This document shows positions 1-64,000 of a DNA stretch of 64,000 nucleotides, piece after piece. Each line of letters begins with the position of its first letter. Positions within the stretch are counted from its first letter, which is position 1. The stretch lies in contig OZ360227.1 of NCBI GenBank assembly GCA_977017645.1, positions 130,696,001-130,760,000 on the forward strand, in the 5' to 3' direction. Made by a program: the position numbers and the translations under genes. The notes below the pieces were generated by a model. It saw nothing but the letters and a program-made list of their open reading frames with translations, did not search any database and had not been told where the DNA came from. The stretch comes from Torpedo marmorata (taxonomy: Eukaryota).

Positions 1-137
1 TTTGTTCGGGCGCCTGTCTACATTTTACTCCCACATTGGTGAAGGGCTCAAACCTGAAACGTTGGTTATGTATCTTTATATTTGCTATATAACGTACACA
101 ATTTGACCTGCTGAGTTTCTCCAGCATTGTGTTTTTA
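1..137 (+). mobile_element. Penelope-like element 3' end fragment with degenerate hammerhead-like motif
   Basis: Aligns by eye to 26893-27029, which follows a GIY-YIG ORF; TGGTGAAGGGCTCAAACCTGAAACG at about 37-61. Confidence 0.7.
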
Positions 138-2929
138 TTGTGAAAACACTTTATATCGTTTCAGTCAGATACGTAATATGCCCTTTTTATTAAAAATGTT
201 TATCACCGTTATTTTGTTAAGTCATTCCCTTGCAAGTTATATTGAAGACGTGGTGGTGTAGCTCTGATCTGCTGTTACTTCCCGGTGTGGGATTTCTGTT
301 ATGCATGTTCAGGGCGGCTCGGTGTTGGTACGGCTCAGCACCGGGGTCAGCCCTTTGCGCTGCAGTACAGCACGAGGGGCAGATCAGCATTTACAATGAG
401 CTTCTTGACACTTCCCCATCACAAAGAGCAAACCTTCCCACACCCTCCATCATCAGAAATGCCCCAGACACTACCACTCCCCAACTCACCCCTCATCCCT
501 CCAACAGAACCGAAAAGCCGTCACTAATCAGAATGACTCTTAAGAATATTTCTTAAAAGTTCAAAAACTTCCATTAATCTTTGCCTTCTTTTGTTGCTCT
601 TTTGTTTTATTGTTGCCAACTTAATGAAATTCTTGTCGTGGTTTCACAGCAAGAGTCAAGCTGACCAAATGTAACCAGCTGCGTTTCTTTATGAGGCTGG
701 TGATAAAGCGGCTAATCCTACCGCTGTCCCGGGAAGAGGGAACCAAAGGATAGCGCTAAATGAGATTTAAAATTGTAATGAAAAAAAATGCCAAATAGGT
801 GTCTTGAAATTCTGCTCAACACATGCATAAAACGATACTAATCAATTTGCAGGCAACGAGCAGTTAGTAAGATGTATTCACCATATGTCTTACTGGCTGA
901 CTAACCTCATTGCCGTTTAGCTCCGACTGCTATTCTCATCAATTTGTGAATGTACATTAAATTCAAATTAAATAACTAGCGTTGCGCCCGGTTAGTTAAC
1001 CTGTTAGTTCGATCGATTCAAATAAGAAAATGCTGGAAATAAATCAAGATGCAAAGTTAACATTTCGAAATAAATTGCTGCAAATGCAAACATTCGGGCA
1101 ATCCAACTGTATCGGAAATTCTGTAGCTGGCATTGTGGTTAAATAATCAAACGCTTTGGCAAACTCTGGTTGGGACCGCAGTTCCTTCATCATCATCGGC
1201 TAACGGTCGAGTTAGCAACTGCATTTTGAATGGCCCATTAAAGGTCTTCATTGTGCTTGCTAATTTAAGATAACTCTCTCCACTCTTCCTGAATAACAAT
1301 GTACATTTTCTAAAGTCCCTTTGAAGCAAATGGTGTGCTTTGAAGGAAAGGGGGAAGATAGTTGTTAACCTGTTTGGTTTGCGCAAAACCAAACACTGCG
1401 GAATTACCTGGAAGATTGGCAGTAAATTCCGCAAAATTCAATCGTAAGGTTGTTCATCGGTATTAATGTTAATAATTGATTTTGAAAGTGAAGTTAAACC
1501 AAATGGCATTTCCATTCACTTATGCCATCCTCCCATTATTGCAGGGATTAACATGAAACCAGGACAATAAAAGTGTCAAAGGGCGTTAATTTTAATTGGT
1601 CCACTGACAAAGTCCACATTACTAGATTTATGAAACAAGTTAATTATCCATAGAGGGGAAAATGAAGATGTCTCGTAAGTCAATTAAAAGACTGGACAAG
1701 GTCGGTCGTCGACTCTCTATGCCCTTAGAATATGCTTTAGTTGGCATTACCTTAATAAAAAGTTTGAACTTTGTTTTCAGCTTAAACGATAATTAAATGC
1801 AACCAATTCCCCGAAATCGCAAACCCAATGCGAGTACATTCCAATGTTAGACACTCGTGTCATGTACAAGTCCAGTTCAAAATCAATCTTAATGTATTTA
1901 TACAGTGGTGTATTTTGCTTAATCGGTGAAATCTGCCTTTGACTTTGGCATTCGTTAACAATATAGAGTTGCCGCTTTAAAGATGACAAGGATGGAAGTA
2001 CAATTCAACCAAATGTGCTTACAAACATTCTCGCCATGAAACTACTAACTAAACAACGCCGATGTACGATCATGGTTTTAGGGAAAGGGTTGTCTTTAAA
2101 CTTGAAACAAATCTGATATTACAAAAAGGTCATTAAAAGGGTTGGTAGGTATGCGGGGTTAGTGCGGGAAAAGTGGCCTTAACGAAGGAACGAATGGTCT
2201 ACTTCTAGATCAATTACTTATATCCTTAATAAAGATTTTTTAAATCTGATTCATTTGCAAATTACCAATCAATGAATTAATTCTGCTAGGAACTAATCAT
2301 TGTATTTATTCCCAGCATAAGTAACGGCTGTATCTTTACATTTATGACTCGTTCTCTAACATGTTTATAAAAAAATGATGGGTGTAAATTTAAACGAATT
2401 GGATTCTTACACATTTCATGAGATTTAATTCTGCTGACACTATTTTAGACTATTTTACACGCGTTAAATCCGGACAAATACTGCCCTGTCACCCATTTAC
2501 CCCTCTTTTTTGCAGTCTGATTAGGATTTGGAATGTAAAATATAAGGGTCTTCCGATTTTTTGGTAGGTGGCTATTGCACAAGGATGATTTTTTTAAATG
2601 ATTTTTGAAGGGTCGATGCCTCTGAATAGAACCATTCATTTAAATATGTTATCCAGTGCAAGTTGTACCGTTTTCTTATTCGGTACTGTTGCACAGAGGC
2701 TGATGTTGCTGCGGCTTTAGTTTAGCTCAGCAGAGTTTACTCGGGAGCTCGGAGTAACACGATAACCCCCTCTGACCCTGCACGGCGAAAATCAGCGCAT
2801 TCGGCACTTCTCACAGCTCTGCGGGACTTGTGGGTGACACAACTAGCAAAAATGACAAATAATTGAATCAGATCGACATGGGAAAGCTGAGAGACAGCTG
2901 TTCAAATGATCCTAACTGTCTAATTTATC

Positions 2930-4260
2930 ACTTCAGAATTTGTTGCACACAGAAAAAGACTGGTCGACGTTTCCCGCGGAAGCCCTTTATGGAGTCAGGA
3001 AAAATGTAGAAACCAGTGTCAAGATGACAAGGTGGGAGGGTTTGGGGCAGGGTCTCTGTGTGGGATTGGTAAACTCCGCAGTAGTTGACAAATGCATCAG
3101 GTGGAGGAAGATGAGTCATAATGGGTGGAGTAGGTGATGAGAAGTGAAGGTGAGAATGGGGGAACAAAGTAAGGCCAGGCTGAAGTGAGGGAGGAAGCAT
3201 AAGACATACACTTCATGTGGTAGCAGGCAAAGTACCTGGGGGCATGGAGAGGTGGGTGGGAAGGGTTGAGCAGACAAAGGAATCACAGGAGTGAGTGATT
3301 CCTGCAGAAGACTGAAAGGGATGGGGAGGGGTAGGTGTGTCTGGAGGTGGGGTGAAGTTGCAGCTGGAATAAATGAAGGATGAATGCAGAGGCTGGTGGG
3401 GTGGAAGGAACACCATCCCTCTTCTGTTTGGGGGTGGAGGGGAAGGGGAAGAGCAGAACTCTGATAGATGGAGGAAATGTGGGAGATGGCTCTATTGACC
3501 ACAGTAGACGAAAGTGATGTTGTTTGAAAAAGAAGGCCATTTCAGATGTTCTGGAATGGAAGGCCTCTTCTTGAGAGCAGAGGCAGCAAGGGCAGAGAGA
3601 CTGGGAGAAAGGGACCAAGTGGGAGGAGGTGTAGATGAGGCTACTGTGGGTGTCAGTGCATTTGTAATAAATGTCAATGTCTCCTGAGATGAAGACAGAA
3701 AGATCTAGAAAGGAGAGAGAAGTGTCCGAAATAGTCAGTGAATTTCAGAGCAGGGTAGTTTTTAGTAGCAGAGTTGATAAAATGGATGAGTTCTGCACAG
3801 GTGCAGGAAGCAGCCCCAATCCAGTCATCAATGTAATGGTCAAAGTGGGGGAGTGGTAAGTTCAAAGATTGTTCCACGTAGCCAATGAAAAGGTAGGCCT
3901 AGCTGGCCCTTCCCAGTGCCCATGGCTACACATTTGCTTTGAAGGAAATGGGAAGCATCGACAAAGAAGTTATTAAGAGTGAGAACAAGTTTTGCCAGGC
4001 AGATGAGGGTGTTGGTAGAGGGAAAATGGTCAGAACGTTGTTCCAGGAAGAAACAGACAGCTTTGAGATCTTCCTGATGGGAGATGAAGGTGCTAATTCT
4101 GCCGCGCCCGCAGGAAAAAAGGAATCTCAGGGTTGTATGTGATGTCATGTATGTACTCTGACAATAAATCTGAAATAAATAAATCTGAAATGTGTATAGG
4201 ACATCCATGGTGAAGGTGAGACAGCAGAGACTAGGGACCAGGTGCACTGCAGAAAGTATA
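2930..4260 (-). mobile_element. Degenerate Penelope-like retroelement (RT fragments and 3' UTR)
   Basis: Minus-strand fragments LVLTLNNF..FLQSKCVAMGT and YIDDWIGAASCT..FINSA..YPALKFT; pyrimidine-rich 3' region; GAAACGTCGAC remnant near 2965-2975; interrupted by a Rex tail at 4095-4190. Confidence 0.8.
4095..4190 (+). mobile_element. Short 3' tail fragment of a Rex1/Babar-like LINE
   Basis: Near-identical to the Rex tails at 18755-18835 and 62330-62408 (ATCTCAGGGTTGTATGTGATGTCATGTATGTACTCTGACAATAAATCTGAAA). Confidence 0.8.
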
Positions 4261-4339
4261 CTGACTGATTACAGCAAGGTCTGGCTTGGTAATTCGAGTG
4301 CCCAGAAACACAGAAGGCAGCAAACATAGCCAGGTAAAT

Positions 4340-4445
4340 TACAGGCTTCGACCTCCCATCCAACGAAAGCATCAATGTGAGACGCTGCCTCAAGAAGGCA
4401 GCCGACATCGTAAAAGGACCCCATCACCCTGGTCACAATCTCTTC
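4340..4445 (+). mobile_element. Rex1/Babar-like LINE 3' fragment, left part (continues at 12709)
   Basis: Encodes RCLKKAADIVKGPHHPGHNLF, the C-terminal motif seen in the other Rex copies. Confidence 0.7.
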
Positions 4446-5893
4446 TTGCGCATGTGGTTCCGTTATTTAAAAAGGGTTCAAGGAGGAAGCCTGGCAATTA
4501 TCGGCCTGTAAGTTTGACGTCTGTGGTAGGTAAATTAATGGAGAAAGTTCTCAGAGATAGGACTTATAAATATCTGGATAGGCAGGGTCTGATCGGGAAC
4601 TCTCAACACGGATTTGTGAGCGGAAGGTCCTGTTTGACCAATCTGATTGAATTTTTTGAAGAGGTGACTAGGACTGTGGATGAGGGTAGTGCAGTGGATG
4701 TTGTCTATATGGACTTCAGTAAGGCCTTTGATAAGGTTCCGCATGGAAGGTTAGTGAGGAAGGTGCAGTCTTTAGGTATAGATTCTGAGGTAGTCAAATG
4801 GATTGAACATTGGCTGGAGGGGATAGGCCAGAGAGTGGTAGTGGATAATTGTTTGTCAGGTTGGAAGCCCGTGACAAGCGGTGTGCCTCAGGGATCTGTA
4901 TTGGGCCCATTGTTGTTTGTTATATATATCAATGATCTAGATGATGGGGTGGTAAACTGGATTAGTAAATATGCAGATGATACCAAGATAGGTGGAATAG
5001 TGGATAATGAAGAAGGTTTTCAAGGATTGCAGAAGGATTTGGGCTGCTTAGAAAAGTGGGCTGAAAAATGGCAGATGGAGTTTAATGCTGATAAGTGTGA
5101 GGTGCTTCATTTTGGAAAGAAGAATCAGAACAGGACATATGTAGTAAATGGGAGAGCATTGATGAATACAGAAGAGCAGAAAGATTTAGGAATAACGGTG
5201 CATCATTCCCTGAAGGTGGAAACTCATGTGAATAGGGTGGTGAAGAAGGCTTTTAGTATGCTGGCCTTCATCAATCAATGCATAGAATATAGGAGTTGGG
5301 AAGTGATGTTGAGATTATATAAGGCTTTGGTGAGGCCTAATTTAGAGTTCTGTGTGCAGTTCTGGTCGCCAAATTATAGGAAGGATATCAACAAAGTGGA
5401 GAGAGTGCAGAGAAGGTTTACCAGAATGTTGCCTGGGTTTAAGAATCTAGAGTACAAGGAGAGATTGAGCAGATTAGGTCTTTATTCTTTGAAGCGTAGA
5501 AGGTTGAGAGGGGATTTGATAGAGGTATTTAAAATTATGAAGGGGATAGACAGAGTGGATGTGGATAGACTATTTCCATTAAGAACAGGAGAGATTGAAA
5601 CAAGAGGACATGAGCTAAGAATTAAGGGGCAGAGGTTTAGAGGTAACATGAGGGGGAACTTCTTTACTCAGAGAGTGGTAGCGGTGTGGAATGAGCTTCC
5701 GGGAGAAGTAGTGGCGGCAGAGTCAATTTTAGTATTTAAGAAAAAGTTGGACAAGTATATGGATGAGAGGGAAGTGGAGGGTTATGGGCAGGGTGCAGGT
5801 AGGTGGGACTAGATAGGAATGTTTGGTTCGGTGCGGACTGGAAGGGCCTAATGGCCTGTTTCCATGCTGTAATTGTTATATGGTTATATGGTT
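4446..5893 (+). mobile_element. 5'-truncated young CR1 LINE (open RT ORF to stop at 5812)
   Basis: [35 protein letters not shown]; TATGGTTA tandem tail; highly similar to 40530-41984. Confidence 0.95.
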
Positions 5894-6204
5894 ACCCAGG
5901 GGTGCAGTGTTGCCAGAGCTCACCGGAGCGCCGCTCCGGCACCTCTGCTTCCATGCTGCTCCGTTCCTTGTCCGGTTGTCCAGGGCTCTCTGCACCTCAT
6001 CCCGGCCTCGGCTCCCGCTCGGCGCCCCTCCCTCTCCCTCTGTCCTTCTCGCTCAAGTCCCGCTCAGGCACCTGACTGCAGCCGCATCTCAGCCCCGCCG
6101 GCAGCAGGCGAGCGGGTTCGCGGGCACCACGTAGCAGAGAGCGGCTTCCAGTCTGAAACTGGTCCGGGTGTTACCGCAGGATGTGACATCAATCTGGACG
6201 GAAT

Positions 6205-6347
6205 GAGGGAGAGAGGGGATGGAGGGTGGAGGGGGAGAGAGGGGAGGGAGGGTGGAGGGAGAGAGGGGAGGGAGGGTGGAGGGAGAGAAAGAGAGTGGGG
6301 AGGAGGGAGGGTGGAGAGAGGGGGGAGGGAAGGGAGAGAGAGAGGGG
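6205..6347 (+). repeat. Polypurine (G/A) tract, left part
   Basis: Almost pure G/A low-complexity sequence. Confidence 0.95.
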
Positions 6348-7029
6348 TGTAAGAGCCGTAGGCTCATTGACTTACCGTTGTTGCGGCGCTCCGATGTCTC
6401 GTCGGGCCTTGGAGCGCTCGCATAGTTATGTAGGCCGTCCTCGGAGCGCTCCTAGGCCACGTCGGGCCATTGAGCGCTCGCGTTGTTCACTGGGCCGTCC
6501 TCTGAGCGCTCCGAGGCCACGTCGGGCCTTGGAGCGCTTGCGTTGTTCTGTGGGCCGTCGTCGGCCCGTTCTTTGATATGCGCATGCGCGGGAGTGCCGA
6601 CGGGCGCATGCGCAGTATAGAGTGACGTCATAGTGCGCGTGGGAGGCTGGGAATTGTAGTATGCGCGTTGGAGCATGCGCAGAACCATTGGAGAGAGAGA
6701 ACAAAGAAAGGATAGAGATGTATGGGGGGTGAGTCTGGTCTCCACATCTTTATTGACCGTTTTATACCGTTTTATAACTTTTAACATCATCTACAGTATT
6801 TCATATCGTTTTGGAATTGTTTAAAGAATAATTTAAAGGAACTTATCATACATCGTTTACAAGAACTGTTTATATTAAAGTCATTGAAGATTACTGCAAG
6901 TCATGTGTGAAAATAAAGGTTTTTGAACATATTGGACTTTGTCAGTAAATTAAATAAAACGCGTCAAAAGCAAGGACCACACTTAGCCTCCAGGTGACTA
7001 TTGGTGGAGCGAAGTCACCGTTACTTATA
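6348..7029 (+). repeat. 5' LTR of the BEL element (TGTAAG...CTTATA)
   Basis: Direct repeat of 11062-11743 at offset 4714; internal 60-bp-period repeats; AATAAA near 6912 and 6953. Confidence 0.95.
6579..6660 (+). promoter_or_regulatory. LTR promoter motif cluster: two NRF1, one CRE, one ZNF143/SBS (second copy in the 3' LTR at +4714)
   Basis: TGCGCATGCGC 6579-6589, GCGCATGCGCA 6604-6614, TGACGTCA 6623-6630, TGGGAATTGTAGT 6648-6660 (reverse complement ACTACAATTCCCA). Confidence 0.65.
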
Positions 7030-7473
7030 GTCAATAAAGAGCTGGCTGTTTGGAACAGAAGTTTGAAGGAAAGAAGATAGAAAAAACTCTCTGTGCTTTG
7101 GACTGATATAAATTGATGGCCATTTAGGAGATGCCTCGAGTTGGGGGCAGTTTGTAATCTACATCCATCTGCCATGAGTAACAGCCAGAGAGGGATTTAA
7201 AGCTTCAAATCTTATAGAAAAGTGTCCTATAAATACGTTGGAGAAACTATTTTTTGGAAAATCAGTGATATTAGTGACGGATGTTGTGGTTGAAACTCGT
7301 TTAAGGATTGCAGCACATTACAGTCATTTGAAGTGGTAGGCATAAGTCTGTGGACTCCTGTGTATCTTTAGCAAGTAAGAACACAGATTGGAATTGCTGC
7401 CGCTGGTCCATTGGGGACTGTTGTTTGACTAGTGTTGTGTATGCTTGAAGGAAAGAGGAACAAGACGAGTAAA

Positions 7474-10400
7474 ATGGCCGCAGCAGCCACTGATACTGCA
7501 GCTACTGATTTATCAGCAGCTGACGCAGCAACCGCTGATGTTGCTGTTGAGGACCAACGTATTGAAGACATGAAGGTTTCGGATATTAAAGAAGAATTGA
7601 AGCGACTGAAAAAGGACATAAGTGGAAATAAAAGGGTTCTTATCGAAAGATTGAAGCTGGCAAAGGATGAAGAGGCAACTTCATTATTTGAACAAGAAGA
7701 TAACTTGGAAATGGCTGAAATTGTGTCACCAAATGAGGAAGAAATTGAATTGGTTGAAGATGCAAAGGATATACAATTCGAATTGGATAAAGAGGTAAGT
7801 ATGAAGACAACATATGAACTGCAGGACGAAATACAAGCAAGTGACAGTGTCTCAAATGCTGAAAGCAGGAGAAGCAAAAGAAGTTCTGGTTCAAGCTCCA
7901 GAGTTTCTCGTACTTCAAGTTCTGCATCGTCACGTACAAAGGTTGATGTTAAATTGGCCGCTCTTCTTGCACAACAAAAAACGCTTAAGGATAAATTTAT
8001 ATTAGAACAAGAGGAGGAGCAGCTAAGACAAAATGAGGAGCAGCTAAAGGAGCAGCTAAGACAAAAGGAGGAGCAGCTAAGACAAAATGAGGAGCAGCTA
8101 AAGGAGCAGCTAAGACAAAATGAGAAGCAGCTAAAGGAGCAGCTAAGACAAGAGAAGGAGCAGCTAAAGCAGAGAAAAGAACTGCAGGAGCTGGAAGCAA
8201 ACATTGCTATTGCCAAGGCAGAAAAGAAAGCAATAGAAGGTTCAATGGTATCTGGTGTTAGCAGTAAATCATCTAAATTATCTGATAATAAAAGGTCATA
8301 TTTAAAAAAAGAGTCACAGGAAAAGAAACCAACCAAAAGGATAGATATTTTAGAACCAAGGATACAAAACTTACATATACAAAGACAAACCTTTCAAGAG
8401 CATATTGGTATCGAGTCACATGTACCAATAATAACATCTGAAAGCAAAGCTGCGGATTGGGTACGGTCGAACGAAGCAGCTTCTTTGTTATATGAGCCAA
8501 GCATCAGAAATATGGAAGAAACTACACCAGTAAGGTTTCCAGATACATTGCATACAACACGAGACAGTGAACAGAGTAATGTATTGAAGTCCAAGGAAAG
8601 ACAAAATGAAATTGCTGCATCATTGTTTCAGTTACAGTCTCTCTCTTCTTTACCCAAGAAAGAGATACAAACTTTTGATGGTGATCCACTTCAATATCAA
8701 TCGTTTATGAGATCTTTCAAACGCAATATTGAAGATAAATGCCAAGATCGTGATGAATGTCTTTATTATTTGGAAATGTTTACAAAGGGACATCCAAAAG
8801 AACTGGTAAAAAGTTGTAACCAAATGTCTTCAGGAAGAGGATTAGACAAAGCTAAGGATTTATTGGAACAATATTTTGGCAACAAACATCGAATTGCTTT
8901 AGCTTATATGGATAAAGCTCTTAAATGGACATCAATAAAACAAAATGATGTAAAGGCTTTGCAAGAATATACTTTGTTTTTAAGAGGATGTTGTAATGCT
9001 ATGGAAGAAATCGATGGTATTCGTGAGCTTGATGTGCATAGTAATATGCGAATCATTTTAGAAAAATTACCTTACAAGGTATGGGATAGATGGAGAAATT
9101 TGGCTTGTGATTTACAAGTAAATTATGGTCGAAGAATTACTTTAAAGGATTTGGTAAATTTTCTTGAACGACAAGTGTATGTTGAAACAGATCCACTATA
9201 TGGAAATACCAGAGATAATTCAATGAGCAAAGATGTAAGAAAATCTAATACACAGTTTAGTCCGAAAGTGAAAAGGAGTACATTTGCTACTAATGTGCAA
9301 GTTATAAGTAAAGAAAATGACAAAATAAATAAGGAAAAGGAAAGTTTGCCTAATGAAAAGAGTTGTTTGTTCTGTAAAGGTGGACATGTTTTGGAAATGT
9401 GTTTACAATTGGAAAGGAAAGAACATAAAGAAAAGATCGCTTTCTTAAAGGAAAATGGAATATGTTTTAGCTGTCTGTGTAAAGGGCACATCAGTAAAAA
9501 CTGCGAGAAGCGAATTAATTGTAACATATGCAATTTAAAACATCCTAGAATTTTGCATATCCATAACAGGAACAAGGAATTGGAAAAGGAGCAAACAGAA
9601 ACAAAGGAAACAACAGAAAATAATGTTATAACCTCGGTTCAGACAAGTGGTCTTACTGGGGCCGGGGTGAATAACTGCAAACTTTCAATAGTACCTGTAC
9701 AAGTCAAGGCCAAGAAAGGGGATGCAATAGTAAAAACATATGCATTTCTAGACCCAGGTAGCACTGCATCTTTTTGCACGGAAGGACTAATGAATAAACT
9801 TAATATTCAAGGAAGAAAATCAAGAATTATGTTAAAAACCATGGGACAAGAAAAGGTTGTTGAAACTAACATTGTTTCAGGCTTAGAGGTTGCTGGATTG
9901 GATGACAAAAAATTTTGTGATCTTCCAAGTGTATATACTCAGAAGACTATGCCTGTGAACGAAGGAAATATTCCTCATCAAAGTGATATCCATCATTTAG
10001 CTTATCTATGGAAGGTTTATTTACCTGAAATTAATTCTGAGGTAGAAATGCTGATTGGTTCAGATGTGCCAAAGGTTTTGGTACCAAAAGAAGTAATAGA
10101 AAGTAAAAGGAATGGACCTTACGCTATTAGAACCATACTTGGTTGGGCAATCAATGGACCAATGGAAAGAAATAATGATATTGCTCAGGAACAGGTAGCG
10201 ATAAATGTTAATAAAATTTCAGTTGAGAAATTTGAAGAGTTAAGAGAAGAGCAAAAAACCGTGAATAAGAAAATCACTTATGAAGAAAAGAAAACAGATC
10301 AATGTGAAAATAAATCAGTGGTATTTAAAACAACATTAAAGAAATTAATTTCGTCAGAAATGGATGAAAGTGAAGTATTAGAAGATGTTGCAAATAATAC

Positions 10401-10638
10401 TGTTGATCATTCATGTGTAATTGAATCAAATACAGGAATAAAACAAGTGACTGAAAACAAATCTGAATGTAGATTTTATTCAAATTCTAATTCTAAGAGT
10501 TTAAATTCTTCACATGAGAAGTGGAATACTGAAGAAAGGAATAAAGTGAAACGACGTGCTGAAGAAGTGCCTTGTGTTAAATTCAAAAGGAAAACTGTAT
10601 CTATTTTGTCTGAAGAAGATTTGAGGTTTACTGATTGA
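7474..10638 (+). CDS. BEL polyprotein: SAP-like domain, coiled coil, Gag, three Zn knuckles, aspartic protease; no RT/RNase H/integrase
   Basis: Uninterrupted ORF (in-frame ATGs at 7441 and 7474, the latter in AAAATGG context); MKVSDIKEELKRLKKDISGNKRVLIERL; FDGDPLQYQSF; CLFC..H..C, CFSC..GH..C, CNIC..HPRILH; AFLDPGS. Confidence 0.9.
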   Translation: MAAAATDTAATDLSAADAATADVAVEDQRIEDMKVSDIKEELKRLKKDISGNKRVLIERLKLAKDEEATSLFEQEDNLEMAEIVSPNEEEIELVEDAKDIQFELDKEVSMKTTYELQDEIQASDSVSNAESRRSKRSSGSSSRVSRTSSSASSRTKVDVKLAALLAQQKTLKDKFILEQEEEQLRQNEEQLKEQLRQKEEQLRQNEEQLKEQLRQNEKQLKEQLRQEKEQLKQRKELQELEANIAIAKAEKKAIEGSMVSGVSSKSSKLSDNKRSYLKKESQEKKPTKRIDILEPRIQNLHIQRQTFQEHIGIESHVPIITSESKAADWVRSNEAASLLYEPSIRNMEETTPVRFPDTLHTTRDSEQSNVLKSKERQNEIAASLFQLQSLSSLPKKEIQTFDGDPLQYQSFMRSFKRNIEDKCQDRDECLYYLEMFTKGHPKELVKSCNQMSSGRGLDKAKDLLEQYFGNKHRIALAYMDKALKWTSIKQNDVKALQEYTLFLRGCCNAMEEIDGIRELDVHSNMRIILEKLPYKVWDRWRNLACDLQVNYGRRITLKDLVNFLERQVYVETDPLYGNTRDNSMSKDVRKSNTQFSPKVKRSTFATNVQVISKENDKINKEKESLPNEKSCLFCKGGHVLEMCLQLERKEHKEKIAFLKENGICFSCLCKGHISKNCEKRINCNICNLKHPRILHIHNRNKELEKEQTETKETTENNVITSVQTSGLTGAGVNNCKLSIVPVQVKAKKGDAIVKTYAFLDPGSTASFCTEGLMNKLNIQGRKSRIMLKTMGQEKVVETNIVSGLEVAGLDDKKFCDLPSVYTQKTMPVNEGNIPHQSDIHHLAYLWKVYLPEINSEVEMLIGSDVPKVLVPKEVIESKRNGPYAIRTILGWAINGPMERNNDIAQEQVAINVNKISVEKFEELREEQKTVNKKITYEEKKTDQCENKSVVFKTTLKKLISSEMDESEVLEDVANNTVDHSCVIESNTGIKQVTENKSECRFYSNSNSKSLNSSHEKWNTEERNKVKRRAEEVPCVKFKRKTVSILSEEDLRFTD

Positions 10639-10674
10639 CATTTTAACTCAGATTTGAAGATAAAAGAACTTTAA

Positions 10675-10857
10675 AGAGACATTGTGATTGTTATGGATGG
10701 TTCAACTTCAAGAAATTCCTGGTTACTTGGAAAAGATTATTGAGACTTTTCAAGACAAAGAGGACTTGTGCGTCAAGTGCGAATTAAAACTAAGACTGGT
10801 TTTCTAAACAGACCTATTAATAAGGTCTGCCTTTTGTTGGAGACAGAGGAACTTTGA
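10675..10857 (+). pseudogene. Remnant of the BEL integrase C-terminal domain
   Basis: Frameshifted IVIVMDGSTSRNSWLLGK..IETFQDKRGLVRQVRIKTKTGFLNRPINKVCLLLE, typical of the BEL Pol C-terminus. Confidence 0.8.
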
Positions 10858-11061
10858 TAAATGTAAACTGACTTTATTTGTTGTTGTACATTTCACAGGT
10901 TACAGACTTTTGTTGAATCAGAGTTATGGTAAACTCTAGATTTATGAAGAAGGAAGAAAGAAGATTTGTATTGTTTTGAATATTATGGTTATTGTTATTT
11001 ATAATTTATAGTGTAATTATTATTCAAGACATTACGTCTAATTATAATAATTAGGGGCCGG

Positions 11062-11743
11062 TGTAAGAGCCGTAGGCTCATTGACTTACCGTTGTTGCGG
11101 CGCTCCGATGTCTCGTCGGGCCTTGGAGCGCTCGCATAGTTATGTAGGCCGTCCTCGGAGCGCTCCTAGGCCACGTCGGGCCATTGAGCGCTCGCGTTGT
11201 TCACTGGGCCGTCCTCTGAGCGCTCCGAGGCCACGTCGGGCCTTGGAGCGCTTGCGTTGTTCTGTGGGCCGTCGTCGGCCCGTTCTTTGATATGCGCATG
11301 CGCGGGAGTGCCGACGGGCGCATGCGCAGTATAGAGTGACGTCATAGTGCGCGTGGGAGGCTGGGAATTGTAGTATGCGCGTTGGAGCATGCGCAGAACC
11401 ATTGGAGAGAGAGAACAAAGAAAGGATAGAGATGTATGGGGGGTGAGTCTGGTCTCCACATCTTTATTGACCGTTTTATACCGTTTTATAACTTTTAACA
11501 TCATCTACAGTATTTCATATCGTTTTGGAATTGTTTAAAGAATAATTTAAAGGAACTTATCATACATCGTTTACAAGAACTGTTTATATTAAAGTCATTG
11601 AAGATTACTGCAAGTCATGTGTGAAAATAAAGGTTTTTGAACATATTGGACTTTGTCAGTAAATTAAATAAAACGCGTCAAAAGCAAGGACCACACTTAG
11701 CCTCCAGGTGACTATTGGTGGAGCGAAGTCACCGTTACTTATA
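11062..11743 (+). repeat. 3' LTR of the BEL element
   Basis: Direct repeat of 6348-7029; the ORF track shows identical translated ORFs in both copies. Confidence 0.95.
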
Positions 11744-12475
11744 AGGGGGAAGGAGGGAGGGGAGAGAGAGGGGGAAGGAGGTAGGGGAGAGAGAGGGGGA
11801 AGGAGGGAGGGGAGAGAGAGGGGGAAGGAGGGAGGGAGAGAGAGGGGAAGGAGGGAGGGGAGGGAGGGGAGAGGGAGGGGAGGGAGGGTGGGGGGAGAGA
11901 GGAGGGGGAGAGAGGGAGGGGAGGGAGGGAAGGTGAGAGAGAGGGAGGAAGTGAGAGAAGGGGAGAGAGGGGGAGAGAGAGAAGCGGAGGGAAGGGGAGG
12001 AGGGGGAGAGAGGAGGGAGGGGGATAAGGGGGAGAGAAAGGGAGGGAGGGGAGAGAAGGGGAGACCGGAGGGAGGGAGGGGGAGAGAAGGGGAGACCGGA
12101 GGGAGGAGGAGAGAAGTGGGGAGGTGAGGGGGAGAAGGGGAGAGGGGAGGGAGGGGGAGAGAAGGGGAGAGGTGAGGTAAGGAGGAAGAGAGAAGGGGAG
12201 AGGTGAGGTGTGGAGGGAGGGGAGAGGGAGGGACAGAGAGAAGGGGAGTGAGGGAGGGGAGAGAATGGGAGGGAGGGGGAAGAGGAGAGGGAGGGAGAGA
12301 GAGGGGAGGGAGGAAGGGGAGAGGAGAGGGGGAGAGAGAAGGGGAGGGAGAGAGAGGGGAGGGAAGGGGAGAGGAGAGGGAGATAGAGAAGGGAAGGAAG
12401 GGTGGGAGAGGAGTGAGGGGGATAGAGAAAAGTGGAAAGGGGGCGAGAGAGTGAGGCAGAGAAATGGGGAGGGAG
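11744..12475 (+). repeat. Polypurine (G/A) tract, right part (~730 bp)
   Basis: Low-complexity GGGAGA-type sequence, contiguous with 6205-6347 once the BEL is removed. Confidence 0.95.
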
Positions 12476-12708
12476 GTAATATTTCTTTCATCTTGGTTTA
12501 GTGCTTGACATTATAAGAAGCCCTATTCATATATATATGTTACACCCAATTTGTGCACATGCTCATTTCATGTACTGGGCAACTTCCTTGCCCCATTCAT
12601 GTAATGAACAGGTATACAAATTAGTTGTGACATATATAGAGAGAGGATATATGAAATGGCAGGCATTTTGTCAGCTCCGGCATCTAAAAAATTAGCACTG
12701 CACCCCTG

Positions 12709-12960
12709 GTGCTACCCTTGGGTTGAAAGTATAGGAGTCTGAAGACCAGCACCTCTAGGTTAAAGAACAATTTCTTTCCAACTGTTATCAGGCTCTTGAA
12801 TCTCCCCTTGTTAAACTAAACATGAACTGCTCACACACCACAAAAATGACTGTCTGCGCCACTTTTTTTCTTGCACTATGTGAATACTTAATATCTATCA
12901 TTTGTATTTTTCTTTTTAATTCTGTTCAGCTGCAGCAAGTAAGATTTTATGCGCATATGT
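12709..12960 (+). mobile_element. Rex1/Babar-like LINE 3' fragment, right part
   Basis: LP..YRSLKTSTSRLKNNFFPTVIRLLN followed by a T-rich 3' UTR. Confidence 0.7.
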
Positions 12961-12968
12961 ACAATATA

Positions 12969-14608
12969 CAGTGCCCTCCATAATGTTTGGGACAAAGACA
13001 CTCTTTTTTCCCTTTATTTGCCCCTGTGCTCCACAGTTTTACATTTGTAGTCAAACAATTCACATGGCATTAAAGTGCACATTCCAGATTTTATTCAAGG
13101 TTATTTGTACACATTTTGATTTGACCATGTAGGAATTACAGCACTTTTTATACATAGTCCCCTGATTTCAGGGCACCATAATATTTGGGACATAGCAATG
13201 GAATGTAAATTAAAGTAGTCATGTTTAGTACTTTGTTGCATATCCCTTGCATGCAATGACTGCTTGAAGTCTGTGATTCACAGACATCATCAGGCGCTGA
13301 GTATCTTCTCTGGTGTTGCTCTGCCAGGCCTCTACTGCGGCCATCTTCAGCTCTTGCTTGTTTTGGGGGCTTGTCCCCATAAGTTTTCTCTTCAGCATAT
13401 GGAAGGCATGCTCAATTGGATTTAGATCGGGTGACTGACTTGGCCATTCAAGAATTTTCCAGTTTTTAGCTTTGAAAAACTCCTTAGTCGGTTTAGCAGT
13501 ATGTTTGGGATCATTGTCTTGCTGTAGGATGAAGCGCCGTCCAATGAGTTTGGAGACATTTGCTCGAGCTTGAGCAGATTAGATGTTTCTATACACATCA
13601 GAATTCATTTTGCTACTGCCATCAGCAGTTACATCATCAATGAAGATAAGTGCACCAGTACCTGTGGCAGCTAAACATGCCCAGGCCATAACACCCCCAC
13701 CATGTTTCACAGATAAGGTGGTATGCTCTGGATCTTGGGCAGTTCCTTTATGCCTCCACACTTTGCTCTTGCCATCACTCTGATACAGGTCAATCTTGGT
13801 CTCATCTGTCCACAAGACCTTTTTCCAGAATTCTGCAGGCTCTTTTAAATACTTCGTGGCAAACTATAATCTGGCCATCCTGTTTCTGAGGCTAACTAGT
13901 GGTTTGCATCATGCAGTGTAGCCTCTGTATTTCTGTTCATGAAGTCTGCTGCGGACAGTGGATATGGACACATCCACACCTGCCTCCTGAAGAGTTTCTG
14001 ATCTGTCGGACAGGCGTTTGGGAATTTTTCTTCATTATGATGAGAATTCTTCTGTCATCAGCAGTGGCGGTCTTCCTTGGAATACCAGTTGCATTGCGAT
14101 TACTGAGCTCACCAGTACGCTCTTTTTTCTTAATAATGTTCCAAACAGTTGATTTTGGTAATTCTAAGGTTTGGGCGATGTCTCTTACTGTTTTATTCTT
14201 GTTTTTCACCCTCGTAATGGCTTCTTTGACTTTCATTGGCACAACTCTGGTCCTCATGTTGAAAAATGGAAACTACAGACTAAAAAGGTGATCAAAAGCT
14301 TAGAAACAAGCCGAGCTCTCTTATACCTGCACCAATGAAGCAATTAAACATACCTGAGTAATCACAAACACCTGTGAAACCAAATGTCCCAAACATTATG
14401 GTGCCCTGAAATGGGGGAACTGTGCATTAAAAGTACTGTAATTTCTGCATGGTCAAACAAAAATGTATTCAAATAACCTTGAATAAAATCTGGAATGTGC
14501 ACTTTAATCACACGTGAATTGTTTGATTACAAATTTAAAACTGTGGAGCACAGGGGCAAATAAAGGGGAAAAAAAGTGTCTTTGTCCCAAACAATATGTA
14601 GGGCACTG
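12969..14608 (-). mobile_element. Full-length Tc1-like DNA transposon with a degenerate transposase
   Basis: TA TSD; ~220-bp TIRs starting CAGTGCCCTCCATAATGTTTGGGACA; minus-strand HTH (TVRDIAQTLELPKSTVWNII) and WTDETKI..VKHGGGVMAWAC fragments with frameshifts. Confidence 0.95.
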
Positions 14609-14614
14609 TATATC

Positions 14615-15385
14615 ATTACAATTGTAAACCCAGTACCGACCCTTGCGGCACTCCACTCACCACTGATTGACAATCAGAGAAACACCTATTTATCCCAACT
14701 TTCTGACTTCTATTTATTTAACCAATCCTCAATCCTTGCTAATAATATACCCATGACTTATAGATAAGTCTTTATGCAGTACCTTATTAAACATCTTCTG
14801 AAAATTGAAGTATGCAACATCTACCTGTTCTCCTCTATCCATTTGCTCATTATATCCTCAAAAACTCCAGTAAATTTGTCAAACAGGGCTTGCTCTTTCT
14901 GAATCTGTGCCTGATAGAACAATTTCTGTCTAGATGTCTTGCTATTTCTTCCTTAACAATAGCTTCATACAATTTCCCAACTACAAGACGTTAAGCCAAC
15001 AGCAGGATGGTTATTGTACAACTAATTAAAACAGTGGTTAGTCAAAAGCTGGAGCACTATGTGAATTTCTGATCATCATTCTACAAGAAGGATATGATTT
15101 TACTAGAGTGAGTGCAGAGGAGATTTGCTGAGATGTTGCCTAGGATTGAGCAATTAAGCTATAGGGAGAGACTGGATATGCTATTTTTTATTCTCGTTTC
15201 GAATGGAGAAGGCTGAATGGGAGACTTAATTGAGATATACAAAATTATGAAGGGCACAGAAAGGAGAGTGAAAATTGTTTCTAAGCAGAGATATCTGTTA
15301 TCAGACGACACAGGTTTAACATAAGGGTTTGAGACAGAGGAATTTGAGTACTTTTTTTGCCCAAAGGGTGGTTGAAACTTGAACC
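14615..15385. mobile_element. Old CR1 LINE fragments (minus then plus orientation)
   Basis: Degenerate matches to the CR1 RT and C-terminal region of the young copies (for example GAGTGCAGAGGAGATTT..GATGTTGCCT). Confidence 0.55.
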
Positions 15386-16949
15386 ATACCTTAATTTTAG
15401 AAAATCAATATTACATTTTCATGGCACAGCAGGACCATCTATGTCAATGCTCTGGGAGACTTACTGACAGTTAATCCTGCTAGTATCATCACTGAGTCAA
15501 CCAATACCAAAGTGCCTGCTAATGGAAGGATCCATGAATTCGGTTGTTGGATACAAGAATAAAGAAGTGCTACTTTGAGTACAATTTCCACCAAGAGTAC
15601 TGATTATGCTCAATGTGTACATTCTAGCCCAAAATGGTGACTTTCTCTCCGCCTTGGCAGTGCTTACCAAGTACCTGGCGGCAGGGTTAGTCATGCTTTT
15701 CCATGCACTGTGCCAGAGGCTGCAAGCACAATTTACACAATCACCAACAGAAAGAATGGATGTGGAAAATAATTTATTTTCATGTTGCAAAGACTGATAC
15801 AAATAGTGAAACTTAGTTTCCCTTTTATTTTATATTTTTATGTTATCTTGCAGACAGGTTGTTTTGCTAGGAGCAGAGAATAACTGATCCATTAACATGA
15901 ATAACAAGAATGTGCAATTCGTGAAAATTCCAGTTCATTAGCTATAATGGGTTGATGCAAGTTAATAAGTGGAAGTATGTGACATTCACTGGAATTAATC
16001 CTTTGTAACAGAGTTCATGCCTGAATATTACAGACCAACATTCTGTTCCTCTATTCTTTCTACCTACTGCCCACTAGCTTTCTCATCCACCGGTTAAGAA
16101 CTAATCCCTCTTCAGCTCTAAAACTGTGCATCATACACTCGCAACATTTTTGCATATTTTATACTTTCCGTATACTGCTCAAGCATTCTAGATGACAACA
16201 TTGTTCCCTCGCATTTTGACTTCCACAGTAACTCAAGTATTGGAACAGATATGGCTATATTTAAGTTTTGCTGTTTGAAGACTTTTAACTATAGTCTAAG
16301 TAGTTCTCTCTCCCAAAAATTAAGAGATATATTCATAGCACTTTTAACAATTGAGGCATTGTTGACTGGTGCAGAGAAGAAATATGGTGTTTGCTCCCTC
16401 GAGAAAAGTTGTGTCCTTTCTAATAAGGATGTGATTAAAAGCTTATCTTGGAACTCTGCTTTTATGTACAAAAAAGCAGCCTATCTGACAAAAGATCAAA
16501 GCAATGGCATGGATGGATCACGTTGCATGGAACGTGACTCTGAGGACCTTAAGAGCAACAATAGGAGCTACCATTATGTTTAATATTATTCTAAAATTGG
16601 ATTTAAGTTCTTGATCTTGAAACATTCTTTTCCTCAGACAGCCAAATGGTAAGCTGACACACTGGAGATTCAAGTGAATTTCATCATCAATGCAGACCAT
16701 TGCTGAGACTTGACTCCTAAGGTATGGAAAACAATCTCTTTTCCAGATCTCATTGTTATGAGGCAGTGTATACAACAGGGGTAGGTTGCTAGAGGACGTA
16801 ATAATTGTGTATGTTCAAATTAGATCCGCCCTTGTTCTTCAAAACTAAAAAAAAGTATTGGCTCAAACTGCTTTATCATCTTCAGAGGAGAGCTCCCATG
16901 TCCATCCTTGTCATACCCCTTCACTGAACTTCCTCTATCACAAAAAGTA

Positions 16950-18990
16950 CAGGAGAAAGGAGGTTATGATTCAAGTGTACAGGATGTTGGTGAGAATCCA
17001 CTTGGAGTAACGTGTGCACTTTTGGTTACACAGCTATAGGAAAGGTATAATTAAACTGAAAAGGGTGCAGAAAATACTCACAAGAAGTAGTTCTCTCTCT
17101 CAAAAGACATAATCTGCTACAAAACAAAATCTGGTGCAGTTGGAGATGACAAAGCTTCACTCCCAGATGAATTCAATGCCTTCTATGCCGGATTCGACCA
17201 CAAGAACAAGAAAGAACCACCACTGTACATCTCCATGTCCCCTGATGATCCTCTCCTGTCCCTATCCTAGGATGACGTGTGGGCTGCTTTCACAAGAGTG
17301 AATCTGAGGAAAGCATCCAGTCTTGATGGAGTACCCGGCCGAGTATTAAAAATTTGTGATAACCAACTTACCAACGTATTCACGGATATCTTCAACATCT
17401 CACTACAGCAGAGCATGGTACCCACTTGTTTCAAACAGGCATCAATCATACCGGTGCCCAAGAAGAGTGTGGTAACCTGCCTAAATGACTATCGACCAGT
17501 GGCACTCACATCAACAGTGATGAAGTGTTTTGAAAGGCTGGTAGTGAAGCATATCAGCTCCTGTCTGAGCGGCGACATGGATCCGATCCAATTCACCTAT
17601 CACAGCAACAGGTCTACGGCGGATGCCATCTCACTGGCTCTACACAAAGCCCTGGAACACCTGGACAGCAAAGATGCGTACATCAGGATGCCCTTTATCG
17701 ACTACAGTTTGGCATTTAACACCATCATTCCCTCAAATCTGATCTGCAAATTCCAAGACTTGGGACTCAACACCCCACTGTGTAATTGGATCCTTGATTT
17801 CTTCACCTCCAGACCACAATCAGTGAGGTTGGTAAGAACATCTCGTCCACAATCTCCATCAATACCGGAGCACCACAGGCCTGCGTTCTTAGCCCCCTGC
17901 TCTACTTGCTTTACACCTATGACTATGTTGCTCGGTACGACAACACCACCATCTACAAATTTGTTGATGATACCACGGTAGTGGGTTGTATAAAAAAGGG
18001 GAATGATTCAGCGTACAGGAGGGAGATTGAAAACTTGGCCGAATGGTGCACCAACAATAACCTCACACTCAATGTCAGCAAAACCAAGGAGCTGTTTGTT
18101 GACTTCAGGAAGGGAAAACCAGAGGTGTACGATCCAGTGATCATTGGGGGATGAGAAGTGGAGAGGCTGAGCAAATTTATGTTCTTGGGAGTCACTGTCT
18201 CGGAGGATCTTTCCTGGACCCAACACTAATGGCATCGTGAAGAAAGCACATCAGCGCTTCGACTTCCTCAGGCGTTTGCGGAGGTTGGTATGACATCAGA
18301 AACCCTGGTAAATTTATACAGATGTGTGGTGGAAAGTATGCTGCCTGTCTGCATCTGGTCTGGTATAGGGACACCGATACCCCCGAGGGTAAAGCCCTGC
18401 AAAAGGAAGTGGACACAGCCCAGGATATCACAGGCAAAACCCTCCCCACCATTGAGAATATCTACAGGCAACACTGCCGTCGGAGAGCAGCAGCAATCAT
18501 CAAGGATCCACAGCACCCAGCACATGCTCTGTTCTCGCTGCTACCATCAGGAAAGAGGTATAGGTGCCATAAGACTCGCACCACCAGGTTCAGGAACAGC
18601 TGCTCCCCCTCCATCAGGGACTCATTTAAGGACTCTTACTTTGGCACTTTATTGTTTGTTTTTTTTCCTCTCTGTATTGCACAGTCAGTTGTTTACATTT
18701 CTTTGTTTATTTACATGGGTACATTGTGTAGTTTTTTTTGCACTACCATTATGTGGTAATTCAGCCTCACCCACAGGAAAAAGAATCTCAGGGTTGTATG
18801 TGATGTCATGTATGTACTCCTGAAATTAATCTGAAAACTGAATGTTGCAGGTCTGGGGGGCTTGAATTACAAGGAGATGCTGGGACTTTTCACCCTGGAT
18901 CATTGGCAGCTAAGTGGGGACCTAACCATAACTCTTATAAAACCATGAGGTGCATAGATTATGTAAATAGACAGTCTTTTCCCCCACAAC
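16950..18990 (+). mobile_element. Rex1/Babar LINE (~17090-18835, 5'-truncated, frameshifted) nested in an old CR1 fragment
   Basis: [59 protein letters not shown], Rex tail; CR1-like flanks at 16950-17085 and 18840-18990. Confidence 0.9.
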
Positions 18991-19399
18991 GGAGATGAAC
19001 CTAAGCAGCCAACATATTAAAAGACTCATCTCATCCTGGCCACATTCTCTTCACCTCCTCCTTCCCATCGGGAAGAAGATTCACACTACCAGATTCAAGT
19101 TCAGTTTCCTTCTTTCAGTCCTGACTGAATGTCACAATGTTGTCTTTGCTCTGGACTGCTCACAAAACAAACTTTATCACTGCATGTTGGTACATGTGAC
19201 AATAAACTTGACCTTAAAACTGGAGGGAATTAAATTTATTATGATCTTTAAACTTTTTTTCCTTTTTCTGTGTATAATTGTTTAGATGTGGAAACTAAAA
19301 CAAATTTGGATTTGCAAACAAGGAGCGATAAGATCAACAGTGAAGTATTTAGGGTTTAAATGAGTTTTTTTGAGCAGGTCACAACTCTGGTTGATGACC

Positions 19400-22300
19400 T
19401 TCAGTATAGGGTGAGCTGGAAGGGGGGTTTAGTTTTTTTGTAGGGTTAGCAAGGTTGCCTATATTTATCTTTTGGTTTCTATTTTTGTCGAATATGTCGG
19501 CTTTTGGAACAATGGCGGATGGTTGCTGGAGCATCCAAATTATTATAAATTAATAATTTCATGATTTCTTCTATTAATATTATATCTTGGAACATTAAAG
19601 TCATGAATGGACCAATTAAAAGGTGTAGGATAATGGCACATGTTAAACATTTGAAGGCAGAATTGTCTTTTTCCAAGAGACACATATAAAGAATTTGAAT
19701 AAAGACAGGTTAATGTTTAGATGGAAAGGACAATTTTTTCATTCTTGCTCTGAAGCAAAAGTAAGAGGAGTGTCGATTCTAATTAATCAGAATATTCCAT
19801 TTGTACTTCATAACAGTACTTTAGATAAACAAGGTCATTTTATAATTCTTACAGGCAAAATATATAATAAAATGGTAGTTTTGGCCAATGTTTATGCCCC
19901 GAACACTGATGAGCCTGCATTTTAAAAAAAAAATTTCAACCTTACCTGACTTAAATCAATACTCACTGATCCTGTTTAAATGCGTTTTTTTGACAAATTT
20001 TGGGGTTTCACATATATGGCGTTTTTTAAATCCTAATAACAGAGAATACTCCTTTTTTTCGAATGTACATTGTTCCTACTCCAGAATAGATTATTTTCTA
20101 ATTGATAATCAATTAATTTCCTCGACTAAATCATGTGATTATCTTATTTTATTTAAAATTTTAAATCACAAAATACATAAGATAAAATATAAAATTGTCA
20201 AAATACATCTGATACATTTTCACCCCCCCCTGCCTCCCTCCCCTCCCTAATCCTCCCACCCTTTCTAATCTAGTAAAAATAAAAAGAAAGAAAGAAAGAA
20301 AAAGATAGAATAAGGAGAATGTCAATCTAAAAAATACATCAATAACTAATTTTATTATGGAGAATAGGTTCGCCAGTCAGATCCGATGTCCAGAGATCTT
20401 CAAATCCTTAAACCAACAACCTTCATATATGGGCTCCATATTTTCAAAAAGAAATGATATTTATTACGTAAATTATAAGTAATTTTTTCAAGTGGTATAC
20501 AGGAACAAAGTTCTGCATGCCATCTTTCTAATCCTAAATCTACATCAGATTTCCAAGTAATAGCAATACATTTCTTAGAAACAGCTGAAGCAATTCGCAA
20601 AAATTCTATTTGATACATATTTAATTTCATCTTAATAGTAACTTTTTAAATATCTCCAAATAAAAATATCATAGGGTCCATTGGGAATGTAGTTTTAATA
20701 CTTTATCTAAAAACTTTTTAACTTTCAACCAAAAATCATAAACTTTTGGACAGAACCATGTAGAATGTACAAAAGAACCTTCCTCTCTATTACATCTAAA
20801 ACATAAGCCTGATAATGTTGCGTTAAATTTCTTTAACTTATTAGGTGTTAAATATAATTGATGAAAAAAATTATATTGAACTAATCTCTATCTTACATTA
20901 ATAATCTTCGTCATATCTAATTTACATAGTTCTTTCCAATGATCTTCATCTATTGTTACATTCAAATCTGATTCCCATTTTAATCTTGATTTATGAATTC
21001 CTACTTTAGGGATTTTTCTCTGAAACAATCTATACATTTGAGAAATAAATTTATTTACACCCCCGTTAGTAACTAATAATTCTAACTCACTCTGTCTTGG
21101 TAGAATCAAATTATAACCTAATTTCCCAACTAAAAATGCTCTAATTTGATAATAAGCAAAAAGTGTATTATCCAATACATTAAACTTATCTTTCATTCTT
21201 TGAAAAGTAATAAATTTACCAGCTTCAAAACAGTCATTTATTTTCTTAATTCCTTTTTGAAACCAAATTTTAAATAATTGATTATCAATAGTAAATGGAA
21301 TAAGTTCATTTTGATATAGAGGTATTTTTGGAGAAATCAACCCTTTCCCTCCTGTCTCCCTATCCACTCTATTCCATATTTCTAACAAATGTTTAAAGAT
21401 AGGAGAGTTCTTCCTTCTTGTTAATATTAATTTAGAATTCCATTTATAAATAACTACTTCTTTGAAATCTTATCCTATATTATTTAATTCTATTCTAATC
21501 CAAGCAGAAGACTTAGTTAAATCAAAGAATTCATTAACAAATTTTAGTTGAGCTGCTTTATAATAATTTTGGAAAGTAGGACGTTGTAAACCACCCATTT
21601 CATAATTCCAAGTTAATTTCTCTATACCTACTCTAGCCAACTTTCCTTTCCATAAAAACTTCCTAATAATTAAATTTAAATCTTTAAAAATTTTTTGAGG
21701 AATTTCATAAGGAATTGATTGAAAAAGATATTGAATTATTGGAAAAACATTCATTTTGATACAATTTACCCTTCCCATTAAAGTTATAGGTAAATCCTTC
21801 CAGCTCTCTAAATCTATTTTAATTTTGATAAATAATGGTAAATAATTTAATTTATATAAATTAGCCAATTTTGTATCAATCTTTATTCCCAAATATTTAA
21901 TTCCTTCTTTTGACCATTTAAATTGTGTAATTTCTTTATATTTACTATAGTCCCCTTGCGTTAATGCCATAATTTCACTTTTATCAGAATTAATCTTATA
22001 GCCAGATATTTTCCCGTATTCTCTCAATAAAGCAGTCAATTGTATTAAAGAAGTAATAGGTTTTGTCAAATAGATCAATACATCATCTGCAAATAAACTA
22101 ATTTTATGCTCTTCTCTTCCGACTTTAATACCTGCAATCTTAATATCTTGTCTAATTAATTCTGCCAAAGGTTCTATTGCTAAAGTAAACAATGCTGGTG
22201 ACAAAGGACATCCTTGTCTAGTTGACCTAGTCAAAGGAAATTTTGAAGAAATTTGTCCATTTGTAACCACTTTAGCAGATGGTTCTTTATATATAGTTTT

Positions 22301-25300
22301 AATCCAATTAATAAATGTAGTTCCAAAACCAAATTTCTCCAATACCTTAAATAAATAATTCCACTCTAATCTATCAAAAGCCTTTTCAGCATCTAACGTT
22401 AATACTAATGCTGAATCATCCTTCTTTTTATCCACATTAATTAAACTAATTAATCTAGCTATATTATCCTTTGATTTTTTTTATTATTTTTAATAAAACC
22501 AGCTTGATCTACATGCATTAAATCTGGTAAATAATTAGCCACTCTATTTGCTAACATTTTTGCCATTATCTTGTAATCCACATTTAACAATGAAATTTGT
22601 CTATACGATTCTGTTTTCAACACATCTCTATCTTTTTTAGGTATAACTGTAATTATTGCATTTGAAAATGTATCTGGTAACGAATGAGTTTCCATTATTT
22701 GTTTCAACACATCCATATATGGAGGTATCAATAAATCTTTAAACTCCTTATAAAATTCTGATGGCAAACCATCTTCCTCTGGAGATTTAACACTCATTAA
22801 AGAAGTAAGAACCTCATTAACTTCCCTCATTGAAAAAGACGAATCCAAAAATTCTTTACTTTGAGTATTTAATCTAGGTAGCTTAATTTTAGATAAAAAT
22901 CTATTAATTTTAGAATCATCTTGATCAATCTGAGATTTATATAAATTCAGATAGTAATCTTTAAAAGAATCATTTATTTCTCGAGGTTTATATGTTATTT
23001 TCTTTGAATCCTTTTTTATAGCATTTATAGTTCTAGAAGTTTGATCTTTCTTTAATTGCCACGCCAACACTTTATGTGCTCTTTCTCCCAATTTATAATA
23101 TCTTTGTTTAGTTCTTTCAATTAATTTTTCCATTTTGTATGTTTGTAACAAATTATAATGCAATTTTTTTCCAACTAAATTATTCCTCTTTTCTTCTGAT
23201 CTCTTTTTTTGCAAGTCCTTCTCCAAACATTCAATCTCCCTCTCCAAATTATCCACCTCTCGAAGATAGTCCTTCTTAATTTTCGCTGAATAACTTATTA
23301 TTTGACCTCTTAAATAAGCCTTTAATCATGTGATTATCAAGCAATAGTTGTTTCTGTTCATGCTCAAGTCATTCTGACTTTAAATTTCTTTGACATTGCT
23401 TTTTCAAAAAGACAATGGAGATTTAATACCACTTTACTTGCAGATAAAGAATTTTTGGATTTTTTGGAGAAACAAATACAGTTTTTCTTTTCTACTAATT
23501 CCTCTCCATCGATATCTAATTCGATTGTCTGGGATACTATGAAAACTTACTTGAGAGGACAAATTATTTCTATACAGCAAATATCAAGAAGACGAATAAA
23601 GAAAGACTGGAACTAATAAATCAAATTAAGCAAATTGACATATTATTTGCTCAAGATAAAAATCCGGAATTATATAAAAGAGTAGAACTCAAAACTAAAT
23701 TTGATATACTCTCGACTTACCCAATTGAACAATAACTGTTGAGAAGTAAGAGTTTTTTTTTTATCTTCATGGTGAAAAATCAGTTAAGTTACTAGCAGGA
23801 CAATTAAAAGGAATTTCAGTTAAAAAACAAATTAACAAGATTCGGATGAGAGATGATAGAATGACAACTGATCATCTTAAAATTAATGAGACTTTTAGAG
23901 AATTTTACTCTAACCTTTATAGTTCCTAATTTAATAATAATTTTGCTTCAATGTCAGATTTTTTAGATCGAATTATTTTATCCACTTTATCTCAGGCTAA
24001 GCGTACTAGTCTAGAGGCACCTATTTCCCAGGAGGAAATATCTCTGGCTATTTCTTCCTTTCAATCTGGTAAATCTCCAGGGCCAGATGGTTTTCCTGTT
24101 GAATTTTATAAATCATTCTTCAAATGGCTTGTACCTCATTTAAGTACTGTGTTTGATGACTCATTTGGGGATGAGAAGCTTCCCTCATCCTTTAATGAGG
24201 CTAGTATATCTCTTATTTTAAAAAAGGAAAGAACCAACAGAATGTGCATCTTATCGACCCATTTCATTACTCAACGTCGATATGAAGATTTAATCTAAAG
24301 TTCTGGCGTGTAGATTAGAAAATATTTTACCAACAATTATTGATTCTGACCAAACTGGTTTTTAATAAAAAAATTGTTATTCTTATTATAACATACATCA
24401 ATTATTGAATGTTTTATATTTACCATCCACCCCAGCGACTGAATGTGTTCTCTCATTAGACGCTGAGAAAGCGTTTGATCGGGTGAAGGGAATATTTATT
24501 TGCTACCCTGGAAAAATTTAATTTTGGTTCAGATTTTATCAAATGGATTAAATTATTATATTTAATGCCCTATGGCATCGGTTAATTCAAATTCACAACA
24601 TTCAAAAAAGTTTAGGCTTAATAGGGGAACGCGGCAAGGTTGCCCATTAATTCCTTTGCTTTTTGATATTGTATTGGAACCTCTGGCTGTTGCTCTTCGA
24701 CAGTGCAGAGAATTTAAAGGAATAACTGGAAGTGGAGTCGAACATAAAGTATTTCTTTACGCAGATGATTTAATACTTTTTATTTCAAATCCTGAGGTTT
24801 CTATACCAAACATATTAACTTTGCTCGCTCAATTTAGCCAGTTTTCAGGTTATAAATTAAATTTGCATAAAAGTAAATTATAACCTTTGAAAGGATCCTT
24901 TTTAAACGATTCTAATTTCCAATTTAAAATAGCTAATGACAAATTTCAATACTTAGGAATTACAATTGCAAAAAATTATAAAAATTTATTGAAAGAAAAT
25001 TTTCTGGCATTACTTAATCAGACTAAAGTACAACTATTGGGATGGCCACCTCTATCTATCACAATGATTGGATGAATCAATTCGATTAAAATGAATATTT
25101 TACCGAAATTTTTGTATCTTTTTCAAGCTGTACCAATTTTCATTCCTAAATCCTTCTTTAACTCATTAGATTTGGTTATTTCTTCATACATATGGCAGGG
25201 AAAACAACTACGTATAAATAAAGCCCATCTGCAAAAGACTAAAAAGGATGGGGGATTATCACTTCCAAATTTTAAATTCTATTATTGGGCGACTAATATA

Positions 25301-26288
25301 CGCAATTTACTTTTATTATTATATTTTGACAAATTGGTGATTTGCCGTTCTTGGGTAGAAATGGAACTGAAGTTTTCCAAAAAATCATCTATGTTGGCAA
25401 TTTTAGGCTCCTTTTTGCCCTTTTCCTTTTCTAAATTGATAAATAATCCGATAATGAGAAATAGGTTGAGAATATGGGCTCAATTTAGAAATTTTTTTGG
25501 TTAACAGTTTTTCTCTTGCTAGCCCCATTATAGATAACCATCTTTTTCAGATGTAGGTTTCAAGGAATGGTACAGATTAGGTATCAAAAATTATAAAGAT
25601 CATTTTATTCGATATATCTTTGCTTCATTTGAACAATTATCAACTAAATTTAATCTTTCTAAAAGACATTTTTTTAGATATTTACAAAAACAAGTTAGGC
25701 ATTTTGTTCAGTTTAAACTTTTGGATTTTCCTCGAATCTCAAATACAAATATTCTTGATCTATTCTTTAACTTACAGTTTGTTCATGGTGGATTAGTATC
25801 ATGTATTTACAGCGAGCTGTTGAATTTAAGATCAGTTTCAATGGCTGGCATTAAGAATGATTGGGAACAAGATTTGAATATAACTTTTTCAGATGAATAT
25901 TGGCATTCTACTCTTAGTTTGATCAATGATTCCTCATTCTGTGCAAGGCATTGTTTATTACAATTTAAGGTGGTACATAGAGTACATATGTCCAAACTCA
26001 AATTATCTTGTTTCTATGCAGATATTGACCAACTATGTGAGAAGTGTAAAATTTTTGAAGCTTCATTGATTCATATGTTTTGGGAATGTCCTAATTTAGG
26101 AAGATTCTGGGGAAATATTTTTCAAATTTTATCAATGATTTTTAAGATCAAATTACAACCATGCCCATTAATTGCTTTGTTTGGTTTTTCCCAAGCACCG
26201 GATATACTCTTATCTGCAACTCAGGAGAAAGTTTTAGCTTTTACCATGTTGATAGCCAGACGAGCAATTTTATTGAAATGGAAAGAAG
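19400..26288 (+). mobile_element. Degenerate L1-clade LINE ORF2 (family B), split by an antisense L1
   Basis: EN motifs (SWNIK, NVYAPN, SRIDYFL), RT motifs (KSPGPDGF, GTRQGCP, LYADD) and a C-terminal CxxC..H..C; many stops and frameshifts. Confidence 0.9.
20144..23323 (-). mobile_element. 5'-truncated L1 LINE (family A) inserted into L1 family B
   Basis: 15-bp TSD AATCATGTGATTATC at 20129-20143 and 23324-23338; LDAEKAFD, TRQGCPLSP, LFADD; G-rich 3' UTR. Confidence 0.95.
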
Positions 26289-26289
26289 A

Positions 26290-27070
26290 TTTGGGGCCCT
26301 GGACCGTGGTGAGGGGGAGGTGTGGGCACAGGTGTTGCACCTCCTGCGGGTACAGGGGAAGGTGCCGGGGGTGCGATGGGTTGCACGGTCCGGGGTCCAC
26401 GGTCCGGAGCCCCAAACAGGCCTTTCAAGTGAAGCTACACTTCACTTGTACATCCAGAGAACTTATTTACTGCATCCGGTACTCCCATTGTGGCTTTCTC
26501 GACATCGGAGAGACCGGTCGTAGATTGGGAGATCGCTTTGCTGAGTACCTCCTCTCCGTCCCCAACAACAGCGACCTCCCAGTAGCCAGCCATTTCAATT
26601 CCGAGTCACACTCCCACACTCACATGTCTGTCCATGGCCTTATGTACTATCCCACCCAGACTACCCGCAAATTGGAGGAACAACATCTCATTTTCCGTCT
26701 AGGCACTCTCCTGCCAAATGGCATTAACATTGACTTTTCTGCTTTCCACTAAACCTGCTTGTCTTTTCCTTCCCCTCCCCCCTCACCTGTCCTTCCTGTT
26801 TTTGTCCACCCCCTCTTTGCTACTGTCCCCTCCCTCCTTTCTCCACCTATCATCTCCTGCCTTTGCCACCCCCCCCTTCCCCCCCTCACTCCTTTGTTCG
26901 GACGCCTGCCGGCATTTTCTCATACTTTGATGAAGGGCTCAAGCCCGAAACGTCGGTTATGTATTTCTACCTTTGCTACATAAAGGACACTGTTTGACCT
27001 GCTGAATTTCTCCAGCATTTGTGTTTTTTACTTCAACCACGGTGTCTACAGATTTTCGTGTTTTACTTTT
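26290..27070 (+). mobile_element. Penelope-like 3' fragment: inverted 5' piece, GIY-YIG endonuclease, 3' UTR with hammerhead-like motif
   Basis: FTCTSRELIYCIRYSHCGFLDIGETGRRLGDRFAE..PVASHFN..RKLEEQHLIFRLGTLLPNGIN; 26290-26309 is an inverted copy of 26397-26415. Confidence 0.9.
26920..26965 (+). ncRNA. Degenerate minimal hammerhead-ribozyme-like motif of the Penelope element
   Basis: TTGATGA-A-GGGC-TCAA-GCCC-GAAAC-GTCG-GTT: core boxes and a perfect stem II; the first core C is replaced by T and stem I is weak. Confidence 0.45.
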
Positions 27071-27600
27071 ATATCCCATTGAAGTCTCTCTGCACCCTCC
27101 TCACAGCCCACATTGCTACCAAGCTTTGTTATCATCAGCAAATTTGGATACATCCCAACAGGTCTCATCATCCAAATCACAGATAGATTGCACTGAATCC
27201 TAGCACTTCACTGGCCACAGACTGCCAAACCTAAAATTAAAAAGTTTATTCTTACTCTGTTTTTGGTCCATAAATGAATTCCCCATCCCTGACTGTACAT
27301 TATCCCCAAAACCATGAACAACTTCTCATTCACTGTTGTTCTTTTCTATTTCCGCATAGTTTTCTGTTTATTTCTCTGATTTTGTTTTGGGGGGGAGGGG
27401 TGAAAGACAGAAATATGTTTCATTTCTCTGCTATTTCCTTTTTCCAAGAAAAATACTCCTGTATTAATATGCAAGGATCCCACATTAACATTTGCTGAGC
27501 TTTCTCTGTTTACATATCTATAGAAGCATTTGGAGTCCAAGTAATGTTTCCCATTAGACTACTCTCTTTCACTATAAATTTCTTGGTTCTCCTTGTTGAA
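27070..27600 (-). mobile_element. Old CR1 fragments
   Basis: TTGTTATCATCAGCAAATTT (antisense KFADD); minus-strand DSKCFYRYVNRE..NVG. Confidence 0.55.
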
Positions 27601-28617
27601 ATCTGATCATGCTCAGAATTACTACTTTTATTGGTGGTATTATAAAACGTACCTACATCAGACACACAAAGGATCTATTCAAAGCTTAATCCTGGCTTGA
27701 GATCACCAGAAAATGCTAAAAGATATTCTCAATGTCAATCATGCTCACAATTCAAAGAATGGATAAATAAAGAAAAAATCTGATGAGTAAAACAATATAA
27801 ATTGGCATTCATTCTTTACTTTCACATTTAATGGCACAAGAATAACCAATGGAGAAAAAAGAAAGTCCAGAGTGTGAAAACAGAAGGATACTATTCAGAC
27901 TAAAGCTAAGGAATGTAGTTTGGAGTACACAGTGGAATATTTGCTGAGTTCTGGCCCATGTTATACTTCAATTTTTTTCCTGCAAGCAATAGATAAGAAA
28001 AGTGGAACAGGCACGTAATATAACATTTCTAACATGTTATATTAATGTTTAGTTCCCATGCACATACTGCAAAGTCTTCCATTTTGAAGATGGGGTGCAA
28101 TGGTGTGGTTACACTGTGCTGCCAGAGGTGCTGCAGCAACACCAATGGCAGAAGGTTGCATTACACTTAATTATATTTACGTTGGCCAATTACTTGTTTA
28201 TGTGGACATCAGAATGTAAAATGGAAACAAAAAAAAATAGATGTATGACTTCAAAATGAGTCCTGTTACTTAGTAAACAGTGATCAAATTACAAATCCTC
28301 TAAATCTGCTTCACTCAAACATTATATTTGCTCCCATCTCTCAATGTGCAATATCATTGGTTTTTAACAAATACAAATCTTCCACAATATATTGCAATGT
28401 TTTATGTATGCATTTTAATAAAGTTTCCCCCCCAAGAAGAAATGACCAAACTCTTTCTGAACTATTACAAACATATTTATTTTGTATGAAAAGAATAATT
28501 TTAAATGTTTTAGTTTTACTATTTAGTATCTATGTTGCTACATCAAATTTATTCAATGCAGGCTCCATGTTCCTAGTGAGCAAAAATTACTCTTCAGTCA
28601 ATTTATAACTACCGTAT

Positions 28618-28638
28618 TCTCTCTCTCTCTCTCTCTCT
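28618..28638. repeat. (TC)n microsatellite
   Basis: About 10 TC units seen directly. Confidence 0.9.
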
Positions 28639-29664
28639 ATTTTTCACTAGTTACTAATATTTATTTTACACAACTGAAATCAGTGATGTATGCAGATAAA
28701 GAGTTTTCAAAAGCCAACAAGGAGTCACAGCGTCTGAGAATGATTCTCCTGATAAAGAATAGGGTGTCTGTCTAACATCTTAGCACCAGGCCTTTACTCT
28801 ACGACAGTTCTTAGTTTCTCTGGATCAAGCATCAGCCTTCAGTCACCTGCTACACAAGGAAGTTCTGATTATTTCACTGTTTATACTATTTTTCACTATC
28901 TATATTTTATACTAACTGTCATGAATACAGTGTTGCACAGGTAAAATAGAGATTCAAAATGTGTCTTATAAACATGGCTTTTTAATGTAATTTTCGTTCA
29001 CATATAAAATTACGCAAACATTTAGAAATGTAAAACCTGTGGAAAGAGAATATAGTTGTGTTTTGAACTACAATCCTCAGCAGGCATTTCTATTAGTGAA
29101 ATGGAAAAACTTAAGCAATTTTACACAGCATAAAAACTGCTCTCCAAATTATCTGATAATGTACGCCACCCAGTTTCAAAGGCTGCATCATTATCTGCTT
29201 CATTAGATAAACTCTTCTATTTTTTTTTAAACTGATATGCTCAAGGAGATTTTGACTTTTAAAAAATGACAATGTGTTGTGTAAGTTAAGGATTGGGATC
29301 TGTTTTTTGCAATTAAAAAAAACTAATGAGTCAAATAATGCCAGGATCTAAAGTACCACTATGTGAGGCGACGAATAAGGCTTAAATGGTGTTTGTGAGT
29401 CTTGTGAGTTGATATAGTTAATACAGCCTGGTAATATATGTACCGTGGCTATCTGGGCTGCTCACCAAATGTGCAATTTTGTTCCTAGCACCTGTGTAGT
29501 GAGCGATTATATTATTAATTTCTGTATCAACATTTGGGAGAAATATGAGCAATAACCAGAGACAATTTATCTACTTTTTAAGTTTATGATTCATGTTTTG
29601 CTTATCATCCTCAGTTTTTTCCTTTTGTGGTTTGCTTCAGAGGTTATTTAAATATGTTTTTTTC

Positions 29665-29865
29665 TAAATTTAGAGATACGGCATAGTAAATGGCCCTTCT
29701 GGCCCACGAGCCCGTGCCACCCAAAAACACCAAATTAACCTACAAACCCCGTATGTCTTTGGGAGGTAGGAGGAAACCAGAGCAACTGGAGGAAACATGG
29801 GGAGAACATACAAACTCCTTACAGACAGTGCTGGTCGACAGGTCGCTGGCGCTGTTCTAGCCTAC
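29665..29865 (-). mobile_element. HE1-like V-SINE fragment
   Basis: GGAGGAAACCAGAGCAACTGGAGGAAAC..GGGGAGAACATACAAACTCCTTACAGAC resembles the antisense V-domain; CR1-like tail segment GGCCCTTCTGGCCCAC. Confidence 0.65.
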
Positions 29866-30199
29866 TATCTTGAAAATACTTGCTGTCATTGAAAATAATA
29901 TTAATGGTGCCATTTTTTGTATCAGCCTTCTCCACAGACAAATTTCCAATTTGTAATATTACATAGACATCTCATGATAAAGCCTACCAAAAATAAAAGC
30001 CATGATTGCAAAAAACATATGGTCATAAAGCCTCGATCTATCAAAAATATAGTTTACTTATCTCATTTTTAAAAACTAATAGCATTATGCTTTTTATAAA
30101 TTCATCATCACAAAATTAATGCAGTGAAAGAGTCTGTTCAATTCATTACATTCATGTTAAATCTCTACCAGAACAACTCTTGAGCTTCATTCATCAGCT

Positions 30200-30720
30200 C
30201 TTTTTCCATATCCTTGCAATGTTTTGCCCACCGTATATTGCTCCCATCCCTTCTTGAAGGCCACAATGGAATCTGCCTCCATCATATCTGCAGGCAGTAT
30301 ATTCCAGATTCCAAACACATGCTGTATGAAAATGCTTTTACTCATGTCACTATTAATTTACTTCCACTTTATTTTATACTTGTGATCTCTAGTTATCAAA
30401 TTCTCTACCAAAGGAAACATTCTCCCTCTGCCTATTCTATCCAGACCCCACATTACTTTATATACTTCTATCAAATCTTCCCTTATCAAAAGAAAACAAC
30501 CCATGTTCTTCAATCCATCACTGCAAGTGCAATCCCTGGTCCCAGGAAGCATTTTCAGATTTTTTTTGTCTCTAATGCCTTCCTATCCTTCCTCTATTGT
30601 GATCAGAATTGAACACGATATTCCAATAGAGGCCAAACCAGTTATTTATAAAAACTCATCATAAATTCCCTGCATTTACATATTCCCTTCATTGTATCGC
30701 TTATTAAACATAGGATGTCT
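30200..30720 (-). mobile_element. Old CR1 3' fragment
   Basis: Minus-strand IREDLIEVYKVMWGLDRI..MFPLVENLITRDHKYKI. Confidence 0.75.
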
Positions 30721-31675
30721 AAACCCAATTTCAGAGTGGCCTCTGGCTTCTCTGCTTGGGTGATGGGGGGTTGGAGGGGAAACAATTGCCTAGGGATACT
30801 CATCTTCTGTGCATAATAGGGTACAAGCCCCAAAACAATCACTCACAACAGGAGAATAAAACAAAGGCTTTTATACCATTTGGATAATTTGTGCATGTAT
30901 AAGAATCTCTTTCTCCTTAAATCCTATGAAATGAAGAAAGGCAAGGCATTTTTGTGTTACATTTACAGAAGGTTTTTCACATCACATTGAAGTCAAAATA
31001 GCAGCAAATGTGGCACAAACTTTCTTACATGCAATAATTGATCCTTTACCACATCTAATTTTGCACTTTACCTCATGAGACAGTGGTGGATTGTCATTGT
31101 GGTTGTCTCCAGTTGACAAAGGTAATCCTAAATTCACTGAGAGCAAGTTTATTGGGCTGATGAAAACTCCCCATCAAATATGCAATTAATTCTTGGGTAC
31201 AATTAAAAGAAAATAAAACTAAAGCAATATATGAACCATTTGAAGAGATAAAATGTGAGTTATTGTTTTAAGGAAACGTGCTACATATAATTTAGGTCAA
31301 CTCATATACAGTGCCCTCCATAATGTTTGGGACAGACATTTTTTTCTTTTATTTGCCCCTTTGCTCCACAGTTTTGCATTTGTAATCAAACAATTCACAT
31401 GTGATTAAAGTGCACATTCCAGATTTTATTCAATGTTATTTGTATACATTTTAGTTTGACCATGTAGAAATTACAGCACTTTTTAATACATAGTCCCCTC
31501 ATTTCAGGGCACCATAATATTTGGGACATAGCAATGGTATGTATATTAAAGTAGTTGTAGCCGACTGCTACGAAGAAACACACACACACGCAGTGTGGAA
31601 GGTTAAGCTCTCTGCTTTATTGAGGCTGGAAATGCTTCTTTTATACAGTTGGAGTTCCCGCCATTTGGTTGATTG

Positions 31676-33862
31676 TTTTTTAAAAAATATTTTATTTAAT
31701 TTTTTTAATCACATGATAATACATATTTATAAAATACAGTTATCAAAATACATGTGATATATTTTCACCCTCCCCTCCCTCCCTTCCCCATCCCTATCCC
31801 ACCCACCCCTACTACTCTAATAAAATAGAAAGAAAGGAAAAAAATATAGAATATGGAGAATGTTAATCTAAAAAAAACTATACATTAATTTTATTGTGGA
31901 ACACAGGTTCGCCAGTCAGACCTGATATCAAGAGATCTTCAAATCTTTAAACCTACAGATTTATATATGGGTTCCATACCGTCAAAAAGAAATTATATTT
32001 ATTACGTAAATTATAAGTAATTTTTTGAAGAGGTATGCATGAACGAAGTTCTGCATGCCATCTTTCTAACCCTAAATCTACATCAGATTTCCATGTAATA
32101 GCAATGCATTTCTTTGAAATAGCTAAAGCAATTCACAAAAATTCTATTTGGTACATATTTAATCTCATTTTAATACTAATTCTTTTAATATCTCCAAACA
32201 AAAATATCATAGGATTCATTGGGAGTGTAATTCTTAATACTTTGTCTAAAAACTTTTTAACTTTCAACCAAAAAGCATGTATCTTTGGACAAAGCCACGT
32301 AGAATGTACAAAAGAACCTTCTTCTCTATTACATCTGAAACATAAATCTGATAATCTCAAATTAAATTTCTTTAGTTTCTTAGGCGTTAAATATAATTGA
32401 TGCAAAAAATTATATTGCACCAACCTATATCTAACATTAATAATTTTAGTCATACTTTGTTTACATATTTCTTTCCAATGTTCCTTATCTATTGTTACAT
32501 TCAAATGTGATTCCCATTTTAATCTTGATTTATGAATTCCTGGTGGAGGCATTTTTTTCTGTAACAATCTATACATTTGAGAAATATATTTATTTATACC
32601 CCCATTAGTAACTAGTAGCTCCAATTCACTTTGTCTTGGTAAGATTAAACTATGACCCAACTTTTCAAATAAAAATGCTCTTATTTGATAATAAGCAAAG
32701 AGTGTATTATTTAATACATTAAACTTCTCTTTCATTATTTGAAAAGTGATAAATTTACCAGCTTCAAAACAATCATTTACTTTTTTAATCCCTTTTTGAA
32801 ACCAAATTTTAAACAATTGATTATCCATAGTAAATGGGATAAGTTTATTTTGATATAAAAGCATTTTACAAGAAATTAACCTTTTCCCTCCTATCTCCCT
32901 GTCCACTTTATTCCATATTTCTAACAAGTGCTTTAAAATAGGAGAGTTTTTACCTCTTCTTAATAGTAATTTAGAATTCCATTTATAAATAACTTCTTCT
33001 TTCGAATCCTCTCCTATATTATCTAGTTCTATTCTGATTCAAGCAGAAGATTTTCCTAAATCAAACATTTCATTAATAAATTTTAATTGAGCTGCCTTAT
33101 AATAATTTTGAAAATTAGGAAGTTGTAAACCTCCATTTCATAATTCTGTTAATTTCTCCATACCTACTCTAGCTAACTTTCCCTTCCACAAAAATGTCCT
33201 AATAATTAAATTTAAATCCTTAAAATTTTTTTGAGGAATTTCATAAGGAATTGATTGAAAAAGATATTGAATTCTTGGAAAGACATTCATTTTAATACAA
33301 TTTACCCTTCCTATTAAAGTTATAGGTAAATCTTTCCAACTCTCTAAATCTTTTTTAATATTAGTAAATAATGGTAAGTAATTTGATTTATATAAATTAC
33401 CTAATTTCGTATCTATTTTTATTCCCAAATATTTAATTCCATTATTTGACCATTTAAATCGAGTAATTTATTTACATTTATTATAATCTCCTTGTGTCAA
33501 TGCCATAATTACACTTTTATCAGAATTAATCTTATAACCAGATATTTCCCCATATTCTCTCAATAAAACAGTCAGTTTCATTAACGAATCAATAGGTTTT
33601 GTCATGTAAATCAATACATCATCTGCAAATAAACTAATTTTATGTTCTTCTTTTCCAACTTTAATACCTACAATCTTAATATCTTGTCTAATTAATTCTA
33701 CTAAAGGTTCTATTGCTAAAATAAACAATGCTGGCGAGAAAAGGCATCCTTGTCTAGTTGACCTAGTCAACAAAAACTTTGAAGAAATTTGTCCATTTGT
33801 CACCACTGTGGCAGAGGGTTCTTTATATATAGTTTTAATCCAATTAATAAATGTATTTCCAG
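31676..33862 (-). mobile_element. 5'-truncated L1 (family A) inserted in the Gypsy-1 3' LTR
   Basis: 12-bp TSD TTTGGTTGATTG at 31664-31675 and 33863-33874; RT C-terminal half and CFRC..H..C. Confidence 0.95.
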
Positions 33863-34811
33863 TTTGGTTGATTGGTTGACATCAGCTGCATGAATAACAA
33901 TAGCGGGCGGGAACATTTTTGCATATGAATACCCTTCTTCCCCAGCCTGGTATTGATCTGTTAGCTGGGCAGCTTGGCCAGCGCCATTTTAGGGCTGCTG
34001 GTCTTGTACTGCTCCAGCTTTCAACCGCACCGGTTCGCTATGCTAAGGGTCGCGTTACAGTGTGTTATGCCACTGTTTACTACCGCTCGATCTCCGCGGT
34101 GGCGGGCCGCCACATGACCCCCCCCCCCAGAACCGGCGCTACAGTTCATAGTGTCCGTGGATGCAGTCCCCAATATCTTTGGTGGTCTGCCTCTGCCCCG
34201 AGGTGCTGGTGTCTCCACGGGTTGTGTCGGGTCCGAGTGTGCCGGCTTGAGCCTGTCTGCGGTGAAGACCTCTGGTTTGCCACCGATGTCCAGTTCGAAG
34301 GTGGCCCCGTTGTTCCGGACGACTCGGAAGGGGCCTTCGTGGGGCTTCTGGAGTGGTGGATGTGATATACCTATCAATGACAGACGCGAGTCTAGAAGTG
34401 CAGGAATTAATAGGCTTTTATTACCAGAATCAAAGCCAGGGCTAAGCTACACCTTGACCTGGTGATCCCTGCTGGATTGTCCCGGAACTGGGGGAGGAGT
34501 TGCTGGCTCAAGGCCTTTATTCCATGTAAAGGGGGAGGAGTCACCGGGACAGACAGACAGGTCATGGTCATACCTGCCTCAGGCCACAATACATACTAAA
34601 AGTGGTTTACCACATTCACCCCTTCTTTTAGAACAAGTCCGACGGGGGGGGTGAAGTGGATACCATAGTCTTAACGGGAGAGGAGAAGAAAATACAAATA
34701 CCCATAGATTATATACATAGTCTAATATACCAACACCCATAGATTATACATAGTCTTTACAAATTGAGTCTAAGAAAAAAAATACAAATACCCATAGATT
34801 ATACATAGTCT

Positions 34812-37800
34812 TTACAAATCGAGTTTCACCGGCGGCCGGATTTGCCGCCGTGACCTGCGTAGCGCCAGCGGTGATGGTAGTGGTTGTGGAATGAGGGTAC
34901 GTGATGCCTGCGGAGACGGTTGTGGTTGTGGAACGGGAGTAGGTGTAGTAGGGTGGATCTGGGTCTGGTTTGCCTCCTGCCTGGCTAGTGGCCTGTCCAG
35001 CTGTGACGGGGGCGTTGTACCCGCCGTGCTGGGAGGCGGATGGGCCGGAGGGGGCAGCTGCGACCCGGCGTTCCCGCTGTCGGGGACCTCTTCTGACGCT
35101 CCTGCAGGAGCCAGGTCCCGTATGGACACCGTGTCTTCCCGTCCGTCAGGGAAAACAACGAATGCATACTGCGGGTTCGCATGGATCAGCTGCACCCTCT
35201 CGACCAAGGGCTCGTACTTGCTACTCCGAAGATGTTTGCGGAGTAGCACCGGCCCCGGGGACGTCAGCCAGGCAGGGAGTGTAGTTCCGGTGGTCGATTT
35301 TCTGGGGAAGGAAAAGAGACGTTCGTGAGGGGTAGCGTTAGTGGCAGTACACAGAAGGGATCGTATGGAGTGGAGGGCGTCCGGGAGAACCTCCTGCCAG
35401 CGAGCCACTGGCCACCCTTTTGCTTTCATGGCCAGTAGTGTCGCTGTCCATACTGTGGCGTTCTCCCTCTCCACCTGTCCGTTCCCCCGTGGGTTGTACC
35501 CCGTGGTCCTACTGGTAGCGATGCCTCGGGTCTGCAAGTGCTGTCGCAGCTCCTCGCTCATGAACGCGGATCCCCGGTCGCTATGGACATAGCTGGGGAA
35601 CCCGAACATGGTGAATACCTGGTGGAGAGCCTTGATAGCCGACGCCGCCGAGGTATCTGGGCAGGGGATGGCGAAGGGGAACCGCGAGTACTCATCAATG
35701 ATGTTGAGGAAGTACACATTGCGGTTCGTGGAGGGGAGGGGGCCCTTGAAGTCTATACTGAGACGTTCGAACGGGCGGGTGGCCTTGACCAGCTGTGCTT
35801 TGTCGGGGCGGTAGTACTGCGGTTTGCATTCCGCACAGACTCGGCAGCTGCTGGTCATGGTCCTGACCTCATCCAGGGAGAAAGGCAGGTTCCGTGCTTT
35901 AATGAAGTGGAACAGCCTGTTAAATCCTGGGTGGCAGAGGTCATTATGTAGGGAGTATAACCGGTCGATCTGCGCGCTGGCGCACGATCCCCGGGATAGA
36001 GCGTCAGGGGGCTCGTTGAGCTTCCTGGGCCGGTACATGATGTCGTAATTATAGGTGGAGAGTTCTATTCTCCACCTCATGATTTTGTCATTCTTAATTT
36101 TACCCCGCTGCTGGCTGTTAAACATGAAAGCGACGGAGCGCTGGTCCGTCAGCAGGGTAAAATGTTTTCCGGCGAGATAGTGCCTCCAGTGCCGGACAGC
36201 CTCGACAATGGCCTGGGCCTCTTTCTCTACCGCGGAGTGCCGAATTTCGGGGCTTTGAAGGGTGCGGGAGAAAAACGCTACCGGTCTTCCCGCCTGGTTG
36301 AGGGTAGCAGCCAGTGCGAAGTCCGAGGCGTCACTCTCCACCTGAAAAGGTTCCGACTCGTCCACCGCGTGCATCGCTGCTCGGGCGATGTCCCCTTTTA
36401 TGAGGTCGAAGGCCTCACGTGCCTCCGCTGCCAGGGGAATCTTGGTGGATTTGACGAGGGGTCGGGCTTTGTCCGCGTAGTTTGGGACCCACTGTGCATA
36501 ATACGAAAAAAACCCGAGGCATCGTTTAAGTGCTTTGGGGGTAACGGGGATCGGAAGTTCCAACAGGGGGCGCATGCGGTCGGGGTCGGGTCCAATCACC
36601 CCGTTTTCCACGACGCACCCCAGGATAGCGAGTCGGGTAGTCCCGAACATGCATTTCTCCTTGTTATAGGTGAGGTTCAGCGTCTCGGCCGCCTGTAAGA
36701 ACTTCCGAAGGTTCCTATCGTGATCCTGGCGATCATGACCACAAATGGTGATGTCGTCCAGGTATGGGAAGGTGGCAGTGAGCTTGAACTGGTCAATGAT
36801 CCTGTCCATCTCCCTTTGGAACACGGATACCCCATTTGTTACCCCGAAGGGGACGCGCAGAAAATGAAATAATCTGCCGTCCGCCTCGAAAGCGGTGTAC
36901 ACTCGGTCCTCCCGGCGGATCGGGAGCTGATGGTAAGCCGACTTTAGGTCGATGGTGGAGAACACTTTATATTGAGCAATCTGGTTGACCATATCCGCGA
37001 TCTTTGGCAGCGGATAGGCGTCCAGTTGCGTGAACCGGTTGATGGTCTGGCTATAGTCCACCACCATCCGGCTCTTAGCCCCGTTCTTTACCACGACTAC
37101 CTGTGCTCTCCAGGGGCTATTACTGGGTGCAATGATCCCTTCCCCCAGTAAACGCTGCACCTCCGCCTTAATAAATGCCCTGTCCCCTGCACTGTATCGC
37201 CTACTTTTCGTTGCAATGGGCTTACAGTCAGGGGTCAGGTTGGCGAAGAGTGGCGGGGGTTGGGTCTTTAGCGTGGAGAGACCACAGGTAGTCTGGGGCG
37301 TGTTATTTAAGTATTGGGGGTTAGTCACTACGATCGGGGGGTGGGGCCCATCATAGTGCATGGTGACGCTACGCAGGTGGCTTTGGAAGTCCAATCCCAG
37401 CAATAAAGGAGCACACAGACGGGGCATGACCATCAACGAAAATTCCCGATATTCCGTGCCCTGTACCACTATATTCGCCACACAACCCCCCCGGATGTCT
37501 GTTGTGTGCGTTCCAGACGCCATGGCCACCCTCTGGCTTACCGGTACAACGGTGAGGCCACAGCGCTGGGCAGTGTCTGGATGTATGAAACTTTCGGTAC
37601 TGCCTGTGTCGAACAGGCAGGTGGTCTTATGCCCCTCAACGAGAATGTCCATCATTGATCTGGACAGTTGATGGGGCGCGCTCTGGTCCAGCGTCACGGA
37701 TGCCAGGGTCGAGACGAAGTCTTGGTCCGATGAGACGTCTTGATCCGGTGGCAGCTCCCTTTGCTCGCACGTGTCGCTACGAGATGGCGGCGCCGGAAGT

Positions 37801-38924
37801 GCTGGAAGTGCTGGCAGGGCCGCGGTGAGGTTGTAAAATGGCCGCGCCGGAAATGTGGAGATCGGAAGTGTAGACCAAGATGGCCGCCTCCAGTCCTCGC
37901 ACGAGGTCTCCGCCGGAAGTGACGTCAGGTAAGATGGCCGCTCCCCCCCGTCGCACGTGGCGCTGCTGGAAACCTGAAGTGCTGCGTGCTGTGATGGCCG
38001 CCTCCAGACCTCGCACGAGGTCTCCGCCGGAAGCGAAGTCAGGTAAGATGGCCGCTCCCGTACCTCGCACGCGGCGCTACTCGGACCCGTACGCGACTTG
38101 GAGCGGCAGGCCTTAGCATAGTGGCCTTTCTTGCCACAGCTAGAACAAGTCGCGTCTCGGGCCGGGCAGCGCTTGCGCGGGTGTTTGTCGAGCCCGCAGA
38201 AGTAGCACTTCTCGGGCTCCCGGGTGACAGCGGCAGCGGTTACCTCACTGGTGGCGGCGGGCTCTCGGGCAGCGGCGGCAGCGGCCAACTCACGGATGGC
38301 GTCGGCGGCGGCGAGCGGGTCCCGGTAGACGGCAGCGGCCATCGCGTTGCTTGCAGGGCTGGCGGTTGGGGCGATCCAAGAAGCAGGCTGCGCCTGCATG
38401 GCGTCAGCGTTCTTGAGGGCCGAGTCCAGCGTAAGGATGTTCTGGACGGTCGATTTCAGGGTCAGGGCGGCATGTTCCAGCAATCGCTGGCGGATGTAGC
38501 CCGACCTGATCCCCATTATGATCGTGTCCCTTGCCAGTATTTCGGCGTGTTGCTCGGCCGTCAGGGCTCGACAGTCACACGCCCGCACCAGGAGCATCAC
38601 GTCCTGGATGTATTCGGAGACCGACTCTCCGGGTCGCTGGTACCGCTGCGATAGCCGGTGCCTTGCGAAAATCTCGTTCACCGGCGTCAGGTACAGCTTT
38701 CGGAGGGCTTCCAAGGCATTATCGAAGGTCTCACAGTCCCTGACGGCGCCATACACTCGCTTGCTTACCCTGGACATGAGGATATCGAGTTTCTGTTCGT
38801 CAGTAACTGCTCCGGACGACCTCATGTAGGCTACGAAGCAGCGCAGCCAAAGTTCGAAGTCGCTTGCAGCGTCTTGGGCCAGGGGGTCGATGTCTAGCTT
38901 ATCCGGCCTTAACAAATTCTCCAT
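34812..38924 (-). CDS. Gag-Pol polyprotein (1370 aa): two Zn knuckles, protease, RT, RNase H, integrase
   Basis: CYFC..H..C, CSSCGKKGHYAKAC, LFDTGS, IDLKSAY, YLDD, VESDAS, HNDLCH..CRVC, IDFKGP, HSDRG, VEREN; no stops. Confidence 0.97.
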   Translation of the reverse strand: MENLLRPDKLDIDPLAQDAASDFELWLRCFVAYMRSSGAVTDEQKLDILMSRVSKRVYGAVRDCETFDNALEALRKLYLTPVNEIFARHRLSQRYQRPGESVSEYIQDVMLLVRACDCRALTAEQHAEILARDTIIMGIRSGYIRQRLLEHAALTLKSTVQNILTLDSALKNADAMQAQPASWIAPTASPASNAMAAAVYRDPLAAADAIRELAAAAAAREPAATSEVTAAAVTREPEKCYFCGLDKHPRKRCPARDATCSSCGKKGHYAKACRSKSRTGPSSAACEVRERPSYLTSLPAETSCEVWRRPSQHAALQVSSSATCDGGERPSYLTSLPAETSCEDWRRPSWSTLPISTFPARPFYNLTAALPALPALPAPPSRSDTCEQRELPPDQDVSSDQDFVSTLASVTLDQSAPHQLSRSMMDILVEGHKTTCLFDTGSTESFIHPDTAQRCGLTVVPVSQRVAMASGTHTTDIRGGCVANIVVQGTEYREFSLMVMPRLCAPLLLGLDFQSHLRSVTMHYDGPHPPIVVTNPQYLNNTPQTTCGLSTLKTQPPPLFANLTPDCKPIATKSRRYSAGDRAFIKAEVQRLLGEGIIAPSNSPWRAQVVVVKNGAKSRMVVDYSQTINRFTQLDAYPLPKIADMVNQIAQYKVFSTIDLKSAYHQLPIRREDRVYTAFEADGRLFHFLRVPFGVTNGVSVFQREMDRIIDQFKLTATFPYLDDITICGHDRQDHDRNLRKFLQAAETLNLTYNKEKCMFGTTRLAILGCVVENGVIGPDPDRMRPLLELPIPVTPKALKRCLGFFSYYAQWVPNYADKARPLVKSTKIPLAAEAREAFDLIKGDIARAAMHAVDESEPFQVESDASDFALAATLNQAGRPVAFFSRTLQSPEIRHSAVEKEAQAIVEAVRHWRHYLAGKHFTLLTDQRSVAFMFNSQQRGKIKNDKIMRWRIELSTYNYDIMYRPRKLNEPPDALSRGSCASAQIDRLYSLHNDLCHPGFNRLFHFIKARNLPFSLDEVRTMTSSCRVCAECKPQYYRPDKAQLVKATRPFERLSIDFKGPLPSTNRNVYFLNIIDEYSRFPFAIPCPDTSAASAIKALHQVFTMFGFPSYVHSDRGSAFMSEELRQHLQTRGIATSRTTGYNPRGNGQVERENATVWTATLLAMKAKGWPVARWQEVLPDALHSIRSLLCTATNATPHERLFSFPRKSTTGTTLPAWLTSPGPVLLRKHLRSSKYEPLVERVQLIHANPQYAFVVFPDGREDTVSIRDLAPAGASEEVPDSGNAGSQLPPPAHPPPSTAGTTPPSQLDRPLARQEANQTQIHPTTPTPVPQPQPSPQASRTLIPQPLPSPLALRRSRRQIRPPVKLDL
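37780..38070 (+). promoter_or_regulatory. YY1/ETS/CRE motif array in a ~60-bp-period repeat inside the Gag-PR linker
   Basis: ATGGC(C/G)G cores near 37782, 37835, 37876, 37931, 37992 and 38045; CGGAAGTG at 37794 and 37863; CCGGAAGTGACGTCA at 37913-37927. Confidence 0.5.
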
Positions 38925-40073
38925 CGGATTCGGATTTTCTTGAAATTGGTAATAAAATTGATATACCTATCAATGACAGACGCGAGTCTAGAAGTGCAGG
39001 AATTAATAGGCTTTTATTACCAGAATCAAAGCCAGGGCTAAGCTACACCTTGACCTGGTGATCCGTGCTGGATTGTCCCGGAACTGGGGGAGGAGTTGCT
39101 GGCTCAAGGCCTTTATTCCATGTAAAGGGGGAGGAGTCACCGGGACAGACAGACAGGTCATGGTCATAACTGCCTCAGGCCACAATACATACTAAAAGTG
39201 GTTTACCACAGGATGGTGTGGCCCTCTGCGTACGAACACATACTCACAGTCTTGGAGTTCTTTAGGGATGTTGAACTTGGCTTGCCCGTGTCTGGAGGGT
39301 GAGATCGGAGCCAGGTTACCGACCTTTTCCCGCAGCCTGTCCAGGAAGGTGGTTGTATCCTCCTGTTGACCTCTGGCTGGTGGGACGAAATCCCCAGGGA
39401 CCATGAGTGGAGCTCTGTAGACGAGCTCGGCGGAGGATGTGTGGAGGTCTTCCTTCGAGGCTGTACGAATCCCCAGCAGTGCCCATGGCAGTTCGTCAAC
39501 CCAGTTGGGTCATAAGAGCAGCCTTGAGGTGCCTGTGGAAGCGCTCAACCAGCCCGTAGACTGCGGGTGGTATGCTGTTGTGTGGTGTAGCTGAGCGCCC
39601 CACAGGTTGGCAACGTCGGTCCACAGGCTGGAGGTAAATTGTGCGGCTCTTTCGGAGGTTATGTGGCGTGGTAGCCCGAACCTTGCTACCCAGGACAAGA
39701 CGAGTGCCTTGGCGTCGAACCTGGTGGATGTGTCGGCCAGGGGGATTGCTTCTGGCCACCGGGTGAAACGGTCGACCACCGTGAACAGGTAGCGGAAACC
39801 CTGTGAGACTGGTAAGTGTCCCACTACGTCCACGTGAATGTGGTCAAACCATCGCTCCGTTGGCTCGAAAGGCTGCAGGGGAACCTTGGTGTGCCGCTGT
39901 ACTTTGGCTGTTTGGCACTGTGTGCATGTCTTGGCCCGCCCGCTGACTTGTTTCTGCAATCCATGCCACGCGTACTTGCTGGCCATCAACCGGACCGTGG
40001 TCCTGTTTGATGGATGTGCCAGCCCGTGGATGGAGTCGAAAACTCGTCGCCTCCATGCCGTTGGGACGATAGG

Positions 40074-41984
40074 AATCTTGAGAGGAATTAGGAAAGCTAA
40101 AAGAAGGTACGAGGAGACTATAGCAAGCAGGGTGAAAATTAATCCAAAAGGTTTCTACAAATACGTTAATGGTAAAAGGAAAGCGAGGGACAAAATTGGT
40201 CCCTTAGAGAATCAGAGCGGAAAACTGTGTGTGGAGCCTAGAGAAATGGGGGAGATATTGAACAGTTTCTTTTCTTCGGTATTCACCAAGGAGAAGGATA
40301 TTGGGATATGCGAGATAAAAAAAAGCAAATTGGGTAAATATGGAGAATATAGTGATTACGAAAGATGTATTGTTAGGGCTTTTGAGGCATATAAAGGTGG
40401 ATAAGTCTCCGGGACCAGACGGGATCTTCCCCAGGACCTTGAGAGAAATAAGGGAGGAAATAGCAGAGGCTCTGACGGTAATTTTCCAAATGTCATTAGA
40501 GATGGGGATAGTGCCGGAGGATTGGCGTATTGCGCATGTGGTTCCGTTATTTAAAAAGGGTTCAAGGAGGAAGCCTGGCAATTATCGGCCTGTAAGTTTG
40601 ACGTCTGTGGTAGGTAAATTAATGGAGAAAGTTCTTAGAGATAGTACTTATAAATATCTGGATAGACAGGGTCTGATCAGGAACACTCAACACGGATTTG
40701 TGAGCGGAAGGTCCTGTTTGACCAATCTGATTGAATTTTTTGAAGAGGTGACTAGAAATGTGGATGAGGGTAGCGCGGTGGATGTTGTCTATATGGACTT
40801 CAGTAAGGCCTTCGATAAGGTACCACATGGAAGGTTAGTTAGGAAGGTGCAGTCTTTAGGTATAAATTTTGAGATAGTCAAATGGATTGAACATTGGCTG
40901 AAAGGGAGAGGCCAGAGAGTGGTAGTGGATAATTGTCTGTCAGGTTGGAGGCCGGTGACCAGCGGTGTGCCTCAGGGATCTGTATTGGGCCCATTGTTGT
41001 TCGTTATATACATTAATGATCTAGATGATGGGGTGGTGAACTGGATTAGTAAATATGCAGATGATACTAAGATAGGTGGAATAGTGGATAATGAAGAAGG
41101 TTTTCAAGGATTGCAGAGAGATTTGGGCTGCTTAGAAAAGTGGGCTGAAAAATGGAAAATGGAGTTTAATGCTGATAAGTGTGAGGTGCTTCATTTTGGT
41201 AAGAAGAATCAGAACAGGACATACATAGTAAATGGGAGAGCATTGATGAATACCGAAGAGCAGAAAGATTTAGGAGTAATGGTGCATCGTTCCCTGAAGG
41301 TAGAAACTCATGTGAATAGGGTGGTGAAGAAGGCTTTTAGTATGCTGGCCTTTATCAATCATTGCATAGAATATAGGAATTGGGAAGTGATGTTGAGATT
41401 ATATAAGGCGTTGGTGCGGCCTAATTTAGAGTTCTGTGTGCAGTTCTGGTCGCCAAATTATAGGAAGGATATCAACAGAGTGGAGAGAGTGCAGAGAAGA
41501 TTTACCAGAATGTTACCTGGGTTTAAGCATCTAGAGTACAAGGAGAGATTGAGCAGATTAGGTCTTTATTCTTTGGAGCGTAGAAGGTTGAGAGGGGATT
41601 TGATAGAGGTATTTAAGATTATGAAAGGGATAGACAGAGTGGATGTGGATAGACTATTTCCGTTAAGAGTAGGAGAGATTGAAACAAGAGGACATGAGTT
41701 AAAAGTTAAGGGGCAGAGGTTTAGAGGTAGCATGAGGGGGAACTTCTTTACTCAGAGAGTGGTAGCGGTGTGGAATGAGCTTCCGGGAGAAGTAGTGGCG
41801 GCAGAGTCAATTTTATTATTTCAGAAAAAGTTGGACAGGTATATGGATGAGAAGGAGGTGGAGGGTTATGGGCAGGGTGCAGGTAGGTGGGACTAGAGAG
41901 GAGTGTTTGGTTCGGTGTGGACTAGAAGGGCCTAATGGCCTGTTTCCATGCTGTAATTGTTATATGGTGTTATATGGTGTTATA
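40074..41984 (+). mobile_element. 5'-truncated young CR1 LINE inserted in Gypsy-1 pol
   Basis: Open 518-aa RT ORF at 40340-41896; TATGGTGTTA tandem tail; no TSD, small target deletion. Confidence 0.95.
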
Positions 41985-44363
41985 ACCTGCCATGTCGCAC
42001 AGGAGGGTTGTGTTACCTGTGCCGACTGGGATGTCCTGAAGCTTCAGCCCCGTGACGGCAGTCCTGTACTGAGGCATCTCATCGTCCTGCTGCTGTGCCT
42101 CCCGCCAGTGCCACGAAATCCAGTCCGTTAGCCAGAGAGTGGATGCTCTGTCTCGACAAGGCGTCCGCGACCACGTTGTCTTTTTCCGAGATGTGCCTTA
42201 CGTCAGTGGTGTACTCCGAGACGTAAGACATGTGTCTCTGCTGGCGAGCTGACCAGGGATCGGAGATCTTGCCCAGGGCAAACGTCAGTGGCTTGTGGTC
42301 CGTGAAAGCCCTTCCCTCTAGGAAGTACCGGAAGTGGCGGATGGCTAAGTACAGCGCCAGTAACTCTCTGTCGAAAGCACTGTACTTTAGCTCAGGGGGC
42401 CGCAGATGTTTGCTGAAGAAAGCTAGTGGATGCCAACTTCCTTCTATCTGCTGCTCCAGAACTCCACCAATCGCCGTTCCTGAGGCATCGACCGTGAGGG
42501 CTGTGGGTGCATCTGAGCTGGGGTGGGCCAGGAGTGCGGCATTAGCCAGGGCTTCCTTCGCTTCCACGAATGCTCGTGCGGAGTCAACGTCCCAGGTCAA
42601 GTCCTTCGCCTTGCCGGTCATCAGGGTGAAGAGTGGGCGCATGGTTCGAGTAGCTGCGGGGAAGAATCTGCGATAAAAGTTGACCATCCCCACGAACTCC
42701 TGCAGTCCATTGGTCGTACTGGGCCTCGGGAAGTTGCGGATAGCCTCCACCTTGCTGGGTAGTGTCATGGCCCCGCATTTGCTAATCCTGTGGCCCAGGA
42801 AGTCAATTGTGCTCAGCCCGAACTGGAATTTAGCCAGGTTGATAGTAAGGCCGAACTAATGTAGGCAACTGTAGAGGCTTCGGAGGTGTTGTAAATGTTC
42901 CTGCCGGGTTCTGCTCGCCACCAGGATATCGTCCAAGTAGACGAAGGTGCTGTCTAGGACTCGGCCCACCGCGTCCATCAGTCGCTGGAAGGTCTGTGCC
43001 GCATTCTTGAGCCCGAATGGCATCCTCAGGAACTCGAACAGCCCGAATGGAGTGATGATGGCCGTCTTGGGGATGTCGTCAGGGTGCACCGCGATTTGGT
43101 GGTACCCTCGCACCAAGTCCACTTTGGAGAAGATCATCGCTCCATGCAGGTTTGCCGCAAAGTCCTGGATATGCGGCACGGGGTAACGATCTGGAGTGGT
43201 GGCCTCGTTAAGCCGGCGGTAGTTGCCGCACCATCTCCAGCCCCCAGATGCTTTGGGCACCATGTGCGGGGAGAAGCCCATGGACTGTCCGACCCCCGAA
43301 CAATGCCTAACTCCTCGAGCTTGTGGAACTCCTCCTTGGCCAGTTGAAGCTTCTCCGGGGGAAGTCCTCTCACCCTTGCGTGGAGAGGTGGACCCTTGGT
43401 AAGGATGTGATGCCTGACGCCGTGTCGGGGCACCTCCGAGGAGTGGCTGTTCCACTGCGACCAGCGTGAACTCCCACGAGAAGTGACTGCCTCCAAACTG
43501 CAGGTCGGCCCTACGCTTTCCATAGGTCCGTATGCTGCTGTTGTTGGCAGCCCTCAACGTGGGGCCCGCTTGCTTGCATCTAGTGTCCAAACCTGTCGGG
43601 GGCATCACGCTGACCTCCGCTCCTGTATCCACCAAGAATCGTCTACCGGAAAGGTGATCCCATACATGCAGGAGGCTCTCTCGATGGCCACCGGCATCGG
43701 GGGGCCTCGGAGCCCCATCTTTGGTGGTAGAAGCACCATCTCTCCTTGGACACGTCCCTGCCTCTTGCCTGCCGCTCCTCTCCAGGGCCTGCCTTGGTCT
43801 GATTGCGAGACTTCATGACGAGCCCCACGGTAGCCGAGCACTTCTGTTTCTGCTTCCATAGAATATCTGCCCGTGCTGCGACTTTCCAGGGGTCGCTGAA
43901 ATCTTCGTCAGCCAGGAGCAGTTGGATGTCCTCGGGCAGCTGCTCCAAGAATGCCTGCTTGAACATGACGCAGAGCTCATGGTCTACCAGGAAGGCTAGC
44001 ATCTCGTTCATGAGCGCTGACGGGGATCTGTCCCCTAGCCCATGCAGGTGTAGCAGCCGTGCCCCTCTCTCTCGCCACGAGAGCCCGAAGGTCTCAGTCA
44101 ATAGTTCTTTGAAGGCAGTGTAAGTGCCTTCCGATAGTGGCCTCTGGATGAAGTTGGCCACCCTGTCTGCAGTCTCTGGATCCAGGGCGCTGACCACATG
44201 GTAGTACCGTGTGGTCTCAGCTGTGATGCGCCTAATCTGGAACTGAGCCTCAGCCTGGTCGAACCACGTGCCGGGTCGAACTATCCAGAAGGTCGGGAGC
44301 TTGAGGCCGACTGCGCTGATTGCTACTTTGCTATCCATCACTGCGTTTAAATGCTGTCTAAAC

Positions 44364-44377
44364 CATCGGGGTCACCA
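44364..44377 (-). promoter_or_regulatory. Primer-binding site of Gypsy-1, tRNA-Trp type
   Basis: Minus-strand TGGTGACCCCGATG, 2 nt from the LTR; matches the tRNA-Trp PBS TGGTGACCCCGACG known from Rous sarcoma virus. Confidence 0.85.
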
Positions 44378-45811
44378 ATTGTAGCCGACTGCTACGAAGA
44401 AACACACACACGCAATGTGGAAGGTTAAGCTCTCTGCCTTATTGAGGCTGGAAATGCTTCTTTTATACAGTTGGAGTTCCCGCCATTTGGTTGATATCAG
44501 CCGCATGAATAACAATAGCGGGCAGGAACGTTCTTGCATATGAATACCCTTCTTCCCCAGCCTGGTATTGATCTGTTAGCTGGGCAGCTTGGCCAGCGCC
44601 ATTTAAGGGCTACTGGTCTTGTACTGTTTCAGCTTTCAACCGCGCCGGTTCGCTACGCTAAGAGTCGCGTTACAGTGTGTTATGCCGCTGTTTACTACCA
44701 CGCGCGCCGCGCGATGTGCCGGCTCGATCTCCGCGGTGGCGGGCCGCCACATAGTTATGTTTAGTACTTTCTTGCATATCCCTTTGCATGCAATGACTGC
44801 TTGAAGTTGTGTGATTCATAGACATCACTTCGTGCTGAGTATCTTCTCTGGTGATGCTCTGCCAGGCCTCTACTACAGCCATCTTCAGCTCTTGCTTGTT
44901 TCGGGGGCTTGTCCCTTCAAGTTTTCTCTTCAGCATATGGTTGGGGCAAAAGTTGACAAATTTTGTATATTAATGTACATGACAAAAGGAATCTTGAATG
45001 TTAACCTTAATGCCTTCAAAGTTACATTATTTATCTGACCTGTTCTCTTCTGCTCCTCTTTTGATGTAATTTTTTTGCAACCTTTTCCTGTTAAAGCAAA
45101 AATATACACTGATACATATAGCATTAAATCTCCCCACAACTGTTTCATGGAACTGGATAGCTGCTGCACAGATAGAATGTGCAGCATGCTCGTGTTAGCC
45201 CTGGAAAATGATGGCAATATATTGTTTTGTATTTCCTTATTTGTTGCTAAACTGGGGATGTGGGGTAAAAAATGCATAGGAGAACAGAAAAGATGCATCA
45301 AAGTGAAGGACCTAGTCCAATTACAACCTCATCAAAGATTTATATAATTACTTTCGATCTGCACTCAATTCACTTGAGATGATAAGAATTTGGTGCACAA
45401 TCTGATAATGGCAACTGAATTTGTATAAGTTAGATTTTGAAGAAATTTAATGACGTAAAAGAGGTCACTAAACAAATGAAATATTGCAACATGCAAGTTT
45501 CGTAAAGATTGGATAAGATTTCTGTCACGAGTTCAGCTGAGAGCAGAGATGCTTAAAACAATGGCGTTTTTAAATAACATTTATTATTTCCTCCCATTAA
45601 AAGGTCTGTCGTTTAAGCAAAATACTTCCACCAAACTCCTCTAAATGTAACCGCCTTGAATGATTAAAATTGAAGCTTCTCAAAATATACTGAATATTAG
45701 TAACATATAAGCAATGCATGATGAAAGGCAAAAAAATGAAATACATGGATAAACATAGAATAAGCATGCACAAAGTACAATATTTGCAAAAACTAGCGCA
45801 ATTTTTTTTAA

Positions 45812-46350
45812 CCAAAAATAGACTTTATTCACAATAAATTATTTACAAAAGGAAAACTGTTCAGAGTCTGCTCCACCCTTACTTTCATATCCATACATTC
45901 CCATCACTGTACATTGTTATATTCGATTCTATTTACACCATTCCATCACTGTGGCACCTTGTTGCTTCTCCCCCTCTGTTGTTTGAGGGACTTCCCTTGG
46001 TCTCAGCTCATCAATGCCCAATAATGGGAGGAATCTAGACTGTGGTCCTTCCCCACAGCGCCCTCGTGTCAGCTGCACCAAACCTCAGTGCTGCCGCATT
46101 CCCTCACCGACATCTCAGTGTGCTGAAAGACCAACAGGTTTCGGGCAGACCAAAGTGCGTCTTTCACTGAGTTGATGGTCTTCCAGTAGTTCTGCTTGTC
46201 TGACTCTGAGTGCGTCCCTGGGAATAGCCCGTAGATCAGAGATTCCTCTGTTATGCTGCTGCAGGGGATGAACCGTGACAAGGACCCTTGCATCCATCTC
46301 CGCACACTCATGAATGTGAGAATCGCCCTGTTGTGAGATGAATGGCCCAA
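45812..46350 (-). mobile_element. Tx1-like LINE 3' fragment
   Basis: LIYGLFPGTHSESDKQNYWKTINSVKDALWSARNLLVF C-terminal motif; AATAAA on minus near 45825. Confidence 0.65.
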
Positions 46351-46654
46351 CTCGTCTTCTGACCTCTCTCCCTGCTCCTATCATCTTAACGAGGCAGCTA
46401 CTGACATACTGTGGTACAGATGTGCATTACAGCCTGTGTGCCGCACACTGACAATATATTTTCATAGTTTCAACAACTAGAAGTTCGGTAAAGACCATGA
46501 AACAATAAACGTTCTTCAACAAATGGACCAGCCCCTTGCTGAGAAAATGCAACTTTCAAGCAATTACCGAGGTCTCGCCAAATGCCATCTCCACCTCTTT
46601 TAGTCCAATTACATTTCCACAAGCTATCGACTTACAATTATTTGATTTTAACAG

Positions 46655-46856
46655 AGCGCATTTTCGGCTGGTTTTGGGGTGAGAGATTCAGTAGAGCCAG
46701 GTAAAAGATCCCGGTGCGGTGCGGTGCTCTACCCGCGGTTGCTGCCGCAGAAGGTCGCTGCACCGCGTTTTGAATTCGCCAGCAGATTTCTGGCGGACTG
46801 CAGCCGCCGTAATGCGCGGGTTTCTGTTGTTATTGGCAACAGTCGCACCGCGGACC
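46655..46856 (+). promoter_or_regulatory. CpG-rich promoter/5' UTR of the CCDC89-like gene with an RFX X-box-like site
   Basis: Local CpG enrichment; GTTGTTATTGGCAAC at 46826-46840, 16 nt upstream of the ATG, which sits in Kozak context ACCATGG. Confidence 0.6.
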
Positions 46857-46925
46857 ATGGAGTCGCAAAGGGCAGCTGAGCGCACCCCTCGGGACTTCAA
46901 TCAAATGAAGCAGGAGGCCAAGCAG
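46857..46925 (+). CDS. CCDC89: Coiled-coil domain-containing protein 89-like, first coding exon (MESQRAAERTPRDFNQMKQEAKQ)
   Basis: ACCATGG start, 69 bp, donor CAG|GTAGGG, phase 0 compatible with the 53234 acceptor. Confidence 0.7.
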
Positions 46926-47409
46926 GTAGGGGTTAACAAATCCGAGAGGGTGATCACAAGACCACGTTCGAAGCCCAAGTCAGTGTGTTACACTGATCAC
47001 CGAACTCAAGGCAGCAGCCCGAGACAGCATGTTCACAATGTCTTGATCACTGACCAGATCCGGTGGTGGTCAGTGTATACTCTTAAATAAACCCAGGGCA
47101 GTAACTGTGGTCAGTGTGTTCACAGGATTCACAAACATGTGGTAATGTGTTCACGATGCTCACCAAATCCAGGCACTGACCAACCCCCTGAGATATTGTG
47201 CTCACAATAACAATTTGACCCAGGACAGTGTACCCACAATGATCACAGAACGATCCCTAAGCACAGGGCTCCTACCTGAGACCGTGAATGAGAGACAAAA
47301 TGGTTGCTAAACCTGAAGCAATGTATTGATGAGGCAGTGCACTCACAACGGTAACTAAACCTAGAAAAAGTGTGTTCAGTCTGATTGCTGATCACAGCTC
47401 AAGCCATTA

Positions 47410-48135
47410 TGAAGAAGAGAAGAAGAAGAATCAATTTATTGTCATAGTAATAAGGCAGTGTCATATTCCATGAAATGTCTTTTTGCCTGCTGCAAGGCAG
47501 ACAGATTCGCCACCAGCAGAAATTGCCTACGCGCCTCTAACATTCCTTACAGTCAGAGAAAGAGAAGCAAAAGAGAGTCCCCCCAGAGTCACCGAGTGTC
47601 CGTAGATTCGCCTCCAGCGCTTCCGCAGCCACAGAGTCCAGTCCAAACCATGGCAACCCGAGCTCCAGATCTGAACCTCCGACACGGTCAGGGCGCCCTC
47701 GGCAACCCCTCGCATCCCAGTTCCGATACCTGGTATTCCTCCAGCCAGTTTGAGGCAGTCTCCAGCAGTCTGCAGCCCGGCGTGAGTCCCTCGACAGCAG
47801 TCTCCAGCAGCCCACAGCCTCCGCAGGTTCCTCGCCTCGAGTCGCCAGCAGCCCGCCACATGCACTGGTCCTTCAGCCTCAGATCCCCTCACCGGTCCGC
47901 CGCCGTGGTCACCCTCCCGTGGGTCGTCTCCTCCGCTTCTCCTTCTCAGACGGGGGGTGATCTTCCCGTCCTCTGGTGCCCTGCTCCAGTCCTTCGCTTC
48001 CCCGGAGTCTGCAGCCCCTCGTGGCTGCTGCCGGTTAAAAGGCGCTGCCATCTTGGGAGCAGACCCCGCGGTCGCGGGATCTCAAATAAAACCACCGTCG
48101 GCTCCTTTAATGGGCCGCTCAAAGCCCGCCCAGAA
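47410..48135 (-). mobile_element. Non-coding GC-rich retroposon with a Rex-type 3' tail (non-autonomous LINE derivative)
   Basis: Minus strand: AAGATGGCAGCGCC near the 5' end; tail CTGTCTGCCTTGCAGCAGGCAAAAA..TGACAATAAA followed by (TTC)n. Confidence 0.6.
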
Positions 48136-49915
48136 TAATCAGAATCAGAATTTATTGTCATGAACAAGTCATGAAATTTGGTGTTTTGCGGCAGCATCAT
48201 AGTGCAAATATTCATATTATAACCATCTTACGACATTACTATATAAAAAAATATATAAATAATAGTGCATGAAATGTAAGGCAGGGTCTTTGGTTCATTG
48301 ATTATTCAGGAATCTGATGGCAGCGGGGAAGAAGCTGTCCTTGTGCAGTTGAGTGCTCGTCTTTAGGCTCCCGTACTTTTTTCCCGATGGTAGCAGAGTG
48401 AAGAGGGCATGGCCTGGGTGGTGGGGGTCTTTGATGATAGAGGCTGCTTTTTTAAGACACCACCTCATGTAGATGTCCTCGATGGAGTGAAGTCTGGTGC
48501 CTGTGATATCACAGGCCGAGTTAACAACCCTCTGGAGTTTATTCTTGTCCTGAGAGTTGGCGCTTCCATACCAGGCAGTGATGCAACCAGCCAGAATGCT
48601 CTCCACGGTAAACCTGTAGAAGTTTACGAGAGTCTTCGGTGACATACCGAATCTCCTCAGACACTTCACAAAGTATAGCCGCTGGCGAGCCTTCTTTGTG
48701 ATTACATCAACGTGGAGGCTCCAGGACAGATCCTCGGAGATGTTGACACCCAGGAATTTGAAGTTCTTGAGCATCTCCACCACTGAGCCCTCGATGAGGA
48801 CTGGGTCGTGTTCCCCTGACTTCCTCCTGAAGTCCACAGTCATCTCCTTGGTTTTGCTGACGTTAAGCGCAATGTTGTTGTCGTTACACCATTCAACGAG
48901 CTGATCTATCTCCCTCCTGTAATTTTCCTCATTGCCATTTGTGATTCTGCCGACAACTGTGGTGTCATCGGCAAACTTGTAGATGGCATTGGAATTGTGC
49001 CTGGCCACACAGTCATGGGTGTATTATGAGTATAGCAGTGGGCTAAGCCCGCATCCTTGTGTTGATAATCAGTGAGGAGGAGACTTTCTAATTCGTACTG
49101 ACTGTGGTTTTCCGATGAGAAAGTCAAGCATCCAGTTGTAGAGGGGGGTAGAGTTTGTAGCTTCTTGACCAGCACTGAGGGAATAATGGTACTGAAGGCC
49201 GAGCTGTAGTCGATGAAGAGCAGCCGTATGTATGAATTGCTGTTTTCGAGGTGATCCAGAGCTGAGTGGAGAGACAGTGATATTGCATCTGTTGTGGAGC
49301 GATTATGACGATAGGCGAATTGTAGAGGGTCCAGATCTTTGCTTAGGTATGTGTTAATTCTGGCCATGACCAGCCTCTCAAAGCATTTCATCACAGTAGA
49401 AGTTAGTGCTACTGGGCGGTAGTCGTAGAGGCAGCTCACACTACTTTTCTTGGGTACCGGGATGATTGATGCCATTTTGAAGCAGGTGGGAACCACCAAT
49501 AGCCTGAATACGACTGGGATTGTCTGATCTCCGAAGCTAAGCAGGCACAGGACTGGTCAGTACTTGGAGGGGAGACCGCCAAGGAACACCAGGTGCTGTA
49601 GGTTTCTGTGAGGGGCGCTGGACAAAATAGCGACCCTCTGTCTGCCTTATGGTAGACAAAAATTAAAGAATTTCATGTATGTTACATTCTAAATGTAGTA
49701 TTACGTGACAATAATGGAATCCTTACCTTTACCTCTTTACCTCTGACTGCCGCAATGAGAGGTTGAAAATGTCCATGAACACTCCGGCTAGTTGGTTGGC
49801 GCAGATTTTCAGTACCCTGCCAGGTACACCGTCAGGGCCTGACGCCTTGCGAGGGTTCACCCTCTTGAATGATGTTCTGACATCACCCTCAGAGACAGAT
49901 ATCACAGGGTCCTTA
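48136..49915 (-). mobile_element. Rex1/Babar LINE, 5'-truncated, split by a 5S SINE
   Basis: [50 protein letters not shown]; tail TGACAATAAA(TTCTGA)n. Confidence 0.92.
49498..49741 (+). mobile_element. 5S rRNA-derived SINE (SINE3-type) with a Rex-like 3' tail
   Basis: 49498-49604 matches 5S rRNA (TGATCTCCGAAGCTAAGCAGG, AGTACTTGGAGGGGAGACCGCC, CAGGTGCTGTAGGTTT), followed by ~140 bp ending GTGACAATAA and TTACCT-like repeats. Confidence 0.85.
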
Positions 49916-50395
49916 GCCTAAGTGAATGATAATTCACTTAGAGCCCTAAAGTGAAACAGTGTGCTCACAATGGTCTCTTAACCTGAGATTATGCCTTCAC
50001 AGTGATCTCTTAACTCAGGCCATTAACCTGATTGTATTTACAATGATCACAAAGCCAGCCCAGCCACTTCCCACTTCTGGATCAATGTGTTCACAATGAC
50101 TAATACACGCAGGGACTAACCCAAGGCAGCATCCACACAATGTTCAGTAAACCTGAGACAACATGTTCAAAATGTTCACTAATATGGCAGCAATTTAAGT
50201 CACTGTGTTCACGGTGCCAATAAACCATACACATTATCCAGAATGATTACAAAATTCAGGTCATAGCCAGATTATTGATCACAAGACTCAGGGCAATAAC
50301 CCAAGTCAGTATGTTCAGTGTGATAACCAAATCTGGATCATAATCGAGTCAATGTGTTCTTTATGATCATTAAAATGATTCAGTGTCTTCAAGTT

Positions 50396-52306
50396 TAAAA
50401 AAAAATATATTTTATTTAAATTTTTAAATCACACAATACACAATTCAAAATATATAATTTCCATAATACAAGTGATATAAATTTCCTCCCCCCAAACCCT
50501 CCTACCCTTCCCTAACCCCCCCAACCCCACTAATCTAAAAATAGTAAAAAAAAAGAAAAAAAGATTAATAGTGAGGAGAGAACCATCTAAAAACTTATTT
50601 TGTCCTGGAGGTTAAACTCACCAATAGACCTGATTTCTAGAGAATTCAAATCCTTAAACCCATAACTCTCATATATGGGCTCCAAATTTTAAAAAAAGAA
50701 TGATAATTATCTTTTGAATATCTATTTTTAATAAAACCAGCTTGATCTGGATGTATCAAATTTGGTAAATATTTAGCTATTCTATTAGCCAAAATTTTTG
50801 CCATAATTTTATAATCTACATTTAATAAAGAAATAGGTCTATATGACTCAGTCTTTAATACATCTCTATCTTTCTTTGGTATAACTAATAATAGCATTCA
50901 AAAAAGTTTTTGGTAATAAATGGGTTTCCGTAATCTGATTCAATACCTCCATATACGGAGGTATTAATAAGTCTTTAAATTCCTTATAAAATTCTACTGG
51001 AAATCCATCATCACCAGGAGATTTACCACTTTTCAACGTCGATAGAACTTCATTAACTTCTCTCATCGTAAAAGGTAAATCCAAAGAATTTTTATTCTGA
51101 ATATTTAATTTAGGTAAAGTAATTTTAGATAAAAATCTATTAATTTTCAAATCATCCTGAACAACCTGGGATCTATATAAATTCTGGTAATAATCTTTAA
51201 AAGATTCATTTATTTCTTGGGGTTTATAAGTTATTTCACCAGTATTTTTTTTCCTTATAGCATTTATAGTTTTAGAAACTTGTTCTTTTTTCAATTGCCA
51301 TGCTAAAACCTTATGGGCCTTTTCTCCTAATTCATAATATCTTTGTTTCATTCTCTCAATTAATTTTTCCGTTTTATAAGTTTGTAATAAATTATAATGT
51401 AGCTTCTTCCTCATTAATCGATTTTTTTTACAAATTGATTTATTTCTCTGTAAATCTTTTTCCATAATCTCAATCTCCTTCTCTAATTTTTCTGCTTCCT
51501 TCAAATAATCTTTCTTAATTTTTGCCGAATAACTTATTATCAGACCTCTAAGATAAGCTTTTAAAGTTTCCCAAATTATAAAGTTATCATTAATTGATTG
51601 ATCATTTATCCTCAAAAATTCTTGAATTTCCCTTCTCATATATTCACAAAAATCTGTCCTTTTCAATAAAGAAGAATCAAATCTCCAATTAAATATAGTT
51701 TTCTCCTTTTCTGGAATTATACATGTCATTAACAAAGGTGAATGATCTGAAATTATTCTCGCTTTATATGATACCTGTGATATTCTATCTTGAATTTGTG
51801 AAGATATTAAAAACAAATCTATCCTAGAGTATGAATCATGTCTAAAGAATAAAAAGAATAATCTTTCTCTCTAGGATTCAATTTCCTCCAAATATCTATT
51901 AAATTCAAATCTTTCATCAAACTAATAATTCTTTTAACTATTTTAGGCCTAACAGACGATCTAGAAGTCCTGTCCATTATTGAATCTAAACAACAATTAA
52001 AATCCCCCCCAATTAAAATATTTTCCTTAGCATCTGATAAATGCAAAAATACATCTTGAATAAATTGTTCATCATCTGGATTTGAAACATATAAATTCAT
52101 AAGAGTCCAAAATTCTGAATAAATCTGACAGTATACCAAAACATATCTACCTGCCACATCTATTACTACCGATTGTATTTTAAAGGGTAATTTTTTATTA
52201 ACTAAAATTGCTACCCCTCTAGCTTTAGAATTAAATGTAGAAGCTACCACATGTCCAACCCAATCTCTTTTTAATTTTTGATGTTCAACCTCTGTGAAAT
52301 GAGTTT
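50396..52306 (-). mobile_element. L1 (family A-like), 5'-truncated in EN and internally deleted (~2 kb)
   Basis: 14-bp TSD AGTGTCTTCAAGTT at 50382-50395 and 52307-52320; QAGFIKNRYSKDN joined directly to the terminal YHSFFKIWSPY. Confidence 0.92.
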
Positions 52307-53233
52307 AGTGTCTTCAAGTTGATCATCAAACCCAGATCTCAAACCACGTCATTGCTTTCACACTGATAATTAAATCACTGTAAACAAACCTAAATCACTG
52401 CATTTACACTGATCAATATATCCAAATATTTCTATTTGCACTGAAAACAGACCTAATCTGTGCCCTCAGACTGTCAACTACACCCAACACAAAACTCTAT
52501 TCAGTTCATTCATACTACTGATCATACTAGATTCATGAAACCAATTCAGTGTTTTATCACAGAAAACAAAAGCCAGGTTATTGTGTTAACTCCGAGAGCT
52601 AAATCCGATCATTGTGTGAGTGAACTCATACTAATAAGTGAATCTGGTCTACAAATCTTAATTAATGTGTTAATACTGACACCCAAACCTCAAACACCAG
52701 CCATAAGGGGTGTATCACAGCAGGAGAATCAGTCATTTCAGAAAATGCATTATTGCCCATGAAGAATGTCACGATGTCTTGAAACGTACCATATAATTGT
52801 ATCTTTTTCCAAACTTCCTCCTTCCGTCCCTCGTTCTCTCCATTCCATTACAGGAGCTAAGGGATAATGTCATGCAACCCTGCTGATCACACTGAAAACA
52901 TATTTGGATTATGTTTCTCAGTTGATATGAGTCTTTGCTTTGGATTATTTTCTGTGAAGCAATTTAAGTGACACTCTCAATGAATATAAAGGCATACGCA
53001 TTTCCCTAAAATATATTACCCACCAAGGAAGCCAAGATTAATGGAGATACGGTATGTTGTAAAGTTTGAAGCAGGAATGTGTATTTTTTATATAAAAGGA
53101 TAAATCTTTAAACTGATTGTCTGCATTAGTTGTTCTTTCCTCATTAACTCGAAGTATGTCTCTTGACACAATTGAAAATAAATTATTATCTCTGTGCTAT
53201 GTTCATGCAGAACTTTTTTGTATTTTTGTTTAG

Positions 53234-53706
53234 GAAATAAATGTTTTGCCAATTACATTAGAGAAGTTACATGGATTGTCCCAAGAAGATAAAACAGAAA
53301 ATGCCTTGTTACGATCTAGAATAGATGAACAGTCACAGCTCATCTGTATACTAAAACAGCGGTCTGATGAGTACATTCGGCGTTGTCAAACTTTGGAAAC
53401 AATTAACACTGAGCTGGAGAACCAATGTGAGAACTTCAAGCAACAATTAGAGGGTGAACAAAAGTTGTCAGCTCAGCTAGAAGATCGATTCATGGATCTG
53501 GCATTAAATCACCAAGAAATTATCAAATTTAAGGATGAATACAAGAGGCAGAATTCAGTGCTTAGTGAGCAAAATAAAAAGCTTCAAAGAGAAAATGAAA
53601 ATCTTTTTTGTAAAGCCCTGCAGGAGAAGGATGACCAAATATTGAAACTGTCCAGTGAATTGGCAGAATGTTTGAAACAATGCAACATTCTAGAACAAGA
53701 AATAAA
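53234..53706 (+). CDS. CCDC89: Coiled-coil domain-containing protein 89-like, second coding exon
   Basis: Acceptor TTTTTGTTTAG|GAA, donor AA|[56 protein letters not shown] matches recalled human CCDC89 ([44 protein letters not shown]). Confidence 0.9.
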
Positions 53707-54729
53707 GTAAGCAATATTAATAACAACAAAGTTCAATATAATAGTTTTGGAGTGAAATTGTGTATCACAGAATCTCTAACCATCATCCTAATCCTAACCT
53801 GGAATCATGATTTAACTTCAATAATTCCTGATAACAGTTAGGAGTGAATGAACATATTGGATATACTTATTAGTGTTGCTTCTAGTAACATGTAATATTT
53901 TGGCCAGTTCTCATTTTATTGTTTGTTCACAAGATGTGGATATCATTGTCAAAATCAACATTCATTGGTTATCAGCAATAGCCTTTGAAATGTTAACTGA
54001 ACCATCTTCGTGAACCACTGTAGTTTATTTAGTTAAAATACATCACAATGTTGTTAGGTAGGAGATTCCAAGCTTTGGCTCAGTACTGATGAAGATTTTC
54101 AAGTTAAATTGGTTATGATTTGGTGGTAGCAGTGTTCTCATGTTCCTGCTGCTTTTGTTCTTATTAATGGTAGCCACATGAATGACTTTTTTAAGTTCCC
54201 AGATCTTTTATGAATCTATCCCATTAAACAAGTGAGTACAGAATTTCATCGACACAAGTACTCCCACCATGATGGTCATAGACAGATATATCTGTCTCAG
54301 ATAGATTACTGAGGACGATGTAAATGGGTTTTTCTTCTTCAGTTGGTTCACTCACCACATGTATCAGGTCCAGTTTGGAAGCCAAGTCTTTTAGAGATAA
54401 ATGCCTCAATCAAAATGGTGTTATTGATCAATGAAGTCCCCCATCTGGACAACATTCTGTGTTCAGAATTCTACGTAGTGGTCAATGTGATGTAGTATTG
54501 ATTATATAATTGAGACAGGCCTCAGTAGAAGGCTTCCTAATATGGGTTTGACCTGATGCTAGGAGATTACTTGGAGTCTGGAGTCAATGTTCTAAACTCT
54601 AAGCTGCATGGGAATCTTCCATCTCCTTTGATTAGTCTGTCCAACAGTGGCTAGGACATACCTAGGAGGAGCCTGGAATGTCAACAGAAAGGTATGGTTC
54701 TTTAAATACAATATATATCATGTTTTTCT

Positions 54730-55200
54730 CAAAGCAAAAATCTGCAGATGATGTAAATCTGAAATTGAAACAAAAATTACTGGAACTTTTCAACAAGTCA
54801 GGTAGCATCTGTGGAGAAAGAAACTGCTCTTTCAATTGTGTTTCAAGTCCCCAGACATTAATCAGGAGATTTGACTGAGTTAAATATATCTTGTTCATGT
54901 CTAAATTTGCTGCCAAATTTGTTGGCAGGAAGTTTGTCAAAGAGTCAAATTCATACAGTCATGCAGCAGGGAAACAGGCCCTTCAGCCTATACAGTCGAT
55001 GCCAGCCTTCAAGCATTCTTCTACACTAGTTATATATTAATCCCATTAGATTCGCCCCTTCAGATTCTGCCACTTCACCTACACACTAGGGGCAATTTAC
55101 AGTGACCTACCAAACCAGCACATCTTTGGGATAGTATGAGGAAACTGAAGTATCCAGGGAAAAGTCATGCTATATCACAGGGAGAACATGCGAACTTTAA
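54730..55200 (-). mobile_element. Penelope-tail-like short repeat (54730-54910) and HE1-like V-SINE (54955-55200)
   Basis: AAATCTGCAGATG..CTGGAA..CAACAAGTCAGGTAGCATC is antisense to the CCTGCTGA..CCAGCA tail; the second part resembles 29665-29865. Confidence 0.55.
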
Positions 55201-56401
55201 CGGACTGTTCAGTATCACAAAATACAACTGGAAATAGATAAAGCATGTCAGGGGGACAGCGTTACGATAATTATGGGGATTTTAACATGAAAGTACATTG
55301 GGAAAGTCAGGTCAGTACGGGACCTCAGGAGAGAGAGTTTGTGGAATGCCTACAGGATGGCTTTTTGGAGCAGCTTGTTGATGAGCCTACCAGGGGATCA
55401 GCTGTTCTGGATTGCGTGCTGTGTAATGAACGGAGGTGATTAGAGATCTTAAGGTAAAGGAACCCTTAGGAGGCAGTGATCACAATATGATTGAGTTCAC
55501 TTTGAAATTTGAAGAGGAGTGGCTAGAGTCTGATGTGTCGATATTTCAGTGGAGTAGAGGAAATTACAGTCGCGTGAGAGAGGAACTGGCAAAGTCGATT
55601 GGAAAAACACACTAATGGTCAAGCCAGTAGATCAGCAATGGCTGGAGTTTATGCGCGAAATGAGGAAAGTGCAGGACAGGCACATACCCAAAAGAAAAAA
55701 TTGTGAATGGAAAAATGAGACAATTGTGGCTGACGAGGGAAGTTAAAGCCAAAGTAAAAGCAAAAGAGAGGGCATACAAGGAAGCAAAAATTGGTGGGAA
55801 GATAGAGGACTGGTAAACTTTTCAAAACTTGGAGAAGACAACTAAGAAGGTGATTAGGAAGGAAAAGATGAATTATGAAAGGAGGTTAGCAAGTATTATC
55901 AAAGAGGATACTAAAAGCTTTTTTAAATATATAAAGAGTGAAAGAGTGACCAAAGTAGACATAGAACCAATAGAAAATGACGCTGGAGAAATTGTAATGG
56001 GAGACAAGGCGATGGCAGAGGAACTGAATGAATATTTTGGATCAGTCTTCACTGTGGAAGACATTAGTAGCATACCGGACTCTCATGGTTTTCTCGGAAG
56101 AGAAGTGAGTGCGGTCAAGATCAAGAGAGAGAAGATACTTGGGAAGCTAAATGGTCTAAGGGTAGATAAGTCTCCCGGACCAGATGGAATGCACCCTCGG
56201 GTTCTGAAGGAGGTAGCTATAGAGATTGTGGAGGCATTGGTAATAATCTTCCAAGAATCAATGGAGTCTGGCATGGTTCCAGTGGACTAGAGAATCGCAA
56301 ATGTCACACTGCTGTTTAAGAAGGGAGTGAGGCAGCAAAAAGCAAATTATAGACCTATTACCCTGATGTCGGTGGTTGGGAAGCTGTTGGAGTCAATTGT
56401 C

Positions 56402-57375
56402 AAGGATGAAATTACGTAATACCTGGAGGTGCATGAAAAGATAGACCCAAGTCAGTATGCTTTCCTTAAAGGAAAATCATGCCTGACAAACCTATTGCAA
56501 TTTTTTGAAGAGATCACAAGTAGGATAGACAGGGGAGATGCAGTGGGTGTTGTGTATTTGGACTTTCAAAAGACAACGTGTCACACATAAGGCTGCTAAA
56601 CAAGATGAGAGCCCATGGAATTATAGGAAGGTTACTAGCATGGTTAGAGCATTGGCTGGTTGGCAGGAAACAGAGAGTTGGCTACCAACTACCAGTGGTG
56701 TTCCGCAGGGGTCGGTGTTGGCGCCGCTTCTTTTTACGTTGTATATAAATGATTTGGATTATGGAATAGATGTCTTTGTGTCTAAATTTGCAGATGACAC
56801 TAAAAATAGGTGGTAGGGGAGGTGGTGCTGAGGATACTGAAAGGCTGCAGAGAGACTTGGATAGATTAGGAGTTAGAGGTGGCAGATAAAATACAATGTT
56901 GGAAAGTTTACTGCACTTTGTTAGAAGAAATAAATGGGCAGACTACTATTTAGATGGGGAGAAAATTCAAAATTCGGAGGTGCAAAGGGACTTGGGAGTC
57001 CTCGTGCAGGATATCCTAAAGGTTGACCTCCAGGTTGAGTCGGTGGTGAAGAAGGCGAATGCAATGTTGCCATTCATTTCTAGAGGAACAGCATAAAAAA
57101 GCTATGGATTTCCTCACCTCCAGACCACAATCTGTGAGGATTGGTAAGAACATCTCCTCCACAATCTCCATCATTACCAGAGCACCACAGGGCTGCGTTC
57201 TTAGCCCCCTACTCTACTCACTTTACACCTACGACTGTGTGGCTTGGTACGACAATAACACCATCTACAAATATGCCGACGATACCATGGTAGTGGGTTG
57301 TATAAAGAAAGGTGATGAGTCAGCATACAGGAGGGAGATTGAAAACTTGGCTGAATGGTGCACCAACAACAACCT
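56402..57375 (+). repeat. Left copy of the ~970-bp direct duplication flanking the L1
   Basis: Matches 60627-61600 at offset 4225; the ORF track has identical ORFs (56538/60763, 56896/61121). Confidence 0.95.
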
Positions 57376-60300
57376 AGTTCAATGGATAATAAATTTATTA
57401 TTTGGGATACTTTAAAAGCTTATTTAAGAGGTCAAATAATAAGTTATTCAGCAAAGGTTAAAAAGGAATATACTCAAGAATTAGATAAATTGGAGAAAGA
57501 GATTGAATTTTTGGAAAAAGATTTACAAAAGAGAAAATCAGAAGAAAAAAGGAGGAATTTAATTGGAAAGAAATTGTATTATAATACATTGCAATCATAT
57601 AAAACGGAAAAAGTAATTGAAAGAACTAAACAAAGATATTATGAATTGGGTGAAAGAGCACATAAAGTGTTGGCTTGGCAATTAAAAAAAGAACAAACTT
57701 CTAGGACTATAAATGCTGTTAAAAAAAAGAATTCAAAGAAGATAACGTTTAAACCTCGGGAAATAAATGATTCTTTTAGGGAATTTTATTTAAATTTATA
57801 TAAATCTCAAACCGATAAAGGTGATTCTAAGGTGAATGCCTTTTTATCTAAGATTAAATTGCCTAGATTAAATATTCGAAGTAAAGAGTTTTTAGATTCT
57901 GCATTTACGATGAGAGAAGTTAATGAGGTACTTAGTTCTTTAGCAAATGGGAAATCTCCAGGTGAGGATGGTTTTCCACCAGAATTTTATAAGGAATTTA
58001 AAGATCTATTGATACCCCCATATATGGAAGTATTAAAACAAATAACGGAAACTCATTCTTTACCAGAAACATTTTCTAATGCAATAATAACAGTTATACC
58101 AAAAAAAGATAGAGATCCGTTGAAAACAGAATCTTATAGACCGATTTCATTGTTAAATGTGGATTATAAGATAATGGCGAAAATATTAGCAAATAGACTT
58201 GCTAGATATTTACCAGATTTAATTCATGAAGATCAAGCAGGTTTTATTAAGATAATATAGCTAGGTTAATTAGTTTAATTAATGTGGCACAAAAGAGAGA
58301 GGAATTATCATTAGTATTATCACTAGATGCTGAAAAGGCTTTTGATAGATTAGAGTGGAATTATTTATTTAAAGTATTGGAAAAATTTGGGTTTGGAACT
58401 ATATTTATTAATTGGATTAAAACTATATATAAAGAACCCTCTGCTAGGGTGGTTACAAATGGACAAATTTCTTCAAAGTTTTTGTTGACTAGGTCGACGC
58501 GACAAGGATGTCCGTTATCACCTGCATTATTTGTTTTAGCAATTGAACCTTTGGCGGAATTAATTAGACAAGATATTAAGATTGCGGGTATTAAAGTTGG
58601 AAATGAAGAACATAAGATTAATTTATTTGCAGATGATGTATTGATATATATGACAAAACCAATTACTTCTTTAATACATTTGGATGTTATACTGAGGGAA
58701 TATGGGGAGATTTCTGGTTATAAAATTAATTCTGATAAAAGTGAAATTATGGCATTAACACAAGATGATTATAGTAAATGTAAAGAAATTACACAATTTA
58801 AATGGTCAAACGAAGGAATTAAATATTTAGGTATAAAGATAGATACTAAACTAGCCAATTTGTATAAATTAAATTACTTACCATTATTTGCGAAAATTAA
58901 AGAAGATTTGGAAAGTTGGAAAGATTTACCTATAACTTTATTAGGAAGGGTAAATTGTATTAAAATGAATATCTTTCCAAGGATTCAATATCTTTTTCAA
59001 TCCATTCCATATGAAATTCCTCAAAAATTTTTTAAAGATTTAAATTTTATTATTAGGAAGTTTTTGTGGAAAGGTAAATTGGCTAGAGTAGCTATGGAAA
59101 AATTAACTTGGAATTATGAATTGGGTGGATTACAATTGCCTAATTTTCAAAATTATTATAAAGCAGCTCAACTATGGTTTATTAATGAATTGTTGGACTT
59201 AACAAAAGATTCGGCATGGATCCGGATAGAATTAAATAATATAGGAGAAGATTTGAAGGAAGAAGTTATTTATAAATGGAATTCTAAATTAATATTGATA
59301 AATGGTAAAAATTCTCCTATTTTTAAACATTTATTAGAAATATGGAATAGATTGGATAAAGAGATAGGAGCGAAAGGTTTAATTTCGCCAAATATGCCTT
59401 TATATCAAAATAGACTTATTCCGTTTGCTTTTAATAATCAGTTATTTAAAATTTGGTTTTTAAAGGGAATTAAGAAGGTAAATGATTGTTTTGAAGCTGG
59501 TAAATTTATTACTTTTCAAAGAATGAAAGATAAATTTAATATATTAAATAATACATATTTTGCCTATTTTCAAATTAAAGCTTTTTTAGTTGAAAAACTG
59601 GGCCATAATTTGGTTTTACCTCGACAAAGTGAATTTGAATTATTAGTTACAAACGGAGGTGTAAATAAATTTATTTCTCAAATGTATAAATTATTACAGA
59701 GGAAAATGCCTAAGGTAGCAATTCATAAATCAAGATTAAAATGGGAATTAGATTTGAATGTAACTATAGAAGAAAAACATTGGAAAGAATTATGTAAATT
59801 AAGTATGACTAAAATTATTAATGTCAGATATAGATTAGTGCAATATAATTTTTTTCATCAATTATATTTGACACCTAAAAAATTAAAGAAGTTTAATCCA
59901 GCGTTATCAGATATGTGTTTTAGATGTAATGGGGAAGAAGGTTCTTTTGTACATTCTACTTGGTTTTGTCCAAAGATTCAGGATTTTTGGTTTAAAGTTA
60001 AGGAATTTTTGGACAAAGTATTAAGAAATGTACTTCCAATGGATCCGATGATATTTTTATTTGGGGATATTAAAAGAATTAGTATTATGATGAATTTAAA
60101 TATGTATCAAATTGAGTTTTTGAGAATTGCTTTAGCGGTTGCTAAGAAATGTATCGCTATCACTTGGAAATCTGATGTAGACTTAGGTTTAGAAAGGTGG
60201 CACGCAGAACTTCGTTCTTGTATACCACTTGAAAAAATTACTTATAATTTACGTAATAAATATCATTTCTTTTCGAAAATATGGAGCCCATATATAAAAT

Positions 60301-60628
60301 TGGTCGGCTTAAAAATAAAAATTTGAAGATCTCTGAACATTGGATCAGGCTGGTAACCTAATTTCCACAAAATTTTAGTTTATAGTTATTTTTTAGTTTA
60401 GATTGACATTCTCCTTAGTTTTTTCTTTTTCTTTTCTTTACTTTATTTTATTTTATTTTATAGATTAGTAGGGGTGGGAGGGTTAGGGAGGGGTGGGGGG
60501 GTTAGGGTGGGGAGGGTGGTTGGGAGGGAGAAAATATATCACATGTATTTTGATAATTTTGCGATTTTATATAATGTATTTTGTGATTTAAAATTTTAAA
60601 TAAAATATTCAAAAAAAAAAAAAAAAAA
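57376..60628 (+). mobile_element. Young 5'-truncated L1 (family A) with a poly(A) tail
   Basis: ORF2 open except for one frameshift near 58250 (680-aa ORF 58284-60326); G-rich 3' UTR, AATAAA, A18 at 60611-60628. Confidence 0.96.
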
Positions 60629-61600
60629 GGATGAAATTACGTAATACCTGGAGGTGCATGAAAAGATAGACCCAAGTCAGTATGCTTTCCTTAAAGGAAA
60701 ATCATGCCTGACAAACCTATTGCAATTTTTTGAAGAGATCACAAGTAGGATAGACAGGGGAGATGCAGTGGGTGTTGTGTATTTGGACTTTCAAAAGACA
60801 ACGTGTCACACATAAGGCTGCTAAACAAGATGAGAGCCCATGGAATTATAGGAAGGTTACTAGCATGGTTAGAGCATTGGCTGGTTGGCAGGAAACAGAG
60901 AGTTGGCTACCAACTACCAGTGGTGTTCCGCAGGGGTCGGTGTTGGCGCCGCTTCTTTTTACGTTGTATATAAATGATTTGGATTATGGAATAGATGTCT
61001 TTGTGTCTAAATTTGCAGATGACACTAAAAATAGGTGGTAGGGGAGGTGGTGCTGAGGATACTGAAAGGCTGCAGAGAGACTTGGATAGATTAGGAGTTA
61101 GAGGTGGCAGATAAAATACAATGTTGGAAAGTTTACTGCACTTTGTTAGAAGAAATAAATGGGCAGACTACTATTTAGATGGGGAGAAAATTCAAAATTC
61201 GGAGGTGCAAAGGGACTTGGGAGTCCTCGTGCAGGATATCCTAAAGGTTGACCTCCAGGTTGAGTCGGTGGTGAAGAAGGCGAATGCAATGTTGCCATTC
61301 ATTTCTAGAGGAACAGCATAAAAAAGCTATGGATTTCCTCACCTCCAGACCACAATCTGTGAGGATTGGTAAGAACATCTCCTCCACAATCTCCATCATT
61401 ACCAGAGCACCACAGGGCTGCGTTCTTAGCCCCCTACTCTACTCACTTTACACCTACGACTGTGTGGCTTGGTACGACAATAACACCATCTACAAATATG
61501 CCGACGATACCATGGTAGTGGGTTGTATAAAGAAAGGTGATGAGTCAGCATACAGGAGGGAGATTGAAAACTTGGCTGAATGGTGCACCAACAACAACCT
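60627..61600 (+). repeat. Right copy of the ~970-bp direct duplication
   Basis: Starts at the L1 poly(A) end and runs seamlessly into the rest of the Rex element. Confidence 0.95.
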
Positions 61601-62408
61601 TGCACTTAATGTCACCAAAACTAAGGAGCTGATTGTTGACTTCAGGAAGGGAAAGCCAGAGGTGTACAATCCAGTGATCATTGGGGGATCAGAGGTGGAG
61701 AGGGTGAGCAAATTTAAGTTATTGGGAGTCACTATCTCAGAGGATCTTTCCTGGACCCAACACACTAATGTCATCGTGAAGAAAGCTCGTCAGCGCCTGT
61801 ACTTCCTCAAGAGTTTGCGGAGATTTGGTATGACACCAGAAACCCTTGCAAATTTCTACAGATGTGTGGTGGAAAGTGTGCTGACCGGCTGCATCACGGT
61901 CACCAATACCCCTGAGCGTAAAGCCCTCCAAAAGGTAGTGGACACAGCCCAGGATATCACAGGCAAAACCCTCCCCACTATCGAGAATGTCTGCAGGGAA
62001 TGCTGCCGTCGGAGAGCAGCAGCAATCATCAAGGATTCACACCACCCAGCATACGCTCTGTTCTCGCTGCTGCCATCAGGAAAGAGGTATAGGTGTCACA
62101 AGACTCTCACCACCAGGTTCAGGAACAGCTGCTACCCCTCCACCATCAGACTCCTCAACGACAAACTCAATCAGGGACTCATTTAAGGACTCTTGTGCAC
62201 TTTATTGATTTTTAAAAATTCTCTCTGTATTGCACAGTCAGTTTGTTTATATTCGTTATCTGTTTACAGTTCTTTATTTGTTTACATGTATACGGCTGTG
62301 TATAGTTTTTTTGCACTACCAGTAAGTGGTAATTCTGCCTCGCCTGCAGAAAAAAGTCTCAGGGTTGTATGTGATGTCATGTATGTACTCTGACAATAAA
62401 TCTGAAAT
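61328..62408 (+). mobile_element. Rex1/Babar LINE 3' part nested in CR1 (first ~270 bp duplicated at 57103-57375)
   Basis: [48 protein letters not shown], Rex tail. Confidence 0.92.
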
Positions 62409-63159
62409 CCGATAAGAGCAGGGATGTAATGTTGAGACTCTATAAAGCACTGGTGAGACCTCGCTTGGAGTACTGTGTACAGTACAGTTTTGGGCGCCAT
62501 ATTTGAGAAAATACATTGTGGCGTTGGAGAGGGTTCAGAGAATATTTACTAGAATGATACCAGGAATGAAAGGGTTGGTATATGAGGAATGATTGTCGGC
62601 TCTTGGACTCTTTGGAGTACAGAAGGATGAGGGGGGACCTCATAGAGGCATTTCGAATGGACAGAGTAGATGTGGCAATGATGTTTCCCATGATAGGAGA
62701 TTCTAGGACAAGAGGGCACAATTTCAGGATAAAAGGGCTTCAATTTAAAACAGAGATGTGGAAAAATTTCTTTAGTCAGGGTCGTAAGTCTGTGGAACGT
62801 TGCCACAGGCGGCTGTGGAAGTGAGGTTGTTGGGTGTATCTAAGGCAGAGATTGACAGGTATTTGATTAGTCAGGGCATCAAGGGTTATGGGCAGAAAGC
62901 CGGGGTGGGGCTAAGGGGGTGGATGGATCAGCTCATGATTAGAATGGCGGAGCAAACTCGACGGGCCAATGCGCCTACTTCTGCTCTATATATTGTGATC
63001 TTGTGAAACCTGGTCGCTGAAGCTATGAGGCAGCAGTTCCACTTGCTGCACCACTGTGTACCCCAGAGTTCATTAAATTTTATTTTAATCAGTTTCATGA
63101 CTAACATACAGATGCTAGTTTTTTTCAGTTCTATAATTTAATTAACAACTTAAACTTCA

Positions 63160-64000
63160 TGCTATTCCAATGCTATCTACAAATTTGCGGATGACACTAC
63201 AGTTGTCGGCAGAATCACAAATGGCAATGAGGATGCGTACAGGAGGGAGATAGATCAGCTCGTTGAGTGGTGTAACGCCAACAACCTTGCACTCAACGTT
63301 AGCAAAACCAAGGAGATGATTGTGGACTTCAGGAGGAAGTCAGGGGAACACGACCCAGTACTCATCGAGGGCTCAGTAGTGGAGAGGGTCAAGAACTTCA
63401 AATTCCTGGATGTCAACATCTCCGAGGATCTGTCCTGGAGCATCCATGTTGATGCAATCACGAAGAAGGCTCGTCAGCGGCTGTACTTTGTGAGGTGTTT
63501 GAGGAGATTCGGTATGTCACTGAAGAGTGGCTGCAAATTAATTGAGTAATTGGATCATTTTCATTAGACATTTGAATAGTATTTACATTAGTGCTTTGGA
63601 TTTCAGGATCCTCCATTGAAATAACTTTTAAATCTTCTGGATTTAGAGGCCATTCTTCTTGAGATCGCGAAAGAAATTGAGGACCGAACACCCAAGTGTT
63701 GGATTTTTTCAGAAAAGATTGAACTTTTAATCCTCGTGAAGTCATATCAGCTGTATTATCCACTGATTTAACATATCTCCATTGATTAGCATGAGAAACC
63801 TTTCCAATTTCATTAATTCTGTTAACCACAAAGGTACGAAACCTTGTGGTTTTGTTATTAAAGTCTGGTATGGAGGCGCCAACTCTCAGGACAAGAAAGA
63901 AACTCCAGAGGGTTGTTAACTCGGCCTGCGACATCACAGGCACTAGACCACGCTATCGAGGACATCTACAAAAGGCGGTGTCTTAAAAAAAGCAGCGTCT
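63160..64000 (+). mobile_element. Rex1/Babar fragment containing an antisense BEL pol fragment
   Basis: Same family as 48136-49915; runs off the window end. Confidence 0.9.
63527..63862 (-). pseudogene. Isolated BEL/Pao pol (RNase H/connection region) fragment
   Basis: NKTTRFRTFVVNRINEI..QWRYVKSVDNTADMTSRGL..WVFGPQFL..WP..DPEI. Confidence 0.85.

Follow-up and report, generated by a model that had tools for sequence, protein, structure and literature searches.

How does a retrotransposon without a site for a tRNA primer begin reverse transcription? The question is raised by a long terminal repeat (LTR) element in a 64,000-nucleotide stretch of Torpedo marmorata DNA (the window). The 11-mer GTCAATAAAGA (7030-7040) directly abuts the 5' LTR of this element, with a spacer of 0, and is the exact reverse complement of 6747-6757. 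The first-pass annotation had noted this match and that the 11 nt do not begin with TGG, and had proposed that the element is a BEL/Pao retrotransposon primed by its own RNA in the manner of Tf1. The match holds letter for letter and TGG is absent. Based on the comparisons described below, we conclude that this BEL/Pao family probably primes itself with LTR segment 6748-6757, a reading to which we give a probability of about 0.87.

The element is a BEL/Pao copy with an internal deletion and is non-autonomous (Table 1). Reverse transcriptase (RT) as well as RNase H and most of integrase are missing from the window copy and present in a full-length copy. Full-length kin in the same genome have a 2,134-codon frame with BEL pol domains, in which protease, RT, RNase H and integrase (PR-RT-RH-IN) follow one another in one ORF; the domains found in one of them (L111) were Peptidase_A17, Integrase_H2C2 and DUF5641, with RVT_1 and rve below the cut-off. 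These pol domains and their order, together with DUF1759 in the gag of the window copy, bear out the proposed BEL/Pao identity, as do LTRs within 0.2-1.2 kb, a polypurine tract and a target duplication. The proteins are thus those of BEL/Pao and not a Tf1/sushi (Ty3/gypsy) polyprotein. The nearest named protein relatives are fish proteins (identity up to 59%), and no relatives were found in the viral contigs searched. The LTR/leader junction of the family occurs at at least 6,732 places in the genome, and the element is young and very abundant.

Several features of the family stand apart from the question of priming. The LTRs terminate in TA rather than CA, as seen at window 7020-7030 and in L111-L120, and in L111, L112 and L115 the TA directly abuts the target duplication. 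The gag ORF has an N-terminal SAP domain (PF02037), noted at 7606-7701 (codons 45-76 of the frame from 7429 fall at about 7561-7656), which is also present in full-length kin. At 7982-8200, tandem repeats of 33 nt encode an E/Q-rich, coiled-coil-like stretch whose length varies among copies.

Table 1. Features of the BEL/Pao element in the window, and elements with an inverted U5 piece.
Feature	Position or element	Strand	Basis or remark
Left target-site duplication AGGGG	6343..6347	+	right copy at 11744-11748
5' LTR, 682 bp, TG...TA	6348..7029	+	exact repeat of 11062-11743
Promoter-like motif cluster: GCGCATGCGC repeats, TGACGTCA, GGGAATTGTAGT, ATTGG	6580..6692	+	sequence
68-nt intron GTGAGT...CTACAG enclosing the primer segment	6729..6796	+	alternative acceptors 6826, 6880
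Putative self-primer segment CTTTATTGAC	6748..6757	+	T at 6747 pairs in some copies only; putative cut after C6757
P2 helix, 5' arm, directly past the putative cut	6758..6765	+	pairs with 6954-6961
P2 helix, 3' arm (6954-6961), then GTCAA (6963-6967)	6954..6967	+	GTCAA is an alternative partner of the last 5 nt of the primer
U5 hairpin, 7-bp stem, 6993-6999/7013-7019	6993..7019	+	sequence pairing
Putative primer-binding site GTCAATAAAG	7030..7039	+	7040 hypervariable among copies
ORF: SAP domain, BEL/Pao gag (DUF1759), zinc knuckles, protease motif	7474..10638	+	
Polypurine tract AGGGGCCGG	11053..11061	+	precedes the 3' LTR
3' LTR, 682 bp, 100% identical to the 5' LTR	11062..11743	+	repeat comparison
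Elements with an inverted U5 piece	L202, L211-L213, L221, L225, L229, L234, L235, L246, L249, L250, L255, L267, L274		

The self-complementarity exceeds chance, and its conserved core is 10 bp. When the AT-rich half of the LTR was shuffled by dinucleotides, an 11-mer match arose in 2 of 3000 shuffles, and in 4 of 3000 with offsets of 0-8 allowed. Pairing that stops at exactly 11 nt, as first described, is a property of the window copy but not of the family, in which the conserved duplex joins 7030-7039 with 6748-6757 and base 11 is variable. Among family copies (37 of 40 parsed), positions 1-10 were identical, with part of them fixed by the parsing pattern itself, and position 11 was G in 20, A in 11, T in 5 and C in 1. 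Likewise, in the first 100 listed of the 6,732 genome matches, counted by eye on a single contig, base 11 was G in 67, A in 19, T in 13 and C in 1; positions 12 (G in 97) and 13 (C in 100) were nearly fixed. RTs add untemplated bases at ends such as the end of a plus-strand primer copy, and a hypervariable base directly behind the primer site would be the expected trace of such an end.

The primer site and its LTR complement change together across elements. We compared the window element, five more elements of the same genome and 11 elements on metagenome contigs from unknown animals, with LTR ends fixed from LTR pairs. The metagenome elements came from 75 loci, in 13 of which a second copy defined the 3' end of the LTR, and two (L123 and L187) were dropped as duplicates. 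Of a set of 20 stretches, most had no LTR pair in range, and L061, L063, L068 and L074 were retained. The matrix omits L066, which is a damaged member of the L061 family with a 10-nt match at offset 8; the LTR end of L131 was placed by eye, and the LTR range of L124 is too long.

All 17 elements had a perfect self match of 10-15 nt located 0-8 nt past the LTR, and the letters of the match differed among elements. By comparison, 9 of 272 non-self pairs matched, and internal control windows, used as a positional null, matched in 22 of 3791 cases (0.6% per window). The match was contiguous in nine elements. In the other eight (L143, L153, L154, L167, L169, L189, L192 and L131), a match of 10-15 nt appears only when the LTR is read as spliced at a canonical GT...AG junction, with introns of 76-372 nt. 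Eight of the contiguous elements, including that of the window, form one clade in a gag-protease tree (support 100/100), and within this clade there were paired changes at positions 1, 3, 4, 6, 8 and 10. Of 18 elements, 17 lacked a TGG at 8 nt or less from the LTR end, and by this measure the 18-nt tRNA-Arg or tRNA-Gly site of BEL/Pao was not found. The search for compensatory changes that the first-pass annotation had suggested thus revealed covariation across families, with each post-LTR site complementary to its own LTR as in elements of the Tf1 type. Among close kin, the spacer between the LTR end and the primer site is 0, 2, 4 or 6 nt.

The neighborhood of the primer site also resembles that of Tf1. 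The pairing of the U5 hairpin (GGTGACT with AGTCACC) was correctly identified at the outset, and equivalent stems with different letters are present in six of eight other contiguous-type elements. A U5 stem also lies beside the Tf1 site, as reportedly described by Lin and Levin in 1998. The P2 helix is next to the putative cut, and its partner motif was found 59-68 nt upstream of the LTR end in seven of nine contiguous-type elements.

Aberrant junctions in the genome appear to be fossils of priming from this segment. The search pattern was the LTR end followed by an extended reverse LTR copy beginning at 6757, and it asks for LTR-type extensions only. There were 80 junctions in which the reverse copy started exactly at 6757, and none with a reversed-pattern control. 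Thirty-seven reach the start of the LTR (8 of these continue into the polypurine tract and internal DNA), 9 are partial, 23 extend for 13-16 nt and then return to the leader, and 11 are of other kinds. A second family with a different primer sequence had 8 more such junctions. Together with the covariation, the junctions in two families strongly support the self-priming that had been proposed for this lineage, and they allow primer ends to be mapped from genome sequence alone. The end points of the partial primer copies (24, 46, 58, 65, 79, 155, 167, 245, 299 and 397 nt) are scattered and mark no single start site. A single origin is possible for the 16-nt conversions (p-AU 0.31), and the long inversions are ambiguous, as plus-strand DNA could also fold back at the 10-nt inverted repeat. 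In the L119 family, the 4-nt spacer is retained in the primer-junction copies, which indicates that the spacer is copied and later trimmed.

Other rearrangements bear on the position of the cut and the source of the primer. An inverted U5 piece of 73-75 nt lies right after the primer segment in the LTRs of integrated elements (Table 1), and some pairs have it in both LTRs. The inverted U5 piece of L233 is attached to C6757 and ends exactly at 6758. Among switches at the P2 helix, several of which are present in both LTRs of one element, none was copied past 6758, because the U5-side bulge was kept in 18 of 18. L233 and the P2 switches would fit a template that was cut between 6757 and 6758. 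In L288, both LTRs are intronless, yet the primer site holds a reverse copy of about 58 nt that is unspliced and has the letters of another subfamily. L288 could not have copied itself, and LTR sequence from another molecule therefore primed it, a case of priming in trans.

The primer segment lies inside an LTR intron that has been precisely lost from some copies. The donor GTGAGT at 6729 is 29 nt before the primer end, placing the segment 19 nt downstream of the donor, and the first AG past the primer is at 6795-6796. A targeted pattern detected the exact intron-loss junction in 33 LTRs (control, 0). These comprise 10 pairs, 5 that stand alone and 8 that are duplicates of a single locus, and by upstream sequence they fall into four variants. 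In a tree, nine intronless elements lie dispersed between copies that keep the intron, and their grouping in one clade is rejected (p-AU 0.003); intronless copies thus appear to have arisen repeatedly, without sign of expansion. Four independent deletions that we had not sought, found among the aberrant copies, also start at the donor and end at an AG (one with an ambiguity of one G). In four of the eight clade members (window, L068, L119 and L124), GTGAG precedes the primer end by 29-30 nt; the other four lack it. A pattern search for exact intron loss with the acceptor variant of the window itself found 0. In three contig sets of unknown kind, both a joint at the intron and a pile of ends were absent, which is neutral to either view. 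TTGAC was considered as the branch point and rejected, because families of the spliced type have the same 3' end in an exon.

Based on these observations, we propose that bases 6748-6757 of the LTR RNA anneal to the ten bases after the 5' LTR, and that the RNA would then be cleaved behind C6757; the RNase H of a full-length copy's RT is the probable enzyme. From the 3' end so formed, U5 would be copied as far back as 6758, and the strong-stop DNA would jump to the 3' repeat as usual. The primer would stay attached until the plus strand copies it, usually for 10 nt, and errors would be concentrated at base 11, just past the end of this 10-nt copy. The first bases of the transcript probably do not form the primer. 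Because the segment is within a GT-AG intron of the LTR, self-priming would be open to unspliced RNA only. Spliced RNA would act as message, and its copying would be rare and would use a primer borrowed from another molecule. That transcription starts upstream and that splicing acts as a switch seem to us on balance probable, less firmly so than self-priming itself. More tentatively, and at slightly less than even odds, host splicing of the LTR intron might be a priming switch across much of BEL/Pao, removing the primer here and building it at the exon-exon joint in sister clades. If so, the spliceosome would decide which transcripts are reverse transcribed, with opposite logic in related lineages, and in the window clade spliced RNA would be the message and unspliced RNA the genome.

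The position of the transcription start separates this proposal from one that shares self-priming with it, in which RNA starts at 6746-6748, its first 10-11 bases are the primer, and the intron is used only in RNA from the 3' LTR and is incidental. The motif cluster and the AATAAA signals (6912 and 6953) that had been annotated in the LTR are both present; we take the cluster motifs to be NRF1, CRE, ZNF143 and NF-Y sites, and CCACATC at 6742-6748 to be an initiator-like motif, which would favor a start there. A capped primer of 10 nt would also account for the usual 10-nt plus-strand copy, a length for which a long capped primer alone gives no reason. Predicted folding points the same way: the primer helix had a pairing probability of 0.91 when the RNA starts at 6747, and of 0.14 and 0.0 with starts at 6729 and 6700, respectively, for both of which the P2 helix dominates the fold. 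This result either supports priming by the first bases of the RNA or points to two alternative folds, and the primer region folds no better than shuffles (z -1.06). However, a start at 6747 with the first 11 nt as primer, as originally predicted, is not supported by the other observations. The conserved duplex is 10 bp, and an 11-nt primer would restore A at 7040 in every cycle, whereas 67 of the 100 copies have G. The segment is downstream of a donor that is used, and 10 elements are intronless in both LTRs. The primer copied into L288 extends about 58 nt upstream of 6757, to about 6700, donor included. TATA-like boxes in L119, L122, L124 and L162 lie 57-124 nt ahead of the segment. The 3' LTR is also transcribed, and a start upstream of 6729 is therefore not proved by the loss of the intron or by primer copies that are long. 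Set against the folding, the upstream sequence signals, base 11, intron loss and L288 lead us to regard priming by the first bases of the RNA as unlikely, if the most serious of the alternatives.

The remaining alternatives concern the source of the primer. It is improbable that the primer normally comes from the 3' LTR segment or a second packaged RNA instead of the 5' end of the same RNA: the junctions that reach the LTR start, those going on into internal DNA, and the trans priming of L288 are what such a route would give, but L233 and the P2 switches set the 5' end of the template at 6758, as if the 5' copy itself had been cut, and the first jump needs a repeat that would be lost if the 3' copy were cut. 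Priming by a tRNA fragment or other small host RNA, with the pairing serving only as a structural leader helix, would agree with the tRNA site given for the family (PMC8742986) and with the GT at the start of the sites in most families. We consider it very improbable, as the site sequences vary widely and each tracks its own LTR, the conserved TGG is absent, and the extended copies found are LTR sequence, though the pattern sought LTR-type extensions only. Hardly any weight falls on an excised intron (5' end at 6729) that is shortened to 29 nt and primes in trans; the constant spacing of donor and primer end in four families would suit it, but there are no primer copies ending at 6729, the copy in L288 passes 6729, and the conserved 3' end ...AC belongs to an exon in families of the spliced type and is thus no branch point. 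Self-priming by the LTR segment is the reading that we retain.

The window contains two other repeats of note. A young Ty3/gypsy element on the minus strand (34363-39210) has 252-bp LTRs that are 99% identical, a target duplication CATCC and a PR-RT-RH-IN ORF, with a perfect 11-nt self match 1 nt past the 5' LTR and no TGG. It likely represents the known Tf1/sushi type of self-priming, and serves as a positive control within the window. An exact direct repeat of 974 bp (56402-57375 and 60627-61600, 4,225 bp apart) is located around LINE-like RT sequence.

We found no report of BEL/Pao self-priming in the open literature; subscription papers, Repbase entries and supplements were outside this search. 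Word searches found no primer-site text in PMC3118150, PMC554778 and PMC12440569, and the accessible portions of PMC3601003, PMC13524379 and PMC8672886 have none on BEL primer sites. If our reading is correct, an abundant animal lineage, with at least 6,732 junction copies, uses a tRNA-free route, counter to the description of its family as tRNA-primed. Such elements would presumably escape silencing by tRNA fragments at the primer site, and the link between the LTR intron and the primer offers a testable means by which an element might keep message and genome RNA apart.

Compared with the Belpaoviridae as described by the ICTV, the window lineage is alike in gag (DUF1759), PR-RT-RH-IN order, LTRs and polypurine tract, and differs in lacking the 18-nt tRNA-Arg or tRNA-Gly site and in LTRs that end in TA instead of CA (PMC8742986). 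The same source terms replication in the family poorly understood. The missing tRNA site revises the description of the family and not the membership of the element, which stands because the family is placed by proteins.

Among self-priming elements, the mode proposed here is Tf1-like, but the element is not Tf1/sushi. In the portions available of the sources on these systems, Tf1 and Tf2 of Schizosaccharomyces pombe, Tj1, Tf1/sushi and Tcn1 (all Ty3/gypsy) likewise are without a tRNA site and have a short post-LTR site complementary to the LTR. A plant survey, in its accessible part, names self-priming for Tf1/sushi, Tcn1 and TAR only, and predicts it for TAR from an LTR match of at least 10 bp located 0-5 bp past the LTR (PMC6317226). 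TAR elements (Houba and Osr-1, plant Ty1/copia) thus pass the same match test as used here but belong to the copia superfamily, and that part of the survey draws no link to an intron; self-priming in BEL/Pao would be a further independent origin outside Ty3/gypsy and copia. In Tf1, according to passages of PMC7175516 and PMC4600332, it is the first 11 bases that pair, with RNase H cleavage falling between bases 11 and 12. The window element, in contrast, is BEL/Pao with a 10-bp core and a primer that lies in a spliceable intron and is probably internal to the transcript; its kin have spacers of 0-6 nt, and its sister lineages appear to build the segment by splicing.

Follow-up and report, generated by a model that had tools for sequence, protein, structure and literature searches.

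Large target-site duplications (TSDs) of the engineered human L1 were reportedly described by Gilbert et al. in 2002 and 2005, as cited by Servant et al. In NER-deficient cells, L1 TSDs reach up to 5.3 kb, with a median of 1,495 bp for the large class, and in complemented cells they reach up to 1.6 kb (Servant et al., PMC5223499). Of 25 inserts that a fish LINE, ZfL2-2, made in wild-type DT40 cells of chicken, 1 had a TSD of 1,228 bp (Suzuki et al., PMC2666801). Tandem duplications of 1-10 kb at L1 junctions have been attributed to break-induced replication in a study which also argued that the ordinary second nick is positionally constrained (bioRxiv 2024.12.14.628481). Among inherited human L1 insertions, TSDs longer than 30 bp are found almost never, and the large-TSD calls of an amplification-based assay were chimeras in all 10 of the 10 that were checked (PMC4805530). 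In the L1 clade, the element itself fixes the TSD length at close to 13-15 bp in different hosts (PMC4245944). Reports of kilobase TSDs come from cultured cells and tumours, and inherited insertions are said to lack them almost entirely. Our search of the open-access literature, which covered titles and abstracts, found no inherited kilobase L1 TSD in cartilaginous fish.

The window analysed here is a stretch of 64 kb from the ray Torpedo marmorata (contig OZ360227.1), whose features are listed in Table 1. Two direct copies of a block, hereafter B (56402-57375 and 60627-61600), were equal at 974 of 974 bases with 0 mismatches, and the exact match stopped at 56402/60627 on the left and at 57375/61600 on the right, where it was not extendable. 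The duplication measures 972-974 bp, the first two A's of the right copy being inseparable from the poly(A), and the 974-bp pair is the longest exact direct repeat within the window, followed by an LTR pair of 684 bp. The left copy has its last base at 57375 and L1-like sequence starts from 57376-57379 (the nearest copy against which 5' microhomology or extra bases could be judged is 77% identical), while the poly(A) adjoins the start of the right copy at 60627, so that the order of the product is A-B-L1-poly(A)-B-C. A CR1 reading frame runs across 56402, where the left copy starts (tblastn frame 56120-56572), the Rex ORF at 61275-62186 likewise spans 61600, where the right copy ends, and the CR1/Rex junction lies inside the block, at about 57102-57107. 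Thus the duplicated DNA is local target DNA, native and continuous on both outer flanks, with CR1 on the left and Rex on the right. A sequence-only reading of this DNA had noticed no differences between the copies of the repeat, placed the end of its left copy at the L1 5' junction and the start of its right copy at the poly(A), and taken the block for local target DNA over a CR1/Rex junction; our measurements bear out each of these points.

Table 1. Features of the locus, in positions of the 64-kb window
Feature	Positions	Strand	Remarks
CCDC89 first coding exon, aa 1-23	46857..46925	+	
CCDC89 coding exon, aa 24-181	53234..53707	+	upstream of the intron that bears the feature
Old CR1-type LINE, 5' part	55250..57101 (left end approximate)	+	stops and frameshifts; oldest of the nested elements
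Left copy of the 974-bp block	56402..57375	+	decayed CR1 RT region and first ~270 bp of a Rex-type LINE; CR1 continues upstream; ends at the L1 5' junction
L1-type LINE, 5'-truncated, 3,251 bp	57376..60626	+	begins in ORF2 past the endonuclease region and before the RT region; co-oriented with the host gene
ORF2 piece 1, linker and start of RT	57376..58250	+	without stop codon
Site of 16-nt deletion, shifts the ORF2 frame	58246..58253	+	as compared with a related copy and with family contigs of run X1 (loose end 58249)
ORF2 piece 2, RT to C-terminus	58251..60326	+	691 codons without stop
L1 3' UTR	60327..60610	+	T-rich and G-rich (G4-pattern) tracts
Poly(A), 18 A	60611..60628	+	last two A's common to the start of the right copy; putative first-nick site, GTC/AAGG
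Right copy of the 974-bp block	60627..61600	+	runs on into the undisturbed Rex element
Rex-type LINE inside CR1	61327..62409	+	RT and PF09004; first ~270 bp duplicated at about 57102-57375
CR1 3' part, resumes past Rex	62410..62980 (right end approximate)	+	

In the assembly sequence, this arrangement matches exactly a target-site duplication around a 5'-truncated, poly(A)-tailed L1, whereas the L1-bridged tandem duplications of tumours and L1-induced clones (PMC7058536; bioRxiv 2024.12.14.628481), in which one L1, its poly(A) and a nick site likewise bridge both breakpoints and whose 1-10 kb class has been called large TSDs, are somatic, human and backed by reads and copy number. The engineered human L1 in HeLa and NER-deficient cells (PMC5223499) is alike in that a LINE carries a direct duplication of 0.1-5 kb, a range that includes 974 bp; it was driven from plasmids in cultured cells, whereas the ray element is endogenous, comes from an animal assembly, is presumably inherited and has no known repair defect behind it. 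The case of ZfL2-2 in DT40 cells (PMC2666801) is similar in that a fish LINE came with about 1 kb of duplicated DNA, as a rare event (1/25) and in cells proficient in repair; it differs in that it concerned the L2 rather than the L1 clade and cultured cells of another species. Ordinary L1-clade insertions (PMC4245944), including three related copies in the window, have the same poly(A) or A-rich tail, 5' truncation and junction geometry, but the duplication here is about 70 times longer. The rarity that had been claimed for such an event stands for inherited insertions, although the phenomenon itself was already established, for example by the 1,228-bp TSD of the fish LINE in chicken cells (PMC2666801).

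The insert matches RVT_1, and the homologues nearest to it are RT proteins of fish, of which some carry endonuclease domains and one is named LIN1. By the names of these homologues and by known motifs, the insert is assigned to the L1-type non-LTR retrotransposons. The three related L1s in the window (L1a, L1b and L1c) are 77-85% identical to it, and their TSDs, said in the sequence-only reading to be of 12-15 bp, indeed measured 15, 12 and 14 bp. The nick context TC/AA is exact in L1c, present with one mismatch in L1b and absent in L1a; because TC precedes 741 of the 8,083 non-A-AA sites in the window, a chance background of 9%, this motif is weak evidence. No junction-anchored short TSD of about 7-20 bp was found at either junction of the insert, the best matches being of 5-6 nt and off the junctions, which disagrees with a canonical insertion. 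An L1 3' transduction was ruled out, as had been claimed, because the poly(A) directly follows the 3' UTR and the right copy enters the Rex ORF without a tail of its own. The copies were likewise ruled out as the LTRs of an LTR retrotransposon: their ends are AAGG...ACCT instead of TG...CA, they are made up of decayed CR1 and Rex, and the interior is L1 ORF2 instead of gag-pol.

The host intron had been attributed to CCDC89 as probable, and this held: exons encoding aa 1-23 and aa 24-181 lie upstream, the match to a ray protein is 94%, and residues 182-357 are absent from the window. The insertion is in CCDC89 intron 2, assuming that the later exons lie beyond 64000. The sequence shows the nesting order CR1, then Rex, then L1. 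In CR1-family contigs of three related organisms, 57094 was joined to 62414, or 61319 to 62413, without Rex, indicating that the CR1/Rex junction is no feature of the CR1 family. The sequence also shows the duplication itself to be younger than the decay of B. The window contains no N, it has long intact ORFs of 1,384 and 1,069 aa, and a 252-bp LTR pair in it keeps 2 differences, which suggests that the assembly is accurate and resolves nearby repeats. Among the contig pieces listed from four runs of relatives (1-8% diverged), none spans either L1 junction, which proves nothing either way, and none of 7 sequencing runs contains half of the words of the sequence. A joint of 57372 to 61553 in runs X2 and X6 was considered as the empty allele; its short side comprises 26 letters, 5 other letters intervene, and we read it as an artefact of the Rex family.

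The L1 looks young from its sequence. Compared with 120 homologues, the element shows 0 private changes over the 78 columns with at least 90% conservation and 1 conservative change over the 125 columns with at least 80% conservation, while the comparison copy L1b has 4 private changes, including one stop, at the at least 90% conserved columns. Its coding part runs for 2,931 bases without a stop, dN/dS along its branch is 0.08-0.12, and the 95% upper bound on its decay is about 0.9%. The identity of the flanks (974/974) requires a divergence of <0.15% per copy, and the 16-nt frameshifting deletion is in mild conflict with such flawless flanks. If the deletion arose after insertion, separate ages for the L1 and the duplication would be favoured about 3-5 fold; this argument loses force if copying itself produced the deletion, and 3 of 3 window copies that cover the site are broken there. 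In a search for near-identical copies, the best protein match to the L1 ORF2 was 58% identical, so the L1 is dated indirectly.

The explanation that we consider probable is that a single recent L1 retrotransposition gave rise to the insertion together with a real tandem duplication of 974 bp, that is, a large TSD or L1-bridged duplication. Both junctions lie exactly at the positions of TPRT geometry, and the outer flanks are native and continuous. In this event, ORF2p would have cut the bottom strand where B begins on the left (GTC/AAGG), reverse transcription would have been primed at this nick on the poly(A) and would have halted after about 3.25 kb, and the end of the cDNA may then have joined a DNA end 974 bp downstream, against the 12-15 bp that are usual in the family. 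The far end might have come from a replication-linked route, in which break-induced replication extends the upstream end or a broken sister chromatid captures the cDNA; we hold this tentatively, at a little less than an even chance. We favour it over a sub-case of the single event in which the top strand was cut 974 bp from the first nick, the strands were displaced and both were filled in. This distant nick is doubtful, although it yields the observed product and follows the model that was put forward for large TSDs in NER-deficient cells, which uses a distant unrelated nick (PMC5223499). It requires the unwinding of about 1 kb, the L1-clade element fixes its TSD near 13-15 bp across hosts (PMC4245944), with local copies at 12-15 bp, and the right edge of B (ACCT/TGCA) is unlike TC/AA and has no mark of a nick; a search for hairpins and repeats at this far breakpoint returned only short matches of 70-88%. 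The two routes are inseparable by sequence. In the mechanism proposed by the sequence-only reading, the layout of a target-site duplication stands, while a second cleavage ~1 kb away is one published model (PMC5223499).

Three further scenarios compete with the single event. An artefact of assembly would have formed if an ordinary L1 with a short TSD sat at the left edge of B on one haplotype, and a contig of the empty haplotype overshot by 974 bp and was fused to a contig starting inside the L1. Such a join accounts jointly for the perfect identity, for the poly(A) junction being real and for an L1 of slightly greater age, and the structure is known here from the assembly. We nevertheless judge it unlikely: there is no N gap and no common sequence at the B/L1 join, which leaves the overlap graph without a path and makes a chimeric read or a gapless patch necessary. 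The longest exact match between L1 and target is 12 nt, internal and off the junctions, and no homology between them was found that could give an assembly-graph path or a recombination point. Moreover, two haplotypes might be expected to show some difference over 974 bp, subject to the level of heterozygosity, and the base accuracy of the window appears high. A two-step origin, in which L1s of the same subfamily sat at each edge of B on different chromosomes and unequal crossing-over within them left a hybrid L1 between the copies of B, would allow the L1 and the duplication to differ in age, in keeping with the 16-nt deletion; the L1 family is apparently abundant in the closest relative, and a C/AAC context like that of L1b and L1c stands at the start of the final 11 bases of B. 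However, it requires two same-strand insertions within 1 kb plus a crossover, and it would have to derive the identical copies of B from different haplotypes. Identity to L1a is 0.84-0.91 over most of ORF2 and, in what is a weak test, has no clear step that would point to a mosaic L1, and we regard this origin as very unlikely. The least probable scenario is an RNA-templated one, in which RT leaves the truncated L1 RNA, lands at the right edge of B on nascent pre-mRNA of CCDC89 and copies back through B, after which the cDNA anneals seamlessly to the upstream target. The L1 and CCDC89 lie on one strand, as the template switch requires, and L1 RT has been described to form chimeras by switching its template to other RNAs (bioRxiv 2025.02.02.635956), but such strand agreement is a coin toss under a single event, and large TSDs in cell assays have been explained by DNA-only routes. 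Our literature search, at the level of listings, found no report of this route producing a large TSD. If it did operate, some large TSDs would be retro-copies of the insertion site formed in the germline of transcribed genes, a hidden class missed by TSD pipelines with 5-75-bp windows.

A single intronic event that duplicated dead repeats has no evident function, and one case does not decide between mechanisms. The structure B-L1-B should be unstable, since recombination between the copies deletes the L1 and leaves no trace. Kilobase TSDs would escape standard surveys or be mislabelled in them, given TSD limits of 5-25 bp (PMC12016303), search windows of 75 bp (bioRxiv 2025.02.02.635956) and the classification of homology of at least 30 bp as 'homology-associated' (PMC13320814). 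If true, the locus would be a natural, probably inherited case, in a lineage remote from mammals, of an L1 outcome known mainly from HeLa, repair-deficient and tumour cells, and would mean that kilobase L1-bridged duplications, which are large enough to copy an exon, can arise outside those settings and persist in an animal genome; their clean loss through recombination may explain their seeming absence from genomes.

The flanking duplication of 974 bp around the L1 was confirmed in the assembly. The sequence-only reading had noticed no differences between its two copies; they do match at 974 of 974 bases, and the exact match ends precisely at their limits. Because the first two A's of the right copy are common to an 18-A run, the duplicated length is put at 972-974 bp. 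No exact direct repeat within the 64-kb window is longer, and chance is not a candidate source of this identity. The block joins a decayed CR1, represented by its RT region, to the initial ~270 bp of a Rex-type LINE (both labels follow the sequence-only reading and family motifs), and the stops and frameshifts of the CR1 are identical in both copies. The CR1 frame continues leftward out of the left copy, and the Rex ORF continues rightward out of the right copy; therefore, deleting the L1 and one copy restores a continuous target. Contigs of relatives from four of seven candidate sequencing runs served for comparison (divergence of 21/~2,100 unique bases in X1, ~5% in X7 and ~8% in X2). CR1-family contigs of three relatives skip Rex, joining 57094 to 62414 and 61319 to 62413; thus, the CR1/Rex junction is a property of the locus and not of the family, as had been proposed. 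In addition, a contig of the relative with ~8% divergence leads out of unique DNA and into the start of the CR1, as far as 55307, and this sequence comparison suggests that the CR1 at the locus is old. The order of the layers is CR1, then Rex, then the L1 with the duplication.

The element between the copies (3,251 bp) has two ORF2 pieces, both matching Pfam RVT_1, followed by a 3' UTR and poly(A). In the databases it comes closest to an unnamed protein (58%) and to RT proteins of fish (30-46%, one named LIN1); on the basis of these relatives and of characteristic motifs, we take it to be of L1 type. It is 5'-truncated, since the related copy L1c reaches ~0.7 kb further 5'. The three related copies in the window (L1a, L1b and L1c) are 85%, 83% and 77% identical to it. 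Near the beginning of the RT region is an A-rich spot at which every window copy that covers it (3 of 3) has a break, and this spot may be a family-specific fragile site that breaks during copying; in the present L1, ORF2 lacks 16 nt there compared with L1c and with family contigs of X1, the closest relative. The ratio of summed contig depth between the L1 (57421-60480) and Rex, which is not copy number, is ~1 in X1 and at most 0.07 in the three other runs, a hint of lineage-specific expansion of this family.

Features in the window and their positions
Feature	Position	Details
Two copies of a young CR1 family, coexisting with the decayed host CR1	4446-5892; 40530-41978	95% identity; RT ORF uninterrupted in both (515-525 aa)
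LTR element	6346-11743	Two 684-bp LTRs, 100% identical, each with a 60-bp x3 tandem repeat; interior a 1,069-aa ORF with SAP and DUF1759 matches, no RT match; within purine-rich simple repeat
A-rich breakage spot	~22460-22480	5-nt expansion
~370-bp repeat	31555-34115; 44379-44752	First copy contains L1b; second adjoins the Gypsy-like ORF set
L1b	31673-33861
LTR element	34363-39210	252-bp LTRs, 2 differences; one intact 1,384-aa gag-pol-like ORF (34812-38966)
Broken Gypsy-like ORF set	42079-44371
CCDC89 residues 1-23	46857-46925
L1c	~50398-52305, minus strand	Antisense in CCDC89 intron 1; exact 14-bp TSD; part of endonuclease region kept, ~2 kb of RT missing
A-rich breakage spot	~50710-50728	Start of ~2-kb deletion
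CCDC89 exon	53234-53707	94% identical to electric ray CCDC89, 89% to sawfish
Left copy	56402-57375
L1	57376-60626	Same strand as CCDC89
A-rich breakage spot	~58250	16-nt deletion
18-A run	60611-60628	Includes first two A's of right copy
Right copy	60627-61600
Rex ORF	61275-62186

The short target-site duplications (TSDs) attributed earlier to the three related L1s proved exact, at 15, 12 and 14 bp; a short TSD was looked for at the junctions of the L1 within the large duplication, and none was found. The inferred first-nick context of this L1 is GTC/AAGG. TC/AA occurs exactly at L1c and, with one mismatch beside the tail allowed, at L1b, and is absent at L1a; the match is weak support, because TC precedes 741 of the 8,083 non-A-AA sites in the window. 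The repeat containing L1b is probably a solo LTR. The proposed location in a CCDC89 intron also held, with two exons upstream of the feature. The identities of the exon at 53234-53707 to ray and sawfish CCDC89 make a ray the most likely host. Residues 182-357 of CCDC89 were not found within the 64-kb window; the gene is multi-exon here, and over half of the protein (aa 182-357) must be encoded outside the window. Provided that the later exons lie past 64000, the feature is in intron 2.

A single event producing both the insertion and the duplication requires the L1 to be as young as its flanks. The absence of differences between the two 974-bp copies limits their divergence to at most 0.15% per copy (95%). 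For the L1, conserved columns were taken from 120 homologues at thresholds of at least 90% (78 columns) and 80% (125 columns). At the former level it has no private change in 78/78 columns, its 2 differences there being found in both sister copies as well; at the latter, one of the 125 columns shows a conservative change. At the 90% level, L1b has 4 private changes, one of them a stop, and L1a has none, with 2 stops elsewhere. The 2,931 coding bases of the L1 are free of stops, and its branch dN/dS is 0.08 and 0.12. Combined, private changes, stops and dN/dS bound its decay at ~0.9%; the L1 is young, although this bound is looser than the 0.15% of the flanks.

In published work, a 1,228-bp TSD occurred in 1/25 ZfL2-2 inserts in wild-type DT40 cells (PMC2666801). 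In NER-deficient cells the median TSD was 1,495 bp, within a range of 5 bp to 5.3 kb, and TSDs >100 bp made up <10% of HeLa events (PMC5223499). L1-clade TSDs peak at 13-15 bp across hosts (PMC4245944). TSDs of inherited, disease and tumour L1 insertions are almost all <30 bp, and 10/10 candidates for large TSDs in an amplification assay turned out to be chimeric (PMC4805530). Surveys define TSDs as 5-25 bp (PMC12016303) or search 75-bp windows (bioRxiv 2025.02.02.635956), and the latter work describes how L1 chimeras can arise by template switching; flanking homology of at least 30 bp has been classed as homology-associated rather than as TSD (PMC13320814). Recombination between TSDs was suggested to remove large-TSD insertions (PMC5223499). 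We found no report of an inherited kilobase L1 TSD in cartilaginous fish in the open-access literature at listing level, where supplementary insertion tables may hold closer precedents.

An assembly artefact, in which an empty-haplotype contig was joined without a gap to one starting inside the L1, is improbable. Several indirect signs speak for the soundness of the assembly: the window lacks N bases, it holds intact ORFs (1,384 and 1,069 aa), and a 252-bp LTR pair keeps its 2 differences. The element carrying this pair looks like a recent Gypsy-type copy; the other LTR element is probably very recent, non-autonomous and of BEL/Pao type. Exact matches between the L1 and the target do not exceed 12 nt, and none lies at a junction, which leaves an overlap graph without a path to the observed layout. 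Among the matches listed in the four relatives' runs, no contig piece spans an L1 junction, and these contigs speak neither for nor against the structure. The 16-nt deletion near 58250 stands against a single event: should it postdate the insertion, separate ages would be favoured ~3-5 fold (assumed indel-to-substitution ratios of 0.05-0.2). However, it may have arisen during copying, as all 3 of 3 window copies break at that A-rich site. We give little credence to a two-step origin in which two offset L1 alleles underwent unequal crossing-over.

In target-primed reverse transcription, the first nick primes cDNA synthesis on the poly(A), and the TSD spans the interval between this nick and the site at which the 5' end becomes joined. 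The observed layout fits this process, since the right copy begins at the poly(A) and the left copy ends at the truncated 5' end of the element; the 5' end of the L1 cDNA would have been joined to a DNA end 974 bp downstream of the first nick. Our tentative first choice for the source of that end is replication-linked, through break-induced replication from the upstream end or capture by a broken sister chromatid. Tandem duplications of 1-10 kb have been described as large TSDs and attributed to break-induced replication (bioRxiv 2024.12.14.628481), and a sister-chromatid model accompanies a 22.6-Mb L1-bridged tandem duplication (PMC7058536). The distant nick of the sequence-only reading, a model proposed for large TSDs in PMC5223499, is possible but rather unlikely: TSD length is set by the element in the L1 clade, and recent work argues that the second nick is positionally constrained. 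For these reasons we rank the replication-linked route above it, an ordering that reflects the literature and not the sequence of this locus. A template jump onto host pre-mRNA deserves slightly less credence than crossing-over, and routes outside those named deserve the least. Distant nick, break-induced replication, sister-chromatid capture and template jump yield an identical product sequence.

At the sequence level, the feature has the properties of an L1 insertion carrying a large TSD, with the nick motif, the 5' junction and the age pointing neither way; the kind is already known, and this example is new. As one intronic event, it permits no choice between mechanisms; it is, in the assembly, a clean natural example of a rare L1 outcome.
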